A stretch of DNA of 64,000 nucleotides, taken from positions 70,333 through 134,332 of the IMG/VR virus record IMGVR_UViG_3300027807_000003, one strand, 5' to 3'. Of the stretch, positions 1 through 64,000 are shown piece by piece; position 1 is the first letter of the stretch; every line of letters begins with the position of its first letter. This DNA is from a virus (lineage: Duplodnaviria; Caudoviricetes). Under the pieces are notes generated by a model. It was given only the letters and a program-made list of their open reading frames with translations. It ran no database searches and was not told the origin of the DNA. Both the position numbers and the translations under genes were made by a program.

Positions 1-121
1 TAAAATCACACTTTTACCCAATGGGCGGGGATTAATCCTTTCAGCGTAAAGTGTGATGTCTGCATCAGAAACAGGACTTTTAGCAGCTTTATTGATAAAA
101 GCCTGTAGTGGGTCAATGATA

Positions 122-793
122 TTACTCACGGGTAGTTACCTCCCTGATAATTTCCATGTACTCTTCTAAGTGCTTTTGGGAAGGTTCCATGTCAGGTTTT
201 ATATCACCAGACTTGATTCTAATATCACTTTTCCAGTGAGTTGAGACAAGGACCAGCAATTTATGGAGTTTACTCCAAGTCTTATCGTCGTTCTCGTCAA
301 ACCAACAAGCCTTACCCTCACCTTCGATACCCTTGGGGTGACGCCTGTTCCCGACTAAGTACACCGTATAGCACCAGAGGGGTTTCATGCTGTCACTTTT
401 TTTGAAATAGACACGGCGATCGCTCTGATCGCTGCCCCAGATATTCAGACAAAATTCCCCGTCATAGCCCCATGCACGAATAGCGGCAGCAAAAGCAGCT
501 TTAATTGACCACTGGCGGGTAATAGTTTCAGCTTCTCTTTGGATTTTTTCTTGTTTTAGTTGGCGTTCGGTTTCTCTCCGAATCCTTTCCCGTTCTTCAG
601 CTTCTTGTTCAGCTTGGAACTTTTGAGCCGCCTCCATCCGGATTTGAGCTTTCTCTTCAGCGGAAAGTAGCTCTTGGCTCATGGCGATGGCTATGTCACC
701 ACCACGCTTGAAACATTCAGCGATCGCACCTTGAGCTAGTGCAAACAACTGCTGATCTGATAAACTTGAAAAATCAAGCATGATACTATACAT
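122..793 (-). CDS. Hypothetical protein with central coiled coil
   Basis: 223-aa ORF with an E/R/Q-rich helix; no family recognised. Confidence 0.6.
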   Translation of the reverse strand: MYSIMLDFSSLSDQQLFALAQGAIAECFKRGGDIAIAMSQELLSAEEKAQIRMEAAQKFQAEQEAEERERIRRETERQLKQEKIQREAETITRQWSIKAAFAAAIRAWGYDGEFCLNIWGSDQSDRRVYFKKSDSMKPLWCYTVYLVGNRRHPKGIEGEGKACWFDENDDKTWSKLHKLLVLVSTHWKSDIRIKSGDIKPDMEPSQKHLEEYMEIIREVTTRE

Positions 794-841
794 CCCTTGA
801 ACTTAACTTGGTTTTTACGCACGAGTTCCCTCTACGTGCGT

Positions 842-1114
842 TTATTTTTGGGGTTTTTGAGGGAGACGAAACCCTCTACCCGGTACGGACTCTAGTCCCC
901 ATCCGTGTTTACAGGCTTGGCAAATTGTTAAGACGTACTTAGGAGAAAGGTTTAACTCTTTACCAATTTTGGTAGAACTCCACCACCTCCCATCCTTTAA
1001 AAGGGAGAGAACATCGATCGCCCTCTGCTCCATAATTGAGCATGGACTAGAGTAAATACCTTTCAGCATTTGATTTGCAGCATTTCCTAATTTAGCCCGA
1101 TACTTTTTGTCCAT
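842..1114 (-). CDS. Small winged-HTH DNA-binding protein
   Basis: VLSLLKDGRWWSSTKIGKELNLS...GRGFRL resembles an HTH_11-type wHTH. Confidence 0.6.
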   Translation of the reverse strand: MDKKYRAKLGNAANQMLKGIYSSPCSIMEQRAIDVLSLLKDGRWWSSTKIGKELNLSPKYVLTICQACKHGWGLESVPGRGFRLPQKPQK

Positions 1115-1155
1115 AAACCCTCAAGAACTAATTTTATATTAGATCAAAATTTGAT

Positions 1156-1812
1156 CTAAATCAAGCTAGATTTCTCTAATTTCCTAAGAATTTCTTGGAT
1201 TTCTGAAAACCTACAAGATAAGGACTGTTTGATTTTCTTGTGAACTATTCCTATCGACAATTCTCCATCAAAATGGCCGTAGTTATCCTCCGCTAATCGC
1301 ATATGACGTTGATAGCCTATCATTACTTTCTCATAGAAAGTATAATTTTCTTGCTCAATACGATCCAACTTCTTACCTTTGCGAGAAAATGCAGTTTCAT
1401 AGCTTACTTCTAGCCACACAACATAATCGCATTTAACACCACCAGTAGCTAAATCATTGATTTCCCTGATGGATTTTTGGCTAATTCCTCGTCCATATCC
1501 TTGATAGGCAATTGTGGACTGGGTAAAGCGATCGCACAACACCCATTCATCTTTTGCCAGTGCTGGTTTGATTACTTCAGTAACATGGTGATAGCGATCG
1601 GCTGAGTACATTAGTAATTCAGCCACGGGGGAAATAGAGTATTTTTCGTCTAGAATTAAACTGCGAATTTCTCTTCCCAACAGGGTAGCTCCGGGTTGTT
1701 GTGTGGTGAGAACTGGGAGTCCTAAACTTCTCAACCATTTAGCGCATAAATTAAGTTGAGTCGTTTTACCACAGCCGTCAATACCTTCAAAGACAATTAG
1801 CTTTCCTGACAT
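1156..1812 (-). CDS. tmk: Thymidylate (dTMP) kinase
   Basis: P-loop FEGIDGCGKTTQ, plus LCDRF...STIAYQGYGRG and DRIEQE motifs. Confidence 0.96.
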   Translation of the reverse strand: MSGKLIVFEGIDGCGKTTQLNLCAKWLRSLGLPVLTTQQPGATLLGREIRSLILDEKYSISPVAELLMYSADRYHHVTEVIKPALAKDEWVLCDRFTQSTIAYQGYGRGISQKSIREINDLATGGVKCDYVVWLEVSYETAFSRKGKKLDRIEQENYTFYEKVMIGYQRHMRLAEDNYGHFDGELSIGIVHKKIKQSLSCRFSEIQEILRKLEKSSLI

Positions 1813-2294
1813 TATTCTGGTGTGTTTGGTTTTTCTCTCAAATGTTGCATAAGTTTTTCAAGGGGTATTTCAAAGTGCTTGATTCCCCCAGAGAAACCAT
1901 GATCAACTTTTTCGGGTTCAGGGAAGAATTTGATAGTAAACTTACATCCTAGCGATCCAAAACTCAAGAATGTTTCCACCAGTTCTTTGCCCAGAGCATT
2001 TAAATGTTCTGTTTCGCAAATACCCCATTCATAAGCAGGGATAAGAAACTTATTGCAGTTAGAATTAGTCTCTGGTTCTTTTTCGGCTACAGCTACCCTT
2101 CCACTACCAAAGAAATATTCAGGGTTGGTTGGCAGTTCGGTACAGAAGATAATCGGCAAACAAGCGTATTCTTGTAAGCCTCGTAAAATCACCTTGACTT
2201 GTTCATAACAATCTGAATTAGTCCGAATCAAAATATACGCCCTCGACGAAATTACAGCAATGGAAATGTCGGCAGGCTCTAGAAATCGTGGCAT
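1812..2294 (-). CDS. Hypothetical protein
   Basis: 160-aa ORF translationally coupled to tmk. Confidence 0.6.
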   Translation of the reverse strand: MPRFLEPADISIAVISSRAYILIRTNSDCYEQVKVILRGLQEYACLPIIFCTELPTNPEYFFGSGRVAVAEKEPETNSNCNKFLIPAYEWGICETEHLNALGKELVETFLSFGSLGCKFTIKFFPEPEKVDHGFSGGIKHFEIPLEKLMQHLREKPNTPE

Positions 2295-2438
2295 ATTTTT
2301 ACTCCCCGACGAACAGAAATTAGCATTTGTCTAGTCTTATTGAATACCACGGATTGATATACCGTGTCTAGCCAAAAACAGAAAATGTGTTATTTTTTGA
2401 CTTACTTTCAAAAATGGTAGTTTTAACGCTACAATACC

Positions 2439-3077
2439 TTGATTAAGGGCATAAAGCAATACCAGATGGGGGGAGATGTGTCGTTAGAATCGAAAATACA
2501 CGAGGTCTGTTATCTACTGAAAATTCGGTTTTTTGGTCGTTTTGACCAGATAAACCCTGCTGATATGGTTTACCTAGTCACTTATATTTTTGACAAACTT
2601 GGGTATCCAGCGATGGTGGTATTGGGAGAACTCCACGGGAAACCACATGCATGGAACCGGATTAATGGCCTTTTTGTAGATGCAATTTACCCAGAGGGGG
2701 AATACTCACAAATCTTTACAGGGAGGGAAGACCCAAGTGGCTACCAGTGGAAGGAATGCTTGGTGATGCGATCGCCCTTCATCGACACAGAAGAAATGAA
2801 GATCGCCATTGAGTGGGCAGATAGCTTAGTAGACTGGCTACCAATTGCATGGACAGAATATGCGCCTATGGACCCAAAAATACTAAGGGCATTTAAAAAA
2901 TATCAAGACGTATCAGCCAAAGTCAATGAGTTTCGTGCAAAAGGGGTGAGTTTCTTTATTGATCACCCACCAGATAGAGCGATCGCCCTTGAATACTGGT
3001 GGAACATTAACTTTCCTAGTTTTCCGCTAGACACACAAATAACTACACCTAAAATTACAGCAGGAGCAACAGCATGA
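2439..3077 (+). CDS. Hypothetical protein, possible transglutaminase-like fold
   Basis: LGYPAMVVLG...PHAWNRI...VDA resembles the His/Asp part of transglutaminase cores; no obvious catalytic Cys. Start uncertain. Confidence 0.45.
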   Translation: MIKGIKQYQMGGDVSLESKIHEVCYLLKIRFFGRFDQINPADMVYLVTYIFDKLGYPAMVVLGELHGKPHAWNRINGLFVDAIYPEGEYSQIFTGREDPSGYQWKECLVMRSPFIDTEEMKIAIEWADSLVDWLPIAWTEYAPMDPKILRAFKKYQDVSAKVNEFRAKGVSFFIDHPPDRAIALEYWWNINFPSFPLDTQITTPKITAGATA

Positions 3078-3829
3078 AAGTATCAGAAATTCTTGATTCT
3101 ATATTTGCCCAGTATCCTTGGTATCGCCGCTTGACAGGTGGTAGATGGATTTTAGTGGACAGTGATTTTAAGGACATTAAAGCCCCACAAACTATCTACC
3201 CTAAATGGGCCCGATATATTGATATCCTCAAAAGAGAAAAATCCATTGGGTATGAAGAGTATAGGCAAGAACAATGGAGTAAGAGTTTGCAACAACTCGA
3301 AAAGTACCAAGGCGAGGTAAATCAACTTAGGCAGGAACTAAGGGAATCCAATGAGAGGGCTAATAATTTAGCCGAAGAGTGCGATCGCCAAATTGCTACC
3401 TATCGACAACCTTACATAGATTTACTTCGGGAGAAAGAGGAGATAAAAAATAAAGCTCTTTTGCTGGAGTGTAGGGCGATCGAGGCAGAGAGAAAAGTAG
3501 GTATTTCCGAAAATACCATTGCTGATCTTAGATCAGAAATCGCAAGACTTGAGGATGAGCAGGCTGTTTACAAAACTGCTTTTGAGCAAGAAAAAAATGA
3601 GGTAAGCAGACTAAGTTTTATTGCCGAACACAAAACCGCCCAGTTAGAAAGTGAACTTAGAAAAGCTCAAGATGAGCTTAATAAACAAAGTAGGATAGGA
3701 GTGGAGCTACAAAATGCTATTGAATATTTAGTAGAAACTGGAGAGAAGAGAATTAATCAACTGGAAAATGATTTAAAAAATGCTCAAGATGAACTTAAAA
3801 AGGCAAAACAATATAGTGCATTAATTTAA
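3074..3829 (+). CDS. Coiled-coil protein
   Basis: Long heptad-rich E/K/Q/L C-terminal region; ATGA overlap with the upstream gene. Confidence 0.65.
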   Translation: MKVSEILDSIFAQYPWYRRLTGGRWILVDSDFKDIKAPQTIYPKWARYIDILKREKSIGYEEYRQEQWSKSLQQLEKYQGEVNQLRQELRESNERANNLAEECDRQIATYRQPYIDLLREKEEIKNKALLLECRAIEAERKVGISENTIADLRSEIARLEDEQAVYKTAFEQEKNEVSRLSFIAEHKTAQLESELRKAQDELNKQSRIGVELQNAIEYLVETGEKRINQLENDLKNAQDELKKAKQYSALI

Positions 3830-3835
3830 AATCAA

Positions 3836-4279
3836 TTAAGCAAATTGTTTAATATCTATCTCCAATTCTTGCACAGTTGCAGCGGAAACCTTGACCAATA
3901 TTCCTACACACTTTGGTTGGTTCCGCTGCTTTCTTATCTTATAAAATCTTCCACTACACCCTACCACATAGCCGGAAGAATCATTACTTAATATCTCTGC
4001 TTCTACCATCGCATCTAAAACACTGCCGATTAAATTATCAGAATCGGAAGATAGGAAATTAATAAAGTGACACTCCACAAAACAGGGATATGTAATCTTA
4101 GGAACCTTAGATGCAATTAAATGAATGACTGCTGCACTTTTCCATCTTGAATATCTTGGGTCTGTATAAGTGCGTCCGTTGGAGAATCTTGGTCGTCCTT
4201 TGCCAACACCTTTATCGGGAATCCAGATTGAAATCATAGAATTAATTAAAAAAACTTGCCTGAATACCACATCAGACAA
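3836..4279 (-). CDS. rusA: RusA-family Holliday junction resolvase
   Basis: KGRPRF N-terminal motif and the DSDNLIGSVLDAMVEAEILSNDS catalytic signature. Confidence 0.85.
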   Translation of the reverse strand: MSDVVFRQVFLINSMISIWIPDKGVGKGRPRFSNGRTYTDPRYSRWKSAAVIHLIASKVPKITYPCFVECHFINFLSSDSDNLIGSVLDAMVEAEILSNDSSGYVVGCSGRFYKIRKQRNQPKCVGILVKVSAATVQELEIDIKQFA

Positions 4280-4308
4280 GAATAAGATACCAGATATTTA
4301 GAATTATT

Positions 4309-4713
4309 TTAGCCTGCTGCTGCCGCTTCTTTTGCAAGTAAACCCTCAGCGATCGCCCAAGAGTTTTCAACCACATTAGTAGTGTCGTGGGGCAGGAGGA
4401 TACTTGGCCCACCTCTTTGAATTTTTAGATTGATAACTGCCGATGCAATTGAACCAGCAATTTCAGTTGCAATGGGGAGTACCCCATGAGCTTTATTAGC
4501 AGGAACAGTTGCTGGGTGAGGTGTGGATGCTGGTGGATTTGTAGGTGCAGGTGCGGCAGTTGCTACTACAGGTGTAACGGCGTTGGGGGGGATAGCCGTG
4601 GGGTTTGTACCAGTAGTTGCAGGGGTAGTAGTTGGATTAGGGGCAGTGGCAACTACTGGTGTAGTTGTTTCAGATGGTGTAGTCGGATTAGATTCAACGG
4701 TTGCGGTAGCCAT
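4309..4713 (-). CDS. Pro/Thr-rich small protein, paralog A
   Basis: Low-complexity PT N-terminus; C-terminal domain similar to 4933..5277. Confidence 0.65.
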   Translation of the reverse strand: MATATVESNPTTPSETTTPVVATAPNPTTTPATTGTNPTAIPPNAVTPVVATAAPAPTNPPASTPHPATVPANKAHGVLPIATEIAGSIASAVINLKIQRGGPSILLPHDTTNVVENSWAIAEGLLAKEAAAAG

Positions 4714-4932
4714 AAATTAATTTCTAGAAAAATTACAACTTATTTAATTATAATCGCCAAAATTTTAAACCACCACTATTAAAAAGTTCTATCAGCGATC
4801 GCTAGTGACCGCCAACAGAACTGATAAGCATTTACCATTACCCTATAATATCTTAACCACCAATAAAAAGTTCTGTTTACTGGTGTAAACAGAACGATTT
4901 TTAAATCCATCTTGCTTGTAATTTATTTTAAC

Positions 4933-5277
4933 TCAGTTTTTACTAGTTTCTGCAATTATCTGTTTAGCCAGAGCGATCGCACTCTGGGAGATATTGCTAA
5001 TATCAGCAGGACTCAGAACCAGAGGAATTCCTCTGGTTGCCTTGTTTCCTAGAACCTGCCCAGCCGCTATAGCGGCGATATTTAAAGCTGCCACTTGGAG
5101 CTTGTTTGGAGCGGGTTCTGGGCTTGTTGTCGTGGGTGTCGTCGGGGGTGTCGCTGGTTCAGGTACAGCAGCAGTAGTAGGAGGTGTTGATGGAGTTGTA
5201 TTGCTATTTTCTGGTGGAGTATTAGTAGAGGGTTCTGGTGGAGTAGTTGGTTGGTTTGCTGTTGGAGTAGTAGCCAT
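4933..5277 (-). CDS. Pro/Thr-rich small protein, paralog B
   Basis: Same architecture as 4309..4713 (K..RG.P..L.P.D..N motif). Confidence 0.65.
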   Translation of the reverse strand: MATTPTANQPTTPPEPSTNTPPENSNTTPSTPPTTAAVPEPATPPTTPTTTSPEPAPNKLQVAALNIAAIAAGQVLGNKATRGIPLVLSPADISNISQSAIALAKQIIAETSKN

Positions 5278-5301
5278 ATTTTTAAGTAATAAACTATTTC
5301 C

Positions 5302-6411
5302 ATGATAATATACTCAAAACTTTATTGGAGAATGGACATGATGTACCCTACTTTGTTTTTGATTCGTGGTATCACTGGCAATGGTAAAACCAGTTTAGCT
5401 AAAAGGATTGGAGGATGTGTAAATATCGCAGCTGATAACTATCCGGGGTTATATGTGGATGGAGAATATCAGCAGCATTTACAGAAGGAATCTCATGAAT
5501 GGGTTTTACAAAAAGTAGAAGAATGGATGGGATCAAAACTTGATATCGCTGTTCACAATACTTTTGTTCGCACATTTTATCTGGATCAATACCTTAAATT
5601 AGCGAAGAAATATGGGTATGCGGTTCAGATAATCACGTCAGAAGCAGTTATCTTACCAAATGGTGAAAGAACAAAATCAACACACAATGTCCCTGAAAGT
5701 GTAATTGACCGAATGAAAGAGCAGTGGGAACCATTTAACCCACCTACACGCAAGGGGATGACTTTTAAAGATTTAGCTCGTCAATTTCATTGGGTCCCTC
5801 AAAAGTATGAGATTAGCTTTCCGCCAGATGTAATTATTTTTGACAAAGACGGTACAATTACCAAACCAAAAGATGATAATAGAATCTTCCAAAAAACACC
5901 TGATGATTTTATCCTCAACCTTGACTTTTTTAACCTTATAGACTTTCTGAGCATTAACTCTGTTGAATTCTCGGCTTACGTTATTAGTAATCAGAAGGGA
6001 GTATCCACAGGGCAGAAAACTCTAGATTTTCTGAAGCAAGAAGTTGAGTTAATGCATCAAAAGATCTACAATGCTTTTTCTGGAATTTATAAGTCTTGGC
6101 ATTTTACAAAAAGCTTTTTTGCGATTAGCGATCGCGAGTATTTGACCTACGATCCTAACGAGAGGATTTGGGACAATAGAGCATCTAAGTTCGTGGTCTA
6201 CAAGCCAGGGATTGAGTTGTATTGCCAAATTATTGAGAATACAGAAAACTACCAGTCCAAGAAGTTTTGGATTATTGGTGATGCACACACAGATGGATCG
6301 TCGGAAGATTGGCAAGCGGCTAGTAAGGTAATTAATCATTACGAAGATGTGGACATAGCTTACATCCCAATTGAAATTGCTTACCAACTAGCAGCCAGTG
6401 CACTGAAATAG
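5302..6411 (+). CDS. P-loop kinase + HAD phosphatase fusion (polynucleotide kinase/3'-phosphatase-like)
   Basis: RGITGNGKTS Walker A and HNVPESVIDRM (AAA_33-like); HAD motifs FDKDGT, ISNQKG, KPG and IGD. Start probably near 5338. Confidence 0.8.
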   Translation: MIIYSKLYWRMDMMYPTLFLIRGITGNGKTSLAKRIGGCVNIAADNYPGLYVDGEYQQHLQKESHEWVLQKVEEWMGSKLDIAVHNTFVRTFYLDQYLKLAKKYGYAVQIITSEAVILPNGERTKSTHNVPESVIDRMKEQWEPFNPPTRKGMTFKDLARQFHWVPQKYEISFPPDVIIFDKDGTITKPKDDNRIFQKTPDDFILNLDFFNLIDFLSINSVEFSAYVISNQKGVSTGQKTLDFLKQEVELMHQKIYNAFSGIYKSWHFTKSFFAISDREYLTYDPNERIWDNRASKFVVYKPGIELYCQIIENTENYQSKKFWIIGDAHTDGSSEDWQAASKVINHYEDVDIAYIPIEIAYQLAASALK

Positions 6412-6421
6412 AAGACAAAAA

Positions 6422-6471
6422 GAACCCCAAACTATTTACATTAAATGAGGTGAGCAAATAGCTTGGGGTTC
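6422..6471. terminator. Stem-loop between convergent genes
   Basis: GAACCCCAAACTATTT...AAATAGCTTGGGGTTC inverted repeat. Confidence 0.5.
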
Positions 6472-6541
6472 AATTAAAAACAATCTAAAAGGACAATGAA
6501 CTACGATAATTTAACCTGGATATATTATAGTTGTCAACTAT

Positions 6542-7177
6542 TTAAACACTCATCTTTAATTTTTGTGCTTCAGACAAGTTCCCTTCTTGTAATTGCTTTA
6601 GTCTCTCCTCGCGGGAGACTTTCTTCGAGAATCCGTACAAGGAAGTAATTATTTCTTCCTTCGTACACTGTAATTCTTTTCCTCGCCTTTCAAGGAAAAG
6701 TTCATATTCTTCATAGTTGTAGTCTACGAATAGACCCAAACCTAAACATCCAATTTGATGTTTGTCAAACACTCCTCCACCTTCTTCTATGGCGCGCTTG
6801 TAAATCCTTTCCGGTACCTGTCCCCGGAAATTACATCGCCCCTCTGGAGGGAATTGGACAATTGCACTAGCTAAAAGGTTTTCGTGTTTTTTGAGAAATT
6901 CTAAGGCTAGGCGCATAGCTTCCATAGCTACATGAGATTTACTGTAGCCAAGTGCCCCGCGTACTTGAATCACAGAATTATAAAGATTCGGGGGAACCAT
7001 GATATTTAGTTCGACGGTTACTAATTTAGTAACTAGTTCACCCTTTACTTTTCCTCGGTCGGGGTGTGACTGGATATCTTCTGCTAGTTCATGCTCAGTT
7101 TTTGGTTTTTTGCTCATTTTCCAGGAATCTCGGAACTCTACTAATTTAGATATACCATAATTAAGAGGTTCTTTCAA
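6542..7177 (-). CDS. Hypothetical protein (possible ribbon-helix-helix-like regulator)
   Basis: 211-aa ORF; two weak beta-helix-helix-like segments. Confidence 0.5.
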   Translation of the reverse strand: MKEPLNYGISKLVEFRDSWKMSKKPKTEHELAEDIQSHPDRGKVKGELVTKLVTVELNIMVPPNLYNSVIQVRGALGYSKSHVAMEAMRLALEFLKKHENLLASAIVQFPPEGRCNFRGQVPERIYKRAIEEGGGVFDKHQIGCLGLGLFVDYNYEEYELFLERRGKELQCTKEEIITSLYGFSKKVSREERLKQLQEGNLSEAQKLKMSV

Positions 7178-7268
7178 AAGAAGATCCGATATTCCCGTAT
7201 TCTCAGCGTAAATACTGTTAAAATGGTAAAGTCACGTCAAATGACAACACAAAACACCATAACCCAAC

Positions 7269-7296
7269 GACCCCAACTTTGGGGTCTTTATTTTTA
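7269..7296 (+). terminator. Intrinsic terminator-like hairpin
   Basis: GACCCCAA-CT-TTGGGGTC followed by a T-rich run. Confidence 0.5.
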
Positions 7297-7362
7297 TTGA
7301 GCATCTACCTACGACATGCGCGACAATAACGCTTGTACTACGACAGACACGTCATCCTCGAC

Positions 7363-7839
7363 ATGGACAAAAAACAAGCTGCTGAATTTTTAGGTGTTAG
7401 TCAGCGCATGATTGAACGCTATACTCAGTCTGGCGAGATTGGGTGTACATATATTAAGCAAGGACGGGTAAATAAGGCTATATATGACGAAGAGGAATTA
7501 AGGAGATTTAAAGAACGGCGAGAAAAACCAATTCGTCCATCCATTACCACTGATACACCACGACAATCTCCGACATCCCACGACATTATACCGTACCCTG
7601 ACACCTCCGACAGTATTGAAGATATCGTTGAAATAACCAGGATTTTCACCATAGGATTACAGCAAATTAGAACCAGTGAAAAGCTGGTATTAACACTGAA
7701 AGAATGTCAGTTACTAACTGGGCTTTCTCGTAAATATTTGTTGGATGCGATCGCGTCTAAGAAGCTAAAAGCCAAGTATATTGGCAGGGGGTGGAAAATT
7801 ACCAGAATAGATTTAAAGGCTTTTACTAGATCCTTTTAG
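7363..7839 (+). CDS. Excisionase/MerR-like double HTH_17 DNA-binding protein
   Basis: MDKKQAAEFLGVSQRMIERY at the N-terminus and LTLKECQLLTGLSRKYL...IGRGWKI at the C-terminus; ATG at 7363. Confidence 0.8.
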   Translation: MDKKQAAEFLGVSQRMIERYTQSGEIGCTYIKQGRVNKAIYDEEELRRFKERREKPIRPSITTDTPRQSPTSHDIIPYPDTSDSIEDIVEITRIFTIGLQQIRTSEKLVLTLKECQLLTGLSRKYLLDAIASKKLKAKYIGRGWKITRIDLKAFTRSF

Positions 7840-7854
7840 ATCCGTCTTCTAAGA

Positions 7855-7885
7855 ATAGGGGGTCAAACCCCCTATCTATTTTTCT
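7855..7885 (+). terminator. Intrinsic terminator
   Basis: ATAGGGGG-TCAAA-CCCCCTAT followed by a T-rich tail, just after the stop codon. Confidence 0.6.
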
Positions 7886-7935
7886 TCCTGCTAAAGATAG
7901 ATTTTAAGAAACAAGGCTATAATTTTTTTTAATTA

Positions 7936-8454
7936 TTGTATTTTGCAAGCAATTTATTTGGTTTAAAAATGTTAACAATTCAGTTAAGTACAGGAAGCCT
8001 ACGTACATCGCTAAGTAGGTTTTTGGATACACCCATATTGGTCGAAAAAGTTGGCGACAAATACCAAGGGCTTGTTTTTTTAGATGGGGAGAATTTATTT
8101 AAAACCCCACTTTACAATTCCCCCAAATATACTTTACAAAAACTTCAAAGGAAAGCAGTTGAAAATTATTGCTACTCATCAAGATACCCTACCGTTATGA
8201 TGAGTATTCGTGGCCAAAAGCAAAAAGTGGTTGCATTGAACGAATTGGCAGAGAATTTTTTAGGGGACAAATTAAATGGGGAACCTTCGATTTTTAGTAA
8301 ATGGGGACGGGAATATATGCGGAAACACTTACTTTCTTTAAAAATTGCAGACATTGATCATTTAAATACAAAAAATGCCTTGATAGAAATTAAAAGGGTA
8401 TCAAAGGCACTTTTTGTTTATTCATTTGTAAATTGGGAGGATTCTATTTACTAA
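7936..8454 (+). CDS. Hypothetical protein
   Basis: 172-aa ORF; start probably at 7969. Confidence 0.55.
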   Translation: MYFASNLFGLKMLTIQLSTGSLRTSLSRFLDTPILVEKVGDKYQGLVFLDGENLFKTPLYNSPKYTLQKLQRKAVENYCYSSRYPTVMMSIRGQKQKVVALNELAENFLGDKLNGEPSIFSKWGREYMRKHLLSLKIADIDHLNTKNALIEIKRVSKALFVYSFVNWEDSIY

Positions 8455-9250
8455 TCTCTTCATACTCTAATATCAAGTCTTCAATTAACTTAATAATTTG
8501 TTCGTAGCAATTACCTAATTTAGCGTCCCAAGTACTTTGCAGGGTGGTTAACTTTCTTCTATCCAAATATTCTACCATGAACCAAGCTATGGTATAGAGT
8601 GTATTCTCTGATATCTCTATACCATCTACATTATTTCTAATATGGTGCAAAGTCTCAAGCGGGATATTGGTCATTCCCGCGCAATCAACCAAAGAAAAAT
8701 TTCTCTTGGTCAGTACGTATATAAAAGCTTTTTGTAAGCGATTTAAAAGATCTCCGGAAATTGTACTCTGTCTTTTGTCAGATTGCCCTTTTAATCTTTC
8801 GGCTAATAATTGGCTTGATATTGCGACAATGTTAGCCAGTTCAGCCGTAGAGGCATTCTGAAGCCGAGACTCTAGGTCTTCAGCCTCAGAGACAGTACAG
8901 TTTAGTTTGTTTATCAAAAAGCTGGCCAGTGACATCCCGTAAAATTTAGCCAGCATTGCCAAGTCTGTGACTTTTGGCACATCAGTTTGAGCCGGGTCAG
9001 ACCAACGCCGGATTTTGTTTCTTCCTATTTCCGGAATTTTACTTTCTATTTCTGCGGACAACTTATAGGGTGTTAGATCTTTTTCTCTGGCTTCCTGCCT
9101 GAAAAAGGTTACGAGCTTGGCTTTAATATCTTCCTCGGGTGGAAAGTAATTCGCCGATTTTACGTTTCCACTTACATCACGATCATCACGATAATTATTA
9201 TCTTCCTTACCATTCACTGAAGTCTCACCGCTTAGTAACACCATAACCAC
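8444..9250 (-). CDS. XRE/Cro-CI-like HTH transcription regulator (candidate repressor)
   Basis: LTPYKLSAEI...IRRWS...PKVTDLAMLAKFYGMSLASFL, plus a second HTH-like segment (FSLVDCAGMTNIPLETLHHI). Confidence 0.7.
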   Translation of the reverse strand: MVMVLLSGETSVNGKEDNNYRDDRDVSGNVKSANYFPPEEDIKAKLVTFFRQEAREKDLTPYKLSAEIESKIPEIGRNKIRRWSDPAQTDVPKVTDLAMLAKFYGMSLASFLINKLNCTVSEAEDLESRLQNASTAELANIVAISSQLLAERLKGQSDKRQSTISGDLLNRLQKAFIYVLTKRNFSLVDCAGMTNIPLETLHHIRNNVDGIEISENTLYTIAWFMVEYLDRRKLTTLQSTWDAKLGNCYEQIIKLIEDLILEYEEISK

Positions 9251-9330
9251 ATACTACCGCTTTGCAACTACACATATCTTATAATATTATCAAATAAATA
9301 TTTTTGCAAAACAAGTATATTTTTGCAAAT

Positions 9331-9364
9331 CGCATGAAATACTTGTGGTGGCAGTATTTCAGCG
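9331..9364 (-). terminator. Hairpin just downstream of the Cas12/TnpB-like gene
   Basis: TGAAATACT-N9-AGTATTTCA inverted repeat; either a terminator or a relic IS605 right-end hairpin. Confidence 0.45.
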
Positions 9365-9378
9365 ATTTCGTTTTTAGC

Positions 9379-11259
9379 TTAAGTTTTCACCACTATTGGT
9401 TTTATTCTCTTTGTTTTAGCCGTTTTTGGTTTAACAGCCTTTCTGGTTTTTTTGATAGTGCGTTTTTTGCTGTCTACACCCTCTAGCGATTCAGGTGGCA
9501 CAGGCTTGTCAGTGCGGGTAATATGAGAAAACCATTCATAGTGCTTAATATCTTTTTCATCACAAAAAGCACCGTAATAATCATTTTGTGCAGCATTTGT
9601 ATCAGCGTTTTGTTGAATTTGATAAAGCTTACAACGTTCGTTTAAGCAGTAAAACTCAAGAGCTTTTGGGTGTCTACCTAGTTCCCCACAACAGTGACAT
9701 ATCTGGCTGGAATAAGGAGATGGGGACAAAGTGAAGCTATCTGGTCCCCTAAATCGCCGACATTTCTCCTCCACCAGCGATCGGTATCGTCCCCATCTAG
9801 CATCTAAAATTTCGCGATTTAAATCAGATTGGTGTTCCGCACCATTTGGTTCATATCCTTTACCATCTGCACTTGGTATCGGATCCGGACGCTTCACCAT
9901 CTCGTCTGTCGGCATTTCCTCAATAGTTATTTTCCCAAAGCGGCGTACCAGAATAGTTGAGGATTTATGCAAAAATGCATTGGCGGGTCGCCGGATCTTG
10001 GTTTCATTGATTTTACCTTTTCGGTGGAGCGTTTTTTTGTAATTATTACTATCTCCCCGCAAATGATCCACGGACAACCCTTGCTCTTGGCGCTCCTTGA
10101 TTAATTTTTTCCTATCGCTGCGTTGTCTGGCTAGTTTACGCTCGATTCTTGCTAATTTTCGAGCTTGTTTGGCAGCAAACCGAGGATTTTTGACATGGCT
10201 ACCAGGTTCGTCACTGGACATGAGGTTGATTAGCCCCGTATGGACAGCTATTCCCCGCTTCCGAGGTTTAATTTTGGCTTTTTTACGTACCTGTATTGAT
10301 AATTCTGCCTTTAAATCACTGATTTGCTGCTTAAGCAACTCTTTTTCCACAAACTCCGGAGTCTTTTTCAACTGAGCTTCCAGTTTACGAATTTTAACTT
10401 CCAAAGGATGGGCACTGACAATACACACATACCACCCGGTGGGTTCTTCCTTAATAGTTACCGCCCTAATGGCTCCGGGGGTAGATCGCACCTCTTCGGG
10501 AATTCGCTCATGATTCTTATTTACAAATCTTAGTGATAAAGGATGCTGCTTACCTTCACCATCTACCCATTTACCAGGGAGCCTAAGTCTATCGCCATCA
10601 AACCAGATCTGCTCTGGACTAATGCAATGGAATGATGGCAACATCTCATTCTTTTTAAAATTAGGCATACAAGCTTTTTCTATCTTGGGGTTCAAATAAG
10701 CTTCCCAAGCAGCAACTAAGCGATTAAACACAGTCCCCTTCATCCAAGACGACGGTACAGTGAGTTCCCCCAGTAGTTTTAGTTTCGGCTGACCCTTTTC
10801 TACACGATCCTTATTTATTAGCCGCCGGCGGGAGTCTTCTTCTTCACGCATCAAATCACATCTTGTCTTAGTCAGGTACCCTGTAAGGGTCATAAAAAGG
10901 TCTGGATTTTTGGGTCTAGCCTTATTTTCAGGGTAATGGGACAACAGAGTTGGTTCCTCTGGTAGCATTTTTGGGGGTATGGGGGTGTAGACTCCATTTT
11001 TAATAATTGCAATTTCACAAGTTGGCGATGCCCATGCCCTCTTTTTATTTAAGCGGAGCCTACAGCGGAGAATCCCGTTCATGTTGATTTTTTCTTTTGC
11101 TGCGTTTTTTAACATGAACTCGTAATACCTAAACTGCTGATACTCAATCAGCAACTCTAGCGCCTTGTTCCAAATCCACCTTAAATTAGCTGCATTTCTG
11201 CCAGTAAAGAAATTTTTCTCCCAATCATTCATGTAGATTTTGCACTCAGTCGTTATCAT
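9379..11259 (-). CDS. TnpB/Cas12-family (compact type V-U-like) RNA-guided effector, probably nuclease-dead
   Basis: N-terminal LRWIWNKAL helix, PNFKK and GWYVCI segments; RuvC-I GIAVHTG (Asp replaced by His), RuvC-II ITIEEM, YEPNG..QSDLNREILDARWG, Zn finger SQICHCCG...FYCLNERC, RuvC-III NADTNAAQN; adjacent CRISPR array; no tnpA. Confidence 0.88.
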   Translation of the reverse strand: MITTECKIYMNDWEKNFFTGRNAANLRWIWNKALELLIEYQQFRYYEFMLKNAAKEKINMNGILRCRLRLNKKRAWASPTCEIAIIKNGVYTPIPPKMLPEEPTLLSHYPENKARPKNPDLFMTLTGYLTKTRCDLMREEEDSRRRLINKDRVEKGQPKLKLLGELTVPSSWMKGTVFNRLVAAWEAYLNPKIEKACMPNFKKNEMLPSFHCISPEQIWFDGDRLRLPGKWVDGEGKQHPLSLRFVNKNHERIPEEVRSTPGAIRAVTIKEEPTGWYVCIVSAHPLEVKIRKLEAQLKKTPEFVEKELLKQQISDLKAELSIQVRKKAKIKPRKRGIAVHTGLINLMSSDEPGSHVKNPRFAAKQARKLARIERKLARQRSDRKKLIKERQEQGLSVDHLRGDSNNYKKTLHRKGKINETKIRRPANAFLHKSSTILVRRFGKITIEEMPTDEMVKRPDPIPSADGKGYEPNGAEHQSDLNREILDARWGRYRSLVEEKCRRFRGPDSFTLSPSPYSSQICHCCGELGRHPKALEFYCLNERCKLYQIQQNADTNAAQNDYYGAFCDEKDIKHYEWFSHITRTDKPVPPESLEGVDSKKRTIKKTRKAVKPKTAKTKRIKPIVVKT

Positions 11260-11312
11260 CCCCGTTACCCCTAAACCGTGACATGAACTAATTTAATCCA
11301 AAAAAGAACATC

Positions 11313-11341
11313 TTGCCTTTTTTGAAATTATGGATCATAAT
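11313..11341 (+). promoter_or_regulatory. Sigma70-type promoter for putative tracrRNA/pre-crRNA
   Basis: TTGCCT-N17-CATAAT, divergent from the effector gene. Confidence 0.55.
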
Positions 11342-11347
11342 GTGTTT

Positions 11348-11727
11348 ACTTTGAATTTTTCAAAGTCTACGCGGCTTGGTCTGCGGAAGTTAAAGCTTGT
11401 TCTGAACTTAAGTTCAGTATTTGGGGGACAAAATACCAGTGGGAGTACCCCCAAGCGACCAGTAGGTGAAAGCCCTGGATTGAGACAAGTCCCTCAATGA
11501 GCGGGCCGGAATCCTGCTCCGATCCCGGGCAACCGGAATACCTACACTCTTAGAGCGATCTGCTACCTGAACCTTGACAATTGCGCGCGTGCCACCCTTG
11601 CGATCTTTGCTCTGCAACGATTTTGGGTATCTGCTGTATCTCACGCGGGAATAAACACAGCTTGTTTACCTGAACTTCGGAAACCCTTTCTGGAATTCTT
11701 TCTACGACTGGGTTCTGGAGGGGAGGG
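11348..11727 (+). ncRNA. Putative tracrRNA/scaffold RNA and array leader
   Basis: No credible ORF, GC-richer than its flanks; contains anti-repeat CTTGCGATC (11597-11605) and GCGA-tctg-CTACCTG (11555-11569), both complementary to the repeat 3' end. Boundaries are approximate. Confidence 0.55.
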
Positions 11728-12650
11728 GTGGCGATAGGCTTTAGATGTCTGGGTAGTCGCAAGCTTGTAATGCCCAAACTTTTTGGTGTGCATCCCTAGC
11801 GGTGGCGATAGGCTTTAGATGTCTGGGTAGTCGCAAGTTTACAATAGGCAGATTCTTGATCAGCTAACGCTTAACGTGGCGATAGGCTTTAGATGTCTGG
11901 GTAGTCGCAAGCTCAACCAGCTAATTCCTAGCTATACTGGACAATCAGTGGCGATAGAACTTAGATGTCTGGGTAGTCGCAAGTGCCTATGATCCTCTGT
12001 TCCTTAGAGTGTTGGTGTGCTCTGTGGCGATAAGCCCTAGATATCTGGGTAGTTGCAAGAATACGAGTTATTGCCGCATCTTTATCTAGGTCAACTGTAG
12101 CGATAGGCTCTAGATGTCTGGATAGTCGCAAGAATCACGGTTGGCACGAGAGCGTTTTTCGCTCAATTTCGTGGCGATAGGCCCTAGATGTCTGGGTAGT
12201 CGCAAGCTGATCCATTCTTTCGTCACTTTCCACCCCCAATCCAGGTGGCGATAGGCCCTAGATGTCTGGGTAGTCGCAAGGTTGACATAAGTTACTGAAT
12301 TTAAGTCTCGATTTAATTAGTGGCGATAGGCTCTAGATGTCTGGATAGTCGCAAGTGGAGTTATTGGATTTGGATAAACACCACGAAAAAGTGGTGATAG
12401 GCTTTAGATGTCTGGGTAGTCGCAAGTAAAATTTGAGTGTTTACTTAAATCAGGGGGTTAAAAGTGGCGATCGCACCTAGTAGATGTTAGACAGTCGCAA
12501 GACACAGAATACAGGTTTAAACTTGTTAATGACAGCATTAAAGTCGCGATCGCACTTAAATATTTAGGCAGTTGCAATTCTGACTAATTATTAAAAAAGG
12601 TTAAGATCCGGGAGTGGCGATCGCAAGTGATAGTTCTGAATGATCGCAAG
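11728..12650 (+). CRISPR. CRISPR array, 36-nt repeat GTGGCGATAGGCYYTAGATGTCTGGRTAGTCGCAAG, 13 repeats (last 3 degenerate), 12 spacers of 35-41 nt
   Basis: Repeats start at 11728, 11802, 11876, 11948, 12024, 12097, 12171, 12245, 12320 and 12391; degenerate ones at 12464, 12543 and 12614. Spacers are unique. GTGGC...AAG ends resemble cyanobacterial type V repeats. Confidence 0.96.
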
Positions 12651-13255
12651 TTATCTTCCTGGTTGCCACAATTTTGGGGATGCCTGGCGAAAATCGCAAG
12701 TATCCAGGTCAGGACAAGACAGGGAATAGGGATTGCAAGGGTAAGGAATTTTAGGTCTGAGCGATCGCAGGTCCGAGTATGTCGCAAGTTGAATCGTGAG
12801 CCATCGACTGTTAAAGGTCTAGCGCAGGTTTAGACAATTCCCCAAAAAGTTGTTTTCTCCTGAAAACCTTACCCCACAAAGGTTTTGGTTGCACAAGTAT
12901 TTGTACTTTGATTACGAAACACATAAATTGGGCGTAGGTCGCAAGTCAGCAGGAATTTTATCACTTAGGTTCTCACAGGCAGTTTTAGGATTGGTGGCGA
13001 TCGCTAAGTATTACAGTTTTCTAGTCAAGTAGGAAAGAAAGATCGCAAGCTGTGAACAATTACTTTAAATAGGTTTAGATCGCCAAGGATGAATAAAAAG
13101 ATGAGATCGCAAGTCATGGGATTGGCAAGTCGCAAGACAAATTTCTCTCCCTATTCAGATCGCAAGCTGATCCAAAATGTCAGATAGACTATTTGCTTAA
13201 TGTAGTGCGATCGCAAGAACGAAGGGAACATTCCGAGTTTTGATAGATCGCAAGC
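12651..13255 (+). repeat. Field of minimal repeat 3'-ends ((G)ATCGCAAG / GTCGCAAG) with irregular spacing
   Basis: Motifs end at about 12700, 12739, 12788, 12945, 13049, 13113, 13136, 13166, 13217 and 13255, all on the + strand. Confidence 0.75.
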
Positions 13256-13263
13256 TGAAAAAC

Positions 13264-13917
13264 TTATTTACTGCTTCGTAAAGAAGATAGCCCAAAAGCT
13301 TTGAGAATTTGATTTTCTACCTGAACCTCAACAAATGAGGGAATAGAGCCTTTGGGTGCGAGACTTGGTACGTGATTATTGATCACAGTTCCAGCTTTCC
13401 AACATTTATCAAGAACTGACCAAACTTCTACAGTATCGCCCAATGAGGGGTATTCTGCTAAAAATTTTTCTTGTTCAACTACTGCCGATTTTTTAACTTC
13501 TTGTGGTGCTATCAGAGTAACTTCACCTCCGTAGCATCCAGGTGAAAGCTTTTCCAAGAACTCTGCTACATCGTGACGGTGGCAGGGTTCATTTGGTTTT
13601 TCGTAGCATAAAAGCGTTACGGGTTTTCCTGCTGACAAGGTAGAATTGAGCCAATTAGTAATTTGCTCAGAATTCTTCCTCAGAATATTCAAAAAAGCTG
13701 GTTGGTAACTAACGGTATACAGATTTTTTAAATAAGTCGAATAGTTTTCAACCTCAGCAGTTTTTGCTTTTTTCTCTATGAGTTTCCACTTTTTTAGTAG
13801 CTCCTCAGACGGGGCAAGCATATTTAAGTGTGTCCCAGTGAAATTTTTTGGGGGACGACGGGAGATAGAAATACCTTCCCCGATAATTGGTCCGGAGTAG
13901 TAACTGGTGTGAATCAT
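13264..13917 (-). CDS. DUF488-like protein with extra C-terminal domain
   Basis: IHTSYY...ISISRRPP...LAPSEELL...TLLCYEKPNEPCHRH. Confidence 0.7.
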   Translation of the reverse strand: MIHTSYYSGPIIGEGISISRRPPKNFTGTHLNMLAPSEELLKKWKLIEKKAKTAEVENYSTYLKNLYTVSYQPAFLNILRKNSEQITNWLNSTLSAGKPVTLLCYEKPNEPCHRHDVAEFLEKLSPGCYGGEVTLIAPQEVKKSAVVEQEKFLAEYPSLGDTVEVWSVLDKCWKAGTVINNHVPSLAPKGSIPSFVEVQVENQILKAFGLSSLRSSK

Positions 13918-14732
13918 GCCAACAGCCCCAGTAGTGGATAGTTTTCTTTGCAGTTTGGACTAAGCCATAAACACTCAACACCAGTACGAGAGCCATTAGT
14001 TTTAGCGTCCCACTTAATACACCGCCAGTCAGACAGCGATCGCTCATAAACTTCAGACCCGTACCCAGAAAGAATAACCATTGCATCTACTGATTGAAGT
14101 GTGGAGAGTAATTCTTGATGCTGGTGAATACTCATCTCATGGTCATAAATATTTTTGCTGACCCGCGAATCTGCGATGTAGGGAGGGTCACAGTAAAGCA
14201 GAAGGTCTGGATTTTCCCCTACACGGCGAATTAGCTTTAGGGCATCCCCACATTCAATCTGAACCAGCTTTAGGCGATCGCGCACCTGCTCCAAATGGTT
14301 GGTTCTATTCCAAGTCTCAACGACGTTTCGGCTATTGGATTGATGAATGAGTGACCATCCCCCGTTTTTAGTAACCGATGTTCCGCCGCCGTGGGTCTGC
14401 CAGCTGCGAATATAGAAATTAACGGCACGTTGCAAGGGTTCGGTAGTTGGTTCAAAAGCTTTCTTCCAGACGGTTCGGGAGTAGGGAGTATTCTCTATCT
14501 GCCAGAGAAACTCCTGATAGCGATCGCGGAAAACCTGGAAGAAATTAACCACGTCGTCGCTGAGGTCGTTGATAATTTCAACTGGGACTGGAGGTTTCTG
14601 GAGGAGTACTGATGCTCCGCCACAGAAGGGTTCACAGTACGCAGAATGGGGAGGGAAGTGGGAGATAATCTTGGCAGCATCTCGGTACTTCCCCCCAAAG
14701 TATCTGAGCAATGGGGGTAAATCGGCGATCAT
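13914..14732 (-). CDS. D12-class N6-adenine DNA methyltransferase (Dam-like)
   Basis: LRYFGGK, YCEPFCGGASV, EIINDL and YCDPPY motifs. Confidence 0.93.
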   Translation of the reverse strand: MIADLPPLLRYFGGKYRDAAKIISHFPPHSAYCEPFCGGASVLLQKPPVPVEIINDLSDDVVNFFQVFRDRYQEFLWQIENTPYSRTVWKKAFEPTTEPLQRAVNFYIRSWQTHGGGTSVTKNGGWSLIHQSNSRNVVETWNRTNHLEQVRDRLKLVQIECGDALKLIRRVGENPDLLLYCDPPYIADSRVSKNIYDHEMSIHQHQELLSTLQSVDAMVILSGYGSEVYERSLSDWRCIKWDAKTNGSRTGVECLWLSPNCKENYPLLGLLA

Positions 14733-16057
14733 TGATGCCTTGGTAGAATATCTCTAAAGGTGGTAAATTGTCTGTCAAACAGCATTTTTACTGTTCCGGT
14801 AGGACCATTACGGTGTTTGGCCACGTTTATCTCAACTATTCCCTGTTCCTCTGACTGAGGGTTGTAGTAGTCGTCACGGTATAATATCATGACCATGTCT
14901 GCGTGTTGCTCGATAGCACCAGACCCCTTTAAGTCGGATAAAAGTGGGCGCTTATCATTTCTGGATTCACACCCCCGATTGATTTGACAAAGCAGGATAA
15001 CCGGTACTTTTAGCTCACCACTTAGCTGCCGGAAAGCCAAAGTAATCGCATCTAACTCTGATACTTCATTTGAAACTTGATTAGATTTACTCATTAACTG
15101 TAGATAGTCAACAACTACAGCCCCCAAAACACCATTGTTTCGTTTCTTGGCCCATCGGCATTGGGCAAGTATAGAGGACGGGGTAATATTCCGGCTATCG
15201 TTTACGTAAATCGATAATCCAGAAATTTTATTAGTAGCCTCAACTACCTTATCCCACTGAAAATCTTTTATATCCCTCATCTTGAATATGTTTGTGGGTA
15301 GTTGAGATTTTGAGCAAATCATTCTTTCTACTAATTGCTGACTGCTCATTTCTAGGCTGAATACAACTACTGGGGCAACTCTGGAAATATTCTCGGCTAT
15401 CTCTAGCCCCAGGGCAGTTTTACCCATTGATGGCCGTCCAGCAATAATTGTCAAAGTTGATTCACTAAGCCCCCCAGTTAGTCCATCTAGTGCAAGATAC
15501 CCAGTTTTGACACTGGGGGATATATCACCACTTTGGACTCCTTCTAATTTTGTAAATCCCGCGATCGCTATTTCACTAATTGGTTTTAACTCAGAGGTAA
15601 TGCTTTCTTGGAAACCATCAATTATCCTTGAACCGTAAGCCAGTATTTCTTCATTGGTGTTTGCAGGGGTTTCTGCAAAATCCAAGAGTTCCCTAAATTG
15701 GGTAATTATTTGACGACGTATCCATTTTTGGATCAACAAATCGGACAGCTGGTCGATGTTAACATCTGAAACTGTCCGATCTAGTAGGTCTGCTAATTTC
15801 GACCTACCCCCAACGTTGTGTAATTCTTGGATTTCCTCTAGCTTATTTGCTACAAACATGGCATCCGTCGGTTTCCCTTCTAGACGCAGAGTAAGTATAG
15901 CTCTATAGATTTTTTGGTGAGTTACCAAGTAAAAAGCTTCTTCCCTCAAGGTTTCAATCACCCTTTCTATGGCACCTGGGGATAACATCAAACCACCCAG
16001 AACCGCCTCTTCTGCCTCAATGCTGTTTGGTGGGACTTTCAAAAATTGAGATTCCAT
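14729..16057 (-). CDS. dnaB: Replicative DNA helicase DnaB
   Basis: PPNSIEAEEAVLG, AGRPSMGKT, FSLEMS, VDYLQLM, RPLLSDLKGSGAIEQHAD and KHRNGPTG motifs. Confidence 0.97.
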   Translation of the reverse strand: MESQFLKVPPNSIEAEEAVLGGLMLSPGAIERVIETLREEAFYLVTHQKIYRAILTLRLEGKPTDAMFVANKLEEIQELHNVGGRSKLADLLDRTVSDVNIDQLSDLLIQKWIRRQIITQFRELLDFAETPANTNEEILAYGSRIIDGFQESITSELKPISEIAIAGFTKLEGVQSGDISPSVKTGYLALDGLTGGLSESTLTIIAGRPSMGKTALGLEIAENISRVAPVVVFSLEMSSQQLVERMICSKSQLPTNIFKMRDIKDFQWDKVVEATNKISGLSIYVNDSRNITPSSILAQCRWAKKRNNGVLGAVVVDYLQLMSKSNQVSNEVSELDAITLAFRQLSGELKVPVILLCQINRGCESRNDKRPLLSDLKGSGAIEQHADMVMILYRDDYYNPQSEEQGIVEINVAKHRNGPTGTVKMLFDRQFTTFRDILPRHQ

Positions 16058-16106
16058 AAAATTGCTCGGTTTTTTGTATTTAGTACAACAGGATACTACC
16101 TAAGCT

Positions 16107-18041
16107 CTAAGCTGTTTCTTGCATTAAGTGGCCATATCGTTGGAAAACTTTTGGCGATCGCGACATTTTTACTCTGAAAAGACGACCGAATCCAGACTTA
16201 CAAATATGCTCACCCCAGCGATCGACCTGAGCCTGATCACGGAAGAGTCGCCCAATATTAGACTGGGTAAGAAATTCTTCAAACCCGTGGATTTCAATTT
16301 GGTCCATCACATTTTCATGATGAATTGAATCAAATTCCACAAAAAAGTCTACTTCGGGTTCCGCTTCTTTTTGGCGGAGTTTGCGAAGATAAGCTAAGTA
16401 GTCCTTGTAATATTCTTTCGCCCTGACGTAATTGCCGGAAATCTCACTCATGCAATTAACGCGCGTCGGTTGGTAATTGCTCTTACCGTTGATATTCGTG
16501 AGTTTACATTCCTCCTCACGTACCTTAATATACCATCCGAGAAAATTCCTGTCAACATTATCACCATTCATCCACGGGTCAGCGGACGAACTGCGATGAA
16601 CACCCTTGATCGGGTTAAGGTGGCGTTTCAAAAGTGAACCGCAGTATTCGTCTAGCTCATCATCGGTTTTGTTAATCCATTCATCCGTATGATCAGCAAC
16701 ATTTGGTCTATGTAATATTGGCTTGGGGATATTAGTTCGATTGTTCGGCTTTGTCGAACGAGGCGCGGAACCTTCTTTTTTAAATCCGTTGGGAAATGAG
16801 TGATCTGTGTGCTGCTTAATTTCTTCACATGGCGAAGATGTTGTTTCTGGTTCTTCTTCAGTTGTGCTGCTAACGGTAGGTTCTTCTGAAATTAACGTCA
16901 GGTTAATAGCTGGTAGATCTTGGATTACCTCAAATCCAGGGATAAGGGGTAAATCTGGAAATTCCTCTTTGGCCATTTCTTCTTTCTCCTCCGATTTTGG
17001 AACAAAATCCTCCTCACTTGTCTTTGGGTGGGGGGTGGGATTTGTATTTGTAGTAGTTAATGAAGTAATAATTGAATTCCTTATATATAGGGTGTCTTCA
17101 CTTCCTTCATTCACTTGGGGTGAACAGTCTTGGCTACATACGTCTGTAGATGGGCCCAAAAAAACAGCCCCTGAATCCTGTAAACTAAGATCCTTTATCT
17201 CTGTCTTGTCAGGTACGAGAGATAAGTGAGCTTTATCGGATCTAGAAAGCCCTCTCGATTTTTTTGATGATTGTTTGGATTTAAACTTCCCAGTAAGTAT
17301 TGCAATTTTGCTGTGGTTCCTAAAATACCACGTCGTTCCCTCTAAGTGGTCGTGATAGCTGCAAAAGTATTTTTCTTCGCCATCCTCACTTAAAAATGGG
17401 TTTGGTGATGCAATAAACTGGGTGTAAGATTTATGCTTAACACCAATTTTGTCAAAAGCTGTTCTGAACTGAAATTCGCTAAAACCTAGTTCCTCGGTCC
17501 AACTGTCACCTAACCTGTAATGTCGGTTGTCGTTGGGGGATAAAAATTTGTAGAAACCTTCGCCTTTGGTTATGTCAAACCAGTATTCCAATCTGGTAAA
17601 GACAATAGCGGCGTTAATATCTTTTACAAGGTCAAGAATTGGGCGACTGTAGCCAATAAAGTCCATACGTTTTATACTGAGAAAGTTAGAAAAATTAGAA
17701 GAGTGCGATCTATCTAGATGTGTTTGGTGTGAACTTGAGTTTATATGCGACTGTTCACACGATTGGGCATCTATTTTTGTTGTTGGTGTATTTATGGTGG
17801 GCGACGAAAACATACTATCCCTGTCTCCGCCCCCATTCTTTTTTGCACCTCTGGGGCTAATACCTTTTTCCCTTACGGTAAGGAGATCTTGAGGCTTGTA
17901 ATTTATAAAAATCTCAGAATTCTTGTTGACAGTATCGCTAGAAAATGATATATTCAGCATTGATTCTTTGTTTAACATTTCTTGCTCCTTCTTCTGCTGA
18001 GTTAGAGGTGTTGTAGATAAAGATCCTTCTTTAGCTAGCAT
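16107..18041 (-). CDS. Phage replication initiator-like protein
   Basis: Directly upstream of dnaB; wHTH-like core AAIVFTRLEYWF...GDSWTEELGFSEFQFRTA followed by a low-complexity linker. Confidence 0.65.
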   Translation of the reverse strand: MLAKEGSLSTTPLTQQKKEQEMLNKESMLNISFSSDTVNKNSEIFINYKPQDLLTVREKGISPRGAKKNGGGDRDSMFSSPTINTPTTKIDAQSCEQSHINSSSHQTHLDRSHSSNFSNFLSIKRMDFIGYSRPILDLVKDINAAIVFTRLEYWFDITKGEGFYKFLSPNDNRHYRLGDSWTEELGFSEFQFRTAFDKIGVKHKSYTQFIASPNPFLSEDGEEKYFCSYHDHLEGTTWYFRNHSKIAILTGKFKSKQSSKKSRGLSRSDKAHLSLVPDKTEIKDLSLQDSGAVFLGPSTDVCSQDCSPQVNEGSEDTLYIRNSIITSLTTTNTNPTPHPKTSEEDFVPKSEEKEEMAKEEFPDLPLIPGFEVIQDLPAINLTLISEEPTVSSTTEEEPETTSSPCEEIKQHTDHSFPNGFKKEGSAPRSTKPNNRTNIPKPILHRPNVADHTDEWINKTDDELDEYCGSLLKRHLNPIKGVHRSSSADPWMNGDNVDRNFLGWYIKVREEECKLTNINGKSNYQPTRVNCMSEISGNYVRAKEYYKDYLAYLRKLRQKEAEPEVDFFVEFDSIHHENVMDQIEIHGFEEFLTQSNIGRLFRDQAQVDRWGEHICKSGFGRLFRVKMSRSPKVFQRYGHLMQETA

Positions 18042-18077
18042 TTCTTGCTCCTTCTTCTGCTGAGTTAGAGGTGTTGT
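17976..18077 (-). repeat. 39-bp direct repeat (17976-18014, 18039-18077) carrying RBS+ATG
   Basis: Identical copies 63 bp apart; the minus strand reads ...GAAGGAGCAAGAAATG. Confidence 0.9.
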
Positions 18078-18425
18078 GCTTAAATTGGTGAATTGATTTC
18101 AAAAAACAGTTCATCGTTTTACCTCACTTGACCGACTGTTACTTGACCGTTCATCGTTTTTCTTTGTTAATTGCCCTCTCCCCCGGTATCCCATACGCTC
18201 CCCGTGCCAATGAGGTAGTATGTGTGGTACATTAAGAGGAATTAAAACACCGATAAAATTTGAGTAAAATATTTTGCTTCTTGTCTCCTTCCCCCCCTGG
18301 GTAGGGGATATTTTTTTTGTTCCTTAGAGAACATACCATTTTACACTCCGTTTGACAATAAAATAAAAAAATCACAATTTTCAAAAAAGAACGAACAAAT
18401 ATGATATAAAAAATCTTATCAGAGT

Positions 18426-19295
18426 TTGGTCAAAAAAGTGCTGGCCGATAAAATTTCCACACAACCGACATCAGTTTCAAAAACGTCACCCGTAGACTGC
18501 TTTGTGGCAACCGTGCCTGAGCCAAAGTCTAAACTGCCATACGCCTCACAGATCGAGGCGTTCAGAAATGATATTCGAGTTCTATCCGATTCCCTTTCCC
18601 CCAATGGGGTAGCTTGGCTTTGGTGCAAGGATTTTATATGGAAGCCCATACCTAACTGGGATCTACCAGGTATAGGAGTTTCCTATCGAGATATAGCAAA
18701 AGATTACGTAGCTCGCCTATTGGGGGCAGAACCCCCTACTAATCCGCAGGATGAACCAAATAGGGAAGATTTTTGGTTTAAAGATGCAAGTCAAGGTAAA
18801 TATATCTCTGTCCATGTAAAGTGGGTTCCCAATGGGAAAGATGCTTGCTTAGAAGTTGATTTAGGGAAGCTAGCCTCTGATGTTTATGTGCTTGTTCAAG
18901 GTGAAGAGATGAACATCTTAGGGTGGGCTGGTATCAATTATCTAAAATGTGTTGGCCCTACAAATCGTGGGGATGGATCTGGTGCTAAATATTATTTGCA
19001 TCACACACGGCTTTTACCCTTTGATGCTATAGAAGCACATTCACAATATCTTCGTTGGGGAGAATGGGCCCATTTCCCATCCCGGATAGTTAACCTGCTG
19101 CGGTGTGCTGGTTTTTTTATCCAAGAATTTAGGAAGGAAGATGATCGCCACATCCTGCTCGCCTCAAAAAGCAGAAGGACGACACCCGATCGCACTCCCC
19201 GGACATATCAAGACTGCATCGAATTGGTCTGCGATCCATTTGACTCCCCAGTGGTTAGAACCCACTGGGGATTTTTGCGGGAAAAACGGAACTAA
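18426..19295 (+). CDS. Hypothetical protein
   Basis: 289-aa ORF, first gene of the rightward block. Confidence 0.6.
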   Translation: MVKKVLADKISTQPTSVSKTSPVDCFVATVPEPKSKLPYASQIEAFRNDIRVLSDSLSPNGVAWLWCKDFIWKPIPNWDLPGIGVSYRDIAKDYVARLLGAEPPTNPQDEPNREDFWFKDASQGKYISVHVKWVPNGKDACLEVDLGKLASDVYVLVQGEEMNILGWAGINYLKCVGPTNRGDGSGAKYYLHHTRLLPFDAIEAHSQYLRWGEWAHFPSRIVNLLRCAGFFIQEFRKEDDRHILLASKSRRTTPDRTPRTYQDCIELVCDPFDSPVVRTHWGFLREKRN

Positions 19296-19315
19296 CACAA
19301 TTTAAAGGAAGCAAA

Positions 19316-19606
19316 ATGGTACGTATCTTTAGAAACATCCTTGCTGTCAGCTATTTCCTCGATAGAGGAACAATAATCAGAAATGTAAAGTGTCAGGGTA
19401 ATGTCCTAACTGGACAGTTCTGGGATAAAGATAACCCCGACCAGGTTTCTAGTGTGGAAATCGTTCTAGATATCCCCAACCTTAAATACTCCCTATTCGT
19501 ATCCAACCCATCTGGGGCTGGTTCTGCCTCTAGAGGTATGAACCTAGCCTACGCCAAAGGGTGGGAATCTCTGCTGTCAACTGCAAAATTACCTATAGCC
19601 GCTTAA
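19316..19606 (+). CDS. Hypothetical protein
   Basis: 96-aa ORF with an AAGGA RBS. Confidence 0.6.
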   Translation: MVRIFRNILAVSYFLDRGTIIRNVKCQGNVLTGQFWDKDNPDQVSSVEIVLDIPNLKYSLFVSNPSGAGSASRGMNLAYAKGWESLLSTAKLPIAA

Positions 19607-19609
19607 CTT

Positions 19610-22060
19610 ATGTTCCCCCAATCAGCAACTTGTGCGTTCCCCGTGTTTTATAAATCTTACTCTCGCTATATCAAAGGAGCTAGAGAAAGTTGGAAGATGA
19701 CGTGCGATCGCACTACACAAGCTTTGTTTGAATTGGGGGATTTTGCGGACTGGGAGCGACAGCTAGTCCGAGAGAGCCTAGATAAATTACACGTTATTCC
19801 CTCCGGCCGCTGGTTATGGGTGGGGGGAACAGAATGGTTAAACAAACCAGAGAACTACTCTGGAGCCTTTAATTGTACTGGTACAGATATTATTGATTGG
19901 CATAGCTTTGGCTTGCTAATGGGGTTAGCTATGCAAGGCAGTGGTACTGGTGCTGTCTTAGAGCCTCGCTGTATTAATAATCTGCCCATGATTCGCGTTC
20001 ACATTGATGTGGAAGTTGCAGATAACTTAGGGCAGAATTACCCCTATCCAGAGGGTGTAGGAGACACAACTGAAGTCCACCTAATTAAACCTGGCTTTTA
20101 TAGCATGTCCGTGGGGGACTCCCGACAAGGGTGGGTAGATGCATATCAGTGGTTCTTGGAAAAGTCCAGCGATCCTGATGAGTTACCCAGTATTAAAGTC
20201 ATCGTTGATCTATCCTTTGTTCGCCAATCAGGTTCTCCACTAAAAGGGTTTGGTGGAACTGCTAATCCAGTAAAGTTGCCGAACCTATTTAAAAAAATCA
20301 CTAAAATTACCAACGCAGCTGTAGGCAGATATCTCACCTCACTTGAATGTTGCCTATTAATAGATGAAGCTGCTTTGTGTGTTGTAGCTGGAAATATCCG
20401 CCGTAGTGCCGGAATCCGCCAATTTTGTGCCGATGACCTGATCGCAGAAAACGCTAAAACTAGCCTTTGGCAGCAAGATAGTTTAGGTAATTGGAAGATT
20501 GACCCAGACCGTGATGCCCTGCGGATGGCAAACCATACCCGTGTCTTCCACCGTAAACCTACCCTTGATGAATGTATTGGCTCGGTTCGGAAGCAGTACT
20601 ATAGCGGTGAAGGTGCAATTCAATGGGCTGGAGAGGCGATCGCCCGTGCCAACGCGGATATTCTTAACACCTCAGAATTAAAGCAGCAGTTTTTAGATAG
20701 CTACGAGGGAAATAGATTTTATGCCGCAAGCACTCTGAGGGCGATCAGTTATCGGGCGGGTGTTGAAATGGATGAGGATGAGCTAGATCATCGGATGTCT
20801 AGGTATTCTCTTAACCCATGTGGAGAAATTTGTGGTAAAGATTTTCACTGTAACCTCTCTGAGGTGCATTTATCACAAATTAACCCATTAGACTTTGAAT
20901 CCCAACGTAAAGCTTTTAGGGCAGGAGCTTTAATCGTCTGTGCATTACTTAAGCGTGGATTCACCGAAGAACGGTACCAGCGATCGCGCGATTTAGATCC
21001 GATTGTGGCAGTGTCGTTTACGGGATGGTTTGACTTCTGCGTGAATCTGTTTGGTGTGAAGTATTTAGAATGGTATGCAGCGGGTCGGGGTTTAGATTGG
21101 GGGCAATACCCGGATGAGAAGTTTATCATCCTTAAACCCAACGCCACTTTTGATAAGTATCAATCTGTTCTGTATAAAGATCACCTGAAAATCTTTCTAC
21201 CACCTGAGATTTATCGGATTTGTAGCGATCGCTTTTTAAGGCTTGGGGATGAGTTCCGGCAAACACTAGGTCAGGTATTCCAAATAATTGAGGAAATATA
21301 TCTTTCGCAATGGAAAGGTATAGTTGCCCAGATGGTTGAGAGTTACTGTGACTACCATTTACTCAAACAACCAAACCGATTTACCACTGTTCAGCCCGCT
21401 GGCACCAAAAGTCTCCTAACTGGCTCAAGTCCAGGGTGGCATCCTCCCAAGGATACCTACTACCTTCGCCGGATTACGATGCCCAAAAATGATCCGGTGG
21501 CTCTAGCATGCATTGACTACGGTTACAGTGTGGTTCCCTCTCAGCTAGATAAGGATAAGCATGGTGTTCTGCTAGATGACCCCTTTGACCCCCGCTGTAC
21601 TGAATGGTTAGTTGAAATTCCTACTTGCACTAATTGGGCACATCTGCCGGGTGTTGATCAAGTTGATATTTCCCAACTCCCATTTATTGCCCAATGGCGA
21701 GCCTATATGACTGTCCAGCAGCACTGGACAACCTTCAACACCAGCGCCACTTTGGAAATTACCGCAGATGAAATCGAGGAAGCTGGACGCTGTATCCACC
21801 AAGCCATTGAGCAGGACCAAGGATATGTGTCTGCTGCAATCCTAGCTCGGTTCCATGATAAACAAACCTTTCCCCGCCTCCCATTTGAGCCAATTACTAA
21901 AGATCAGTACGAAGTGTTGATGGCGATCGCTCTAAGTAGGCGAAAAAATGATGATTTTGACTATTTAGTTAATTTACACACACCTACAGACTTTTCTCAA
22001 TCTAAAGAAGCTGGTGATGGTGTGGTGGGATGTGATTCAGGAGCCTGTTTATTGCCATGA
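19610..22060 (+). CDS. nrdJ: Class II (adenosylcobalamin-dependent) ribonucleoside-triphosphate reductase
   Basis: PSGRWLWVGG, FNC, GNIRRSA, NPCGEI, CNLSE and TTVQPAGTKS motifs, with C-terminal CDSGAC. Confidence 0.95.
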   Translation: MFPQSATCAFPVFYKSYSRYIKGARESWKMTCDRTTQALFELGDFADWERQLVRESLDKLHVIPSGRWLWVGGTEWLNKPENYSGAFNCTGTDIIDWHSFGLLMGLAMQGSGTGAVLEPRCINNLPMIRVHIDVEVADNLGQNYPYPEGVGDTTEVHLIKPGFYSMSVGDSRQGWVDAYQWFLEKSSDPDELPSIKVIVDLSFVRQSGSPLKGFGGTANPVKLPNLFKKITKITNAAVGRYLTSLECCLLIDEAALCVVAGNIRRSAGIRQFCADDLIAENAKTSLWQQDSLGNWKIDPDRDALRMANHTRVFHRKPTLDECIGSVRKQYYSGEGAIQWAGEAIARANADILNTSELKQQFLDSYEGNRFYAASTLRAISYRAGVEMDEDELDHRMSRYSLNPCGEICGKDFHCNLSEVHLSQINPLDFESQRKAFRAGALIVCALLKRGFTEERYQRSRDLDPIVAVSFTGWFDFCVNLFGVKYLEWYAAGRGLDWGQYPDEKFIILKPNATFDKYQSVLYKDHLKIFLPPEIYRICSDRFLRLGDEFRQTLGQVFQIIEEIYLSQWKGIVAQMVESYCDYHLLKQPNRFTTVQPAGTKSLLTGSSPGWHPPKDTYYLRRITMPKNDPVALACIDYGYSVVPSQLDKDKHGVLLDDPFDPRCTEWLVEIPTCTNWAHLPGVDQVDISQLPFIAQWRAYMTVQQHWTTFNTSATLEITADEIEEAGRCIHQAIEQDQGYVSAAILARFHDKQTFPRLPFEPITKDQYEVLMAIALSRRKNDDFDYLVNLHTPTDFSQSKEAGDGVVGCDSGACLLP

Positions 22061-22263
22061 TCGAATTAACAACAGAGCAGGAGTTTAAAATTCATGCTTT
22101 TAAATTACAAGTTGAAAGCATGAATGATGAACAAATCAAGAGTATGTTGGTTAAAATACATGAGCGGATAATCGTAGCCGATACCTTGTATATGCGAGAA
22201 ATTAAGAAACGGTGGGGATTAGATGCACCAGATGCAACTGTACTACCAGAAAGTTTAGGTTAA
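22057..22263 (+). CDS. nblA: Phycobilisome degradation protein NblA
   Basis: ELTTEQEFKIHAFKLQVESMNDEQIKSMLVKIHE...KKRWGL matches the NblA pattern LSLEQ.F....F...V..MS.EQ...L...WG. Confidence 0.88.
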   Translation: MIELTTEQEFKIHAFKLQVESMNDEQIKSMLVKIHERIIVADTLYMREIKKRWGLDAPDATVLPESLG

Positions 22264-22279
22264 AAATATAGGAGTAAAA

Positions 22280-22651
22280 TTGATTAAAGTATCTGATGAA
22301 CAAATTGAGTTAGCTGCTAAGCGGGTTTTCTGTGCCTACTTCCCAGAAAAAAATTGGGATAATATCCCAGAACAAGAACGCCAAACTTGGATTCAAGATG
22401 CTAAAAAGGCCATAACTGGAGAAAAAATGACTGAACAATTTACAGTAAAAGAAGTAGTAATTAACGAACCTGCGGTAGCCGAACTTGATATGTCCGCGAT
22501 CGCTGAATTATTGTATGAAGCCTACGGTGACGCAGCTTGTTGGAAAAATTATCAAGGTAAATCAATGCCAAGATGGGGAGACTTACCAGAGAATATTCGT
22601 ACTTACTGGACTGCATCGGCAGATAAAGCTAGGACAATTTTTACATCTTAA
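22280..22651 (+). CDS. Hypothetical protein with two similar Trp-containing repeats
   Basis: WDNIPEQERQTW and WGDLPENIRTYW. Confidence 0.6.
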   Translation: MIKVSDEQIELAAKRVFCAYFPEKNWDNIPEQERQTWIQDAKKAITGEKMTEQFTVKEVVINEPAVAELDMSAIAELLYEAYGDAACWKNYQGKSMPRWGDLPENIRTYWTASADKARTIFTS

Positions 22652-22655
22652 TCCC

Positions 22656-23114
22656 ATGTCATCCCCTGTATTTTCCTTTGAGTATGATGACACCCAACTA
22701 CAGCAAGCACTAAAAAGATTGTCTGTTGCTTGTAATGACCTTACACCTACAATGACAGAAATTGGTGAGGCAGCATTGCTTTCTATTGATCTGCGATTTC
22801 AGCAAGAAGTAGACCCAGATGGATTAGCGTGGAAACCATTATCTACCTATACGCTAGCTCTCAAAAAATCTGAAGGCAGAATCCTCAAAATTCTCCAGTG
22901 TACAGGAATGATGCGAAGCAGCTTCCGCTATCGTGTTACCTCCAATAGTTGTACCGTAGGGACTAATGATCCAAAGGCAGTTAAACACCAGTTAGGGATT
23001 GGGGTACCTCAGCGGAAAATACTGGGTTTCAACGAAGAAGATAAGCAGGAGTTCTTAGCAATAATTGAAGACAACATAGCATCAGCAATTAATAATACTA
23101 AATTAAACGGATAA
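22656..23114 (+). CDS. Phage virion morphogenesis protein (Mu gpG / P2 gpS-like)
   Basis: DLTPTMTEIGE...RFQQEVDPDGLAWKPLS...ILQCTG...VGTN...HQLG...PQRKILG; ATG at 22656. Confidence 0.88.
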   Translation: MSSPVFSFEYDDTQLQQALKRLSVACNDLTPTMTEIGEAALLSIDLRFQQEVDPDGLAWKPLSTYTLALKKSEGRILKILQCTGMMRSSFRYRVTSNSCTVGTNDPKAVKHQLGIGVPQRKILGFNEEDKQEFLAIIEDNIASAINNTKLNG

Positions 23115-23134
23115 ACGGAGGGTAATAAAATGGC

Positions 23135-23347
23135 ATGGAAAAATACTTTGTAGAATTTGCAGCTTACGAATGGACAAAATTAGTAGCAAACGGTAGTTAC
23201 GAAGTTTATTGTTGTAATGACGGATGGTCTTTCTCAGCAATTACTAAACTTAAAAAAGAGATTATGGAAAAAGTAGAAGCTAAAGGGCATACACCTACTT
23301 ATATTCAAATAATTAATTTATATCCAATAACATCTGAAACTTCATAA
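23135..23347 (+). CDS. Hypothetical protein
   Basis: 70-aa ORF with a GGAGGG RBS upstream. Confidence 0.55.
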   Translation: MEKYFVEFAAYEWTKLVANGSYEVYCCNDGWSFSAITKLKKEIMEKVEAKGHTPTYIQIINLYPITSETS

Positions 23348-23355
23348 ATTAAATC

Positions 23356-23754
23356 ATGAAAACCTCCCCCTACTGCAAAAAACGGCATGGTACCCCCAAT
23401 GGTGCCTGCAACTCATTCCCGGTTCCCGACTGTAAGATTTGCGGACAGAAAAACCTCGACAACCATAACTGGTACTGCCCTAATTGCTTCCGCTGCCTTG
23501 AGTGCGAAAAAGTAGTTGAAAAGTTTGTCAAAGATGGTGAATTACCGGAAATTCCTTCAACTATTTTGGTTGATCCGCATAGGGGAAAAGATAGAATTAG
23601 AATTCCTAAATTCACTCACTCTAAAGAGGTTTGCAGGGTTTATCGTTTTAGTCCTGTAAATAATGCTTATGTTAGCGATCGCCCCACAGGAATAGTATTG
23701 AAAGGTGAACAAATTGGTCAATTACTCAATGGCAATTTAAATTTGTTAAGATAA
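23356..23754 (+). CDS. Cys-rich (zinc-finger) hypothetical protein
   Basis: CKIC, CPNC and CLEC motifs. Confidence 0.6.
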   Translation: MKTSPYCKKRHGTPNGACNSFPVPDCKICGQKNLDNHNWYCPNCFRCLECEKVVEKFVKDGELPEIPSTILVDPHRGKDRIRIPKFTHSKEVCRVYRFSPVNNAYVSDRPTGIVLKGEQIGQLLNGNLNLLR

Positions 23755-23764
23755 AATTCAAGTG

Positions 23765-23821
23765 TGCATATTCTTTTTTTGACCCCCAAGTAAGTTTGAG
23801 TATTTGGGGGTTCTGTTTTGG
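23765..23821 (+). repeat. About 57-bp direct repeat copy 1, with terminator-like hairpin
   Basis: TGCATATTC(T)nGACCCCCAAGTAAGTTTGAGTATTTGGGGGTT...; near-identical copy at 24489. Confidence 0.85.
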
Positions 23822-23912
23822 CTTTTTTATTGACTTTATACGTATACTACTATATTGTTTAAATAATCAATTATTTCCAACCAACCAATTAATCAATCAA
23901 CCGAGGTGCGAC

Positions 23913-24449
23913 ATGGCTAATTTTCGGGCTTTTTTCCCTAGAACAGATAACTTGGTAAGAGTTGCAGGCTACAATTTATTGCACAACAAAATAGTCCAAT
24001 TACCCGACGGCATGCACAAAACTATTGTGGATACAAATCATCTGACCAGCGTTGATTTTAGATTTAGTATTGAAATCATTATCGATCCACACAAACTTGA
24101 GAAAACAGGAAAACCTGAATTAGTTTCGCTATTTAACTCCACGGATACCTACAATTTAGGTATCATCCATGATGGAGAACTCATGGATGATGAAGATATC
24201 ATAGCGTTATTTAATCTGGTCAAATCCAGGCTAAAGATTGTACACGCTATTAAAACGTCCCACGCTTCTTATAGCCTCCAGTGTGAGGCTGAAAATGATT
24301 GGGAACTGTTAGAATTTTGCCTTAAGTATCAAAATTTGATATCTGACAGAGCAAAACACGAATCTGCTATAAATTCACTCAAGTCACTCAAGCCTCTAAA
24401 GCCAAAAAAAGATGAGCAAGAAGATGAGGAATATTATGTATGTAGATAA
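23913..24449 (+). CDS. Hypothetical protein
   Basis: GAGGTG RBS precedes the ATG at 23913 within the listed ORF. Confidence 0.6.
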   Translation: MANFRAFFPRTDNLVRVAGYNLLHNKIVQLPDGMHKTIVDTNHLTSVDFRFSIEIIIDPHKLEKTGKPELVSLFNSTDTYNLGIIHDGELMDDEDIIALFNLVKSRLKIVHAIKTSHASYSLQCEAENDWELLEFCLKYQNLISDRAKHESAINSLKSLKPLKPKKDEQEDEEYYVCR

Positions 24450-24488
24450 AATAGTCTAAAATAATCTTGTTAACCCTGAATATAGGCT

Positions 24489-24546
24489 TGCATATTCTTT
24501 TTTTTGACCCCCAAGTAAGTTTGAGTATTTGGGGGTTTTGTTTTGG
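24489..24546 (+). repeat. About 57-bp direct repeat copy 2
   Basis: Near-identical to 23765-23821. Confidence 0.85.
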
Positions 24547-24610
24547 GTGTTAATGGCGATCGCTACTTTATTCAAGTAAAATAATTATGTAATCATTGTA
24601 TAAAAATAAT

Positions 24611-24877
24611 ATGAACACAGTCACTCAAGAACAAATTACCGCTTTATTGGATGAAGCAGAAACGCAAGAACATACTTTTTGGGGAAAAGAATTAGTGGTT
24701 AGTTACAAACTAAAATCGGGTTTTACTATTTTGGGTAGAGGGGCATGCGTAGACCCAGCTAATTTTGTTTTAGAAGTTGGCAGAGAATGGGCACGTAAAG
24801 ACGCTGAACGCCAGTTATGGCAACTTGAAGGATACATACTTCAAAATGTTTTAGCTGGTACAATTACAAAACAATAG
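24611..24877 (+). CDS. Phage protein, N4 Gp49 / Sf6 gene 66 family
   Basis: LKSGFTILGRGACVDPANF..EVG...A...LWQLEGY signature. Confidence 0.85.
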   Translation: MNTVTQEQITALLDEAETQEHTFWGKELVVSYKLKSGFTILGRGACVDPANFVLEVGREWARKDAERQLWQLEGYILQNVLAGTITKQ

Positions 24878-24910
24878 GTGAAAGCCTATTTCTTAGCGAT
24901 CGCCATTAAC

Positions 24911-26686
24911 CCGCCTAAAATTACTCCGGAGTATTCCGGAGTAAAAATTGACCTTTTCTAATAATCAATTTTTTCAGTCTTTTTAAAACGGGAAGCCATG
25001 TATAGTAATGACTCTGAATTTTGCGGAATATTCCTGAAAATTCAAACACAAGTCAATTCTTTAAAGGAGATAATATTAGTAATTAGTTCACATTATGGGG
25101 TAATTCCCATTTTTGCAGGATTTCCTGCAAAAATCAATGTGTCGTAAATGATTTAGCTTTTACCAAAAAGTGGTATCACAGTTAAACCCTTGCAGGGCAG
25201 GTATTCTAGCCAAAAAATTTAAGAAGTGGTAAGTAAAACCTTCAAGTGAAGGCGATCGCCCTCACTTGAAGTCCGGTTATGATCCAAAGCATAATAATGG
25301 GTACTGCCTATTTGTTATGCTTTTTGGTACTCTATATAACCCAGAAATAGTCTGAGTATACTTAAAGATCTTAGATGCACCAACATCTAAGGCTTTTTCT
25401 TTCTGATATATCCATCATATCTTATCCGCCTTCACTTGTATTTGTCAGAAAATTGATTTTGTTACATATTCAAAACCGTTCCGGGAATTCCCGGAACGGG
25501 GAAGTACCCTATATCAAACAATCTTGAAAATTACCTGAAACCTTATCTTCGTAAGGATTGAAGGTTCATATTGAATGATCCTGAGGTCGTAAAGTTGTCA
25601 TAGATGAACTTTGTCAAGCTATTGCTAAATATTATGCCTTTGATGCTCGATCAATGCTTTCAGCTTTTAATTATGGGGATGTTTTTAGGATTTTTGGTCA
25701 CATATCAAACACGGGATTTCCCGTAATTGAGCAATATCAAGGGTTTCAGCTACTCAATACGGAGAAATATTGATTTAGCCCCAAAGGGTATCAGTTGCAG
25801 TGATACCCTTTTTGAAACTGTTACAAGTTCAATGATTTTTCCGGGTTCAAACCGGAAAAATAAAAACCCAAAAAAGTAAACACTCTCAAACATATACCAG
25901 AAGCAAGTTTCAAGTAATTTAAATATAAAAAAGTAAACACCTCCTATGATATCGTAACAAATTCAAAACAGTAGTAAGTTTAACTCACTGGGGAGCATGC
26001 CATCTTTGCAATGGAGTGTTTATACTCATGACTCAAAACGCTCTACTTATAGGCTTTCAACTACCTCATTGCCCAGGCACTCAATTTATGTATCTTCAAA
26101 AGTGACATGGTCCCACTCGTTGCCCTGTAAAGATTTAAGGGACGTGAGAGGTAATATACCTTTCAGCGATTTAATCACTATTTGATTTATTTCGGTCAAC
26201 CTGAAAATATTGCCAAATGGTAGTTTTGGGAAATAAAGTACATTATTTCGGTCAACCTTAAAGGGTACAAACGATCTTCGTACCTTTTATTGATTCCGTT
26301 ACAAGCTTAAAAAGGGTATAGCCATAACCTATACCCTTTTACTTTAGTGGTTTAGTACGGAGGGTTTGGCGATCGCCAAACCCATCCGAACGAATTTAAT
26401 TATTTTTCTACTTTAATCCTTGCAAATGCTGTCTTATAAGGATTTTAGTAATGTGGGCGATCGTAAAAGATGAAAGTTCATTCCGGGAATTTATAGGGTC
26501 AAATAGCCCAGAAGCTTTGCCCTATAAGGATTTCAAATCCGGGAAAATTAAAACCGATGATACAATTTTGATTAACCTCAAAGGGTAAGAAGATAATTCT
26601 TACCCTTTATTGATCCTGTTACAGGTTTTAGAAAATTATCTGCTATCCTTAATTGAAAGTGTTACAGAATCAAAGGTAATTAGTTT
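24911..26686. other. Palindrome-rich non-coding region (candidate origin / partition / recombination locus)
   Basis: No credible ORF over 1.8 kb; more than 10 inverted repeats and several short direct repeats. Confidence 0.7.
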
Positions 26687-27156
26687 ATGCCGCGTGGTGG
26701 GACTAGGTTAAATGCGGGGGCTAAATTTAAGTGGAAGCGTGGTAAAACTAAGGTAATAAGAGTTCCAATCTTGCTATCCGATAAAATACTTGATTATGCT
26801 AAATCTCTCGATTCTGCACAGGTTATAGAAATCGAAACAGAATCAAAAACTTTAGATTTATCAGGAATAAGTATTCGAGTTTGCAATGGTAAATCCGCTG
26901 TTTACTTAGAAGATTTAGCTAGGGCAGGATTTGAAATCCTACCTGAGCGACTAGGAAGAATTTTCAAATCTATTTCAGGCTAAAGCGAAAAGGGTCTGGC
27001 TTCAAGTATTTCTCCGTTTTGAAAACGGAGTGAACTAAATCTATCCTGCCCAAGAAAGAAATTGGCCCGCACCCTCAAGCCTTGATATATCAATGGTTTC
27101 AGCATAAAATATGAAGAATTGGCCCGCACCCCCTTTTGAACTTGTAACAGATTCAA
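25453..27156. promoter_or_regulatory. Seven copies of the 21-bp dyad TTGA-N4-GT(T/A)AC-N4-TCAA
   Basis: Copies at 25453, 25812, 25946, 26290, 26610, 26653 and 27136 (0-2 mismatches). Confidence 0.75.
26687..26983 (+). CDS. Small basic DNA-binding protein (MPRGGxRxxAG...TKVIRVP type)
   Basis: N-terminus is typical of small cyanobacterial mobile-element proteins with an RHH-like strand. Confidence 0.7.
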   Translation: MPRGGTRLNAGAKFKWKRGKTKVIRVPILLSDKILDYAKSLDSAQVIEIETESKTLDLSGISIRVCNGKSAVYLEDLARAGFEILPERLGRIFKSISG

Positions 27157-27767
27157 GCTAATGTTAGTTTCAGGTAAGTTTGGTGATTCGCCATAAATGC
27201 TGTCCTTGTGGCAGGGACTTCCCATTTTTGTACAGATTTTTGCCACACCTCACCCCATTTTGTGGAGTAAGCTAGAGCGTGGAATTTTGTGAGTAATTTA
27301 CTATCGGTTAATATCTCTTGTCCTTGCGGGCAGTTTTTATGCACCATTACCCACAAGAAAGTGTCATCTACTATTTTTGGGCGTGGGTACATTCCCCCTA
27401 ATATCCTTATCTCGCTACCAAGAATCCCTTGTAAAAATTTATCAACTTTAGTAAATGCAAATGCACCGATTTTCTCGATGTTTTCTTTTGTATAGTCTAA
27501 AATGGCTCGGATTGTCTCAATCCTGGTACTTGCATTTGTTATCGTTATATTTTTGACTCCTATTGATTGTTGGAGTCTCAAAATATCCATCATCATATAT
27601 CCCGTGACAGTATTAATATCCTCCTGAGTTAAAAACTTTTTGGTTTCCCATTCCTCTAATTCGTCTAAAAACCTATAAGCTTGATCCATCGCTTTCTCCT
27701 TTTGGCTTTTTGTAACTGCAATATTTAACTCCTGAATTCCCTGTGAACTCTTACGCCTTGCTTTCAA
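27153..27767 (-). CDS. Hypothetical protein
   Basis: 204-aa ORF coupled to the upstream HTH gene. Confidence 0.55.
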   Translation of the reverse strand: MKARRKSSQGIQELNIAVTKSQKEKAMDQAYRFLDELEEWETKKFLTQEDINTVTGYMMMDILRLQQSIGVKNITITNASTRIETIRAILDYTKENIEKIGAFAFTKVDKFLQGILGSEIRILGGMYPRPKIVDDTFLWVMVHKNCPQGQEILTDSKLLTKFHALAYSTKWGEVWQKSVQKWEVPATRTAFMANHQTYLKLTLA

Positions 27768-28528
27768 TTGCGGACAGAAGTTATTGATACCTCCGAGGTT
27801 AATGCAACTTCCTCCGCCTTCACTTGACCCTCAGAAGCGCGATCGCTATTTACCTCTATCTGCGTTTCTAGCGATGGTGACAATAATTGCCGATGTCGCT
27901 TACCACAATTCCCGCAGAAATAGTACTGATACATCTTACTACCACCAAAATGAAACCTTCTGTATGACTTGATGAAGAAATAGCAGGAACAGTTGGTGCA
28001 TTTTGGTGGTAGCTTGTCTTTGAATCTGATGGTTTCATCGTTTTCTATAATTTCACAAGCAAAATCTTTGCGGCAGTGAATATTGGTGCAATGGTAAAAG
28101 GTAAATTGCTTATCAAATATTGTTTTATAGGTCTGTATTAGTGATAATTTTTTGCAGCTAGGGCATTCTATTGGGGATAAGTATTTAAACTCTCCCTCGG
28201 TGACTTTAACTAGCTTGTTATATTTATGTCTAATATCCTTAATTTTGTCTTGATTTAATAGAGATAGGTTATTTTTAACCGAAATCTCGTCCGTGCTACT
28301 AACTCCAAAAAAAGCGCAAATCTGTTTTAAAGCTACATAGCAGAGTTGTTTTATGTGCCCTGCCTCTAAACAGGAGATGTTTCTCCCTGAATAGTGAATA
28401 ATTCCACCAAACTCTATTTGGCTCAAGGGTACCATCTCTCTTAGATACCTGATGTTATCTCCAATAATCAGGTATATTTTATTGCGTTCTTCGATGGGAA
28501 CTATGGATCGCATTGCCCAAATTTGCAA
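27764..28528 (-). CDS. XRE-family HTH regulator with C-terminal zinc ribbons
   Basis: IGDNIRYLRE..PLSQIEFG...ISCLEAG...ICAFFGVS, followed by CPSC, CTNIHC, CTNC and CGNC. Confidence 0.8.
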   Translation of the reverse strand: MQIWAMRSIVPIEERNKIYLIIGDNIRYLREMVPLSQIEFGGIIHYSGRNISCLEAGHIKQLCYVALKQICAFFGVSSTDEISVKNNLSLLNQDKIKDIRHKYNKLVKVTEGEFKYLSPIECPSCKKLSLIQTYKTIFDKQFTFYHCTNIHCRKDFACEIIENDETIRFKDKLPPKCTNCSCYFFIKSYRRFHFGGSKMYQYYFCGNCGKRHRQLLSPSLETQIEVNSDRASEGQVKAEEVALTSEVSITSVRN

Positions 28529-28648
28529 ACAAGGAATGTTGATATTCCTAGTGTAGTTCTAAATCTAGAATTATTGGAATCAATTACTCACTGCACATAA
28601 ATAACTAACATCAGTGATATAAGTCAATTTTTAGGCACACATACGAAA

Positions 28649-30130
28649 ATGGCAGTTAGGGTTGATGCTTGTAGGACTACACGCAGTCCCGTTTTTAGGG
28701 AAGATGGTACCGCCATACTAGAGGGATGGTTTGCCAAATCTGGTGTGTTGGAATACAAGACACCCGATGGCAAAATTATTAGGGAATTTCGCCCTCCAGA
28801 AGAAAATGCTAAAGCTGCCCACAAGTGGGGGTTAATTCCAGTTACTTTGGAGCATCCTCCGGGGTTGCTGGATTCTTCAAGTAATCCCAGTTATTTAAAA
28901 GGGCTAACCGGCTCAGAGATCAACACTACCAAGGATGGTTTTATTGGTGGGTTTATCACTGTTACCCACAAAGATGCAGTTGATTCCATTGTTCGCAAAG
29001 AAACTGTAGAACTTTCTACTGGTTACAAATGCCGTATTGACCATACCCCAGGAGTATGGAAAGGGCAAAAATACGATCGCATTCAACGTGATATTGAACC
29101 TAACCATGTAGCACTTACAGCTAAAGGCAGAGCCGGTCCTGAAGTAGCTCTGCACTTGGACAGTGCTGATGACGATTTTGCATATCAATTAGAAGAAGAA
29201 ACTATGGGCACAAATCCTACAATTACTACCAGATTAGATATGGGCAATGGGGTCATCATCGACAACCTTGACCCTAGTATTCATGCCGCGATCGCTCCTC
29301 GGTTTGATGATTTGAATCAGACTATTGCTAAATTGACCGAAGAGAAAAATAATCTGGAACAAGAAAATGAAGAGTGGCAATCAGCGTATCAAGAGATAGC
29401 TTCCTTAGTTATTAAGGAAGGCTACGAATGGGACGACCAACTAGGTACTTATGTTCGTGGCGATAGCAAAAAATCTAAGGCAGAAGATGATGACGACGAC
29501 GATGAACCACCCAAAAAGAAATCATCTTCTAAAGGTAAGAGTAAAGCCAAAGACGAAAGTAGTGACGATGGCGATGAAGATGATGACGATGACGAAGAAG
29601 GGTATGACGGTGACTATGCCGACGATGATGATGAGGATGGTGGTAATGACGATGATGATGATGACGATGAAGATGATGACGACGACGACGATGAGGAAGA
29701 ACCACCCACAAAAAAACCAGCTAAGAAAATGTCAGCAAAAAAATCCACTAAGAAAGATTCTAGTTCCAGCGACCTAAAACATTTTGCTGCTCGGTTAGCA
29801 GGTGCTGCTGTATTGGCTCAACAATTAAATGTTCAAGTGAACATGGATTCTGTTGAATCACCAGAAGATATCTACGATGCAATTATTAAGGAGCATCTTC
29901 CCGAGATTAACCCTGAAATGTACTCTGCTGCATACAAGGAAGGGGTTATCGAATCTTTGCTGGACCAAGCTTTAAAGACAGACAGTGAGGATGAAAGCAA
30001 ACATACCAAAAATCTAACTACTGCTGTTTGGTATACCCAAAATCACGATCCTGAAAAAACTCGCAAAGACTCAGCAGAAACTCCTGAAGTTGAAGCTTGG
30101 AAACAACCTCTTGCTTTGAATAAAAAATAA
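28649..30130 (+). CDS. DUF2213-family head maturation protease/scaffold protein
   Basis: AKSGVLEY...EFRPPEE...PVTLEHP...ELSTGY...QRDIEPNHVALTAKGRAG; coiled coil and poly-Asp tract in the C-terminal half. Confidence 0.88.
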   Translation: MAVRVDACRTTRSPVFREDGTAILEGWFAKSGVLEYKTPDGKIIREFRPPEENAKAAHKWGLIPVTLEHPPGLLDSSSNPSYLKGLTGSEINTTKDGFIGGFITVTHKDAVDSIVRKETVELSTGYKCRIDHTPGVWKGQKYDRIQRDIEPNHVALTAKGRAGPEVALHLDSADDDFAYQLEEETMGTNPTITTRLDMGNGVIIDNLDPSIHAAIAPRFDDLNQTIAKLTEEKNNLEQENEEWQSAYQEIASLVIKEGYEWDDQLGTYVRGDSKKSKAEDDDDDDEPPKKKSSSKGKSKAKDESSDDGDEDDDDDEEGYDGDYADDDDEDGGNDDDDDDDEDDDDDDDEEEPPTKKPAKKMSAKKSTKKDSSSSDLKHFAARLAGAAVLAQQLNVQVNMDSVESPEDIYDAIIKEHLPEINPEMYSAAYKEGVIESLLDQALKTDSEDESKHTKNLTTAVWYTQNHDPEKTRKDSAETPEVEAWKQPLALNKK

Positions 30131-30162
30131 GCCGTTTATCTAAATAAAATCCCCTAAAACTT

Positions 30163-31080
30163 ATGGTTTTTACCCCTCCCGGCACGATGCCGTTTAATAT
30201 GTTCACTGGTTACGACGTACAAGGTGATAGCTTGTACAAGCGTTATATGGATGAAGCTGTACCTGGGCTATTGGCTGGGTACGGACAAGTCCTGATTGGA
30301 CCAGGGATGAATACTCTGGCAAACCCAGATACTTTCACCTTGACCCCACCTACGTCACCTGATAACTCTACGGTTTACACAATTAACGCATCTTTTGACG
30401 TTAGTTCTGAGTCTGTTAGCTACACTACCGTCTCAAGCAGTAGCCCGGCCGACCTGATGACTGGTCTATATAATGCCATGTTGGTAGACCCACTGTTCTA
30501 CTCAATATGCAGCATTAGTTTAAATACCAGCACTAATGTCATTACTCTGCAAGGGCGATCGGCTGGTATTTCTTTAGCTGTGACAGTTACCAGTGTTAAT
30601 ACTAACTTAATTACCGTCGCTCATACCGTAACAGCTAGTACTAACCCCATTATTCCCTTTGGGCGGTTTGTTGGTTATCAATCCACCTACCCCATTGACG
30701 GTAATGGTGTCCCAGCACTGACTCTGATAAATACTACTAGTGGGTGGACCATCTACGGTGTAACCAAGATCTACGGTCTGACGGAACAAGTTGGGCTATT
30801 TCAAAACGCACAACAAGGTTATCCCTTTGGATACATCATGGAGGTGGTACGTAATATCGGTACTTATAATGGCATTTGGGTAGATACTGTAGAGTCCAAT
30901 ATTGCCCCTGGTACTACTCCTTTGTATATTGCGACTTCCGGTGCTAATGCTGGGATGCTTACAGCCACTAGTACTGGGAACTTGGTAATTCCATCTGGCA
31001 CCGTGAGCATAGCCCAAGGTACCCGTCCCGCACTGGGTCGAAACGCAACTTTAATCCGCTGTGCTTTTGCAACGCCCTAA
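30163..31080 (+). CDS. Capsid decoration/cement-like protein
   Basis: Lies between DUF2213 and the major capsid gene; AVPGLLA...IPFGRFV...GIWV pattern with an inserted beta-rich domain. Confidence 0.65.
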   Translation: MVFTPPGTMPFNMFTGYDVQGDSLYKRYMDEAVPGLLAGYGQVLIGPGMNTLANPDTFTLTPPTSPDNSTVYTINASFDVSSESVSYTTVSSSSPADLMTGLYNAMLVDPLFYSICSISLNTSTNVITLQGRSAGISLAVTVTSVNTNLITVAHTVTASTNPIIPFGRFVGYQSTYPIDGNGVPALTLINTTSGWTIYGVTKIYGLTEQVGLFQNAQQGYPFGYIMEVVRNIGTYNGIWVDTVESNIAPGTTPLYIATSGANAGMLTATSTGNLVIPSGTVSIAQGTRPALGRNATLIRCAFATP

Positions 31081-31142
31081 TTAGCTTGGTTGGGAAGGTG
31101 TGTTTAAGGTCTGAATCACCAGCAAACTACACCTGAAATACT

Positions 31143-32069
31143 ATGGGCCTTTCTACGCAAACTAGGGCAGATGCTCTAAATATAGGTTTTTTTGAGCGGG
31201 AGCTTGAGTATCGCGAAACCGAAATTAAAAAGCGACTACTCCCCGACTACCCGGCCGCAGAGGGAAAGATTGTCCCCTTCGATACTGAAGAAATGCGTTG
31301 GGCACAACGAACTTCCTACAAAGTCATTGACGGTATAGGTAAATTTGAGCGTGGTACAGCCATGACCTCTAACCTGCCAATGGTGCAAATGGTAGGGAAA
31401 GAATTTGCTCAACCTGTGCAGGAATACCGTTCTGGATACATGATTAGTGAAGATGAAATTATCGCTTCACAAGAAAGAAATATCCCCATCGAAGAACAGA
31501 AGATCGCTCTTGTACAACAGGCATACGTTGAGCAGTTGAATCTGTTAGTTTTACAAGGTGATTATTATGATCGGATGCCAGGATTAATTAATAATCCCTC
31601 TTGGCTTTACACCAAATCATCTATTAAATTAGATGGCTCTACCACAGACCCTCGCACCATTCTCGCTCAGCTTAATGCTGGTGTGCAGGCAGGTTTGACA
31701 GTTACCAACAAAATCATGAAGTATGATACGTTGCTGCTGCCAAAAAACCGCTACGACTTGTTACTGTCTGAACTGTACATGAGTGACCTTAACCTCATGT
31801 CAGTGTTGACTTACTTCCTGCAAAATAACCCCAGTATTACCAGTGTTCAACCCCTAGCTGAATTAGAAAATGCTGGAATTGATGGAGGGGCGATCGCTAT
31901 TTTCTATAAGCGCGATCCCCTGTACTTCAAGTTCAGGATCACTGGTAGTTTACGCCCTCGTCCTCTGTTCCAAAAAGATGCTTGGAATTGGTATCGAGGT
32001 TATGATTTTAAATCAAATGGCATCATCGTTTACCGTCGTTATGCTGCCAATGTCCTTTATGATGTTTAG
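31143..32069 (+). CDS. Major capsid protein (DUF2184 / encapsulin-like HK97 fold)
   Basis: 308 aa; FFERELEY, GLINNP, DTLLLP and GIIVYR segments; position in the head module. Confidence 0.85.
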   Translation: MGLSTQTRADALNIGFFERELEYRETEIKKRLLPDYPAAEGKIVPFDTEEMRWAQRTSYKVIDGIGKFERGTAMTSNLPMVQMVGKEFAQPVQEYRSGYMISEDEIIASQERNIPIEEQKIALVQQAYVEQLNLLVLQGDYYDRMPGLINNPSWLYTKSSIKLDGSTTDPRTILAQLNAGVQAGLTVTNKIMKYDTLLLPKNRYDLLLSELYMSDLNLMSVLTYFLQNNPSITSVQPLAELENAGIDGGAIAIFYKRDPLYFKFRITGSLRPRPLFQKDAWNWYRGYDFKSNGIIVYRRYAANVLYDV

Positions 32070-32074
32070 GTTAT

Positions 32075-32704
32075 ATGACCGCTAAATCCGAATCTTCAAC
32101 TGTTGCTAGTGTTGCTAGTCTTGCTAGTCCTGAAATTACTGCCAAATTGCCAAAATATTATGCAATAATTTACACCCCTCGGCTAGAGGCAACTAGTGAC
32201 CAATCTCCTTATATGGACCAAATTTCCTGCCGTAGTTACTGTTATGCCGTGACTAAGGGGACTAAGGAGAAACCGCTGGTTTCTGTGGAAACAGTTCCAA
32301 TTAGAGAGGGTGTGAATTTCATCGACCCTAAAGAATGGCAAGCTGTAATTGCTGACAATTCACATAGGGAAGAAATTGAACAACTGTCCTCTGATTACAG
32401 TCGGGTTTTTAAAATCCTCATCCCAGATTCAGAACTAGCTCGTAAAAGCACCATTGATTTTTCCAATATCCGTGATGCTGAACTCTTGGTTGAGAATGCT
32501 ACTGATATTGATTGGCTAGAAAGATGCCAATTACTTGAATCTCAAAATTTACGGAAACCTCTTGCTGGTCAAACCGAAGAAAAAGCACTTTTAGCCCACC
32601 AATCTTTCCTTCAGAAACTATCTAAACGCATTGAAACCCGTAAGCGTGAGCTAGAAGCGGCTCAACAAAAAGCCACCTCTGCCGGTATTAATGCCTATGT
32701 CTAG
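32075..32704 (+). CDS. Hypothetical head-module protein
   Basis: 209-aa ORF after the capsid gene. Confidence 0.6.
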   Translation: MTAKSESSTVASVASLASPEITAKLPKYYAIIYTPRLEATSDQSPYMDQISCRSYCYAVTKGTKEKPLVSVETVPIREGVNFIDPKEWQAVIADNSHREEIEQLSSDYSRVFKILIPDSELARKSTIDFSNIRDAELLVENATDIDWLERCQLLESQNLRKPLAGQTEEKALLAHQSFLQKLSKRIETRKRELEAAQQKATSAGINAYV

Positions 32705-32715
32705 GTAACTTACCA

Positions 32716-33177
32716 ATGGGTACTATTTACTACTACAGCAGTTCAGATCGGTTCTGTTACCGTATACCTGAGAAAACTTTCATCTATGAACCTGGCTCAG
32801 TTCTTGGTTTCGTAGAAGCTTTCCCTCGGTTTAGCGATCGCTCCCATGAGCAAATTAAGTTTTGGCTGAACGTCGCTGACATCTACTGCCCCAGTAGTAT
32901 GTGGGGTGAACTCAGACCGCAAGGACTATATCTGGTAACTGCACATTTCTTGGAGATGTTGGATATCCAAGACATTGAAACTGGTGGTAAATCGATCCCC
33001 TTGGCAGCGGGAACCGGCGGGGGTTCTGCTACTCCTCAACAAGATGACTTTAGTTTGACAACGTGGGGGCGACAATATCTGTTTTTAAGATCTGGACTGC
33101 AAACTGATACTGTGTCACCCAGAATTGATCAATCTGTATTTACTGAACGTAAATGGGGGATTGGTTTCGCCTTATGA
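32716..33177 (+). CDS. DUF4054-like head-tail adaptor
   Basis: FPRF...WGELRPQGLYLVTAHFL...LTTWGRQYLFL. Confidence 0.8.
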   Translation: MGTIYYYSSSDRFCYRIPEKTFIYEPGSVLGFVEAFPRFSDRSHEQIKFWLNVADIYCPSSMWGELRPQGLYLVTAHFLEMLDIQDIETGGKSIPLAAGTGGGSATPQQDDFSLTTWGRQYLFLRSGLQTDTVSPRIDQSVFTERKWGIGFAL

Positions 33178-33608
33178 CCCTATATGATCGCCTAATTAAG
33201 ATCCGGGACCGGGGGGCTAAAGTTGCCCAACGGTTAGGAATGTCCAAAATTAGAAAAGTTTGGATCATTACACGGTTTAGCGATCGCTCTTGGGAAAAGG
33301 TTGAGGTTAATCCCGATCCGTTTGTTGATGAAACCAGACTTGATTTTGAGTCAATTGCTAATAACATCAATCTCAAAGGTATAGGACGAACTTTGTTGGT
33401 TAAAGGCATTAGTAAAGCCTATGATCGCACCGTACTAGAGGCAGATAATGTTGAGTATGAAGTAGAAAGTTTTGACCAAAATGCTAAAAACTTCCACTGC
33501 CGGCTACTGGAAATCAAGGACATGGGAATAACTTGGCAGCTAACAATTTACGAGCCTATTGCTGAAGAACAAATCTATGAGCAACTCTACGACTTTACCT
33601 CTCCCTGA
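33174..33608 (+). CDS. Putative head closure/completion protein
   Basis: Follows the adaptor with an ATGA overlap at 33174; size fits. Assignment is mainly positional. Confidence 0.5.
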   Translation: MTLYDRLIKIRDRGAKVAQRLGMSKIRKVWIITRFSDRSWEKVEVNPDPFVDETRLDFESIANNINLKGIGRTLLVKGISKAYDRTVLEADNVEYEVESFDQNAKNFHCRLLEIKDMGITWQLTIYEPIAEEQIYEQLYDFTSP

Positions 33609-33673
33609 GCAAGGAATTCTCTTGGATGACGGGCATTTAGGTAACGATTACTTTACCCAATTATTTAAAGATC

Positions 33674-34351
33674 GTGATCTTACTCCCCCCAAAGGCAAAA
33701 AGAAAAAACTCCCCTCCCAGAGCCAGGCAGGACGCAAAACCTCTTAAATGCTCAATTAAGAGTAAACAGTGTGGTCAACGGTGTATCCCTAAAGCTTACA
33801 AGTGCCACATTAGCGAACAGGAGTTGCAACGAATCGTCCACGACGTTGAGGATAAAATCAAGGATTTACCTACCGAACGGGCAGTGGTAATTGATCAAAA
33901 AACTGGGAGAATTTTGGTTAGCAAGGGGGGCGATCGCACTTCGGTTTTTCTGACTGTGGAGGATTTACAAAAAATGCGAGGAAATGTTATTACCCATAAC
34001 CACCCTAATCTAGGATGGAGTCCCAGCGATCCTCGTAGTAAAGGGTTAAGCTTTTCCCCCGCTGATATCCAAGCTGCTTGCATAGCACAATCCAGTGAAA
34101 TGAGAGCCGTAAGCAGTGGCTACAGGCACTCAATTAAACCCCCGCCATCGGGGTGGAATGAGCAATACTGGAACCAAAAGGTTGCACCATCCTACCGGAG
34201 GAATGAGAGCCAAGTTATGAATGAATTTACAGGTAAAATCTTAACCTTCAAAATGAGTCCTCGCCAAGCAGATGCCGATTTTCATCATGAAGTTATCAAG
34301 CGAACTGCTGCGGAACTGGGAATGATATATAAGCGGGAGGAAATTAGGTAA
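33674..34351 (+). CDS. Cys-knot + HNHP (JAB/MPN-like) domain protein
   Basis: RQDA-K..CSIKSKQCGQRCIPKAYKC, then E...THNHP...SFSPAD. Start uncertain. Confidence 0.65.
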   Translation: MILLPPKAKRKNSPPRARQDAKPLKCSIKSKQCGQRCIPKAYKCHISEQELQRIVHDVEDKIKDLPTERAVVIDQKTGRILVSKGGDRTSVFLTVEDLQKMRGNVITHNHPNLGWSPSDPRSKGLSFSPADIQAACIAQSSEMRAVSSGYRHSIKPPPSGWNEQYWNQKVAPSYRRNESQVMNEFTGKILTFKMSPRQADADFHHEVIKRTAAELGMIYKREEIR

Positions 34352-36279
34352 TGTCAATTGAAAATGCACCACCAGGATATCATTACGTCCATAGTAAACG
34401 AGTTAAGGGTGGCAGATACCTTGCTAAAAACCCCCGTGGTTCTGGGGCTAAAAAGACTTCTTTGAAAAGTCCTGGTAAGGCTTTGGCTATTACTGCCGGT
34501 GCTGCTGGTATTACTGCTGCTACTCTGGCAGCAGGGACTGGATTAACTATTGGGGCTTTAAAACTTAAGCATCGCCAAGCTATTGAAAAATCAGCCAGAG
34601 AAATTGAAAAAAGTTCCCCTGATACTGTTAAGCAAATTAATAATGAAAAACCCATTGTATATACGGCTTCTGGACTAAGAGGGACCGATAGTCCAGGAGA
34701 TTACTATGGTGAAAGTGTTAAAGATGCTGTTGGTGGAAGATACAATCATGTCTCTTTACCTCTAAAACATAATGTTGTAAAAGATACTTCTGTTACTGGC
34801 GCTATCAAGCATCATATAAAAGATATTTTGGGTAAAGGGCATGATCCCGACGCTACTATTTTAGCTAAACACGTTTACCATCAACACAATGCCAATCCCG
34901 ATAACCCTATATTTTTGAGTGGGCATAGTGCTGGTAGTATTACCGTAAATCATGCCCAAGAAATCTTAAATAAACTAAAAGTCCCTACACAAGTTGTTAA
35001 TACTAGTGGATACAAAACAGGGTTAGAGGATTTAAGTCATAAAAATAACACTACAATTTTAGGGAAGAAAGATGATGTAGTAAAACCAATTTATTCCCAT
35101 AATCCAATTATGGTGAATGGTGATCATTATATTCATCATCCAGATAACCCAAATCATGCAGAATGGAAGCGTACATTAAGGAGAGAAATGTACAAACATG
35201 AAATTCTTGGTTCTAGTAATCAAACTAAAAGAGACTCCGTTATTTCTGATATAGAAAACCAAAGGGGGAAAACTCGTATGTCAAAACAAATTAATGACCA
35301 AGAAGTTAGTGATCTAATCGCTCTAACCTATGCCCAAGAATTTGATGCCCCAGTAGATAAAATTCTCACTATCTATCATGGTGATACTGATGGTGTACTT
35401 TACGGAAGCCTGATCTCTGGTGGTGATTTTTATCATTATGCGATTAACGGGGACAGTATTGGATTACAGGATGATCCATCTGTAACTGACTACTTAAATC
35501 AGTATGCTTCAGGCTATATGTCTACTCATGGGGTAAATGCCGATAGCTATGGATTTGCTTTGGGATATCTAAAATTCGACTCCCAAGTAAAATGCAAACC
35601 TGGTAATGCTCCTTGTGGTGGACGTTGTTTGCCGAAAGGGCACCATTGTCGTGGGCATCAATCGGGTGGACATCTAAAATCCCCTGGGCTAGGTAAAGCC
35701 CTTGGTATTGGTGCGGCTGCTGTGGGTGGTGCAGCTGTATTAGGAGCAGGTGCGGGTGTGGGAGCGATCGCTCACGAAGAAATCGGCAGAGGGGCTAAAG
35801 CTGTAGGAGAGCGATTAAAAAGGGCCCATGAGGGGGCAACCAATGAACTCAAAGTAGGTATAAATGCTTCAAAAGAAGCGATCAAAGCTACTGATGATTC
35901 AACAAAAAACGCTCTTAAGGGGTTTAAGGATCAGCTAAATGCTACTTCAGATCCTGGTGAAAAAAGAACCATTAATCGAGCTTACCGAACCGCTCAACAC
36001 TCATCAGAAGGAATAAAAGCCGGAATAGCTGCGGGGGGTATTCATAGCTCCCTTGAAAATGCTGCTGGCATTGTCAAGAAAAACTTGAAAGAAGCAGGTA
36101 AGGATGTAAAAAGAACTGCTGGTGCAGTGGGGCGAAAAATTAAATCAACTTGGGCGGGGATTGATGCCAATAGTCCTAGCTCCGTAGATGAAGAACCTCA
36201 AAATAATCCAGAGAATGGCGATCGCAGTAGAAAAGCATCTAGTACTGCTACAAAATCCCAAAAAAAAAGAACAACTTAG
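34351..36279 (+). CDS. Modular protein: hydrophobic helix, alpha/beta-hydrolase (GHSAG), Cys knot, second hydrophobic helix
   Basis: IFLSGHSAGS nucleophile elbow; KFDS-QVKCKPGNAPCGGRCLPKGHHC. Confidence 0.75.
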   Translation: MSIENAPPGYHYVHSKRVKGGRYLAKNPRGSGAKKTSLKSPGKALAITAGAAGITAATLAAGTGLTIGALKLKHRQAIEKSAREIEKSSPDTVKQINNEKPIVYTASGLRGTDSPGDYYGESVKDAVGGRYNHVSLPLKHNVVKDTSVTGAIKHHIKDILGKGHDPDATILAKHVYHQHNANPDNPIFLSGHSAGSITVNHAQEILNKLKVPTQVVNTSGYKTGLEDLSHKNNTTILGKKDDVVKPIYSHNPIMVNGDHYIHHPDNPNHAEWKRTLRREMYKHEILGSSNQTKRDSVISDIENQRGKTRMSKQINDQEVSDLIALTYAQEFDAPVDKILTIYHGDTDGVLYGSLISGGDFYHYAINGDSIGLQDDPSVTDYLNQYASGYMSTHGVNADSYGFALGYLKFDSQVKCKPGNAPCGGRCLPKGHHCRGHQSGGHLKSPGLGKALGIGAAAVGGAAVLGAGAGVGAIAHEEIGRGAKAVGERLKRAHEGATNELKVGINASKEAIKATDDSTKNALKGFKDQLNATSDPGEKRTINRAYRTAQHSSEGIKAGIAAGGIHSSLENAAGIVKKNLKEAGKDVKRTAGAVGRKIKSTWAGIDANSPSSVDEEPQNNPENGDRSRKASSTATKSQKKRTT

Positions 36280-36302
36280 AGAGTGAAAATAAAGAGAATA
36301 AA

Positions 36303-36458
36303 ATGGAAGACAAAACCGAAGATAATCCAGAGGATAAAGATATTGAAAATATAGCTCGTGCTGTATACGGAACTGTACAAGTTGCTAGGAGATCCAATAG
36401 AAATAAAACCAAAAATATGAAATGGGGATATCAATCAAAACCCAATAAAGGGGAATAG
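36303..36458 (+). CDS. 51-aa ORF, or -1-frame continuation of the upstream gene
   Basis: MEDKTEDNPEDKDIENIARAVYG...; the frame is open back to the A9 tract at 36260-36268 and its stop abuts the next ATG. Confidence 0.45.
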   Translation: MEDKTEDNPEDKDIENIARAVYGTVQVARRSNRNKTKNMKWGYQSKPNKGE

Positions 36459-36460
36459 TA

Positions 36461-39400
36461 ATGCCTAAAACAGAGAATGATCTTTTTAAGGTAATTAGGG
36501 CAGATAAGGGTAAACCCTGTGGTAAAGGATATATCCCTGCTGGTAGAAAATGTTTAAAAAGCTCATCCCAGCGATCTATTAATCAAGAGCCAAAGCGTAT
36601 TAACCCGATTGTCCCAACTGCGATCGCCGTTGGGGGTGTGGCTGGAATAGCTGGCATAGCTGGGGCCTCTGTTTTAGGTGGTAAAATTGCCGCAGATAAA
36701 GGTAAAGATTTCCTTGAGAAAGCTAAACGAGAGTACACTGAGAATTTTACGACAAGTGGTAAAGTTGCCCAACAACTAGCCACAAAGATGAAAGCACCTA
36801 AAGTAAAATCTAAGCAGATAGTATTTACCGTAGGTGGATTTGGAACTAAAGATGCTTTCTCCGAGTCTCAAAAACTCCAAGATCATATTAAATCTTTAGG
36901 AATTAAAGATACCCATGTAGAGCCAATTCCTTACCAAGATTTTAATGTAGTTAGTAATCCTCAAAGTGACGGAAAATTAAAAGCAGTAGCAGAGACAACC
37001 TCTAAATTTATCCAAACTATTTTCATCAAAAAACATAACCCAGTTGCCGTTAGGTTGGCAGCTAAGGTATTAGCCTATCAAAAAGCCAATCCCCATGCCC
37101 AGATTCAGTTAGTGGGGCACTCTGGTGGTGGGCTAACTGTACAAGAAACCCATGAAATCTTGCATACACTCGGAGTAAAAGTAAAAAGCACTGCCATTGG
37201 TAGTCCAGATGTCGGGGTAATTCCCGGCAATGGAGACGTGGTAACAGCTACTTCAAAACATGACAATATTCTAGAGCAAGTAAGTAAAGGCAAAGGTGTA
37301 AATGGTGTACCTTTTGATAACGTGACTGATCACGCACAAGATGAATATTTTAAAGATCCTCATTTCCGTAAATTTATTAAAAATCGCTTAGATACCAGAA
37401 AATATAAAAAAGATAGTGCTACTACACTAAGTAAACCCTGTGGTAAAGGGTATATCCCTAGATCCAAAAAATGCCGTATTGGTGTGAACCGTCTCACCCC
37501 CCGAAAAATTAGGGGTGTAGATCCGGTCCTCTCCCCACTTTTAGGTGTAGGTGCGATCGCGCTAGGGGGGATAGCTGCTACTTCTGTAGGGTCTGCTGCT
37601 ATTCAACATACCAAGCAAGAATATGTTGCGGGGTTTACAAAAAGTGGGATTCAAGCTCAAAAAGCAGCTGATATTGCTTACCAAAAGTTAGATAAGGAAG
37701 GGAAACTACCGATAGTTGGTCCCAGTGTGAAACAGGTGATTTTTACCGTGGGGGGTTTTGGGACTAAAGATGCTTTCTCGGAGTCGGTGAAACTGAAAAA
37801 AAACATCCATTCATTAGATGTAAAGGATACTCAGGTTATTCCCATCCCCTACCATGATTTTAATGTTGCTACCAATGTAGAAAAAGACCCACTTGGCTCA
37901 GCTGGAGAGGCTTTAGCTAAATTCGTTGACACCACAACAGTTAAGAAGCGAAACGTTACTGCTGTTAAGTTGGCTGCAACCGTCTTAATCTACAAAAAAG
38001 CCAATCCCCATGTCCAGATTCAACTAGTGGGGCACTCTGGTGGTGGGTTAACTGTGCAGGAAACCCATGAAATTTTGCATACTTTAAATGTGAAACCGAA
38101 AACAACTGCGATTGGCAGCCCAGATGTGGGAATACTCCCCGGTACTGGAAACGTGGTGACGGCAACCTCAAAACACGACAAAATTCTTAAACTAAGTGGT
38201 GGGAAGGGGATAAATAGTGTCCCCTTTGATAATGTAGATGCCCACGGGCAAGATGAATATTTTAAAGATCCACATTTCCGAGAATTTGCTAAAAAACGCC
38301 TTACCCCCGGATCTAGGCTAGATAGTATTACCTCTGGGAAAAGCAAACCTTGTGGTAAGGGGTATATCCCCAGATTTAAAAAATGCCGAATTGGGATTAA
38401 TTCGCCTGCTGCTGGTGTAATTGGTGGTGGGTCAGTGGTAGTTGCCGCAACAGCAGCAGGTGCAGGATTATTGGGTGTTCCGTTGTCGGTATACACTGCT
38501 CAAAAACTCCGGTTTCAAGCTAATTTCCCTAAATCTGCTGAATTAGCTAAACAGCAATCTAAAACTTATTCTGTCCCTGACCAGTTAAAATCCGGATTTA
38601 GAGCGGTGAGCGATCAAAATCCAGACGCTAAATCACAGGTAACTAATAAGTACAGTTCCAATAAACCAGAGCAAATTACCTTTTTTGTGGGTGGGGTAGG
38701 TGGGAAAGACGGGCTGGAAGCTGATTACATGGGGCAGCAAGTTTCAAAACTACTACCCAATCACCATGTTGTTGGGATTGAGGCACCAGAGCAAGATGTG
38801 GTCCCCGAAGAAGGAGATAGTGTTGCTAACCCTCGGTTCTTGAAAAAAGTATTTAAATCACTGCTAGGGCAAAACCTCGAGAAAGGACGCAGTGACGTTG
38901 CTGTAAGAATAGCTGCTAGAGCTTACTCCTACCACCAAAAACACCCCGATTTACCCATTAATTTAGTTGGGCAATCAGGTGGTGGGATGCCAGTTAGGGA
39001 AGCTTATGAAATCTTAGATCGCATGGGTGTCAAGGGTGTTAAGGTCGCCACCACTGGCTCACCTTACTTTGGGCTAACTCGCCCTGTGGGGATTAGTCTG
39101 GTAAGCCCTGAAACTGACCCAGTGGACAAAATCTATGGGTTCACGATGCCCAACAAAGTAAAAGTCGATGCCCAAGGACACTCTCGCTATTACTCCAAAA
39201 CCCTCTACAACTCCAGCAACCAATTAGAAGCGGGGAAACACGCTGTAGTTAACCAGTCGGTGAAAAAGGTTTTAGATGAATACTTTGATCGCTCTCATAA
39301 ATTAGATAGTGCAGGAGTCGATGTTACTAAATCCATCTCCCCCACCTCCCTTCGACTCCAACAACAAATTAAAACTCTACTTTCGCGATCGCTCCGTAAA

Positions 39401-41584
39401 TCGGTCTTACAGCTTTCCAATGTCAAGATTACCAATGGGGTAGTTACTGGCACCTTTAATCAATCAGGTGTGATTTATACCTTTACCCTGAAAAACGACA
39501 ATATTACCTACCAAAGAGCTAGGGGAATCAGGAAAGATGCCGCACCTAGGAAAATTAAGCGTTGTCAAAAAGGGATTGGGTGTGGCGATACCTGTATCAG
39601 CCCTACTGATGTATGCAAAATTAAGGCTGGACAAATTGCCTCACCTAGTGAAATTGTCAACTTAAACCAGACTATGGCCAGGTTTGAGGTTGAGCAGCAT
39701 ATCAAGAATCCGACACCCCCGACACCCCCGTCACCCCCGACAACACCCCCCGCCAACGATTACGTCACCAATCCAGAAACAGGTGATAAGTACACCATTC
39801 GGGATTTAAAGAAAATCGCCCGTGAGAAAAGTATTGTCAACTATGGGGTAATGCCCATAGACGAACTGCGTGAATCTCTGAAATTAGCTGATAAAAATCC
39901 TGAATCACGCGATCGCATTACCAAGGGTGTTGCCAAACGCCAAAGTTTTACTGCTGGAGTGAAAAAAGCAGCAGGATTAAGTGGTCGCAATCCCAACGAG
40001 CGAGGTACAAAAAAATCTCTAGGGGATACCGTAGATACTTGGAAGAAAATTGAAGCCCTATCTAAGTTTGCGGGAAATTCCCCTCTGGGATGGGGAGCGG
40101 CTGCTGTGGGAGCTTTCCTATTAGGAACTACAATCCGCACCTATGAACGCGCTAAGAATAAATACCAAGAAGGATATAACGCATCAGCTAGATTTGCTGA
40201 GGAACGGGCCGTCAAAATCAACCTTCAACACCCAGTAGAAAGGGATGGGGAGGTAGTAATGCGAAAAGGTGAGCCATTGATGACCTCTAGCTTCTCTCAA
40301 AACAACATTACCTTTGCTGTTGGCTCAGGCAGGGGATACGGGGCAGAGGAAATCAAGAAAGCTTTGCAGTCTGAGAAAGATCCCAGTAATCGCCCCGACT
40401 ACTGGTTCACTCATAGCAACTACGTTATCCCGTTTAACCTCCAAGAAACCGGAGCACCATATATTGAGGGTGCAACCAAAAATCCCCAAGCCCAAGTTGC
40501 CAATGAAGTTGTCAATGGTTTTGGTAACTATCTAGAAAACTTTAAGCGTGGACGTAGCCAAGATGCTGTGGATTTGGCAGCTAATATCTACGCTCATGCG
40601 ATCGCGGTTGACCAAGTAGAAGGTAAGCCAGTTAATAAGTATAAAAATATTAATATCTTGGCCCACGGGACTGGGGGGCAAGTAACTAAAGAAGCATTGG
40701 AAATCTTAGCCAGAATGGATTTGAAAGGCTATCCCTCTGGGAAACAGGTACTTAAACAGGTAAATGCCGTGTATCTGGGTACTCCCCACTTTGGCTTTGC
40801 TGAAAATGTTTCCCGTAGGCAGAGAACCATTATCAGTGCCAATGACCCTATATCTAATATTCCGGCATTTGGCGATCAAGCTAGACAGCAATGGATTAGT
40901 TCAGTTCGAGGGCACTCCGCCGAAGATTACATCAAAGACCCCAGAGTCCGTGACTCTATTCGTGAAGCCTTCGGCTATCATCAAAGTTCCCCAGAGGAAA
41001 TTCGGCGCAATATTGGGCTGAGAAATCACCGAATCTCAACCCGTGCTGCTGCTGTAGAGGAAAGAGGTGATAGTAAATGCCATCCCGGTAGTGTCCCCTG
41101 TGGCGATCGCTGTCTCCCCCCAGGGTTTAAATGCCATAAAACTGACCCCAAGTTTAAAAGAAAACGGTTCATGGCCAGTATTGGGCGAGGTGTAGTCGGC
41201 TCCACCGTGGGGGGAATTGGGCAGGATTTAGAAAGAGCATACCTGAGAACTCGTAAATTATCCGAGGATGTGAACAACGCCAGAACCAAAAAGAAAATTA
41301 CTCGTAAACAGAAATTTAAGAAAGATATTTTGCATGAAGCTAAATTAGTTGGTGTTCAACTGGGGCAAGGTACTATTTCCAAAAAAATCAAGGAAATAGA
41401 TACTCACCTAATTAATGCTCATGAAAAATTAGAAGCAGCCCCTACTGAAATCCATAATTTAATCCATTCAGCTAAAGGAAACATTCAGCAGGCTAATGTC
41501 CCAGATAAGGCTAAGGCAATCACGCAAAAAATGAAAGACCGAATCAAATCTATTACCCACCGCCCTAAACAAGATGCCTACTAA
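36461..41584 (+). CDS. 1707-aa polyprotein-like protein with four alpha/beta-hydrolase modules and five Cys motifs
   Basis: GHSGGG twice, GQSGGG and AHGTGG; KPCGKGYIP...KC three times plus two CxxG..CGxxC...C motifs, each after an [RK]xD motif. Confidence 0.85.
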   Translation: MPKTENDLFKVIRADKGKPCGKGYIPAGRKCLKSSSQRSINQEPKRINPIVPTAIAVGGVAGIAGIAGASVLGGKIAADKGKDFLEKAKREYTENFTTSGKVAQQLATKMKAPKVKSKQIVFTVGGFGTKDAFSESQKLQDHIKSLGIKDTHVEPIPYQDFNVVSNPQSDGKLKAVAETTSKFIQTIFIKKHNPVAVRLAAKVLAYQKANPHAQIQLVGHSGGGLTVQETHEILHTLGVKVKSTAIGSPDVGVIPGNGDVVTATSKHDNILEQVSKGKGVNGVPFDNVTDHAQDEYFKDPHFRKFIKNRLDTRKYKKDSATTLSKPCGKGYIPRSKKCRIGVNRLTPRKIRGVDPVLSPLLGVGAIALGGIAATSVGSAAIQHTKQEYVAGFTKSGIQAQKAADIAYQKLDKEGKLPIVGPSVKQVIFTVGGFGTKDAFSESVKLKKNIHSLDVKDTQVIPIPYHDFNVATNVEKDPLGSAGEALAKFVDTTTVKKRNVTAVKLAATVLIYKKANPHVQIQLVGHSGGGLTVQETHEILHTLNVKPKTTAIGSPDVGILPGTGNVVTATSKHDKILKLSGGKGINSVPFDNVDAHGQDEYFKDPHFREFAKKRLTPGSRLDSITSGKSKPCGKGYIPRFKKCRIGINSPAAGVIGGGSVVVAATAAGAGLLGVPLSVYTAQKLRFQANFPKSAELAKQQSKTYSVPDQLKSGFRAVSDQNPDAKSQVTNKYSSNKPEQITFFVGGVGGKDGLEADYMGQQVSKLLPNHHVVGIEAPEQDVVPEEGDSVANPRFLKKVFKSLLGQNLEKGRSDVAVRIAARAYSYHQKHPDLPINLVGQSGGGMPVREAYEILDRMGVKGVKVATTGSPYFGLTRPVGISLVSPETDPVDKIYGFTMPNKVKVDAQGHSRYYSKTLYNSSNQLEAGKHAVVNQSVKKVLDEYFDRSHKLDSAGVDVTKSISPTSLRLQQQIKTLLSRSLRKSVLQLSNVKITNGVVTGTFNQSGVIYTFTLKNDNITYQRARGIRKDAAPRKIKRCQKGIGCGDTCISPTDVCKIKAGQIASPSEIVNLNQTMARFEVEQHIKNPTPPTPPSPPTTPPANDYVTNPETGDKYTIRDLKKIAREKSIVNYGVMPIDELRESLKLADKNPESRDRITKGVAKRQSFTAGVKKAAGLSGRNPNERGTKKSLGDTVDTWKKIEALSKFAGNSPLGWGAAAVGAFLLGTTIRTYERAKNKYQEGYNASARFAEERAVKINLQHPVERDGEVVMRKGEPLMTSSFSQNNITFAVGSGRGYGAEEIKKALQSEKDPSNRPDYWFTHSNYVIPFNLQETGAPYIEGATKNPQAQVANEVVNGFGNYLENFKRGRSQDAVDLAANIYAHAIAVDQVEGKPVNKYKNINILAHGTGGQVTKEALEILARMDLKGYPSGKQVLKQVNAVYLGTPHFGFAENVSRRQRTIISANDPISNIPAFGDQARQQWISSVRGHSAEDYIKDPRVRDSIREAFGYHQSSPEEIRRNIGLRNHRISTRAAAVEERGDSKCHPGSVPCGDRCLPPGFKCHKTDPKFKRKRFMASIGRGVVGSTVGGIGQDLERAYLRTRKLSEDVNNARTKKKITRKQKFKKDILHEAKLVGVQLGQGTISKKIKEIDTHLINAHEKLEAAPTEIHNLIHSAKGNIQQANVPDKAKAITQKMKDRIKSITHRPKQDAY

Positions 41585-42233
41585 TCAACCCACGGATTTA
41601 GATGTACTAGGTTTAATCAGTACCACTGGATTTAGAGATGAATTCTCTGGGACTTCCCTATCAAATAGCTGGTCTGCTACCTATGGTTCAGGGCAAAGTG
41701 GAACTGTAGGCAATGGTCAATTTGTCTTGGCTCTAGGGACTAATCCTGGTGTGCAGTCAACTATTCTCAGGACTTCCACCCCCTACACACCCCCGTTTGT
41801 CGCTGGTTTTTGTATTTCAACTGATAGTTATCTATCTAATCAACAAATTCAGCTAGGAGTAATAAGTACTACCAGTACTGATGGTGCGGCAATTATTATT
41901 AATACTGCTTCTAATAACGATTCAACTGCCCAATTCCAGTCTACTAGAGATGGTATTGGGTCGTCCTTTGCACCCATTAATATCCCTCAATTTCTTTACC
42001 CATCTAGTTACCTACTATTCAAAATAGATGTTCTCAATGCTGAAACTAAGCTACGGGTATTCAGTATTGGCACAACTAACAGTGGTACGTTATCTGTCCC
42101 TAACTCCCTATATACCTGTGTCCCCAATATCTCCCAAAGCTACCAAGTCTACATTAAAGCCATTAACTTAGCTAACGCTCCGGCATTTGCTAATAATCTC
42201 AGGGTTAAAGCCGCCTACTTGTTCCAGTACTAA
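41574..42233 (+). CDS. Beta-sandwich (lectin-like) putative virion protein
   Basis: FRDEFSGTSLSNSW start typical of ConA/LamG-like domains; S/T/N-rich. Confidence 0.5.
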   Translation: MPTNQPTDLDVLGLISTTGFRDEFSGTSLSNSWSATYGSGQSGTVGNGQFVLALGTNPGVQSTILRTSTPYTPPFVAGFCISTDSYLSNQQIQLGVISTTSTDGAAIIINTASNNDSTAQFQSTRDGIGSSFAPINIPQFLYPSSYLLFKIDVLNAETKLRVFSIGTTNSGTLSVPNSLYTCVPNISQSYQVYIKAINLANAPAFANNLRVKAAYLFQY

Positions 42234-42235
42234 TT

Positions 42236-45200
42236 ATGCCCCCCCCTAACTCTTCCAGCTTCGGCAACTCTACCCCTAATTCCTCCGTCTCGACCAACCA
42301 AATCGAGACGGTAATTAGGGCTAGGGATGATACTCAAGCAGGTATTAGCTCTGCTTCTGCCTCATTCAAGCAACTCCAAGCTCAAGCAGGGGATACCGCT
42401 GAGGCGATTGACACCGCTGGTTCATCCATGCAGGTGTTGTCGAACCAGATAGCGATCGCTAAAGCTCAGGCTACTGCTTTTGCTAATACTTTGTCTAGTA
42501 CCGTCATCTCTTCGGCTAAATTACTCGGATCGGCCTTAAATACAACTGCGTTAACTGTAACTAGCCTATTTTCCACCTTATCTAGTGGTACAGTTGCTTC
42601 CGTTGGTGGTATAACCCTTGCTTTTCAAACAATGAACGCCGTGGCTCAACAGCCAATAGTTCAAAACTTGTTTCAACAAATGTATGAGGATGCAATTGAG
42701 TCCACCAAAGAGGTGCAGAAGCTTAGTGATGTTGTATCTGCCTTTAGTAAATTAGCCGTTGATAGTGCTCAGGGTGGGTTTATCGCTGGCTTTTTGGGTA
42801 TAGAGCCAAAGAAGATTCAATCTACTGAAGATATAGCCAGAGAAAGGGTTACAAATCTTGTCGATAATATTAAGAAGGTGATCACCAAGAAAATTGGTGA
42901 GAATGTTTCATCTGATAGCGATCGTAATTTATTATTAAAATTTTTACCACAAGCTTTAATAAATGGCTCTTTAGGGCAATTCTTATCAGATAAAATCAAG
43001 GACCAATTTAATAATTATCTTGTCGGGCAAATCAAAAGTAGAATCCAAGGCGCTCTTTCTGCTGGGTTCAGTAATTTTTCTGTAGGATCGTTTTTTAATT
43101 TAGCTCAATTAACTCTGCAAATTCGTAATAGTACGAATTTATTCCGAGACTTTGAGGATATTCTAATTGATCGTTTAACCCAAAGTTATACTGGAATTTT
43201 AAATAAAGCAAGTGAGCTAGGGAACCAGTTTTCAGGTAGTTTTGCCCGTATTTTATTGGTCTTAGCTGTTAGGTTTAACTCTCAAATCAGGTCTGTTTTA
43301 GATGTAATTATTAGAGATATCGGTGGGGCGATCTTAAGAATAATATCTTTTGTTGAGTTAGCTAATCAAAGGTTAATTCTTGCTATTGTCTCTAGTTTTA
43401 ATAAAATTGGATTACTGGGTAATATTGTATCCAAAGTATTTATTGATTTAGGAAATAGGTTTAGTGGATTAGGACAAACAATTGTCACTAAAATAACTAG
43501 TTTTTATACAAGTATTATTCAAAGTTTTAATGGTATAGGACAAAGGATAAATAGCGTTCGCCAAGTTATTGGTAACTCAATTACGTCTTTATCCACCACA
43601 TTATTATCTATTTTAACTCAGTCCTTTGGAAATATAGGAAGGCAGTTAGGTAACTTAGCACAAACGATTATTACTCCTATTGGATTATTCTATGCAACTA
43701 TTATTCAATCTCTTGGTGGTATAGGACAAAGATTGAATGGTATTCGGCAGTTTATTAGTAATTCAATAGCATCTTTTTATACTAATTTGTTTTCTGTGTT
43801 AACTCGAGCTTTTGGAAACATAGGAAGGCAGTTAAGTAATGTATCCCAGATAGTTGCTATCTCTATTAAATCATTTTATACCACTATTATTCAAGCTTTT
43901 AGTAGTATAGGTCAAAGGTTAAGTGGCATTACCCAGTCGGTGTTTAGAGCGTTTTCGTCTTTTTACTCTACACTTACCCAAGTTTTTGGAAATTTTGGTA
44001 GTTCACTGGGGGCGATCGCTCAGTCAGTATTTGGCTCAGTAACACAAATATATTCTGTTGTATCTCAAGCATTTTTAGGATTTGGGCAAAAACTAATTCA
44101 AGCATCAAATCCGGTAACTAATTCCGTTAGAACTGTTTTTAACAGTATTGGTAGTGCATTTGTTACCGCCGGAAGTAAATTAAGTACTAGTTTAAACTCG
44201 GTCTTCCAATTCTTTGGTGATCAAATAGGTGGAGCGATTTCTGAGTTACTTACCCCTAAAATCTTTAAAGGTAAATCAGTTGGCGAGCAAATTTTAAATA
44301 ACTTACTATCTCCTACTGTAAATAGCACTGGGAAAATCTTATCTACCGATCTGGTTAAAAATATTGGTCAAAAGTTAACTAGTTTATTCGTTGACGAAAA
44401 AGCATTAAATTCCGGTGCCTTAAATGGATTTGAAAAAGTACAATTAAATTTAATTCAAAAAATAATTACTCTTTTTACAGATATTTCTTTACGGGTAGTT
44501 ACTCAATCGGCTCTAGTTAGGGGTGTAATAGTTTCCTCTTTAAGAGGGATATTCGCTCAAATTAATCTCCCTGATTTTGGGAAAGAACTATTAGAACATT
44601 TATTGGCTGATAATGCGATCGCGGGTTGGGCACTAACCCGTAGTAAGGAAATTGGTAAAAGCCTGTCTGAATTTCTAGAGAAACCTACTAGAAATAGCTT
44701 TGGTCTATTAACAAAGCAATTAAATAATTCTTTAATCGATGGTCTAGAAGTAATAGGGAATAAATTACCCGCCAGTATTAAAACTAACGTCACAGAGAAA
44801 ATTGTAGCAGGGCTAAGGGAAACTAACAGACAAGTAGGAGCTTCACTAGTTGGATCTGGTGTAGGTGCTTTGGTTGCTGGACTTCCTGGGAGTAATCCTG
44901 GATTTGGGATGCTAGCTAATAGAATAGCTACCCAACGGATGCTTGGAAAACAGTTTAGTGAAATTCCTGAAGTAGGTGCGGGTGCTGAGGTACTGCTTGG
45001 GCAATTTACTAGTGGGAAGCTAGGAATTAATAATGGGATAGGTCGCTCAATTGTGCAATCAGTTATCAGTTCAATTAGACAAGCTTTTTCAGGTGCTAAT
45101 CTACTAGATGTTTCCAAGAATTTATTAACTAATATTGCTAGTGGGACTGCTTTCAATATAGTTGCCCAATTTTCTAAAAACCCAGGTTTAGCAATTCAAG

Positions 45201-48200
45201 CATCTACAAAAGTTCGTGAATTTGTCCAAAGGATCTTTCAACCTCTTCAGGAAAGTGATAAACAGCTACCAATGGTTCAGCAACGACTCCTAGCCTTTTT
45301 TAGGGGGATAGTTGCAGTTATCCAGCAGGCATTTAAGTTAATTGGTAAAATTTCAGGATTTAGAGATTTTGTTCTTAAATTAGACAAAGATCTTAACGGC
45401 GCTTTAAGTGAAATTGCTACTACAGCAATTGATACTTTTTACGAGAGAATCACGGCTAGATTAAAAGCTAATGCCTCTCGTGGTGTGGGAAATCTATTTC
45501 AACCACTCACTAGTGGGTTAATCAGAAACTTAACAGTCGCTTTTGATTATGTTGATAAGAAGGTAATTCAGTTATTTTCTACCCTCCGGGCACTCCCAGG
45601 GAAGGTGGAAGGTGTAGTTAATGCACTAACTGGTCCTACTCTATTTCTAGCTGGTTTAGATATTCCCGCCCAAGTATTCGGGGAAATCCAAGGGGGATTA
45701 GGAAACTTTGCGGCAGGTGTCAACAATGTTGCTCAACAGATATTTTTCTTCCAGTCAGCCTTCCTCTCCATTCAGCAGCTTGTAGCTAATGGTCCCTTTG
45801 ATCTCTTAATTAAGCAAAATGTTGAGTTACAAAAACAACTACTTGAAACCCAAGCTAGCTTAGTCGCCACAAACAAAATATTCCAGAACGGTGTTCAGAT
45901 AACCGATCCGACGGCAGCGATCGTTAAACTCAACGCCCCCGTACAGGCAGCGATTAGTGATTTACGTAAAGGGGCATTAGAAATTAGTGGCTTAACTAGC
46001 CGGGAACTGGTAGGAATTTTTGAAACAGTTTCCCGTCAGTCATCAGCAATTGGAATCAACCTGAGACAGGCAGCCCGACTATCCCTTGATTTTGCAGCAG
46101 CTATGGGTACATCCCATATCCCTTTAGAACAAGCTCAAGTAGAAATCAACGATATTTTACAAGGAACAATTAGTGGTACAAACGCCCTAGCTAAAAACCT
46201 GACTATTTCCGGTGCTCAAAGCCGTGAGCTAATTACCCAAGGTAAACTCTATGAAATCTTGGAGCAAAAACTAAAAGCCTTCCGAGCGGGTAATGCTCTG
46301 CAATCGCAGACCCTAGATGGTGTAACTAGTAATATCCGAGAAGTTATCCAGTTAACTACCCAATCCGCTGGTAAACCACTTTTGGATTTAATAGTTGACC
46401 AGTTAAATCGCCTGTACCAGTTTTTAAGTGCCAATCAATCTAATCTTCAAGAATACCTCAGTGGTATAGTTGGGAGCTTAATTAGTACAGGTAACTCCTT
46501 AGTTAGGATTGTCGATGCCGTTACCGACAGTATGGGTTCATTCCTTGCCGCTATTCCTAGCTACCTATTCCGTGAGTTAGCCGCCGGTGCAGATTTATTC
46601 GCTAATTCTATAACCCAGATTGTTACATTTCTCAAGCCATTTTTTGAACTTTTAACCCAGCTATCTCAGCTTATTATCCTTAGCTTCCTTGGACCTGTAT
46701 CCCAAGCGGCAATTACATTAATCACGGTTAATGTAGCTATTAAGGTCCTCGCTACTTCTTTTAGGCTACTTTTGACTATGATGCCCATACTGGGGCACTT
46801 CTTACTTTATGACATTGCTAGAACAGCAGCATTAGGTAATCAATTCGCATTTTTGTTGGGTGCCACTGGTAAACTTAATATTGCCCTTGGATTACTCGCG
46901 GGTCAAAATCTTCGCCAAATACCTTTACTATTTAATGCCGTAGCTAGTTCTATCCCTATTTTTGGTAATCTAATTGCTGGCTTTGTTCCTCAACTATCAG
47001 GATTAGCGATCGCTTTAATTAAATGGAATAAAACTGCACCAGTTGGAGCAATTGTTCAAGAACTAGCCGGAAGTTTTGGTGTTTTAACTGGTTCTATAGC
47101 TACTGTCGCTAGTGGTAGAGGAATGGGAGTATTGGGTGGGGAGTTAGAAAAATTAAGCGGGAAATTAATTAAAGCAAGTACAGGTACTAATCTATTGTCT
47201 CAAGCAGAAGATAAAATTCGGGAAATATCTAAAACTGCTGGTGCGGCTTTTGCTGCTCAAGCCGTATCACTGGGGTTAGTAATAGGAGCAGTAGTAATTG
47301 CTGGTATTGCTTTTAACGAATTCATGCAAAGAAACAAGGATGCAGCAGAACCACTGCGTAAGGTATCTGATCAATTAGAAGAATCCGCTAAAAAAATTCA
47401 CGACTCATGGACACAAGTAAAGAAAGACGCAGGTAGTGGTTTATCAGAAATTAGTAAGGCACCCCCCACCGACTGGATTGATACCTATATTCTAAAAACC
47501 CGTGAACTAGAAAATGGAACTTTTAGGATTAAAAATTGGGGTGATGCATTTCTCGTGATAGCGATCGGTATAGGTAAAGCTATTCAGGATTTTATAATTG
47601 CTCCTATTGTATTAGGATCAAAAACTTTAGTAAATGTTTTTGGTTATATTGCACAAGTAATAAAAGATATAGTAACTTTTAACTGGAAAAAACTTGCAGA
47701 CGATACCGCAGAGTATCAAAGACGAATAGCAAAAGATACCCAAGAATTTGGTCAGACGGTATCTCAAGGATTTAATGACACTTCCACTAAGACAGAGAAA
47801 TATATTAACGATATTACCAAGCTTTTGAATTCTGGTAAATTGCAGCAGTCGATTAAAGACCAATCTGATAGTATTGATCAATTAATTAAAAATGCTTCAA
47901 AAACAGGGGAAATCTATAATAAACAATTACAACCAGTCAAAGATGCTTTTAAAAGCTTCCAAGAAGGTAAAAGTAATGTGGATGATGTTATTAAGTCTCT
48001 ACAAGAACTACCAGATGCTATTCCCCAAGATCAGCAGCAAAATTTAATAGATTTCTTTAGGACTAATTTTCATGATGGTGTAGAAAAATCAAAAGATGCC
48101 ATTGACCAATTTAATAGTAAATTGGATTTGACTAATGTCGAAGCTAGTAACGTGGCTGTTGAAGCTTATCGCAAACAGCTTGAAGATACTGAATCTCAAA

Positions 48201-50737
48201 TCAAGGAAAATATTGATACTTTAGAGAAATATGGGCAAGGAAATAGTAGGGCAGCCTTAACCCTGCGATCGCTTGAACATAGACTAGAATCTACTGAGGA
48301 TCGGCTAAATAAATGGACTCAAAATGTGGATCTATCACCAGATCCCGTAAACCGATTAAATCAAGCACTTACTAATCTTGATCTAACTTATAAACAACTG
48401 ACCGCATCTTTAGAGGCTGATGAGTCCGAAAGAATTGCTAAAGCATCTGCACGGGAGGCTCAAGGGCTAGAGTCATTAAGGCAGGTAGAAGCTGAGAAAT
48501 ATGCAGCTACTAAAGCAACACAAGAAAAACAACTAGCAGATATTACTAGAAACTTAAAACTAGTTGAGGATCAATATAACAAACTTAGCCCAGATGATAA
48601 AGGTAGAGCGGTTGACCAATACCAGAAAATTAATGAACTACGTAAACAAGCAGCAGAAACCCAGACCAAATTAGCTGATAGTCAAATTCAAGAGGAAGAA
48701 CGTCTGCGTCAGAATCATGTTGATGATTTAGAGCGGGCCCAGAAGAAAGCCACTGATGCAGCTAATATATCTGAGCAGGAACGGACTAACGCTCTTGAAG
48801 CCTTGTACAGCAAGGATTTAATTAACAAAGAACAACTAGATAAAGCCAAAGAAGTAGGAACGATCTCTCGCCTTAAAGTAGAAGAACAAGCTCAAATCAC
48901 TCAATATCAAGCACTTTCCAAAGTAAAACCCTACGACGACCCTGAGAAAGAAGCTAAACGCCAAGAAGAACTCCGGGGTATTCGCCTAACTGCCCTGAAA
49001 AGTACTGAGCAGAGGTTGCAGGAAGAAAGGAAGCTCCGAGATACCCAAGTCGCCCAAGTCCTCAAGTCAATTCAAGATGAGGCAGATCAGGAAAATACTA
49101 TTCTCCAGCGCAAATTAAACCGAGGAGAGATCTTAGAATCTCAAGCTAATACAGCTAAAGCGGCTCAGAATGTACGGAAGCTAGAAGCAGAATATAACCT
49201 AGAGAAAAACGACTCCGATAAAAAATATGAAATCTCAAGGGAGCTAGAAGAAGCGCGTACCGCTTTAATTGCCGCCCAAGTAGCTGAACGTAAAGAAAAA
49301 ATCGATACTCAAAACCAAGAATATCTTAACCAAATTGAGGAGCAAAACGAGTCGATTAAAAAGCAGCAGGCTTTGTACGATGTACTGACTAAAGCCTTAG
49401 AAATGAGAAACAAACTGCAAGAAGCTAGTAAAAACCTATCTGAGGCCACTTCTAACTACCTGACCACAGAGCTAGATGTTTTATCCCAAACTGAAAAAAG
49501 CGAATATCGCAAACGACAACTAGCTGAAATTACTGCGGCTATTAAGCTGGAGGCTTTAAAGCAGGAACAGAAATTTGAGCGAGAATCCTTAGAGATCCAA
49601 ATTAAACAGAATCAAATTGCTCTCGAACGTGAAGCAATTGAAAACCGTATTAGTCAAGGGCAAAAAGCAGCAGATATTGCTCAAACTCAGGGAGACATTG
49701 AGGTACTAGAAGCTGATCCGAAAAATCAAAATGCCGCAGGCAGGGCTAAACTCCGAGCTTTACAGCTAAAACAAATAGATTCAGCCTTTGGTTTAACAGA
49801 ACTTCAGCAAGAAGCAGTTTTAATCCAAACTCAACAACAAAACCAAAGTGCCCTTGACGATGCCCAAAGGCGATCGCTGGAACTAAAACAAAAAGGGCAG
49901 TACTTCCAAGCTTTAGGGGTACTAGCTAACTCTCTCCCCCCCGGCAGACAACAACGCGCTCAACGGGCATTACAACAAGAAATATCAGAGGATTTTGGAT
50001 CTACCGACTACCGCAGTTTCAGGGAATCAGGTGTCGCCTTGTCTCGTAAACTAGCATCTGAAGAACTGGGGACACCTAACTCTCCAGATATTTTGGGAGC
50101 AGTTAACCCAGAATTGGGTGGATTAGGTGATGTACTCACCCCTAGCCAATTCTCCTCCGCCGTTGCTGATACCCTGAAGCAATACTACAAGCAGTACAAC
50201 GGTAGTGCTGGCTTTAGTGGATTGACACCTAATCCCAACGCTCCGCCATTGCAACTACCAACTGAACTCCAAGGGAACCTTAAACTTCCAGTTCCTCAAG
50301 ATAAAATCACACCTAACATTGGTGTTTCACTGGCTCAACTGGTGCCAGAACTTCAAGACAAGATAAACGCTCTCGTACCACAAAATCCTAAAGAGCGATC
50401 GCCCAAACCTTATAGATCTGGTAATACATCCCCGACCCAATTACTACCAGAATATCAAAATAGATTAAACCTCCCTGGACCCCAAGATCGGAGCTTAGGA
50501 TTCTTAGATCAATCAGGGAAAGTTTTCTTGTCTGGGGTAGATAAATTTAATGCCGGTGTAGAGCGCTTTATCAAATCACTAGATCAACAATCAAATAACT
50601 CTAACGGGTATAGTTCAGGCACATTTAACATCAACGTTACTACCCCCCTTGGCAACTCATCCACGACATCCTCGACATCTACCCCCGTCACCCTTGAAGG
50701 GGTAGTAAAAAAGATGCAGCAATTAACAGGGAATTAG
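42236..50737 (+). CDS. Tail tape measure protein
   Basis: 2833 aa; IETVIRARD start, amphipathic helical repeats, TMP core (SQTLDGVTSNIRE) and a long C-terminal coiled coil. Confidence 0.9.
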   Translation: MPPPNSSSFGNSTPNSSVSTNQIETVIRARDDTQAGISSASASFKQLQAQAGDTAEAIDTAGSSMQVLSNQIAIAKAQATAFANTLSSTVISSAKLLGSALNTTALTVTSLFSTLSSGTVASVGGITLAFQTMNAVAQQPIVQNLFQQMYEDAIESTKEVQKLSDVVSAFSKLAVDSAQGGFIAGFLGIEPKKIQSTEDIARERVTNLVDNIKKVITKKIGENVSSDSDRNLLLKFLPQALINGSLGQFLSDKIKDQFNNYLVGQIKSRIQGALSAGFSNFSVGSFFNLAQLTLQIRNSTNLFRDFEDILIDRLTQSYTGILNKASELGNQFSGSFARILLVLAVRFNSQIRSVLDVIIRDIGGAILRIISFVELANQRLILAIVSSFNKIGLLGNIVSKVFIDLGNRFSGLGQTIVTKITSFYTSIIQSFNGIGQRINSVRQVIGNSITSLSTTLLSILTQSFGNIGRQLGNLAQTIITPIGLFYATIIQSLGGIGQRLNGIRQFISNSIASFYTNLFSVLTRAFGNIGRQLSNVSQIVAISIKSFYTTIIQAFSSIGQRLSGITQSVFRAFSSFYSTLTQVFGNFGSSLGAIAQSVFGSVTQIYSVVSQAFLGFGQKLIQASNPVTNSVRTVFNSIGSAFVTAGSKLSTSLNSVFQFFGDQIGGAISELLTPKIFKGKSVGEQILNNLLSPTVNSTGKILSTDLVKNIGQKLTSLFVDEKALNSGALNGFEKVQLNLIQKIITLFTDISLRVVTQSALVRGVIVSSLRGIFAQINLPDFGKELLEHLLADNAIAGWALTRSKEIGKSLSEFLEKPTRNSFGLLTKQLNNSLIDGLEVIGNKLPASIKTNVTEKIVAGLRETNRQVGASLVGSGVGALVAGLPGSNPGFGMLANRIATQRMLGKQFSEIPEVGAGAEVLLGQFTSGKLGINNGIGRSIVQSVISSIRQAFSGANLLDVSKNLLTNIASGTAFNIVAQFSKNPGLAIQASTKVREFVQRIFQPLQESDKQLPMVQQRLLAFFRGIVAVIQQAFKLIGKISGFRDFVLKLDKDLNGALSEIATTAIDTFYERITARLKANASRGVGNLFQPLTSGLIRNLTVAFDYVDKKVIQLFSTLRALPGKVEGVVNALTGPTLFLAGLDIPAQVFGEIQGGLGNFAAGVNNVAQQIFFFQSAFLSIQQLVANGPFDLLIKQNVELQKQLLETQASLVATNKIFQNGVQITDPTAAIVKLNAPVQAAISDLRKGALEISGLTSRELVGIFETVSRQSSAIGINLRQAARLSLDFAAAMGTSHIPLEQAQVEINDILQGTISGTNALAKNLTISGAQSRELITQGKLYEILEQKLKAFRAGNALQSQTLDGVTSNIREVIQLTTQSAGKPLLDLIVDQLNRLYQFLSANQSNLQEYLSGIVGSLISTGNSLVRIVDAVTDSMGSFLAAIPSYLFRELAAGADLFANSITQIVTFLKPFFELLTQLSQLIILSFLGPVSQAAITLITVNVAIKVLATSFRLLLTMMPILGHFLLYDIARTAALGNQFAFLLGATGKLNIALGLLAGQNLRQIPLLFNAVASSIPIFGNLIAGFVPQLSGLAIALIKWNKTAPVGAIVQELAGSFGVLTGSIATVASGRGMGVLGGELEKLSGKLIKASTGTNLLSQAEDKIREISKTAGAAFAAQAVSLGLVIGAVVIAGIAFNEFMQRNKDAAEPLRKVSDQLEESAKKIHDSWTQVKKDAGSGLSEISKAPPTDWIDTYILKTRELENGTFRIKNWGDAFLVIAIGIGKAIQDFIIAPIVLGSKTLVNVFGYIAQVIKDIVTFNWKKLADDTAEYQRRIAKDTQEFGQTVSQGFNDTSTKTEKYINDITKLLNSGKLQQSIKDQSDSIDQLIKNASKTGEIYNKQLQPVKDAFKSFQEGKSNVDDVIKSLQELPDAIPQDQQQNLIDFFRTNFHDGVEKSKDAIDQFNSKLDLTNVEASNVAVEAYRKQLEDTESQIKENIDTLEKYGQGNSRAALTLRSLEHRLESTEDRLNKWTQNVDLSPDPVNRLNQALTNLDLTYKQLTASLEADESERIAKASAREAQGLESLRQVEAEKYAATKATQEKQLADITRNLKLVEDQYNKLSPDDKGRAVDQYQKINELRKQAAETQTKLADSQIQEEERLRQNHVDDLERAQKKATDAANISEQERTNALEALYSKDLINKEQLDKAKEVGTISRLKVEEQAQITQYQALSKVKPYDDPEKEAKRQEELRGIRLTALKSTEQRLQEERKLRDTQVAQVLKSIQDEADQENTILQRKLNRGEILESQANTAKAAQNVRKLEAEYNLEKNDSDKKYEISRELEEARTALIAAQVAERKEKIDTQNQEYLNQIEEQNESIKKQQALYDVLTKALEMRNKLQEASKNLSEATSNYLTTELDVLSQTEKSEYRKRQLAEITAAIKLEALKQEQKFERESLEIQIKQNQIALEREAIENRISQGQKAADIAQTQGDIEVLEADPKNQNAAGRAKLRALQLKQIDSAFGLTELQQEAVLIQTQQQNQSALDDAQRRSLELKQKGQYFQALGVLANSLPPGRQQRAQRALQQEISEDFGSTDYRSFRESGVALSRKLASEELGTPNSPDILGAVNPELGGLGDVLTPSQFSSAVADTLKQYYKQYNGSAGFSGLTPNPNAPPLQLPTELQGNLKLPVPQDKITPNIGVSLAQLVPELQDKINALVPQNPKERSPKPYRSGNTSPTQLLPEYQNRLNLPGPQDRSLGFLDQSGKVFLSGVDKFNAGVERFIKSLDQQSNNSNGYSSGTFNINVTTPLGNSSTTSSTSTPVTLEGVVKKMQQLTGN

Positions 50738-50749
50738 CTAATTTGTCTG

Positions 50750-51280
50750 TCAATTAAATTCTCTTCCTCTTTCAAGGGAATTTATACATTCTTGTTTGTC
50801 TTCTTGCTTGCAGGCGATCGCCATAATCTTCTTTAATTCCTCTGCCCAAATTGCTTTTAACACCCTATTTTCATCTAGGTCGATACTTTTAACGCCTCGG
50901 CTCAAATTTATATCAATTGCTATGTAACGTTTTCGGATGAATGGTAGTTCTTGGTCACGGCAGTAATCGGGGTGATCATCTAAATTACATCGCCACCAAT
51001 CAAGTGCCATAATATGTCCTTGCATAATATCTTCTAGTTTGGAATCACCAGATTTATCTACTACAGCTTTAGTTTCCTGTAAAACTTGTGAATACTGCAT
51101 GATATTCATCCCTACATTGATTTTGGAATAAAGCTCGTTAATAGCTGCGATCGCGTCCTTCTCTTCTTGGGTATCAGGGAGGGATGTATCCCCATGCCCA
51201 ATATTGGTGATTAAGTAGGCAAACAGACCAAGGGCGATCGCGGTAGTCGATATAAGGACGGTTTTGATTGGGAATGCCAT
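50750..51280 (-). CDS. Membrane-anchored/secreted moron protein
   Basis: Opposite strand inside the tail operon; N-terminal hydrophobic helix. Confidence 0.65.
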   Translation of the reverse strand: MAFPIKTVLISTTAIALGLFAYLITNIGHGDTSLPDTQEEKDAIAAINELYSKINVGMNIMQYSQVLQETKAVVDKSGDSKLEDIMQGHIMALDWWRCNLDDHPDYCRDQELPFIRKRYIAIDINLSRGVKSIDLDENRVLKAIWAEELKKIMAIACKQEDKQECINSLERGREFN

Positions 51281-51402
51281 AGCACTGAAAGTAAATTAGC
51301 TAAATTGTATCAAATCCCCGGTGTTTACTTAAATCTAGAGTTACGTAAATCATTAATTCACTCCATATTTGCAATCTAGACTGAAGCAAAATCTAGATTT
51401 AT

Positions 51403-51813
51403 TTGCGTATGACTATCCCCATGACGGGTAACGGCCAATATTTCCAACTCGTCACTTCATGGAATACTTTCGGGATTAAGCCTGACGGTGTGGCATTTAG
51501 TGATGGGGAAAATGTGCCTTTTAAGATCAACACTAGTGGAGTGCTAGTAACGATCGCTGTAATCAAAAAAGAAGTAAACCTGACCATCGAGGGTGTTTCC
51601 GACGCTGATGTGGCTCAGTTTTACAACCTCAAAATCAATACTGCTCAAGGATTGGCGGCGGGTTCTTTTGTGCCTCCGGATCTAGTTTTCCCTGGGTACA
51701 CTATCCCCCAAGCAGCCCTGACTGATATTGAACCCTCTGGGCCTTTCACTGCGTATAACTTACAGCGTTGGGACAAGATGGTAGCCAAGTACATGAGCTT
51801 ACAATTTATCTAA
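51403..51813 (+). CDS. Putative distal-tail / tail-tube-fold protein
   Basis: About 130 aa, first + strand gene after the tape measure; assignment is positional. Confidence 0.45.
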   Translation: MRMTIPMTGNGQYFQLVTSWNTFGIKPDGVAFSDGENVPFKINTSGVLVTIAVIKKEVNLTIEGVSDADVAQFYNLKINTAQGLAAGSFVPPDLVFPGYTIPQAALTDIEPSGPFTAYNLQRWDKMVAKYMSLQFI

Positions 51814-52626
51814 GTGTTTTTACTTGTTAACTCCAATCTCCCTGCTAGTCCCATTCCCCTTGAGTCCCCCGGACCGCTGTGTACCGTATTTATGCCTAAT
51901 GCGGGGATGGGACCACTTTTAAAGGTGGACACCCAGTCCTCTATTTCATCTGGTTGGACAACACAGCAACTCCCTATTGAGGTACCTGCCTACACGGGGA
52001 ATTATTACCAAATATCTCTCCCCGTCACCCCCGACACGGTAACTATTGCTGGCTATAACGAGTCCGATAGTGCAGTTGATGCAGTTCCCAATAATTACTG
52101 GTTAGATGATGATCTGCTCAATCTGTACGCTGGAACTACTTTTAGTGAGTTTCAACTGTCCTATACTGCCAGTGCTCCCTACCCCATTAGCAATAACTAT
52201 ACTTTTACCCTCCCCGCTGGGCTGACGGTGACAGGTGTGGTGAGTGAGGGTCTAACTTTTACCCCCGGTAGTTCTGTTGGCAATTTTTCCCAGTCGGGGA
52301 CAACCCTTACTGTCTTTGGATCTAGTTTGTATAACTTACCCTATGGACAAGATGTAAGTGTCACTGGCAGTTTATCTATTACTTTACCTACTGCTAATTG
52401 TGCGATCGCTTCTTTCTATTTCCCTACGGCTCAATTCGTAGATGCGATGGACTGGGCGGGGGTAGCTTTTAATCCTATGCAAGATGACCAAAATCCTCAA
52501 TTATCGGAGTTTAGCTGGAATCAACCTACTCAGACAGTCAATGTGTTTTTGCCCATAAGTTCAATGCCAAATTATCCTGCTTCTACTACTCAAAACACCT
52601 ATTTTACTGGATTTGACTTCTATTAA
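51814..52626 (+). CDS. Putative tail tip protein
   Basis: S/T/G/P-rich, beta-type composition; lies in the tail operon. Confidence 0.55.
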   Translation: MFLLVNSNLPASPIPLESPGPLCTVFMPNAGMGPLLKVDTQSSISSGWTTQQLPIEVPAYTGNYYQISLPVTPDTVTIAGYNESDSAVDAVPNNYWLDDDLLNLYAGTTFSEFQLSYTASAPYPISNNYTFTLPAGLTVTGVVSEGLTFTPGSSVGNFSQSGTTLTVFGSSLYNLPYGQDVSVTGSLSITLPTANCAIASFYFPTAQFVDAMDWAGVAFNPMQDDQNPQLSEFSWNQPTQTVNVFLPISSMPNYPASTTQNTYFTGFDFY

Positions 52627-52628
52627 TC

Positions 52629-54968
52629 ATGCCGGCAACTATTCGGACTGCTTTCTCGGAAAGTAATTTAATCGCCAACCCCTTGAATTTGCCCATTCCA
52701 ATGACGAATGGCAGTGTCAGTGTCACTGACACTTTTCAAGGTTTCCCCACGGGAACTTTGACTTATGAGGGTGTGCCCACTTGGGAGATTAGTGCTTTTG
52801 AGTCTGCCTATGACCACAAAAGTCCGACAATGCGCTTAATTAGGTTAACGGTTAATGGCATCCTATTTATAGTTGATTATTATGAAGTTTCTGCACAGAG
52901 GATATTAGTTAGTGATTTAGGGTGGCTCACTGTTTACACCGTTACTATCACCTTAAAATCCTATGTGGAATATATGCTGTCTGTGTATGGACAGGTGCAG
53001 GTATTTAATGGGCTTATCACCTACGGCACGACCTCAATCGGGCTTAATCAATTGGTGGGGGCGACTAAATTAACTTACTCTGGACCAAATGCTAGTGTCA
53101 CTATTCCTACTAATGCTGCCAACAATTACACCGTAGATGTTCAGGGGTCCATAGAATCATATGCTAAAATACTCGGTTGCTATGTTACTTACCTCAAGGG
53201 TGTATTTCTCACTCCCCTGGATTCCTCCCCATCTTGGAATTTAGGTAGAGAAGAGATTACTACCGACGTAACTACCTTCCGCGAGTATCATGCCTACAAC
53301 AATATTCAGTTGCAATGGACTCAAACTCCCTCCACTTCCTCCACCGTCACTGGACCCAATCAGCCTCCCTACACTATGCAGGAGCCGGTGATCCAAACAA
53401 CAGTAGAGACTGATGCAAATTTAACCTCACCACCTGATGGGAGTGATGTCTTAAAATCAATGGATTCTTGCACAGATAACTCTGGTGGACCGAAGAAAGT
53501 TAGCAAAACCACCACCACGGTTAATGGTGCAACTCAAAAAGAAGTCACTGAAATCTATGATTTTGTTTACTTAGCCTCTGATATCTATGCAGGGGATGGA
53601 CTGCTATTTAGTGATGACCCAGCCGCATACTGGAAGCAGGTTGAGCATCAAGAAACCCAATATATTTACGAAACTATCCCCGATTTAGCTTTAAATATTA
53701 CCGCTCAAGATCCGAGTAATCCAAACAATTATATTAGCTTAATTATTGACCCCAATTCTTCCCAGTTTGTTAATTACACATCATCTGGTGGTTCTGGGTC
53801 TGCTTATTTTTTATCTAATGTGCAATATCTAACTAAAATTATCACAAATGGGTGGCGATTATTTAGATTTGTCAAGGAAAGTAATGACAATTTAATTAGT
53901 ACTGATCCTGATGATCCTCAATATCCCTATTGCCAATTTCAAACCCTCAATTTTCAATCAGAAACTGCCTATAAATTAGAAACCTCTAATACTCTGTACG
54001 GTACCAGTTCATCATCAGTACCCTTTACTGTCCAGTGGATGCAGTATAGCCAATTGAGTACTGAATTGCAGGAAGAAGTTGATGTTTATTCTCAAGTTAC
54101 GCAAAACGGTTTAGTCGGCATACTCTACCCAGACCCCAACTACGTTACCCCCATGTCAGTTTTGGTAGAAACCAAAATGGAATCGTCATTCGCGTGGACT
54201 CCTCAACCCGACACTAGTGCTGATAATATTCAACCCCCATACATGACCGGGCGAGAAGCATTTTACTCCACGGTTCGCACTTTTATTGATACCAATACCT
54301 ACTCAGAAAAAATTACTGAATTTTCCACCGACAACTCAGGATTTAGTGATGTTGGTGAAAAAATATCTTTCCGCACAGTATCAGGGAAAATGCCAGAAGC
54401 CCAAACCATGAAACAGGATTGGCAGAAGGTAAATTATGCAAATAACGCTCAAACCTATGGGAATACCCCTGCCAATACCTTATATTACCTAACCTCAGAC
54501 GGATCTAAACTAGTTGCGTCTGGGGGCACCTTACAATACACCCAAGCCACCAGCCAAGCTCAAGCACAGGAAGCAGCTTTAACCGATTTAATTATTAATG
54601 GTATGCAAGATGATCAAAGACAATGTACCGTATTTTCTTTTTATCCCACCATGAAATCTGGCGATGTATTGACTACAGCAGTAGATCGCTACGACAATAT
54701 AGGGAAATGGCACTGTATGACCATAAACTGGACACTTAAATACAGTGGGACAAATAATCTGATCGCCTCCCCATTTTGTACCCTTGAGTCTTTTAATGTG
54801 ACCACTGGATTGGCAAGAAATCGCCAACTTTCCACCAGTACCGCCCAATCCAACGGCTCAACAACTGTGCAAAATTCCAGTACAGACCCCCAGTTGACAG
54901 TTACCGGGGGACAAGCATCTGTTATTGGCACAGTTCTAATTAATGCCCCCAACCGGAGACAGTTCTAA
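52629..54968 (+). CDS. Putative tail tip / baseplate hub protein
   Basis: 779 aa; C-terminal PTMKSGDVL...WHCMTINW resembles hub-protein ends. Confidence 0.55.
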   Translation: MPATIRTAFSESNLIANPLNLPIPMTNGSVSVTDTFQGFPTGTLTYEGVPTWEISAFESAYDHKSPTMRLIRLTVNGILFIVDYYEVSAQRILVSDLGWLTVYTVTITLKSYVEYMLSVYGQVQVFNGLITYGTTSIGLNQLVGATKLTYSGPNASVTIPTNAANNYTVDVQGSIESYAKILGCYVTYLKGVFLTPLDSSPSWNLGREEITTDVTTFREYHAYNNIQLQWTQTPSTSSTVTGPNQPPYTMQEPVIQTTVETDANLTSPPDGSDVLKSMDSCTDNSGGPKKVSKTTTTVNGATQKEVTEIYDFVYLASDIYAGDGLLFSDDPAAYWKQVEHQETQYIYETIPDLALNITAQDPSNPNNYISLIIDPNSSQFVNYTSSGGSGSAYFLSNVQYLTKIITNGWRLFRFVKESNDNLISTDPDDPQYPYCQFQTLNFQSETAYKLETSNTLYGTSSSSVPFTVQWMQYSQLSTELQEEVDVYSQVTQNGLVGILYPDPNYVTPMSVLVETKMESSFAWTPQPDTSADNIQPPYMTGREAFYSTVRTFIDTNTYSEKITEFSTDNSGFSDVGEKISFRTVSGKMPEAQTMKQDWQKVNYANNAQTYGNTPANTLYYLTSDGSKLVASGGTLQYTQATSQAQAQEAALTDLIINGMQDDQRQCTVFSFYPTMKSGDVLTTAVDRYDNIGKWHCMTINWTLKYSGTNNLIASPFCTLESFNVTTGLARNRQLSTSTAQSNGSTTVQNSSTDPQLTVTGGQASVIGTVLINAPNRRQF

Positions 54969-55138
54969 TGGCTAAAACCGAACTACAACTCGCTCAAGAT
55001 CTTCTGGCTCTAATTACTAGCCAGCGTCCGACTTATCAATTTGTAAATGGTGTCTTGACCGATTCCAGTAATCCCAATTTTGGATTACCTCAATACACCA
55101 ACACCGTCATCTCCAGCACAACTCTTTCACTCAGGTAA
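54968..55138 (+). CDS. 56-aa protein similar to the N-terminus of the next gene (not in ORF track)
   Basis: MAKTELQLAQDLLALITSQRPTYQFVNGV...; TAATG coupling to the upstream gene. Confidence 0.65.
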   Translation: MAKTELQLAQDLLALITSQRPTYQFVNGVLTDSSNPNFGLPQYTNTVISSTTLSLR

Positions 55139-55141
55139 CTA

Positions 55142-56809
55142 ATGGGTAAATCGCTAGACCAAATCTCCCAAGATTTATTGACGTTGATTCAACAACAAGC
55201 CGTCAGCAGCTATGTCTATGGTGTAGCTGCAAGTTCACCCATGTCTGACGGTACCGTAAATATCAACAATCCGCAAACTGGGGGAAGTGTTAATGCGATC
55301 GCCCACAATAACGTACATTACAACGATTACTGCTTTGCCTTTCTAGTTAATGGTGTATGGCACACTTGGTCAGCTACACCAAATGAAATAATTAGCGAGA
55401 AAACTTTAATTACTCGGAAGGTGCGATCGCAACCCGCAATCTCACAATTGACAGCTACTTTACTGTGGGAATTAAACCACGGCATAAGTTTTGGCTTTCC
55501 ATCGTTCAGATTTGCTACTGTTGCGCTTGATTCAGACTTCAGTGGTTATTTTGAATATATGCCACTGTTGCAGGATCAAACCGCCGGTAACAGTTCATAT
55601 AAAGAGAATTCAAGTAACAGTCTTGTCTATGGCTCGGATGGGAAATCATTCACTTGTTCAAGCAGTTTCTCTCTTGACGGTGCTGGAATTTTCGATGGTT
55701 TTGGACCTGAATATTCATCAAGCATGAATTCTAGTTATCAAAGAAGTTGGACAACGACTGAAAATTCATTCCAAATATCTGATACAGGTACAATATCATT
55801 TACCACAGTTCAAGAAACAGAGGACCCATCATTGGATGCTGGATATACTTTATATTGTGCTCCAGGTAGTATCAGTTTCTATACATCTCCCGGCGATACG
55901 ATATCGGTTAGCTTTTCTTTCGATCCAAGTGCATATTTTCCCATATCCTCTGAACAAATACATTTTGATTTACAAGCAGGTACACAACTTCAAACATTAA
56001 TCGCGCCAACAAATGTCTTATCCGCAAGTGCTACAGTTGACTCGCCGGGATATTCTGGAGTCTCGAATATTTCTTGCTTGTTTTCTTGTCTTCCACCTGG
56101 GCTAATATTTGGCGAAGGATATAGTACTATAACAGGCACACTTTCGATAAACTTAACAATCACAGTCACATTCAACAATCAAAACCAATTTCAGACACAA
56201 TATTTCATCCAACAAGGAAGCAAACTAAATCAAGCTTTGAATTTTGATTCATTCAACTTTTTTCAATATGTATACGAATCAGGACTTTTGACTTCAATCA
56301 AATCATGTGCAAGTTATTCCCTCACTGGTTTTGTCGTCTCGAATGATGATTGTTTCTTGGGTGTTCAAAGAACAAATCCAACAGATTATTCTGTTACAAA
56401 TCAAGTTTTTGCTTGCACAGGAAACTCGTTGACAACATACACTCAACCTCAAACAATTCCCCCTACTGGAACTATTTGGGATAGCTGGATTAGTTCCTAT
56501 TTCCAAAACACAAATGCTTTAAACTACTGTGCAAACGAATACAAAGAATCAGATTACAATTTTACTGCAAACAATAAAGTCTACTGGATTGATCGCAACC
56601 AGAATATCACTATCGGTGGTGTAACCCAAACTCTACTTAAGTGGCTCCAAGGCAATACTACCTCGCCTATAAACGCGATCGCTAACATTCAATCTTATAC
56701 ATCTACGTCTAATAGTTGTACTTTAACGGGAACTAGTACTCGAAAAGTTCAAATTACCCCTGCCAATTTAGCTAATGCGACTCTTTTAGGAATATGCATA
56801 TCACCCTAA
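55142..56809 (+). CDS. Putative tail spike / receptor-binding protein
   Basis: 555 aa, S/T/F-rich; lies in the tail operon. Confidence 0.55.
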   Translation: MGKSLDQISQDLLTLIQQQAVSSYVYGVAASSPMSDGTVNINNPQTGGSVNAIAHNNVHYNDYCFAFLVNGVWHTWSATPNEIISEKTLITRKVRSQPAISQLTATLLWELNHGISFGFPSFRFATVALDSDFSGYFEYMPLLQDQTAGNSSYKENSSNSLVYGSDGKSFTCSSSFSLDGAGIFDGFGPEYSSSMNSSYQRSWTTTENSFQISDTGTISFTTVQETEDPSLDAGYTLYCAPGSISFYTSPGDTISVSFSFDPSAYFPISSEQIHFDLQAGTQLQTLIAPTNVLSASATVDSPGYSGVSNISCLFSCLPPGLIFGEGYSTITGTLSINLTITVTFNNQNQFQTQYFIQQGSKLNQALNFDSFNFFQYVYESGLLTSIKSCASYSLTGFVVSNDDCFLGVQRTNPTDYSVTNQVFACTGNSLTTYTQPQTIPPTGTIWDSWISSYFQNTNALNYCANEYKESDYNFTANNKVYWIDRNQNITIGGVTQTLLKWLQGNTTSPINAIANIQSYTSTSNSCTLTGTSTRKVQITPANLANATLLGICISP

Positions 56810-56813
56810 ATTA

Positions 56814-59519
56814 ATGACAATATCCCAGTACGCCTCTACTTTTACTCCACCACCGCCCACTGTCACTACCACATCTGGGGCAACAACAACTAGTGCAAGT
56901 GCAGGGACGTACTCACTATGGATTTATTGTCGTAATCGCTCTGGGGTAACTAACTTTTCCACTGCGGTTAATTTCACTATTACCAGTGGGCAGGGAATTC
57001 AGATTACTTTACCATCAGCAATTCGGGGAACTGCAAGTAGTTTCCTGTGGATTGGGGTAGCGATCGCCCTTGGATCTAGTGCCACACCTAATAGTGGGTG
57101 TGTGGTGGCCACTTTCCCCAACTACAACACTGATGGCTCCCTCGCCACACTCCCAGGAACGATCGCTCTCACCGATGATGTGAATTTTGTTTTGCGGGGG
57201 ACAGTTGCCGCAACTAGTAATTTACCTACCAGTCATTTGGTCAATGGGATGCTCAGGTTGGTGGAAGCTACTAATCAGATTGTGGCTTGGCTTGCCAGTA
57301 GTAGTTCTTGGGTGCCCGTCGCTCCTCAAACCTTCAACCCTTACACAGGCAATAGCTTAGTTGAGGGAGGATCTGATGTTGATATATCGCTTATCACTAA
57401 TATCAACAACATTATTTTCCCTAGTTACAACCTCTCCGGCAGTTATTCTACCCCTGTTACTTACTGGATTACCAACAACACTGGTGCAAGTATCCCCCAA
57501 GGAAAACAAGTTACTCTCAGTGCCACCATTAATGGCAACAACATCAAACCAGGGCTACTCCAAGTAACTTTTGTGGGGTACGTTAATACGACAACGGCCG
57601 CTCTAGATACTAGCGGGATGACTACCGGGGCAACCGTAACTTACCAAGGGGATGATGTTAGCAGTTTATTTCTGCAAAAAGATTTACCGGCGGGTTCGGC
57701 TTACATTCTGCAAGTACAAGCCGCTTTTGACAACGCTGATATTGGGAATATTGCTTACCAAGGTGCAGTAATTCTGATTTACCCCGACTTCGCTCTCAAC
57801 TACTCTGAATATGATCCGAGTTGGGATGATTTTGGCGATCGCATCTTTAATAGTGGGGGATTATTCCGCCTTCTCCCCAGTGGTACCGGACTCAACTTAA
57901 TGGCGGCGACGGGTAGTTGCTCTGTGCAATACTACAAATCCCGTAATGTCGGCGCTCAGGCAGTGTATGGGTTACAGGCAAATACCCCAAACCAAAATGT
58001 CATTATTACCAACAATGGGACGGTATTTGTTGCCCCCAGTGTTCCCACAGGGACGGGAGCATTACGGGGTGTGGTGGGAACTGTAAACGGACCCGGTACG
58101 CCTACGAGTTGGAGTAGTTCTACCATTGCTCTATCTAGCTCTACACTCCTTACCCTCACCCTCACCCACCCCACTACCGTAAGTAGTAGCTATCCTGATG
58201 AAATTCAGGGGAGTACCGCAACACTCAACGCCAACCAGGTACAAATTTACGTTAAGTCCAGTAGTGGCACTATCTACGTATTCGATACACCTATTATTGG
58301 CACCACTGGGGAAACCGTCACCGTCGGCTCTACCGCACCCTCCCAGACCCTCAATAGTTTACCAACCGTAGCCAATAATTTTGGACTGTTTGTCCCCGTC
58401 AGCTTCACCTCATCCACCACCGCTGGCAGCGCAGTATTTTCCTCTGGCAACTATGAAGTGGCGATCGCCTATCTCTACAACAACACCGTCACCACCATTA
58501 GCCACAGTACAAATTTAGGGTGTATTCCCGAAGTCGGGGGTTCTATTGAGCAAATTGTTGAATTGGCTGCAAGTCTACCAGCTTTTTACAACAGCACAAA
58601 CTATGCCTTAGTTAGCGGGCAACCACCAACAGGGTTAGGTAAAACAGGTGATTACTATTTTGATAGTGTTAATACCTCTCCCACCTTTGGTAACTTCTGG
58701 CAAAAAACCGGGGTGAATGTCTGGACACTCTTAGGTAGCTTCCTTGCTCAAGGAAGTTTTAGTATCACCACTGCCAGTTTTACCCAACCCGCTATTAATG
58801 CAACTGTTACCGTCTCCATCGCTAATGTGCAATGGATGGTTACAGGTGAGAATGTTTTCATTGAATCAGCAGGGTACTATCAAGTAAATAGTGTATCTAT
58901 TTCAGCAAATACAGCTACCTTACTCAATTTAGGGTCAAGTTCTAATGCATCTCCTGGGAGTGCGATCGCGTCTGGTGCTCAAATCGGATCTTCTGGAGCT
59001 ACCGGGGCTACCGGACCAACTGGATCTATATCGGCGGCGGTGGGAGCGATCGCGCTTACCGAAGCTTCTCCCAGTAGTATTACTGCTGTTGCTGGGGAAC
59101 TACAAATATTTGCCAATAGCAGTACTGGCAGATTGGAGATTATGGACCCCACTGGCACCACAGAACAAGTGGCCACTTTGGTGGAAGCCCAGCAGTGGAG
59201 TGGGTATCAGGGTAATGTAGTGCAAACTATCAATGCCAACACTACTACCACAACTATTAATGTGGCGCTGGGCAATCTATTTTTAATCAATTTATCAAGT
59301 AATACAACCATCACCGCCACTAATGTCACCACTGGCAGTTTCAGTATTAAAATTACTCAAGCTTCCCCCGGTGGCTTCGTTGTCACCTGGAATACAGCCA
59401 TATTTAAATTTGGTAGTGGTAATTCTGTGGTAGGTACAGCTAATGGGGCTAGTACTTTAATTAGTTGTGCGAGTTTTGATGGCACAACGCTCGAAGCAAT
59501 TTTGGCGGGAGGATTTTAG
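56814..59519 (+). CDS. Tail fibre / adhesin-like protein
   Basis: 901 aa, T/S/G-rich; GKTGDYY motif and short collagen-like GATGATGPTG. Confidence 0.7.
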   Translation: MTISQYASTFTPPPPTVTTTSGATTTSASAGTYSLWIYCRNRSGVTNFSTAVNFTITSGQGIQITLPSAIRGTASSFLWIGVAIALGSSATPNSGCVVATFPNYNTDGSLATLPGTIALTDDVNFVLRGTVAATSNLPTSHLVNGMLRLVEATNQIVAWLASSSSWVPVAPQTFNPYTGNSLVEGGSDVDISLITNINNIIFPSYNLSGSYSTPVTYWITNNTGASIPQGKQVTLSATINGNNIKPGLLQVTFVGYVNTTTAALDTSGMTTGATVTYQGDDVSSLFLQKDLPAGSAYILQVQAAFDNADIGNIAYQGAVILIYPDFALNYSEYDPSWDDFGDRIFNSGGLFRLLPSGTGLNLMAATGSCSVQYYKSRNVGAQAVYGLQANTPNQNVIITNNGTVFVAPSVPTGTGALRGVVGTVNGPGTPTSWSSSTIALSSSTLLTLTLTHPTTVSSSYPDEIQGSTATLNANQVQIYVKSSSGTIYVFDTPIIGTTGETVTVGSTAPSQTLNSLPTVANNFGLFVPVSFTSSTTAGSAVFSSGNYEVAIAYLYNNTVTTISHSTNLGCIPEVGGSIEQIVELAASLPAFYNSTNYALVSGQPPTGLGKTGDYYFDSVNTSPTFGNFWQKTGVNVWTLLGSFLAQGSFSITTASFTQPAINATVTVSIANVQWMVTGENVFIESAGYYQVNSVSISANTATLLNLGSSSNASPGSAIASGAQIGSSGATGATGPTGSISAAVGAIALTEASPSSITAVAGELQIFANSSTGRLEIMDPTGTTEQVATLVEAQQWSGYQGNVVQTINANTTTTTINVALGNLFLINLSSNTTITATNVTTGSFSIKITQASPGGFVVTWNTAIFKFGSGNSVVGTANGASTLISCASFDGTTLEAILAGGF

Positions 59520-60422
59520 ATGTTCGTCCCGTTTGTTTTTTTTGATGAGCAAAACCAAGATTTAGGACAGTTTGGCTATGGCTCTGGGAGTAGGGTCACT
59601 TATAACGCTAGTATCTCCGTACATAGTGGTTATGGCTCTGGCTCCAAGGTAATAACTAGAATCATTGCCCAAGGTGGGTATGGCTCTGGCTCTAATGTTA
59701 CTGCTACTGCTAAATCTACCCTTAAGTGTGGTGGTGTCTCTAGTAGCAAAATTATTGCCAAAGCCATTACTACTCTCCAACTTGGTTATGGATCTGGCTC
59801 TCAGGTTCGTACTCAGCCTGTAATTTTTGCTAAAGGAGGGTATGGATCTGCAAGCAAAGTTCTAGCTAGTGCATCTACTACTCTTAAATTTGGCTATGGC
59901 TCTGGTAGTAGAGCTTTCCCCTCTCTATCTACGGCTCAGGTACAAGGAGGGTATGGTTCCTCGTCTCAGGTGGTGGGGAGGGCGATCGCTATTACTAAAT
60001 CTGGCTATGGCTCCGGTAGCACCGTAAGTACCCTGTCATTGGGCAAGAATCTTACCGTAAATACCACCACACTTAGCTTTTTAGCTCAAACAGGGCAATA
60101 CTTCACCCTGACTTTAGGGACTATCGTCGATTTCCTTGAGGTTTCCGTATCACCTGCACCTACTGGTAGTCAGACTTGCCGAGTGCGGATTTATATCCCT
60201 GGCAGTTACCAGGCGGCAGATCTAACTAGAGCATTTACCACTTGGGTCGGATTTAACAATGGGATATTGGTTGATGCCGAATTTACCAACACATCCCCTC
60301 CACCTATCCCTATCCCCCCTATATCTGCGGGGTGGGCTACTAGTAAGCAATTCCCAGTTACCATTGACTGCCCTGGCTATGCGGGTGTAGTTACTATTAC
60401 TTATTCCGTGAGGGTACCTTAA
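59520..60422 (+). CDS. GYGSGS-repeat protein (putative fibre component)
   Basis: About nine 16-19-aa repeats centred on GYGS(G/A/S)S. Confidence 0.65.
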   Translation: MFVPFVFFDEQNQDLGQFGYGSGSRVTYNASISVHSGYGSGSKVITRIIAQGGYGSGSNVTATAKSTLKCGGVSSSKIIAKAITTLQLGYGSGSQVRTQPVIFAKGGYGSASKVLASASTTLKFGYGSGSRAFPSLSTAQVQGGYGSSSQVVGRAIAITKSGYGSGSTVSTLSLGKNLTVNTTTLSFLAQTGQYFTLTLGTIVDFLEVSVSPAPTGSQTCRVRIYIPGSYQAADLTRAFTTWVGFNNGILVDAEFTNTSPPPIPIPPISAGWATSKQFPVTIDCPGYAGVVTITYSVRVP

Positions 60423-61297
60423 TGGTCGCAACTTACACTACACAAACAATTACGAATTTATCACAGTCGGTAATATTAAATGGGTTGGTTTCTGCCTTGG
60501 AGGCAGCAGGACTTAGCCTGGTTCAGACTTATACTGCTTCTAACAATTATATGAATGCAGTACTAAAATACCAATTTAGTAGTGCAACTAAAGATACTGC
60601 CTATTTGTTCATACAAATAAATAGTACTGCAACTTACATTGCTTGGACGATGTACGATTCTTGGAGTACTACCAGTGAGTCAGGGACTAATCCTAGTCCG
60701 ACAATGTCTACGAGCTTTAGCTCGTTTCTCCAACCATTAACTTTTTTCATTATCAACGACACCGAATTTAGAGGAGTTTTTCTCCAACAATACGGATGGA
60801 ATAGCAACAATACCTGCATAGGTATTGCCCGCCCCTCTGTTCAACCCCCGTGGTGGTCCACTAATAATTACAGTAATACTTATTTATATTGTTTTGTTAC
60901 CGCAGGAACAGCTTATTACAGCCTTGCTAACGGCTTTGGCTATTGTAATTACAGTGGTAGCCCCACACCCCCTTGGGGTATAGCATCTGCCACTAACACA
61001 CTTTGCAGTCTACTGATCTACAACAGTTCCGGGGTCTGTCCTTATCAGTTTGTAAACTTCAATACTGGTATACCAGATACATTAGGAGGACTACCACTAG
61101 CACCTCCCAGCGGCGGCAGCGTACCTTTTGGCATAGTGGGAAGCTTTGCAGATTTCTTAGTAATCCCTGGTGATAACTTAGTGATGGGGTCTACCGTCAA
61201 TTACACAGTCGGCAGTACTACCTACGGCTTTTTAGTAATTTCCGTCCCCTCCGCCGACAACACAATTCCTTTTGGTATAGGAATTAGGGTGTCATAA
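60422..61297 (+). CDS. Putative tail fibre/receptor-binding protein, paralog A
   Basis: Shares DxEFxG, CIGxxRP and NSSGVCPYQ with the next gene. Confidence 0.6.
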   Translation: MVATYTTQTITNLSQSVILNGLVSALEAAGLSLVQTYTASNNYMNAVLKYQFSSATKDTAYLFIQINSTATYIAWTMYDSWSTTSESGTNPSPTMSTSFSSFLQPLTFFIINDTEFRGVFLQQYGWNSNNTCIGIARPSVQPPWWSTNNYSNTYLYCFVTAGTAYYSLANGFGYCNYSGSPTPPWGIASATNTLCSLLIYNSSGVCPYQFVNFNTGIPDTLGGLPLAPPSGGSVPFGIVGSFADFLVIPGDNLVMGSTVNYTVGSTTYGFLVISVPSADNTIPFGIGIRVS

Positions 61298-62142
61298 TGG
61301 CAGCAACTTTATCTATTTCAACTATCATTAGTGGGTGGAATAATGCTGCTTTAACTGCGGGAATTTGGAATGCGTTAACAGCTTTACTTGGACCCCCGCC
61401 ATATAGTTTTACTTCTGGCAATGTTGTTTCCAAGGTATACGAAGTTGTCTACACCTCCAGCTATTCCAAGGGGACCGCTTGGTTAGTAGTAGGGGTTAAT
61501 GCTGCAAATAATTACATTTACTGGCAATTATTTGATGGTTGGAATTCCAGTACTAATCAAGGAACTAACGGAAGTGCCCAACTTTCGATCACCACTTTGC
61601 CATCTACAAGTTCAGCTATAACTGTAGTTTCAATCAGTGATGCCGAGTTTTTAGGAATCATTCTTCAGCAATCAGGGTGGAGCATAAATGATAGTTGTAT
61701 CGGGCTATTTCGCCCTACTTATATTGTCTCAGATTGGAATCAGAATAATTATTTATTCGCTTTTGTTAGTTCCGCAAATGCGCCATTTAATTTCAATCAA
61801 TGGCTATTTCCTTCCAGTAATCCTTTTAATAATTTATCCAGTGTAGCTGGCTCCGTATATTGCGATTTTTTGATTCGTAACAGTTCTGGGGTATGTCCTT
61901 ATCAATATGGATGTTTTATGAATAGTAACGAACCTGATTTATTACCTAATTTAGTTTTGGGACAACCCGTGAGTATGGGTAATCCTTTCTCAGGTGTGGG
62001 TGTTTCTGCCAGCTTTGGTATCGCTGGAGGTACTTTTAATTTTCAAGACACAATCACGCTCACTAATGTTAGCCCCAATCAAATATACACAGGAGTTTAT
62101 GTAGGCACAACTAAACCGAATTTCTTTATCAGGACACAGTAA
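61297..62142 (+). CDS. Putative tail fibre/receptor-binding protein, paralog B
   Basis: Paralog of 60422..61297. Confidence 0.6.
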   Translation: MAATLSISTIISGWNNAALTAGIWNALTALLGPPPYSFTSGNVVSKVYEVVYTSSYSKGTAWLVVGVNAANNYIYWQLFDGWNSSTNQGTNGSAQLSITTLPSTSSAITVVSISDAEFLGIILQQSGWSINDSCIGLFRPTYIVSDWNQNNYLFAFVSSANAPFNFNQWLFPSSNPFNNLSSVAGSVYCDFLIRNSSGVCPYQYGCFMNSNEPDLLPNLVLGQPVSMGNPFSGVGVSASFGIAGGTFNFQDTITLTNVSPNQIYTGVYVGTTKPNFFIRTQ

Positions 62143-62420
62143 TGGCTAACTACACAGGTGTACTTTTCCCCGCTTCCCCTTCCCTGCAAACAGCAACAAT
62201 TACTGCCCCATCTGGCTCCAGTGGCACAACTATCACCAGTAACTCGAGCCTAGTAACTTTTGTATTTGCCGAAGGAACAATTACACTACCCGCTACCGGC
62301 TCCAACTCAACGGTAATTACCGCCAACCTTGACGCTAATGCTATACCCCCCGGCGTTACTACTGGTACCAGTTTCAATCCACCCAGCACAGGTGGTCTAG
62401 GCTTCCCCGCTTACGCATAA
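62142..62420 (+). CDS. Small S/T-rich tail-associated protein
   Basis: TAATG coupling; internal duplication TITAP..GS..T.IT.N. Confidence 0.55.
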   Translation: MANYTGVLFPASPSLQTATITAPSGSSGTTITSNSSLVTFVFAEGTITLPATGSNSTVITANLDANAIPPGVTTGTSFNPPSTGGLGFPAYA

Positions 62421-62432
62421 AAGAGGTAACAA

Positions 62433-63137
62433 ATGTCTGTATTTTTTGATTCGTTCATTACTTATAAAGCAAATCTTCAGTTTGGTGTTTACACCGTACT
62501 CCCCGTAACAAATGAACATTATGTACTCCTAACTACGGCATCCAGTGTAGATAGGTTAAATGACACGATGGCAACAATTATTACAAAGGAATTAGTGCCA
62601 TCAGCTAACCCTGGATATTCTCGGTTTAACGTAGGTAGCCAGCTATCGACTGGATTTGTCTACAACACCTCCACCCAAAATGCAACACTTGCTGTAACTG
62701 TAGGACTTACACCCACTAGTACAGCGATCGCCTTTCAAACCGCTGTACTAATTGGCAATGGTGATGCTACTTCCTCTCAAACCGTAGGGAGTGTGAATAC
62801 TGGTACCGGAGTAGTTACACTTAACGCTCACGGGTACAGTAACGGGCAAAACCTAGTATTTTTTGCCAATAGTGGGGGTAGTCTACCAGGGGGTATATCA
62901 GCCAATACCCTTTATGTAGTGGCGAATGTCACCACAAATACTTTTACTTTGACAACTACTAGCGGATCTGCGGTCAGTTTCACTAGCGCTGGTAGCAATT
63001 TCCAAGCAGGGAGTGCCAATGGTTATTTAATCAATTACAACGTCTTTTCCTCGATCCAGACGGTACAACCAAACGTTACCTTTGATATAACCTTTGACTT
63101 TGCTGATTACAATGGCGCTTATGGATCTGGAATTTAG
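62433..63137 (+). CDS. Virion protein with a HG(Y/L)xxG beta-barrel insert
   Basis: TLNAHGYSNGQNLVF...LPGGISANTLYVV...TNTFTL, a module common in phage tail proteins. Confidence 0.6.
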   Translation: MSVFFDSFITYKANLQFGVYTVLPVTNEHYVLLTTASSVDRLNDTMATIITKELVPSANPGYSRFNVGSQLSTGFVYNTSTQNATLAVTVGLTPTSTAIAFQTAVLIGNGDATSSQTVGSVNTGTGVVTLNAHGYSNGQNLVFFANSGGSLPGGISANTLYVVANVTTNTFTLTTTSGSAVSFTSAGSNFQAGSANGYLINYNVFSSIQTVQPNVTFDITFDFADYNGAYGSGI

Positions 63138-63144
63138 CGATCGC

Positions 63145-63345
63145 TCCTCGTTCTCAAATAAATTACGAAATGGTGAGTTTTACATTTCCTCGCTATATCA
63201 GTTGGTGATATACAAATGTTGCTGCGGGTGTGGGTATACATCACTTACACCTTTAAAGCAATGGCAACCAAAAAATTGCGATGGCAGTTATACCTTGACA
63301 CCCACAATTAGAACAAATAATGGAGTTTTATATGGGCATCAATAG
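63145..63345 (+). pseudogene. DUF6527-like remnant
   Basis: GEFYISSLYQLVIYKCCCGCGYTSLTPL..W...DGSYTLTPTI; no independent start covering this stretch and lacks the expected C-terminal C-x-x-H segment. Confidence 0.5.
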
Positions 63346-63399
63346 CGATCGCCTCTCAATTGAGTCTCAACTAACCATCAATACTAAGGAGCTAGACGA

Positions 63400-63846
63400 T
63401 TGAAATTTACTGATGTTTTTGGATTGAATTTAATCTTAGGAAATTGTATTGCTAAACTTAAACAGCAAGGATTTGAAGCAAGGACGGGGCATCATTCTTG
63501 TTATTGTGCTAATGTTTACGATGACTTTTTTGATGCAGATTACGAAAATGCAAAATGGGTAATTACAAAAAATGATTACCCTAAAATTAGAGAAGTTATA
63601 ATATGTGACGATCGCACCGCATCAATTGTTTGGGATGATGAATATAGCCAGATGGCGGTACATAATATGACAGGTGTTACCGTGACGGGAGGAGTATTTG
63701 AAAAAGTATTTCCATCTCAAAGAATAATAGTTGCTTTTGGTAGATCTGATTTTGACGCATGGGAGCAATTTGCGTTTAAGACTGAAGCTGCTTCCTTACC
63801 TGTGCTGCAATCTCCGGAGACAACTGATCGCACGTATTCTGAATAA
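63400..63846 (+). CDS. Hypothetical protein
   Basis: 148-aa ORF with an AAGGAG RBS before the TTG start. Confidence 0.6.
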   Translation: MKFTDVFGLNLILGNCIAKLKQQGFEARTGHHSCYCANVYDDFFDADYENAKWVITKNDYPKIREVIICDDRTASIVWDDEYSQMAVHNMTGVTVTGGVFEKVFPSQRIIVAFGRSDFDAWEQFAFKTEAASLPVLQSPETTDRTYSE

Positions 63847-64000
63847 TTTCTTGCTTCTCCTCATCTGGGACAGAACCCGCCGCCCTCTGGAATCCTTTCT
63901 CGGCAATAGTCGTAGGATCTGGGGGGTTTAATAATTTCTCTGCCCCAATTCTCTCTAAGGTGCGATCGCTAGCAGTAAAAAATCCACACCGACAACCATA

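Follow-up and report, generated by a model that had tools for sequence, protein, structure and literature searches.

Can a phage-borne type V effector with histidine in place of its RuvC-I aspartate still belong to a working CRISPR system, and would it cut its targets or only bind them? The question is raised by a locus in a 64,000-nucleotide stretch of DNA, here called the window, from an IMG/VR virus record of 134,332 bp that has a CheckV completeness of 100% and whose phage origin is backed by genes for a head maturation protease, a major head protein and a ribonucleotide reductase. Our overall explanation, to which we assign a probability of about 0.5, is that the locus would be a working minimal type V system of a phage whose hosts are filamentous cyanobacteria, and that its effector would bind DNA without canonical double-strand cleavage.

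A stand-alone effector gene beside an array

The effector gene (9379..11259, minus strand) encodes a Cas12p/C2c8-related TnpB-fold protein of 626 amino acids, identified on the basis of its ORF, profile and phmmer searches, Foldseek and an AF2 model (pLDDT 88.8, pTM 0.81). In addition to its WED, REC, PI, RuvC and zinc-finger parts, the protein has a C-terminal tail that is basic and disordered. Its gene is present as a single copy in the record, and the array adjoins it at the place where a TnpB gene would have its omega-RNA. Cas1, Cas2, Cas4, rve and Y1 TnpA were not found in the whole 134,332-bp record, which upholds the earlier note's description of a stand-alone, phage-borne, TnpB/C2c8-like type V system lacking cas1/2/4 and tnpA; a TniQ search of the record gave no match, and its controls gave none either. 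For the promoter that the same note had placed beside the gene, the promoter-like hexamers are consensus matches only (11 seen versus 8.4 expected in shuffles). The locus also differs from the IS200/IS605 context of TnpB, with its TnpA, ends and multiple copies, in having no Y1 TnpA, one effector copy and an adjoining array.

The effector belongs to the Cas12p/C2c8 lineage

Among solved structures, Cas12p is the best match to the effector in both sequence and fold. The phmmer alignment to Cas12p 9jfs had an E-value of 3e-32 over residues 164–572, the profile of alignment A1 matched the same entry with an E-value of 1e-180, and the top two Foldseek matches were Cas12p 9jg3/9jfs (E 2.6e-26, TM 0.60–0.70), the next being a TnpB at 6.6e-12. 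The effector also matched the NCBIfam models guided_TnpB and V_cas_c2c8 (NF038192; E 7e-50) and the Pfam model Cas12f1-like_TNB (E 2.3e-6). Its NF038192 score of 170.5 bits lies under the curated cut-off of 350 bits, whereas true members reach 437–451 bits and the protein of cyanophage CL131 scores 451. In a quick-search tree of 56 rows, the effector falls into a 25-row clade that includes the Cas12p-like clade (SH-aLRT 100), where it groups with P0002 in a basal grade beside, and outside, the 19-row Cas12p-like clade. Taken as a broad lineage, the Cas12p/C2c8 (V-U2) group thus includes the effector.

This family is already known. Cas12p, the "Cas12 hacker" (V-P), is a nuclease associated with phages and dependent on the thioredoxin of the host (Wang et al., bioRxiv 10.1101/2025.01.20.633832; PDB 9jfs/9jg3); the preprint's authors knew 12 members, and the study is cited as Nature Microbiology 2026 in the reference list of PMC13728456. 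V-U2 (C2c8) was described in cyanophage vB_AphaS-CL131 in 2018 (PMC6293099). Because Cas12p has been characterised and a cyanophage V-U2 system described, the novelty of the present locus is lowered.

Like the effector, Cas12p is phage-borne, 500–700 aa long and encoded beside an array without adaptation genes. The effector is, however, only ~25% identical to Cas12p and lacks its helical insert (Cas12p residues 52–101); its array diverges from the gene, whereas that of Cas12p follows the gene, and its repeat ends in GCAAG rather than GAAAC. The likeness to C2c8/V-U2 lies in the best NCBIfam model, the link to cyanobacteria and cyanophages and the minimal locus (PMC6293099). The repeat of CL131 likewise has ..TAGTTGGCAAG at its end, one of the CL131 spacers has a match in a Nostoc DNA primase (pseudo)gene, and a regulatory role has already been proposed for that system (PMC6293099). 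The CL131 protein keeps the Asp and its array sits downstream on the gene strand, unlike the array studied here.

The nearest relative of the effector is 37–39% identical. A word-based protein search for close relatives returned only the effector itself, genome contigs yielded two distant loci only, metagenome contigs gave mainly generic TnpB, and 389 Nostocaceae genomes contained six matches at E ≤ 1e-25, none of them close. Similarity to Cas12m is distant and confined to the C-terminal RuvC/zinc region (profile E 1e-12; Foldseek rank 9, TM 0.44).

A histidine at the RuvC-I position

The effector carries the triad H340-E447-D553 in place of the D378-E478-D582 of Cas12p. Glu447 of RuvC-II (9919..9921, minus strand) and Asp553 of RuvC-III (9601..9603, minus strand), the latter within an NADTNAA motif, occupy invariant columns and align with Cas12p E478 and D582, respectively, and the zinc-finger cysteines C521, C524, C538 and C543 (9631..9699, minus strand) occupy four invariant columns of alignment A3, so that these elements are intact, as first read. 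The exception is His340, encoded by CAT at 10240..10242 (minus strand), which was placed in the RuvC-I Asp column (D378 in Cas12p) by MAFFT alignments, by hmmalign of 159 relatives and by the phmmer alignment to Cas12p 9jfs. In the hmmalign column, where 11 of the 159 relatives are gapped, 144 of 148 have Asp, two have Ser, two have Lys and none has His. Asp also occupies this position in 10/10 ORFs from phage and cyanobacterial loci and in four full-length Nostocaceae ORFs. This was the conservation check that the earlier note had proposed, and judged from these alignments His340 is private to one phage lineage and found in no other relative examined, the nearest of which is only 37–39% identical, while near-identical strain variants keep it. 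As 0/148 relatives carry the His, it does not represent a conserved alternative catalytic site.

An assembly or sequencing error would explain a private residue simply, and the sequence is indeed a metagenome assembly in which the contigs of sequencing runs X2 and X3 have low depths (2.5–2.8). Nevertheless, the CAT codon is constant in contigs of X1, X2 and X3, which come from three studies, and X3 represents a variant strain that has four other differences in 260 nt and still carries the His codon, which makes an error extremely improbable and the histidine real, as originally claimed. The effector gene has 19 variant sites, 14 synonymous and five nonsynonymous (dN/dS ~0.1), a sign of strong purifying selection. 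Given a codon constant in three runs and this dN/dS, His340 appears to be neither an error nor a product of decay.

Binding or cutting

Cas12m (subtype V-M, formerly V-U1) offers a precedent for the altered site: it is compact, and some of its members have His at RuvC-I with the other two acidic residues kept, as in the effector (PMC11013384). Members with H-D-D or N-D-D triads are reported to bind DNA without cutting, and Cas12m silences its plasmid and phage targets through PAM-dependent, non-cleaving binding (PMC11013384). The His residue together with this precedent makes loss of nuclease activity, and hence a nuclease-dead binder, plausible in the effector. Cas12m is, however, a separate lineage, described as needing neither tracrRNA nor thioredoxin, and its 'Roof' insertion as described was not seen in the effector.

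The effector could instead still be an RNA-guided DNA nuclease with a non-canonical His-Glu-Asp site, perhaps of altered metal preference, that is activated by thioredoxin and destroys targeted plasmids or rival phages. The strong purifying selection and the retention of E447, D553, the zinc finger and the thioredoxin pocket favour an active nuclease, as do the ability of Cas12p to cut with Mg or Mn (bioRxiv 10.1101/2025.01.20.633832) and the suggestion that conserved catalytic-site replacements in TnpB clades keep activity (PMC10691335). Against it stand the replacement of the beta-1 Asp, the residue that joins the two metal ions in enzymes of the RNase H fold, the lack of DNA cutting by Cas12m variants with His at RuvC-I (PMC11013384), the occurrence of His in 0/148 relatives and the absence of a loop needed for Cas12p cleavage (TB.b, below). 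We regard this alternative as possible, if rather unlikely.

Although the branch of the effector is long, E447, D553 and every residue of the NADTNAA motif are fully conserved, which speaks against a binding-only role and could mean that the site still works. Histidine can ligate metals, and for some TnpBs a conserved RuvC-III Asp-to-His change is regarded as compatible with activity (PMC10691335).

A predicted thioredoxin pocket without the TB.b loop

Residues 45–83 of the effector (11011..11127, minus strand) are the counterpart of the Cas12p thioredoxin pocket, as assigned from alignment A1 against the residues given in the Cas12p preprint and from a complex model with Nostoc thioredoxin. 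The effector residues that align with the TB.a pocket and its reactive Cys in A1 are Y45, Y46, F48, I58, M60, I63, L64, C66, L68, C81 and I83. The modelled complex scored 0.79 versus 0.28 for the best control, with at least 98% common contacts between runs and a partner pLDDT of at least 91, and its interface includes effector C81 and I83 and thioredoxin residues 29–37 and 71–77. Of 80 solved complexes, 58 attained that mark, as did 2 of 110 mismatched pairs, counts that calibrate the score only roughly because our own custom alignment was used as input. The effector most likely docks host thioredoxin through a conserved hydrophobic pocket centred on Cys81, and would do so in vivo. The score may, however, reflect recall by the model of the Cas12p-TrxA complex, which has been solved.

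The Cys-centred pocket and the zinc finger are thus common to Cas12p and the effector, as are the two acidic residues, while the basic TB.b loop, which comes after the pocket in Cas12p, is a gap in alignment A1 in the effector, in relatives P0002–P0007 and in others. Mutation of the basic TB.b residues nearly abolished cleavage by Cas12p (bioRxiv 10.1101/2025.01.20.633832). The absence of TB.b is not specific to the effector, since its nearest Asp-keeping relatives also lack the loop.

Array and candidate RNAs

The array core (11728..12426, plus strand; leader end at 11728) consists of ten 36-nt repeats and nine spacers. Repeat analysis delimited a decayed end (12427..12627, plus strand) with spacers 10–12, two degenerate repeats (12464–12501 and 12543–12578) and a truncated copy (12614–12627), giving 12 spacers of 35–41 nt in total. 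The first three repeats are identical, decay is confined to the far end, and array content varies between sequencing runs; the array looks active and undergoes turnover. These features bear on whether the effector gene was recently inactivated and is heading for loss, with the array as a relic. A single-base GAT-to-CAT change private to the lineage, a long terminal branch (1.17 versus a median of 0.58) and the decayed array end would all fit such a history. It is nonetheless improbable in view of the dN/dS of ~0.1 among the His-keeping variant strains, the intact frame and confident fold prediction, the differences in the array between samples and the almost perfect matches of leader-proximal spacers to DNA of the same samples.

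The 468-nt stretch between gene and array (11260..11727, plus strand) contains no credible ORF and is a candidate leader/tracrRNA region, with a fold z-score of −1.2. It includes a candidate anti-repeat, CTTGCGAT (11597..11604, plus strand), which is complementary to the 3′ end of the repeat and is the sole minus-strand RTCGCAAG in the window. Downstream, a tail (12620..13254, plus strand) carries 11 copies of the last 8 nt of the repeat (RTCGCAAG), all on the plus strand and 15–150 nt apart. The window holds 23 copies of this motif versus 2.5 expected, a number reached in 0/100 shuffles, and outside the array and tail there is one other copy versus 2.5 expected in 64 kb.

The Cas12p tracrRNA is ~118 nt long, its stem-1 loop pairs with the 3′ end of the repeat, and the PAM is 5′ GTN (bioRxiv 10.1101/2025.01.20.633832). 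Covariance models R1 and R2 of this RNA gave no significant match in the window (E 0.1–0.9), and the same models match 26 places in other loci. No Rfam family was found in the window, and the repeat-to-intergenic duplex energy was equalled or bettered by 59% of shuffles. A hairpin at 11369–11386 with CUUG in its loop resembles the Cas12p tracrRNA by eye only. A 24-nt repeat-like stretch inside the effector gene (10574–10597) was dismissed as chance, and the search for a host array carrying the repeat of this locus found none.

Spacer 4 targets a plasmid replication gene

Contigs in X1, X2, X3 and X4 match single spacers (S1–S4 and S8) with unlike sequence on both sides, and leader-proximal spacers have almost perfect matches in DNA from the samples themselves. 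The source sample may be X1, and a single campaign may have produced X1, X2 and X4. The flanks of the five protospacers are ATT, ATT, ACT, GTT and CGT, with T at position −1 in 5/5, and in this small sample depart from the GTN PAM that Cas12p uses.

A homologue of the S4 target occurs in Nostocaceae genome G742 (83% identity over 41 nt), inside a DUF3854-D5_N-DUF5906 ORF that matches a PHROG DNA primase (E 1e-31). Plasmid records with this protein family number 65, including 22 from Nostoc, and no phage record has it. The closest plasmid homologue is on pANA02 of Anabaena sp. 90, a plasmid that carries a complete type I-D CRISPR-Cas system as well, and S4 is the only spacer with a match in pANA02 and the G742 contig. 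Spacer 4 is therefore aimed at a replication gene, that of the primase-helicase, which belongs to a family of Nostocales plasmids. The expectation that the spacers are aimed at host genes or rival elements is borne out for at least this one, and a target has been identified for 1 of the 12 spacers.

The spacers have no second copy elsewhere in the phage's own genome and no match among 50,697 phage records; comparison with 401 genomes of the phylum and 401 of the order gave nothing convincing, and exact IMG/VR scans with the repeat, S1, S2 and S3 returned 0. An intergenic match in Picosynechococcus plasmids was attributed to chance. When the spacers were compared with the phage genome in translation, a single 8-of-12 match turned up at 48936; its flanks disagree, and it was likewise rejected as chance.

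TldR-type regulators are built on TnpB, have a changed catalytic site and presumably only bind. The same holds for inactivated TnpB/Cas12 proteins of Altae-Tran et al. 2023, such as V-U24 with its non-canonical RuvC-I (PMC10691335). A TldR-like fixed transcription regulator, or a Cas12k-like guide for transposition or homing, would be compatible with the altered RuvC-I position, and the tail of truncated handles recalls short V-K repeat-spacer units (bioRxiv 10.1101/2021.02.06.429022). Cas12k/CAST systems are tied to Tn7-like tnsB, tnsC and tniQ, however, and rve, Y1 TnpA and TniQ were not found in the record (the TniQ controls being silent). A fixed regulator is also at odds with an array that has many spacers, varies and finds its protospacers in other DNA. 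In main-text descriptions (PMC10691335), the Altae-Tran changes are clade-wide and conserved, often come with partner proteins and have no variable array, as is also the case for TldR, whereas the change here is private to one phage lineage and the array variable. We consider either role very improbable.

Proposed function

In our preferred explanation, a phage of filamentous (Nostocales-type) cyanobacteria carries a minimal working type V CRISPR system. The array would be transcribed on the plus strand, away from the effector gene, and the guides would retain the 3′ end of the repeat (..GTCGCAAG) as a handle. The complex would recognise double-stranded DNA beside a 5′ motif ending in T, the putative PAM. 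The effector would dock host thioredoxin as Cas12p does, yet without TB.b and with His340 standing where the metal-bridging RuvC-I Asp would be, and would probably bind its targets without canonical double-strand cleavage. Interference would then proceed through a block of replication or transcription, like that of Cas12m, with at least one target being the Nostocales plasmid primase-helicase gene.

A more specific proposal, to which we give little credence, is that a lytic cyanophage uses a naturally cleavage-deficient, thioredoxin-docking effector as a programmable repressor of the replication of host plasmids with anti-phage defences, the decayed 8-nt handle tail supplying extra fixed guides. 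If true, this would be CRISPR interference as counter-defence, with the pANA02-type plasmid carrying type I-D as an example.

What is new here are the co-occurring protospacers for spacers 1–4 and 8 and the link of S4 to a plasmid replication gene. The locus presents a deep-branching Cas12p relative from a cyanophage in which the pocket is kept, a cutting-linked loop and the Asp are gone, the gene is under purifying selection and the array is changing. The Cys is conserved in C2c8-like relatives, a hint that docking of thioredoxin may be found throughout V-U2. If the effector binds without cutting, a natural 'dCas12' would have arisen independently for a second time, first in Cas12m and here in a phage. 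With a concrete system and a known target class, the purpose of phage-borne minimal type V systems can now be asked.

Locus organization and family placement

The locus is a phage-borne, stand-alone type V system of the Cas12p/C2c8 lineage. The effector gene (9379–11259, minus strand), with a product of 626 aa, is preceded by a 468-nt non-coding stretch and, beyond it, by a CRISPR array of ten 36-nt repeats (11728–12426, plus strand) that reads away from the gene, confirming the divergent arrangement described in the earlier note. The first three repeats are identical; the ten are followed by two repeats that have decayed and one that is truncated, which makes 12 spacers of 35–41 nt in all. 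The lack of cas1, cas2, cas4 and tnpA noted for the window extends to the whole IMG/VR record (134,332 bp, complete according to CheckV, the window being its right-hand 64 kb), across which no Cas1, Cas2, Cas4, rve integrase, Y1 TnpA or thioredoxin was found; a Cas12k-like or TldR-like role for the effector is very improbable. A head maturation protease, a major head protein and ribonucleotide reductase are encoded in the window, and genes for a DnaB helicase, a Dam methylase and a DUF488 protein adjoin the CRISPR locus. A 644-aa ORF between the DnaB and ribonucleotide reductase region (16107–18041, minus strand) has no match in Pfam or PHROG.

Pfam recognised the zinc ribbon of Cas12f1-like TNB in the effector, and NCBIfam matched it to C2c8 (subtype V-U2; E 7e-50, 170 bits, cut-off 350) and to guided_TnpB. 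An exhaustive HMMER search among 1.8 billion representatives returned nine proteins below 1e-30, and the nearest relative (37–39% identical across tools) is encoded on the chromosome of Anabaena sp. 90 as a ‘TnpB family’ protein. A profile built from the 20 best sequences matched PDB 9jfs/9jg3 (‘Cas12p’) at E 1e-180, and the effector by itself matched the Cas12p structure sequence at E 3e-32. With the AlphaFold2 model of the effector (pLDDT 88.8, pTM 0.81), the top Foldseek matches were two Cas12p–TrxA structures (E 2.6e-26, TM 0.60–0.70), followed by a TnpB (6.6e-12). In the proposed phylogeny against known families, a tree of 56 rows, the effector and the Anabaena protein form a pair; both belong to the basal grade of a clade of 25 rows (support 100), within which the Cas12p-like clade also falls. 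Bona fide C2c8 proteins, including that of cyanophage CL131, are on neighbouring branches outside the 25-row clade, and the terminal branch of the effector is twice the median length. Given these matches and this placement, the effector is a deep-branching relative of Cas12p and C2c8, and is neither by narrow definitions. Cas12p (‘Cas12 hacker’, subtype V-P) is described in a preprint as a phage-associated protein of 500–700 aa with tracrRNA and crRNA guides, a GTN PAM and catalytic residues D378, E478 and D582 (bioRxiv 10.1101/2025.01.20.633832).

A maintained histidine in RuvC-I

All alignments place His340 (codon CAT at 10240–10242) in the column of the RuvC-I Asp; E447, D553, the NADTNAA motif and the four zinc-finger cysteines are all intact, as the earlier reading of RuvC-I His beside retained RuvC-II Glu, RuvC-III Asp and zinc finger had it. 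Conservation of the His among homologues, which that reading had left to be checked, was not found: the 148 of 159 relatives with a residue in the column carry Asp (144), Ser (2) or Lys (2) and never His, and the ORFs read at phage and cyanobacterial loci have Asp without exception. The His codon is identical in contigs of three metagenome sequencing runs, X1, X2 and X3, of which X1 may be the source sample and X3 comes from another year and label; the X3 contig has four other differences over 260 nt, and no listed piece of a fourth run, X4, covers the codon. In X3 and X4 combined, the effector gene has 19 variant sites, 14 synonymous and 5 nonsynonymous (dN/dS ~0.1), at low depths (2–4) where single differences may be errors, yet errors would not favour synonymous sites. 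The unchanged codon, the column in relatives and the dN/dS value together establish that His340 is real and private to this lineage, in a gene under purifying selection. That the His is an error is thus scarcely credible, and decay of the effector system is improbable. A naturally occurring, demonstrably maintained RuvC-I His variant is new for the Cas12p/C2c8 lineage; no description of one was found in literature on Cas12p, C2c8/V-U2 and cyanophage CRISPR (open-access main texts).

The thioredoxin pocket is retained and the TB.b loop is lost

Cas12p is reported to be inactive without host thioredoxin, which occupies a hydrophobic TB.a pocket around C127 and whose docking positions a basic TB.b loop; mutations in this loop nearly abolish cleavage (bioRxiv 10.1101/2025.01.20.633832). 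The counterparts of the pocket residues in the effector are Y45, Y46, F48, I58, M60, I63, L64, C66, L68, C81 and I83. The Cys aligned to C81 is kept in 17 of 20 relatives, C2c8-type proteins among them, and the Cas12p Cys in this column is the residue that forms a transient disulfide with thioredoxin (bioRxiv 10.1101/2025.01.20.633832); judged from the alignment, thioredoxin docking may be general to V-U2 rather than peculiar to Cas12p. When residues 1–200 were modelled in complex with the thioredoxin of Nostoc PCC 7120, the score was 0.79 and the best of three controls gave 0.28. In the calibration set, 58 of 80 solved complexes and 2 of the 110 mismatched pairs attained the mark, counts that apply only roughly here because a purpose-made alignment was used. 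Contacts agree between runs to at least 98%, the partner has a pLDDT of 91 or more, and C81 and I83 are placed against the thioredoxin active-site region. The model supports thioredoxin binding but may echo a like complex that has already been solved. In the alignment, the TB.b loop is missing from the effector and likewise from its nearest relatives, and this loss of TB.b with the pocket retained is new.

Guide RNAs and the repeat-handle tail

The array is most likely transcribed on the plus strand, because its identical repeats are those nearest 11728, decay affects the opposite end, and only this orientation gives a consistent flank. Covariance models of the Cas12p tracrRNA, which recovered 26 places in other phage loci, gave no significant match within the window, and a duplex-energy test for a tracrRNA in the window was negative. 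Against an expectation of 2.5, the window contains 23 copies of RTCGCAAG, the 3′ end of the repeat: 10 belong to the array and 11 to a tail of 640 nt past it, one lies elsewhere and one is present as the complement at 11597–11604. This complement is a candidate anti-repeat by sequence, the chance of such a copy landing in the intergenic region being roughly 0.01–0.02, post hoc. The tail (12620–13254, plus strand) starts past the decayed array end and reaches the DUF488 gene stop, with its 8-nt units spaced 15–150 nt apart. Mature Cas12p crRNA is reported to retain ~10 nt of repeat (bioRxiv 10.1101/2025.01.20.633832), and the tail may consist of mini-guides that have become fixed, or of traces left where repeats collapsed. 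Within the effector gene, a 24-nt stretch (10574–10597) shows 75% complementarity with the repeat’s 5′ part, probably by chance.

In Cylindrospermopsis phage Cr-LKS4 (L091), two tandem Cas12p-type tracrRNAs (2397–2517 and 2759–2879; E 3e-13 and 5e-17) lie upstream of a 668-aa ‘transposase’. No CRISPR array is present within 4 kb, and the guides may here be organised without one. IMG/VR Cas12p phage loci (L001/L002, 5525–8319; L004, 62–782 and 5287–5476) have two different arrays side by side, with up to 28 repeats; in L004 a second tracrRNA copy adjoins the second array in the opposite orientation.

Spacers match co-occurring DNA

Metagenome contigs aligned onto the locus were the most informative on targets. 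Besides contigs of the array itself, several match one spacer only, with unrelated sequence extending on both sides for tens to hundreds of bases, and are protospacers in other DNA of the same samples. Counted from the leader end at 11728, these correspond to S1 (X4), S2 (X1, in two diverged variants, and X2), S3 (X1 and X2), S4 (X1, X2 and X4) and S8 (X3, with three mismatches at positions 5–7). The three bases 5′ of the five protospacers are ATT, ATT, ACT, GTT and CGT; T at −1 in 5/5, with no common motif on the other side, is suggestive only, being a post hoc choice in a small sample. The search for spacer matches and a 5′ PAM proposed in the earlier note yielded protospacers, the S4 target below and this suggestive T-ended flank. 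By eye, the sole frame open through flank, protospacer and flank is sense for S2 and S4 and antisense for S1, and the sense frame of S3 hits a stop three codons on; the targets are therefore mostly coding DNA, without a strict strand rule. Array content differs among runs (joints 11764>12320 in X3 and 12207>12452 in X4), which indicates turnover: the array is changing, and its newest spacers match co-occurring DNA.

A target was identified for one of the 12 spacers, S4, and is a plasmid replication gene (primase-helicase). Among 389 Nostocaceae genomes, its protospacer has a homologue (83% identity over 41 nt) within a 983-aa ORF with DUF3854, D5_N and DUF5906 (PHROG DNA primase, E 1e-31), to which the S4-encoded peptide matches at 11 of 13 residues. 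Plasmid records with this primase family number 65, including 22 from Nostoc, and no phage record has it at E ≤ 1e-20. The best plasmid homologue (71% identity) is on pANA02 of Anabaena sp. 90, a plasmid on which a DGR and reverse transcriptases are also encoded, together with a complete type I-D CRISPR-Cas operon (segments 22803–25787 and 42158–51532). Similarly, one spacer of the CL131 array is reported to match a primase pseudogene of a Nostoc (PMC6293099). A 23-nt exact identity (11784–11806) to a D1 (psbA)-like gene at ~1500–1523 of loci from two cyanobacterial genomes (L102 and L180) spans the 3′ end of S1 and 5 nt at the start of the repeat that follows; it is probably chance because it crosses the spacer–repeat border (~0.05 expected).

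Binding without cutting as the proposed activity

We propose, at a probability of about 0.5 for the reading as a whole, that the effector would dock host thioredoxin, that the complex would recognise DNA next to a 5′ motif ending in T, and that it would bind this DNA without cutting, the last step because His occupies the metal-bridging RuvC-I position and TB.b is missing. A less probable but credible alternative is an active nuclease with an unusual site: conservation is perfect elsewhere in the active site, and activity is suggested to persist in TnpB clades that have Asp-to-His at RuvC-III (PMC10691335). For the binding-only effector proposed here, Cas12m offers a functional precedent, its H-D-D and N-D-D variants being reported to silence plasmids and phages through binding alone (PMC11013384). 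Earlier publications cover the family and its association with phages, and a regulatory role of a cyanophage V-U2 system was suggested for CL131 in 2018 (PMC6293099); new is the direct evidence of co-occurring targets, which include a plasmid primase-helicase.

Follow-up and report, generated by a model that had tools for sequence, protein, structure and literature searches.

Handles of a repeat's 3' end beyond a phage type V CRISPR array: candidate minimal guides or relic of an eroded array

Why should one end of a CRISPR repeat outlive the rest of it? In the Caudoviricetes virus record IMGVR_UViG_3300027807_000003 we analysed a 64,000-nt stretch (positions 70,333 to 134,332; hereafter the window), in which short copies of a repeat's 3' end continue beyond a CRISPR array, through a tail at 12614-13255. 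An original prediction had read them as a second set of fixed guides. We find that this tail belongs to the phage's type V CRISPR array, of which it forms the old leader-distal end, and that it consists of about 8-10 former repeat-spacer units, with interiors lost or scrambled, partly through internal deletions. The surviving sequence is chiefly the 3' end, as (A)GATCGCAAG or GTCGCAAG; some units also retain the 5' end. Working mini-guides, with at least some units still loading the effector, are narrowly the most likely reading, held at just short of an even chance; an inert relic stands nearly level with it.

The degenerate end of the array

The recognisable part of the array comprises two groups of repeats.

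11728-12426, + strand: ten well-kept 36-nt repeats with 9 spacers, period 71-76
12464-12650, + strand: three full-length degenerate repeats, R11 (12464-12501), R12 (12543-12578) and R13 (12614-12650)

The tail is the degenerate trailer of this 13-repeat array. R11-R13 carry on its period, with repeat starts in register at 12391, 12464, 12543 and 12614 and then GGCGA at 12686, and the tail begins exactly at R13. It is leader-distal: promoter, tracrRNA and best-kept repeats all lie on its left side, and a contig of sequencing run X3 joins the leader and first repeat to 40 letters absent from the window, that is, to a different leader-side spacer. None of the small ORFs checked in the tail is credible.

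The repeat's 3' end persists past the array on one strand, as predicted. Its last seven letters, TCGCAAG, occur 23 times in the window against 4.67 expected (shuffle maximum 10): in ten array repeats, 11 times within 12621-13254 (all on the + strand), once at 3540 and once on the - strand at 11597. Five further tail copies carry one change (TTGCAAG at 12733, TCGCAGG at 12765, TGGCAAG at 13123, TCGCTAAG ending at 13008 and TCGCCAAG ending at 13087), giving 16 handle-like elements, 16/16 on the + strand; the tail's - strand has none. Across the full 134,332 nt of the genome, TCGCAAG is present in 26 copies on the + strand and 2 on the - strand, only 7 of them in the 133 kb outside array and tail. 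The longer GATCGCAAG has 8 copies in the window (expected 0.26; none of 100 shuffles reaches 8). Seven are on the + strand, at 12619, 12642, 13041, 13105, 13158, 13209 and 13246, and the single - strand copy sits at 11597-11605, of which the handle is indeed the exact reverse complement. The copy at 12619-12627 was absent from the earlier list, and the last copy ends at 13254, not 13255; the tail stops 9 nt short of the next gene's stop codon (13264-13266, - strand).

When 12651-13262 was scanned in an unbiased way with every one of the repeat's 30 seven-letter windows, enrichment appeared in the last three only. TCGCAAG occurred there 9 times exactly and 12 times within one mismatch, against 0.51 expected, and the remaining 27 windows gave 0-1 exact matches each, with the repeat interior at background level. 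Random deletion or uniform decay would spare interior pieces equally, so enrichment of the 3' end alone points to selective retention. In R11-R13 the interior is still detectable (R11, p 0.006; R12, p 0.023; R13 borderline, p 0.06); among 12 other tail units tested it was found in only 1, and the 3' end was detectable in all. The ends of R11-R13 match the canonical repeat at 42/45 positions and the interiors at 37/63 (Fisher p 5e-5). The 3' end accounts for 19/21 (p 0.008 against the interior) and the 5' end, likewise conserved, for 23/24; conservation of the 5' end is beyond what crRNA function alone explains. Register continuity and the window scan together uphold the claim that the motifs derive from the array, with only the part of the repeat predicted to pair with the tracrRNA kept. 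Chance, or HIP1 noise unrelated to the array, could draw on a HIP1-rich genome; we regard it as refuted and give it practically no weight, with 0/100 shuffles attaining the observed counts, copies confined to one strand, so few TCGCAAG elsewhere in 134 kb and enrichment restricted to the 3' end.

Beyond R13 the following elements lead up to the neighbouring gene.

12691-12700, + strand: handle AAATCGCAAG with GGCGA before it, a collapsed repeat at the expected register
12730-12788, + strand: three handle-like elements, ending at 12739 (GGATTGCAAG), 12771 (CGATCGCAGG) and 12788 (ATGTCGCAAG)
12936-12945, + strand: handle AGGTCGCAAG, canonical type
12994-13008, + strand: GTGGCGATCGCTAAG, an old-repeat 5' end in HIP1 form, resembling a handle with one inserted letter
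13040-13049, + strand: handle AGATCGCAAG, with 12 contiguous predicted pairs to 11597-11608
13072-13087, + strand: GGTTTAGATCGCCAAG, repeat positions 9-19 fused to CGC(C)AAG
13104-13136, + strand: handles ending at 13113 (AGATCGCAAG), 13129 (GATTGGCAAG) and 13136 (AAGTCGCAAG)
13157-13174, + strand: handle AGATCGCAAG, with 8 contiguous predicted pairs to anti-repeat a
13204-13254, + strand: GTGCGATCGCAAG, ending at 13217, and TAGATCGCAAG, ending at 13254, together both ends of the last old unit
13264-13917, - strand: convergent DUF488 gene bounding the tail, stop codon 13264-13266

Canonical spacer 7 opens, at 12207-12214, with the same 8 letters, CTGATCCA, that come first after the 13157 handle.

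Reading every handle as a separate unit and as a repeat 3' end needs amendment. The copies at 12619-12627 and 12642-12650 both belong to a single degenerate repeat, R13 (12614-12650, 37 nt), the former to its 5' part and the latter to its 3' part. About 4 of the handle-like elements mark the 5' ends of old repeats, with repeat interior rather than spacer after them. The element at 13072-13087, with an interior score of 10 that 0.6% of background windows reach, illustrates how an internal 11-nt deletion would yield the AGATCGCAAG form.

Such collapse is also what an inert relic would look like. On this alternative the tail is a dead array end, in which deletions removed the interiors and joined GAT to CGCAAG. 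The ends would persist because together they form a HIP1 palindrome (GTG-GCGAT...TCGC-AAG) kept by the genome's mutation or repair bias, and because too little time has passed, and any tail transcription or tracrRNA pairing would be without consequence. We consider this plausible, at somewhat less than an even chance. It accommodates the retention of both repeat ends, beyond the handle alone, the collapsed units that amount to HIP1 plus AAG (12614-12627, 12994-13008 and 13204-13217) and the ratio of 11 exact to 5 one-change copies, which suggests ongoing decay. It sits poorly with the absence of interior fragments, contrary to random deletion, and would mean 640 nt of junk in a phage genome.

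Predicted tracrRNA contacts and the HIP1 bias

The partners of the handles lie upstream of the array.

11313-11341, + strand: promoter-like site TTGCCT-17-CATAAT ahead of the non-coding RNA (consensus match only)
11368-11388, + strand: predicted tracrRNA 5' hairpin, 5-bp stem, loop CUUG (11375-11378)
11372-11528, strand not given by the contigs: putative tracrRNA core, covered by contigs of two metatranscriptome runs (X4, 11372-11523; X6, 11384-11528)
11555-11567, + strand: anti-repeat a (GCGATCTGCTACC)
11597-11608, + strand: anti-repeat b (CTTGCGATCTTT), the element named in the original prediction

The promoter-like site at 11313-11341 overlaps a divergent promoter-like site of the effector gene.

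The hairpin loop, CUUG, is complementary to the repeat's last four letters, CAAG. We compared four loci, that of the window and three related ones (CL131, L082 and L081). The hairpin motif is conserved in 4/4, 20/20 stem cells pair, and 4/5 stem pairs change on both sides. Loop and repeat end covary in 4/4 loci, CUUG occurring with CAAG ends in three and CUUU with AAAG in L081. The 16 handle-like elements end in CAAG (14), CAGG (1) or TAAG (1), and we judge the two exceptions wobble-compatible with the loop.

Anti-repeat a is predicted to pair with the canonical GGTAG/TCGC around a 4-nt bulge and with the tail-type (C)AGATCGC without one, over 6-8 bp. Contiguous pairs there number 6-8 for tail handles against 4 for canonical repeats, in the register (-5..-11) also used by the anti-repeats of CL131, L082 and L081. 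At anti-repeat b the tail handles reach 9-12 contiguous pairs against 7 for the canonical repeat end, and the reported 12-nt match of 13038-13049 to 11597-11608 was recovered. Better pairing by the tail handles than by the canonical repeat, as originally proposed, is thus found at both sites. The role given to 11597 as the tracrRNA anti-repeat is less secure: the complementarity is there, and the family comparison places the main contacts at the loop (11375-11378) and at 11555-11567. Only 2/4 loci have a 7-nt element resembling the one at 11597, the CL131 counterpart CTTGCCA covarying with TGGCAAG, and neither L082 nor L081 has one. We infer from these comparisons that the surviving 9-10 letters are the part of the repeat used by a Cas12p-like ribonucleoprotein. 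Folding the tracrRNA region as a single sequence gave nothing distinctive (z -1.4 and -1.8), and Rfam matched no family. Our scan found no terminator-like site on the + strand between array and tail, and none on either strand of 12600-13263.

The reading of the tail handles is confounded by HIP1 bias. The motif (GCGATCGC) has 191 sites in 134 kb, and four full sites fall in the tail where 0.9 would be expected (p 0.014). The GCGATC found in both anti-repeats is, through the palindrome, complementary to any GATCGC. Genome-wide, 49% of TCGC are preceded by GA, compared with 7/11 in the tail. HIP1 can account for the GA part of the extra complementarity and, as the original caveat had it, not for the AAG, which is outside the ten commonest triplets after GATCGC genome-wide. 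Moreover, GATCGCAAG is found only twice in the genome outside the tail, and just 2/7 tail copies lie inside a full HIP1, against 75% of GATCGC sites elsewhere (p 0.013). These figures cut both ways for an inert relic: the abundance of HIP1, its excess in the tail and the GA prefixes speak for it, whereas the AAG, present or wobble-equivalent in 16/16 elements, is left unexplained by HIP1, as is the low share of GATCGCAAG within full HIP1 sites.

The tail could instead act as DNA, serving replication, partition or packaging as a set of iterons or as a site rich in methylation targets. Genes for Dam methylase and DnaB sit behind the DUF488 gene, and the tail has 11 GATC in 642 nt against 3.2 expected (p 5e-4). 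We think this very improbable: the motif is the array repeat's own end, in the array's strand and register, and the handles themselves bring in the excess of GATC. The cumulative GC skew does not turn at 82.9-83.6 kb, and no AT-rich unwinding stretch or inverted arrangement was noted.

Effector, targets and sequence variation

What the handles might load is encoded on the opposite strand.

9379-11259, - strand: 626-aa type V effector P0001, Cas12p/V-U2-like (Pfam, NCBIfam, PDB match and alignment)

P0001 has a Pfam Cas12f1-like TNB match and scores 170.5 bits with the NCBIfam C2c8 model (NF038192), below its cut-off of 350; judged by its sequence it is related to type V-U2 (C2c8), yet not a member by that model. 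Its nearest solved relative is Cas12p (PDB 9jfs, E 3e-32, query residues 164-572). RuvC-I reads GIAVHTG, where 7/7 relatives and Cas12p have GxDPG. The RuvC-I Asp is absent, with Ala or His at its position; the Glu of RuvC-II and the Asp of RuvC-III are retained. Run X3 differs from the window at nine listed effector sites, in eight codons; six are third-position, seven synonymous by our reading, and Ala338 is kept. As these changes are mostly third-position or synonymous and Ala338 is retained, the Asp-less effector appears to be under selection.

In the reading of working mini-guides, the tail would be read through as part of the pre-crRNA. A handle would contact the tracrRNA at two places, its CAAG in a 4-bp pseudoknot with the hairpin loop CUUG and the preceding letters in a duplex with the anti-repeat GCGATCT(G). 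At least some of the units would load the effector, as fixed minimal guides behind a renewable array. Because the effector lacks the RuvC-I Asp, these guides would direct binding, not cutting. Since the predicted requirements of a crRNA are still present in the units, the handles may still act in this way. Our tentative preference draws on register continuity, selective 3'-end retention, retention of the pseudoknot letters, covariation, the 10-nt repeat part modelled for Cas12p, better pairing, the lack of a terminator-like site and of a credible ORF, the Cas12k precedent, the tail-less array ends of CL131 and L081 and the apparent selection on the Asp-less effector. It is tempered by the missing targets, changed handles, short gaps, handles that are old 5' ends, 5'-end conservation and HIP1. 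Five of the 16 handles carry a change, and 5/16 have fewer than 17 nt before the next handle-like element.

No target of a tail segment was found in the phage's own genome, the phage and plasmid collections or 401 cyanobacterial genomes. In the own genome, the best 16- and 20-nt matches of 16 tail and 12 canonical guides were no better than those of 280 shuffles. The phage collection held no target for tail segments, and the plasmid collection only a chance-level guide match. The cyanobacterial genomes likewise gave only chance-level guide matches, in unrelated genes, short matches being below the reach of the search. Recurrent short cyanobacterial matches (to the segment after 12945, spacer 7 and spacer 8) were set aside as chance, with unrelated genes and flanks; a plasmid match to R12 (E 0.1) was not an array. 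In four sequencing runs, 4/12 canonical spacers had non-array matches against 0 of about 14 tail segments (p 0.03). Loose ends in run X2 bracket spacers 2 and 3 as matches outside an array, and the 5' flanks of three natural spacer matches are ATT, ACT and CGT, each with T at -1; none is the GTN that marks Cas12p systems beside thioredoxin dependence. No RNA contig in the runs covers array or tail, which is no evidence of silence. The failure to find targets in the collections and genomes searched favours an inert relic. So does tail divergence from X3 (6/215 positions), close to a rough estimate for effector synonymous sites; the two exact handles that were covered contain none of these differences against an expectation of 0.4, a comparison with no power.

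Instead of supplying guides, the tail might regulate at the RNA level: a multi-handle transcript, or antisense RNA from convergent DUF488-dam-dnaB read-through, would titrate tracrRNA, effector or crRNA handles and thereby tune the system. Many tracrRNA-complementary sites on one strand, convergent genes and the absence of terminator-like sites in 12600-13263 would suit it. In addition, 3 of 62 guide near-matches in the phage genome cluster at the effector's promoter or 5' end (11119, 11208 and 11323; Poisson 2e-4 if the region is taken as pre-specified, when it was in fact picked after looking). The seed-level test was not significant (5 against a mean of 2.0, top 7.5% of windows), and for both it and the 62 near-matches the guide set had two tail guides at 13013 and 13088 instead of 13008 and 13087. 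We rate this explanation improbable.

Of the relatives, CL131 and L081, the two with a visible array end, have no handle tail (2/2), and the last repeat of L081 has lost its 3' end, the reverse of the pattern in the window. Wider searches for relatives returned no DNA match to the locus in the phage collection, no repeat-pattern match in the viral contig collection and no syntenic phage with DnaB and a 644-aa neighbour as queries. A protein word search recovered only the query, the genome contig collection gave generic TnpB C-terminal matches only, and the plasmid collection gave no protein match. One weak match among the 401 cyanobacterial genomes was rejected, its 64-repeat array having a different repeat and probably belonging to another system.

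Should the handles work, a type V array may shed all but about 10 repeat letters and yet supply guides, and guide banks of this kind would be escaping array finders. The phage would then carry a Cas12 that only binds, together with fixed guides, and the Cas12p family would gain a minimal crRNA design from nature. A bolder and unlikely version is a bank of about 10 hard-wired minimal crRNAs (10-nt handle plus guide), with a 4-bp pseudoknot and an anti-repeat helix of 6-8 bp by which they would load a Cas12p-like protein defective in RuvC-I, the complex binding rather than cutting host or rival genes: natural multiplex CRISPR interference for host takeover or phage competition. Should they be inert, the locus would be a clear case of a HIP1-rich genome eroding an array from inside out. 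Either way, it offers a testable tracrRNA model, hairpin-loop pseudoknot plus anti-repeat, for a little-studied group of phage-borne effectors.

Comparison with known systems

Ordinary CRISPR arrays usually have one decayed terminal repeat, often at the 3' end. The tail resembles such degenerate ends in being leader-distal and in decaying with distance (R11-R13); it differs from them, L081 being of the ordinary type, in having about 10 units with the 3' end best kept. CreA/CreTA and CreR degenerate mini-CRISPRs and phage solitary repeat units (RNA anti-CRISPRs) are repeat-like remnants that carry short or partial guides and either exploit an effector or block it. Those are single units with a known partner, unlike the run of units seen here, for which no target was found.

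The parallel originally drawn was with Cas12k transposons, and its core is sound. In these type V-K elements, truncated repeat-spacer units (att-crRNA, or 'delocalised crRNA') retain only the tracrRNA-pairing part of the repeat and lie at or beyond the array end (10.1101/2021.02.06.429022). The elements are cyanobacterial, with arrays probably filled by host type I-D adaptation, and each has one att-targeting unit, whose 17-bp spacer perfectly matches a target in a tRNA gene with a GTN PAM (10.1101/2021.02.06.429022). The tail handles likewise keep only the predicted tracrRNA-pairing part and sit at the array end. They differ in number (11-16), in having no target found and in being carried by a virus, with no Tn7 genes at a locus whose neighbours are DUF488, Dam and DnaB. 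Since the complete virus record has no match to TniQ or Cas1, the locus is not a CAST.

Cas12p ('Cas12 hacker', type V-P) is phage-associated, with 36-37-nt repeats and a long tracrRNA (10.1101/2025.01.20.633832). In its structure, a 10-nt repeat part and a 17-nt guide are modelled, and crRNA -1..-4 forms a pseudoknot with tracrRNA nt 7-10, AAAC:UUUG (10.1101/2025.01.20.633832). The window locus shares effector homology (9jfs), phage carriage, a repeat of this length, a putative long tracrRNA and a predicted pseudoknot of the repeat's last 4 nt with the tracrRNA 5' part, here CAAG:CUUG. Cas12p cuts DNA and keeps the RuvC-I Asp, where P0001 has Ala or His, and the parts of the source seen describe no tail of handles (10.1101/2025.01.20.633832).

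A further comparison is with the type V-U2 locus of cyanophage vB_AphaS-CL131, whose description reports that no tracrRNA was found (PMC6293099). Its array follows the gene on the same strand and ends in a truncated 5' half repeat, unlike that of the window. The two share a TnpB-like effector (29% identity over 36% of the query), 36-nt repeats ending in GGCAAG in CL131, the tracrRNA 5' hairpin and a stretch of 7 nt complementary to the repeat end, which in CL131 lies about 120 nt before the array.

A tail of repeat 3' ends behind the array

The virus record (134,332 nt, with the window as its final 64 kb; CheckV completeness 100%; 42% G+C) carries 191 copies of the cyanobacterial palindrome HIP1, GCGATCGC. 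Its type V CRISPR array and the tail beyond it comprise the following features:

11728-12426, array of ten clean 36-nt repeats
12464-12501, 12543-12578 and 12614-12650, full-length degenerate repeats R11, R12 and R13, in register with the array
12614-12627, 12994-13008 and 13204-13217, units with a HIP1-type 5' end, GTGGCGATCGC, then (T)AAG
13072-13087, GGTTTAGATCGCCAAG, sole one of 12 tested tail units with a detectable repeat interior
right of the tail, minus strand, DUF488, Dam methylase, DnaB, then a 644-aa protein without known family

We identify 14 further handle-like elements (surviving repeat 3' ends) between R13 and 13254, 16 in all, which bears out the original prediction of a run of such handles at 12614-13255. 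Its first two handles are, more exactly, both ends of R13, where the finding begins because R11-R13 continue the array in register. Copies were not chosen by motif, since every seven-letter window of the repeat was scanned over 12651-13262. Enrichment is restricted to the last three windows; TCGCAAG occurs 9 times exactly and 12 times with at most one mismatch (0.51 expected), and the remaining 27 windows have 0-1 exact copies each. Chance has a next to negligible probability as the source of the motif.

We tentatively propose, at a little short of an even chance, that the tail consists of working minimal crRNA units, a reading favoured by this sharply asymmetric retention. The main alternative, an inert relic, is a serious contender that also falls below an even chance, and conservation of the repeat 5' end too is on its side. 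In R11-R13, agreement with the canonical repeat is 42/45 at the two ends versus 37/63 in the interior (p 5e-5), and 19/21 at the 3' end by itself (p 0.008). Lesions in 5/16 handles and overly close spacing of 5/16 likewise point to a relic. Element endings are CAAG (14), CAGG (1) and TAAG (1); with the last two judged wobble-compatible, the pseudoknot letters are intact in 16/16 elements, which argues for working mini-guides.

The tail's anatomy is well supported: about 8-10 old units form a degenerate trailer. The unit at 13072-13087 fuses repeat positions 9-19 straight to CGC(C)AAG, and an internal 11-nt deletion would therefore yield the AGATCGCAAG form; together with the HIP1-type 5' ends, this junction points to at least two routes of origin for GATCGCAAG. 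Fifteen letters, TCGCAAGCTGATCCA, are identical at 12200-12214 (canonical unit 7) and 13160-13174 (a tail unit), implying partial duplication or a shared seed.

HIP1 is a confounder that favours the relic. As originally cautioned, the bias touches part of the motif, with GA preceding 49% of TCGC genome-wide, and full HIP1 sites number 4 in the tail against 0.9 expected (p 0.014). They surround only 2/7 tail copies of GATCGCAAG, however, versus 75% of GATCGC sites elsewhere (p 0.013), and the AAG of the handles is unexplained by HIP1. That the tail serves as a DNA-level site is very improbable.

A candidate tracrRNA and its pairing with the handles

Metatranscriptome contigs from two runs cover 11372-11523 and 11384-11528, giving neither strand nor ends. 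The candidate tracrRNA region contains:

11313-11341, promoter-like site
11368-11388, tracrRNA 5' hairpin (in related loci, L085:4625-4645, L082:2279-2298 and L081:7796-7815)
11555-11567, GCGATCTGCTACC, anti-repeat counterpart

The motif TACGCGGCTTGGTCTGCGGAA at 11368 recurs in cyanophage vB_AphaS-CL131 (L085:4625), L082 (2279) and L081 (7796). Across the four loci the 5-bp hairpin stem pairs in 20/20 cells, with 4/5 pairs changed on both sides. The loop is CUUG in the three loci with a CAAG repeat end and CUUU in L081, where the end is AAAG; across these four loci, the loop covaries with the repeat's last four letters. The corresponding stretch of the relatives falls close to the effector gene's 3' end (coding for ..YRAWAWE.. 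in CL131), a position similar to that of TnpB guide RNAs, which overlap tnpB. In the window, where the effector gene has the opposite orientation, the motif persists outside any coding sequence.

For Cas12p, a pseudoknot of tracrRNA nt 7-10 with crRNA -1..-4 is described, and the modelled crRNA is limited to 10 nt of repeat and 17 nt of guide (10.1101/2025.01.20.633832); this 10-nt repeat part favours working mini-guides. A second contact is predicted between repeat positions -5 up to -11 and CCAACTA (CL131) or CAACC (L082), with CAATCCC, read by eye, in L081. Against 11555-11567, canonical repeats need a 4-nt bulge to pair and reach 4 contiguous pairs (from -4), whereas GATCGC-type tail handles pair at 6-8 contiguous positions. 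At 11597-11608, 7 pairs form with canonical repeats versus 9-12 with tail handles, in line with the better anti-repeat match claimed originally. In CL131 this second element has a counterpart that covaries (CTTGCCA with TGGCAAG); locus comparison shows none in L082 or L081. Both anti-repeats include GCGATC, and palindromy lets this sequence pair with any GATCGC. Tail handles are the better match for either candidate anti-repeat; this fit, in the family's usual register, favours working mini-guides, as does the lack of any predicted terminator before the tail. The relic reading draws on the lack of RNA evidence for the tail, and a titrating or regulatory RNA is improbable.

Between the CL131 effector gene and array (L085:4766-4805) lie a repeat-end look-alike, GTTGGCAAG, and the complement CTTGCCA, with a hairpin predicted between them; no tracrRNA is reported in the CL131 paper (PMC6293099). 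In the window, 11591-11605 (GCCAC-C-CTTGCGATC) complements both the handle GATCGCAAG and the repeat 5' end GTGGC, and one tracrRNA segment could therefore clamp both ends of a spacer. No counterpart of this segment was seen in CL131.

Effector, targets and relatives

9379-11259, minus strand, type V effector P0001, TnpB-like, 626 aa, Pfam Cas12f1-like TNB domain
10240-10251, codons 336-342, P0001 RuvC-I, GIAVHTG

P0001 scores 170.5 bits against NCBIfam C2c8/V-U2, under the cut-off of 350, and its nearest solved structure is Cas12p (9jfs; E 3e-32, residues 164-572). A whole-library search returned 869 proteins at E <= 0.001 and only 9 at E <= 1e-30; apart from the phage's own P0002, the closest is P0003 (39% identity), labelled a TnpB-family protein of Anabaena sp. 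90. In an eight-protein alignment every member has the RuvC-II Glu and the RuvC-III Asp, and GIAVHTG in P0001 replaces the GxDPG of the 7/7 others. Neither Cas1 nor TniQ was found in the virus record. A variant in sequencing run X3 shows 9 listed differences in 8 codons of the effector gene, 6 at third positions and 7 synonymous by reading of codons; Ala338 is retained, the change at 10246 being synonymous. Purifying selection thus appears to act on the Asp-less effector, which favours working mini-guides; the protein probably binds rather than cuts.

The X3 tail differs at 6/215 positions (12766-12980), with both exact handles in that stretch unchanged, and run X2 pieces at 11884-12255 and 12567-12912 are identical to the window. 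One X3 contig continues from leader and first repeat into 40 letters absent from the window, a different leader-side spacer. Contigs aligning only to spacers 2, 3 and part of 4 (X2) or 8 (X3 DNA and X6 RNA) have non-repeat flanks and are therefore natural matches outside an array:

11838-11875, spacer 2
11912-11947, spacer 3
11984-12019, part of spacer 4
12281-12319, spacer 8

In the sequencing runs, such matches exist for 4/12 canonical spacers versus 0/about 14 tail segments (p 0.03). Their 5' flanks are ATT, ACT and CGT (T at -1 in 3/3), not the GTN reported for Cas12p (10.1101/2025.01.20.633832); in the match to spacer 8, spacer positions 5-7 are mismatched. Canonical and tail guides alike fit the phage's own genome no better than shuffled ones, and guides found no target in the phage collection and only chance-level matches in the plasmid collection and, in unrelated genes, in 401 cyanobacterial genomes. 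The targets once anticipated for the tail segments thus failed to appear, in keeping with a relic.

Array and tail guides have 62 near-matches (<=3 mismatches over 16 letters) to the phage genome, of which 3 fall in the effector promoter and first 140 nt (11119-11338). Canonical spacer 7 and the guide after 13166 both begin with CTGATCCA, a near match to the -10 region of the divergent promoters (minus strand, from 11337 down); significance was not reached in a seed-level control.

Neither of the two relatives with a visible array end carries a handle tail: in CL131 the final repeat is cut down to its 5' half and no handles follow, and L081 has three repeats, the last keeping its interior and losing its 3' end, followed by a gene. 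The L082 array stops at the contig edge. Distant effector homologues occur in Cr-LKS4 and RM-2018a. No array was seen upstream of the gene in Cylindrospermopsis phage Cr-LKS4; two unit copies about 360 nt apart lie there (L086:2290-2900), each a promoter-like site and conserved structured stretch followed by copy-specific sequence, and could be two stand-alone guide RNAs replacing an array. In a cyanobacterial genome (G337:C48, L083/L106), a 482-aa TnpB-like gene adjoins an array whose 37-nt repeat ends CTGAAAG and is present in at least 64 copies; the array is probably of another CRISPR type.

Comparison with known systems

The phage-borne Cas12p system (10.1101/2025.01.20.633832) and the V-U2 locus of CL131 (PMC6293099) are already known. 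In the literature consulted on Cas12k, Cas12p and CL131, we saw no series of 11-16 minimal handles following an array whose effector is Cas12p-like and lacks the RuvC-I Asp. Truncated repeat-spacer units are described for Cas12k (10.1101/2021.02.06.429022), a precedent that favours working mini-guides; the present locus differs in its effector and in its number of handles.

Follow-up and report, generated by a model that had tools for sequence, protein, structure and literature searches.

Two adjacent genes in the 64,000-nt stretch of DNA analysed here (the window) encode proteins, P0001 and P0002, which we regard, with a probability of roughly 0.6, as virion-carried effector ("cargo") proteins of a CL131/PaV-LD-like cyanophage that consist of multiple cassettes, are akin in function to polyvalent or MuF-linked effectors and would anchor lipases in host membranes. 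The genome is that of a complete 134-kb phage and is kin to Aphanizomenon phage CL131. As a first-pass annotation from the sequence had claimed, both genes form part of a virion operon: the two plus-strand reading frames were recovered exactly (Table 1) and lie among late virion genes as judged by Pfam, PHROG and synteny, being flanked by genes for a head protease, cement, major capsid and DUF4054 proteins and by a tape-measure-like gene matching six tape-measure families. The same gene order was found in CL131 and in five of six IMG/VR loci.

Table 1. Features of P0001, P0002 and neighbouring genes (nucleotide positions refer to the window, residues to the respective protein; tag, four-Cys or two-Cys motif).
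Feature	Position	Strand	Basis
P0023, 225 aa: N-terminal R-x-D and four-Cys tag (nt 33749-33805), then globular domain	33674..34351	+	translation, tag pattern
P0001, 642 aa: hydrophobic stretch, active-looking hydrolase, small beta domain, four-Cys tag, second hydrophobic stretch, basic helical tail	34351..36279	+	translation, motif positions
P0001 Gly/Ala-rich uncharged stretch, residues 44-70	34480..34560	+	G+A fraction 0.56; Kyte-Doolittle 1.55
P0001 predicted alpha/beta-hydrolase: GHSAG, Ser193, Asp241, His269	34633..35250	+	alignment to modelled P0002 modules
P0001 four-Cys tag, residues 415-433, F-D-S just before	35593..35649	+	tag pattern
P0001 second Gly/Ala-rich uncharged stretch, residues 450-474	35698..35772	+	G+A fraction 0.72
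P0002, 1707 aa: five tagged cassettes	36461..41584	+	translation, tag positions; orthologues in relatives
P0002 cassette 1: two-Cys tag, residues 19-31 (nt 36515-36553); hydrophobic stretch 49-74 (nt 36605-36682); hydrolase Ser221, Asp268, His291	36461..37384	+	AF2 core pLDDT 83-96
P0002 cassette 2: tag, residues 326-338 (nt 37436-37474); stretch 355-381 (nt 37523-37603); hydrolase Ser526, Asp573, His595	37385..38296	+	AF2 core pLDDT 84-96; tandem duplicate of cassette 1
P0002 cassette 3: tag, residues 630-642 (nt 38348-38386); stretch 648-680 (nt 38402-38500); GQSGGG hydrolase Ser839, Asp886, His907	38297..39295	+	AF2 core pLDDT 81-97; alignment
P0002 conserved family core	39296..41077	+	phmmer, AF2
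Core: helix and four-strand beta domain	39341..39517	+	AF2 pLDDT 93-97
Core: four-Cys tag, residues 1035-1052	39563..39616	+	AF2 pLDDT 83-95
Core: Rho_N-like helix pair	39782..39895	+	modelled as two helices
Core: hydrophobic stretch, residues 1207-1225	40079..40135	+	
Core: hydrolase-like domain without nucleophile; Gly1403, Asp1462, His1485	40304..40972	+	AF2 pLDDT 84-97
P0002 cassette 5: four-Cys tag (nt 41078-41134) and conserved helical C-terminal piece (GGxGQDLERAYLRT...)	41078..41581	+	AF2 confidence low here
Tape-measure-like protein, 2833 aa	42236..50737	+	PHROG tape-measure families, best E 1.2e-13

According to predicted structures and alignment, the cargo domains of P0001 and P0002 are of alpha/beta-hydrolase fold and lipase/esterase type, four of them with predicted activity. 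All five domains that had been proposed were located by their elbows, namely GHSAG at residue 191 of P0001 and, in P0002, GHSGGG at residues 219 (nt 37115) and 524 (nt 38030), GQSGGG at 837 (nt 38969) and AHGTGG at 1401 (nt 40661). The nucleophile elbow Sm-x-Ser-x-Sm is present in four of the five (GHSAG, GHSGGG twice and GQSGGG), whereas AHGTGG departs from it, Gly replacing Ser; the Asp and His of the triad align in canonical order after the Ser position in all five domains, and Ser-Asp-His is complete in four. Downstream of every elbow in P0002 stand a GSP or GTP motif (residues 247, 552, 866 and 1440) and a late His, and every hydrolase of this protein is preceded by a Cys motif and an uncharged Gly/Ala-rich stretch, in agreement with what had been noted for the larger protein. 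Alignment of 22 sequences revealed Ser526, Asp573, His595, Ser839 and Asp886 to be invariant, while the family consensus of the fifth-domain elbow is LAHGxGG.

The hydrolase cores were modelled by AF2 with pLDDT values of 81-97, and the best Foldseek matches of the models were minimal lipases (1i6w_B, E 3.1e-4, prob 1.00; 6nkc_A, E 3.9e-4, TMt 0.64). Comparison by VIA gave Z 14.2 and rmsd 3.2 over 163 aligned residues for module 1 (model residues 115-312), and Z 14.0 and rmsd 3.2 for the fifth domain against lipase 6nkc_B (166 of 172 residues aligned). For the first model the VIA results refer to module 1; the fold of modules 2 and 3 was assigned from AF2 secondary structure and alignment, and that of the P0001 domain from alignment to the P0002 modules (BLASTP E 2e-13, 5e-11 and 1e-7). 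AlphaFold modelling combined with Foldseek and VIA (Z about 14) thus bore out the proposed hydrolase fold. Thioesterases, cutinases and dienelactone hydrolases scored on par with lipases in VIA, and the fold is uninformative as to the substrate. Searching PDB sequences with a profile returned only matches at E ≥ 0.08; Pfam gave no matches on P0001 and only marginal ones on P0002 (23.6 and 22.6 bits, barely over the cut-off).

The order of elements differs in P0001, where the hydrolase has a hydrophobic stretch but no Cys motif upstream, the motif lying downstream of it, and where a basic helical tail extends from the second stretch through residue 642. Its N-terminal half is 49% identical to the lipase cassette gp047 of CL131 and its C-terminal half 33% identical to gp045; ORF045 and ORF047 of CL131 jointly correspond to P0001. 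Within P0002, cassettes 1 and 2 share 56% amino acid identity (E 9e-108), and their DNA repeats are 71-79% identical at a spacing of about 915 nt. The first-pass annotation was right in regarding them as duplicates; the tandem duplication is lineage-specific but not very recent. A Rho-N-like helix pair had also been suggested, and two helices were indeed modelled, but no Pfam match to Rho_N (PF07498) was found in P0002 at E ≤ 0.01; over the aligned stretch, two relatives exceed the Pfam cut-off of 24.9 bits, P0054 with 25.5 bits and P0063 with 26.9 bits, and P0020 falls just short of it (24.8 bits).

The element that recurs throughout is a short tag, modelled as a short helix ending in R-x-D and a following beta-hairpin that carries either four Cys or two, which does not bear out the earlier name "Cys-knot". 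A strict pattern of the motif, applied to all six frames of the 134-kb genome, returned seven matches, all of them in frame and confined to three adjacent genes. Twenty shuffled genomes gave only 0-1 matches each, and the motif therefore exceeds chance. The corresponding DNA pattern found seven tags in PaV-LD and six in CL131, all on the coding strand, and none in controls. Among the family proteins, 103 of 141 bear a tag, and C1 and C3 are either jointly present (208) or jointly absent (47) in 255 of 256 distinct tag instances. In the reading favoured here the four Cys are coupled as C1-C3 and C2-C4, or C2 and C4 alone are present. Every independently encoded cassette starts with a tag. In this genome a Gly/Ala-rich hydrophobic stretch comes after most of the tags; across the family it does so for only 83 of 225, and tag and hydrophobic helix are therefore separable. 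The stretches are of moderate hydrophobicity (Kyte-Doolittle 1.5-1.9), have pLDDT values below 40 in AF2 and could act as flexible linkers.

A phmmer search with P0002 residues 1030-1707 yielded 129 representative proteins at E ≤ 0.001. Pfam assigned LRAT, HipA-like kinase, PI3/PI4-kinase-like, DnaJ, NUDIX, His_Phos_1, PARP/ART, SNF2 and Tle3-like domains to the cargo of relatives, with up to four different enzyme families combined in one protein. P0009 and P0014 are 95-100% identical save for one swapped cassette, and P0006 differs from P0004 by one extra cassette. Comparison of module number across related phages, which had been recommended at the outset, thus revealed near-identical proteins that differ by whole cassettes, and the exchange of cassettes with retention of the tags fits the earlier idea of a polymorphic cargo.

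Association with the virion, likewise suggested before, is consistent with published proteomics on CL131, in which the P0002 orthologue ORF048 (gp048; 38% identity overall, 54% in the core) was detected by LC-MS/MS in CsCl-purified virions with a score of 453.8, 54.6% coverage, 105 peptides and 175 PSMs, as were ORF045, ORF046 and ORF047 (PMC6293099, SI Table 5). From these orthologues we infer that P0001 and P0002 are probably carried in the virion as well. The adjacent P0023 bears a tag at a position conserved in six related loci, and its globular domain, as modelled, resembles a portal-associated minor head protein of MuF or SPP1 gp7 type. Its structural neighbours in the ESM Atlas include a Phage_Mu_F cluster (TM 0.74) and Phage_min_cap2 (TM 0.67, at or above the bar of the tool), and P0185 carries the domain in one chain with, and downstream of, a Portal_Mu domain (E 2.3e-48), the identity being 31% over 224 residues. 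No Pfam family, PF04233 and PF06152 included, was matched by P0023 and its five orthologues from related loci (n = 6) even at E ≤ 10, and P0023 gave no PHROG match and no PDB sequence match.

In the reading that we favour, each cassette would comprise a portable tag, in most cases a Gly/Ala-rich hydrophobic helix, and a cargo domain, the cargo of this phage being four predicted minimal (lid-less) Ser-Asp-His alpha/beta-hydrolases of lipase/esterase type, next to a conserved family scaffold of the nucleophile-less fifth copy, a small beta domain and a putative Rho_N-like DNA-binding motif. The tag may address the proteins to the particle; the location that we favour is the head, close to the portal and thus to the presumed site of the tagged MuF-like P0023. 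At infection the proteins would be ejected together with the DNA. Their hydrophobic helices may then enter the host membrane and keep the hydrolases at its surface, where deacylation of membrane lipids, the presumed substrate, could locally ease entry or alter the host envelope.

A supplement to this reading, which we consider possible but tentative, is that P0001 and P0002 are true polyproteins from which a prohead or other protease frees tag-helix-enzyme units by cutting at each R-x-D/tag junction, as the first-pass annotation had proposed in outline. Trimming at the targeting sequence occurs in T4 internal proteins, the gene for a head maturation protease is located 4 kb upstream, 205 of 225 tags have a conserved Asp no more than 14 residues before them, and the same cassettes are separate genes in CL131 (gp047) and PaV-LD. 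The R-x-D segment, however, is also present at the extreme N-terminus of separately encoded cassettes, as expected for part of a folded tag, and the residue following its Asp varies (A, S, K or F). We judge it unlikely that the proteins instead belong to a tail-borne penetration complex, situated with the tape measure in or at the tail, whose helices form or line a trans-envelope channel and whose hydrolases breach the envelope in the manner of those tape-measure proteins that have built-in enzymatic motifs. A P0002-like gene directly upstream of the tape-measure gene, as in CL131 and five of six IMG/VR loci, does occupy a usual place for tail genes, Gly/Ala-rich hydrophobic segments are present, the CL131 record describes gp047 as similar to a "tape measure domain protein", and a BFVD structural neighbour carries the name "Tape measure domain protein". 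Yet no tape-measure family of PHROG or Pfam was matched by P0001, P0002 or the 59 relatives scanned, and folded enzyme domains of about 200 kDa would be hard to fit into a tail tube. Moreover, the DnaJ, NUDIX, kinase, SNF2 and ART cargo of relatives has its site of action in the cytoplasm and not at the envelope, and the tagged neighbour P0023 appears to be associated with the portal or with MuF.

Considerably less probable is a structural or assembly role, with the hydrolase folds as mere scaffolds and the proteins as internal head or neck architecture that does not act enzymatically on the host. While the most conserved family domain does lack the nucleophile and CL131 virions contain large amounts of the gp045-like partner (123 PSMs; PMC6293099), the retention of Ser, Asp and His in four domains and the replacement of the cargo by other enzymes in relatives fit effectors better than architecture. 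We give the least credence to an inter-bacterial polymorphic toxin of MuF type, with which a prophage-bearing cell would act on competitors rather than a phage on its host during infection. MuF polymorphic toxins of temperate phages have been described (PMC5576092), and the cassette polymorphism, the MuF-like P0023 and the occurrence of relatives in Nostoc genome assemblies would accord with such a role. Against it, the record is a complete phage genome, the CL131 orthologue occurs in infectious virions, and no immunity-like small gene follows the P0002 cassettes, the next genes encoding a 219-aa beta-rich protein and then the tape measure.

Virion effectors with several (2-15) effector domains in one polypeptide have been reported as polyvalent or MuF-linked proteins by Iyer, Burroughs, Anand, de Souza and Aravind (2017, PMC5512222), who also state a paucity of polyvalent proteins in cyanobacteria. 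As in that class, P0001 and P0002 are very large multi-domain products of late genes, for which packaging and transfer into the host on invasion are presumed, with domains that vary between close relatives; SNF2, ART, NUDIX and kinase domains occur in relatives of P0002, and the MuF-like P0023 adjoins. P0002 itself has three apparently active hydrolases together with an inactive copy and a Rho_N-like motif. In contrast, the hub domains MPTase, ArdC-N, ART, SNF2, ParB and MuF are absent from P0001 and P0002 according to Pfam, SNF2 and PARP/ART being found only in relatives, and the repeated Cys tag, the hydrophobic helix of each cassette and the lipase-type cargo set both proteins apart. The first-pass annotation had known of no described system with this architecture. 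This does not hold for the general kind, virion-packaged multi-effector proteins of polyvalent/MuF type, but stands for the combination of Cys tag, hydrophobic helix and lipase cargo as far as the main text of PMC5512222 is concerned, in which the terms transmembrane, lipase, hydrolase, esterase and cysteine have no occurrences.

CL131 ORF045/047/048 and PaV-LD ORF078-081/085, published as hypothetical or structural proteins, are true orthologues or paralogues that share gene position and tag with P0001 and P0002; the passages and tables of PMC6293099 drawn on here do not describe the tag and lipase domains. Both phages split the cassettes differently, gp047 of CL131 being a single-cassette lipase gene and the single-cassette genes of PaV-LD having as cargo either ART, at 24.2 bits in Pfam, or an HExxH motif that was recognised by eye and gave no Pfam match. 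In T4, a short N-terminal capsid-targeting sequence sends diverse internal proteins into the head for injection; these proteins have no sequence likeness to P0001 and P0002, whose tag is a Cys hairpin, repeated within one chain and of putative packaging function. T6SS Tle lipases and T6SS effectors with N-terminal transmembrane helices likewise represent delivered GxSxG lipases directed at the membranes of a target cell and hydrophobic helices proposed to aid insertion. The likeness, delivered GxSxG lipases and hydrophobic helices, is one of analogy only: the delivery machine is another, a PAAR/VgrG/Rhs context is lacking, and Tle3 was matched not in P0001 or P0002 but weakly in the relatives P0026 (23.7 bits, under the cut-off of 27) and P0036 (30.2 bits). 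Finally, the minimal lipases Bacillus subtilis LipA (1i6w) and Lip_vut1 (6nkc) share the lid-less fold (Z 13-14, rmsd about 3 Å, 155-166 residues aligned) and the G-x-S-x-G elbow with Asp and His of four P0001/P0002 domains. At 14-20% identity, the phage proteins differ from them by an added N-terminal tag, hydrophobic helix and juxtamembrane helix, and by several copies per chain, one with Gly at the nucleophile position.

The window forms the terminal 64 kb of a virus record of 134,332 bp, which CheckV rates as complete. Its major capsid protein shares 54.6% identity with that of Aphanizomenon phage vB_AphaS-CL131 (CL131) and 33.2% with that of Planktothrix phage PaV-LD, and Nostoc assemblies contain close relatives of the 1707-aa protein P0002; from these likenesses we concluded that the host is most likely a filamentous cyanobacterium. 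P0002 lies in a cluster with the 642-aa P0001 and the 225-aa P0023. The order of protease, cement, capsid, more head genes, a P0023-like gene, a gene resembling CL131 gp045, optional lipase genes, a P0002-like gene and the tape-measure gene is found in CL131 and in L004, L006 and L008, the three IMG/VR loci that extend far enough upstream to display it in full, while L005 and L007 begin at a contig end within the cluster and keep this order in their downstream part. P0001 is a fusion of products that are separate in CL131: over 245 residues the first half shares 49% identity with gp047, which consists of one tag-helix-lipase cassette, and over 324 residues the second half shares 33% identity with gp045, an abundant virion protein. 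The two parts are joined in the order opposite to that in CL131 (L001 9950-12709), and CL131 gp046 has no counterpart within the window.

LC-MS/MS of CsCl-purified CL131 identified 23 virion proteins (SI Table 5, PMC6293099). These included ORF048 (score 453.8, coverage 54.6%, 105 peptides, 175 PSMs), with the highest score among 15 of the 23 rows of that table, as well as ORF045 (score 335.4, 123 PSMs), ORF046 (11 PSMs), ORF047 (24 PSMs), the P0023 orthologue ORF044 (9 PSMs) and the tape-measure protein ORF049 (110 PSMs). The main text of PMC6293099 lists these proteins as structural proteins of unknown function.

Table. Late genes of the window, tagged genes of PaV-LD, elements of the P0002 945-1707 model and residues in triad register.
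Feature	Location	Remark
Head maturation protease (DUF2213)	28649	
Cement protein	30163	
Major capsid protein	31143	
DUF4054 protein	32716	two small genes follow, then P0023
P0023	33674-34351 (+)	
P0001	34351-36279 (+)	
P0002	36461-41584 (+)	
P0024, 219 aa	41574-42233	Ser/Thr/Gly-rich; between P0002 and the tape-measure gene
Tape-measure-like protein, 2833 aa	42236-50737	
Seven tagged genes of PaV-LD	L010 6842-14906; record positions 38857, 43079	
Helix and four-strand beta domain	P0002 945-1707 model	pLDDT 93-97
Tag hairpin	P0002 945-1707 model	pLDDT 83-95
Pair of short helices, Rho_N-like site	P0002 945-1707 model	
Fourth alpha/beta core	P0002 945-1707 model	pLDDT 84-97
Helical C-terminus	P0002 945-1707 model	poorly defined
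P0001 domain	Ser193, Asp241, His269	
P0002 module 1	Ser221, Asp268, His291	
P0002 module 2	Ser526, Asp573, His595	
P0002 module 3	Ser839, Asp886, His907	
P0002 fifth domain	Gly1403, Asp1462, His1485	Gly in nucleophile position

The first-pass annotation had listed the motifs of five hydrolase-like domains in P0001 and P0002, and inspection of both sequences located all of them where they had been placed, with nucleophile elbows GHSAG (P0001 191), GHSGGG (P0002 219 and 524), GQSGGG (837) and AHGTGG (1401). The triad register was obtained by aligning the five domains with CL131's single-cassette lipase, and Gly524, His525, Ser526, Asp573, His595, Ser839 and Asp886 are invariant in the 22-sequence alignment. 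Modules 1 and 2, which had been regarded as duplicates, are indeed tandem copies with 56% amino-acid identity (E 9e-108), accompanied by DNA repeats that are 71-79% identical at a spacing of ~915 nt; the aligned relatives carry this module type in single copy. For the fifth domain, the consensus elbow in the family is LAHGxGG, and thus the absence of a nucleophile is the rule in the family. A Cys occupies the position (AHCNGG, AHCTGG) in the Nostoc-type proteins P0003, P0004, P0005, P0006, P0008, P0010 and P0019, and a Ser (AHSRSG) in P0022, and in some lineages the domain could be active.

As Pfam evidence alone was marginal for P0002 (DUF676 23.6 bits, Lipase_3 22.6 bits), the protein was modelled as two segments, with aligned relatives supplied for each; P0001 gave no Pfam match. 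A sequence profile of the five hydrolase modules and gp047 returned only weak lipase/esterase matches among PDB sequences (E at least 0.08), so that a fold search was needed to settle the hydrolase fold. The model of residues 1-945 (22 sequences, mean pLDDT 74.1) contained three alpha/beta cores at pLDDT 81-97, and the model of residues 945-1707 (44 sequences) reached a mean pLDDT of 76.0. Foldseek against the PDB ranked minimal lipases first for both, the top matches being 1i6w_B (E 3.1e-4, probability 1.00, TMt 0.52) and 6nkc_A (E 3.9e-4, TMt 0.64). VIA-align gave Z 14.2 to 2qjw_A for the first model (rmsd 3.2, 163 aligned, model residues 115-312), in rows covering module 1 alone, and Z 14.0 to 6nkc_B for the second (rmsd 3.2, 166/172 aligned, model residues 335-563, corresponding to P0002 1279-1507). 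The predicted structures of P0002 thus agree with the proposed hydrolase fold. For the P0001 domain the putative assignment derives from the alignment and from BLASTP matches to the P0002 modules (E 2e-13, 5e-11 and 1e-7). Since thioesterases, cutinases and dienelactone hydrolases score about equal to lipases in the fold comparison, the fold does not fix the substrate. A search of the ESM Atlas with the beta-domain/tag segment gave no usable match.

P0001, P0002, the CL131 proteins and 20 relatives, when mapped for Cys motifs, hydrophobic stretches and elbows, share a common cassette order, in which a segment with R-x-D-(A/S/K/F) at its end is followed by a Cys motif, often by a Gly/Ala-rich uncharged stretch, and then by the cargo domain. 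The Cys motif, which together with the R-x-D segment we call the tag, occurs in a four-Cys form (C-x5-7-C-G-x2-C-[IL]-x6-C) and a two-Cys form (P-C-G-K-G-[YFWH]-[IL]-[PS]-x5-C). Genome-wide, the strict pattern matched seven times in six frames, always in frame in P0023, P0001 or P0002, and shuffled genomes (n = 20) yielded 0 or 1 match each. At least one tag was present in 103 of 141 family proteins; an Asp lies no more than 14 residues upstream in 205/225 tags, and a hydrophobic 19-mer within 90 residues downstream in 83/225. An L-K-(S/T)-P motif ahead of the hydrophobic stretch, considered as a general feature, occurred in only 18 of 85 cases and was excluded from the definition. Of 256 distinct motif instances in which the second and fourth Cys (C2, C4) are retained, 208 have both of the others (C1, C3) and 47 have neither; one has C3 alone, and none has C1 alone; the residue replacing an absent third Cys is mostly aromatic (Y 24, F 8, W 6, H 6). 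Owing to this coupling, we infer C1-C3 and C2-C4 pairs, such as two disulfides would form, which would fit the counts better than a single four-ligand metal site.

With a single protein, the IMG/VR locus search found no relatives, and repeated with an alignment it returned six loci; tblastn against 50,697 phage records matched P0002, or its beta-domain/tag/Rho_N part, only in CL131. A word-indexed search recovered 21 relatives of P0002 (1005-2677 aa), and phmmer with residues 1030-1707 against 1.84 billion representatives gave 129 relatives of 93-3641 aa at E ≤ 0.001, 64 of them at E ≤ 1e-30. Common to the family is a core of beta domain, four-Cys tag, Rho_N-like motif, hydrophobic stretch and fifth hydrolase-like domain. 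A cluster look-up with ten family representatives was uninformative for nine, and the tenth led to short Listeria acetyltransferase fragments judged unrelated. One of the IMG/VR loci (L009 8948-15427) encodes a distant 2159-aa relative (27% identity) with hydrolase modules, no strict Cys tag and no common synteny, which may represent an untagged branch of the P0002 family.

The cargo of these relatives is polymorphic. Pfam searches on 59 of them, in which many matches lay near the cut-offs, revealed hydrolase-type domains (Lipase_3, DUF676, Palm_thioest, PGAP1, Tle3-like) together with LRAT, HipA_2, PI3_PI4-kinase-like, DnaJ, His_Phos_1, NUDIX, PARP and SNF2 helicase domains; clear scores were obtained for His_Phos_1 (89.7 bits), Helicase_C (65.5), DnaJ (up to 58.1), PI3_PI4_kinase (38.0) and NUDIX (37.9). 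Exchange of cassettes can be followed between near-identical proteins. In 40-residue windows, P0009 and P0014 are 95-100% identical over 1-320 (one window 77%) and 662-1421, with 72% in the last, partial window, and only 12-50% identical over residues 360-661, the left breakpoint falling directly behind a tag. Compared with P0004, P0006 has ~470 additional residues in one block, inserted right before a tag, with windows 80-100% identical beside the insertion and through the C-terminal half.

At the DNA level, a pattern for the tag matched seven times in PaV-LD and six times in CL131, all on the coding strand, with zero matches on the reverse strand and zero with a reversed-pattern control in these two phages. 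In PaV-LD, ORF078, 079, 080, 081 and 085 each start with a tag, and the beta domain is also present in ORF078 and 079. ORF079 matches Pfam ART at 24.2 bits (cut-off 22.3), and an HExxH motif is visible by eye in ORF080 and 081, which have no Pfam match; RefSeq labels ORF081 'virion structural protein' and ORF085 'minor head protein'. As these genes carry other cargo and none of the five has an obvious hydrophobic stretch, the tag is separable from both the hydrophobic helix and the lipases; it always marks the N-terminal boundary of a cargo unit, encoded either as a gene of its own or as part of a long chain. A tblastn search of phage records with the PaV-LD tag region matched PaV-LD only. Nodularia phage 2AV2 gave 0 matches to the DNA pattern, although the structural neighbours of the P0002 core include two of its proteins.

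P0023 bears the same N-terminal four-Cys tag as the cassettes, and a P0023-type domain forms the first cassette of the related protein P0020. The sequence of P0023 found no match in Pfam, PHROG or the PDB. Its ESM Atlas model (exact sequence) had two informative nearest structural neighbours: a cluster with Phage_Mu_F in 70% of its members (TM 0.74 by query) and a Phage_min_cap2 cluster (TM 0.67, meeting the tool's bar). The metagenomic relative P0185 combines a Portal_Mu domain (45-390, E 2.3e-48) and a P0023-like domain in one chain, the latter at 550-763 with 31% identity to P0023 (E 2e-21 pairwise, 8.7e-12 database-wide). An invariant stretch of P0023 (T-H-N-H-P-N-L-G...S-F-S..D) recalls JAB/MPN-type peptidases through T-H-N-H-P...S..D; this assignment was dropped in favour of the MuF-like lead, as neither Pfam nor PDB sequences supported it.

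MuF-type proteins are portal-linked head components and frequent carriers of injected effectors, according to the 2017 survey in PMC5512222. Mainly because of this, and of the MuF likeness of P0023 and the fusion of its domain to a portal in P0185, we favour a location of P0001 and P0002 in the head, as a lead and not as proof. The main rival, that both proteins are associated with the tail or the tape measure, would be in line with their gene position, their hydrophobic segments and the 'Tape measure domain protein' among the structural neighbours. However, a scan of P0001, P0002 and 59 relatives gave no tape-measure profile match, their folded domains are bulky, and the cargo of relatives acts in the cytoplasm, which makes a tail location improbable.

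The genes, motifs, folds and conserved triads, the limitation of the tag to three adjacent late genes, the cassette polymorphism and the virion presence of orthologues are established, and the following sequence of events is proposed. The tag would address the cargo to the particle, the proteins would exit with the DNA, and the Gly/Ala-rich helices could insert into the host membrane; in lipase cassettes, each such helix is followed by a conserved juxtamembrane helix. The lid-less predicted hydrolases might then work on lipids at the membrane surface, and the nucleophile-less core with the Rho_N-like motif may serve as a scaffold, possibly in contact with DNA. The bolder reading, to which we assign a probability of about one in four, takes the R-x-D segment and Cys hairpin as a portable address of the CL131/PaV-LD lineage that loads any cargo, be it lipases, kinases, ARTs, DnaJ, NUDIX or a MuF-like protein. 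The C1-C3/C2-C4 pairs would form a redox lock that is oxidised while the virion is free and reduced on reaching the cell, the chains would be cleaved at the tags, and tag plus helix would take the enzyme to or across the membrane. If true, this would constitute a plug-and-play protein injection system without description for phages. Cleavage at the tags, splitting the chain into cassettes, is in itself possible but less likely than not; stand-alone cassettes retain R-x-D at their N-terminus, as is equally expected if R-x-D is part of the folded tag. The initial interpretation of capsid-packaged, proteolytically released lipases or toxin-like cargo is borne out in part, namely for the hydrolase fold, the polymorphic cargo among relatives and the presence of orthologues in CL131 virions (SI Table 5, PMC6293099).

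The closest described kind are the polyvalent proteins with MuF-linked effectors surveyed in PMC5512222, which, like the P0001/P0002 family, are large, lie among late genes, mix effector domains and are rapidly reshuffled. The present family differs from them in the repeated Cys tag, a hydrophobic helix per cassette, lipase-type cargo and the cyanophage host range, and term look-ups in the main text of that survey found no instance of transmembrane, lipase, hydrolase, esterase, cysteine, NlpC, DnaJ or tape measure. The polyvalent hub domains it describes are absent from P0001 and P0002, and we therefore do not class these as polyvalent proteins, only as working like them. Open-access text searching, which is not proof of absence, found no description of the tag or of virion-packaged lipase cassettes. 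Little is understood of the phages that infect bloom-forming filamentous cyanobacteria, and databases label their largest virion proteins 'hypothetical'; these can now be read by a grammar of tag, helix and cargo, which predicts that such phages carry membrane-anchored lipases and other enzymes into the cell and is of clear interest for cyanophage biology. The reshuffling of cargo between near-identical phages is a signature of an arms race. The findings also point to virion effectors of polyvalent type in cyanophages; PMC5512222 reports a paucity of polyvalent proteins in cyanobacteria. If the tag is a packaging address, it would offer an easy way of loading proteins of choice into cyanophage particles, and viral metagenomes could be searched with it for effectors.

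Two further features of the locus concern the flanks of P0002. Downstream, P0024 has neither a Pfam nor a PHROG match and probably an all-beta fold; it is missing at the equivalent position in CL131 and five syntenic IMG/VR loci, where the tape-measure gene comes directly. The tape-measure-like protein varies from 2130 to 2991 aa among relatives. By the rule of thumb of ~1.5 Å of tail length per residue, the version in the window would correspond to a very long tail of ~0.4 micrometre. Upstream, P0001 and P0002 are separated by an unusual gap of 181 nt (36280-36460), as compared with almost no gap in relatives. It contains a 51-aa ORF (36303-36458) whose product is first acidic and further on basic; in addition, 30 nt from the end of P0001 (36187-36216) are repeated in it at 36306-36335 with 73% identity.
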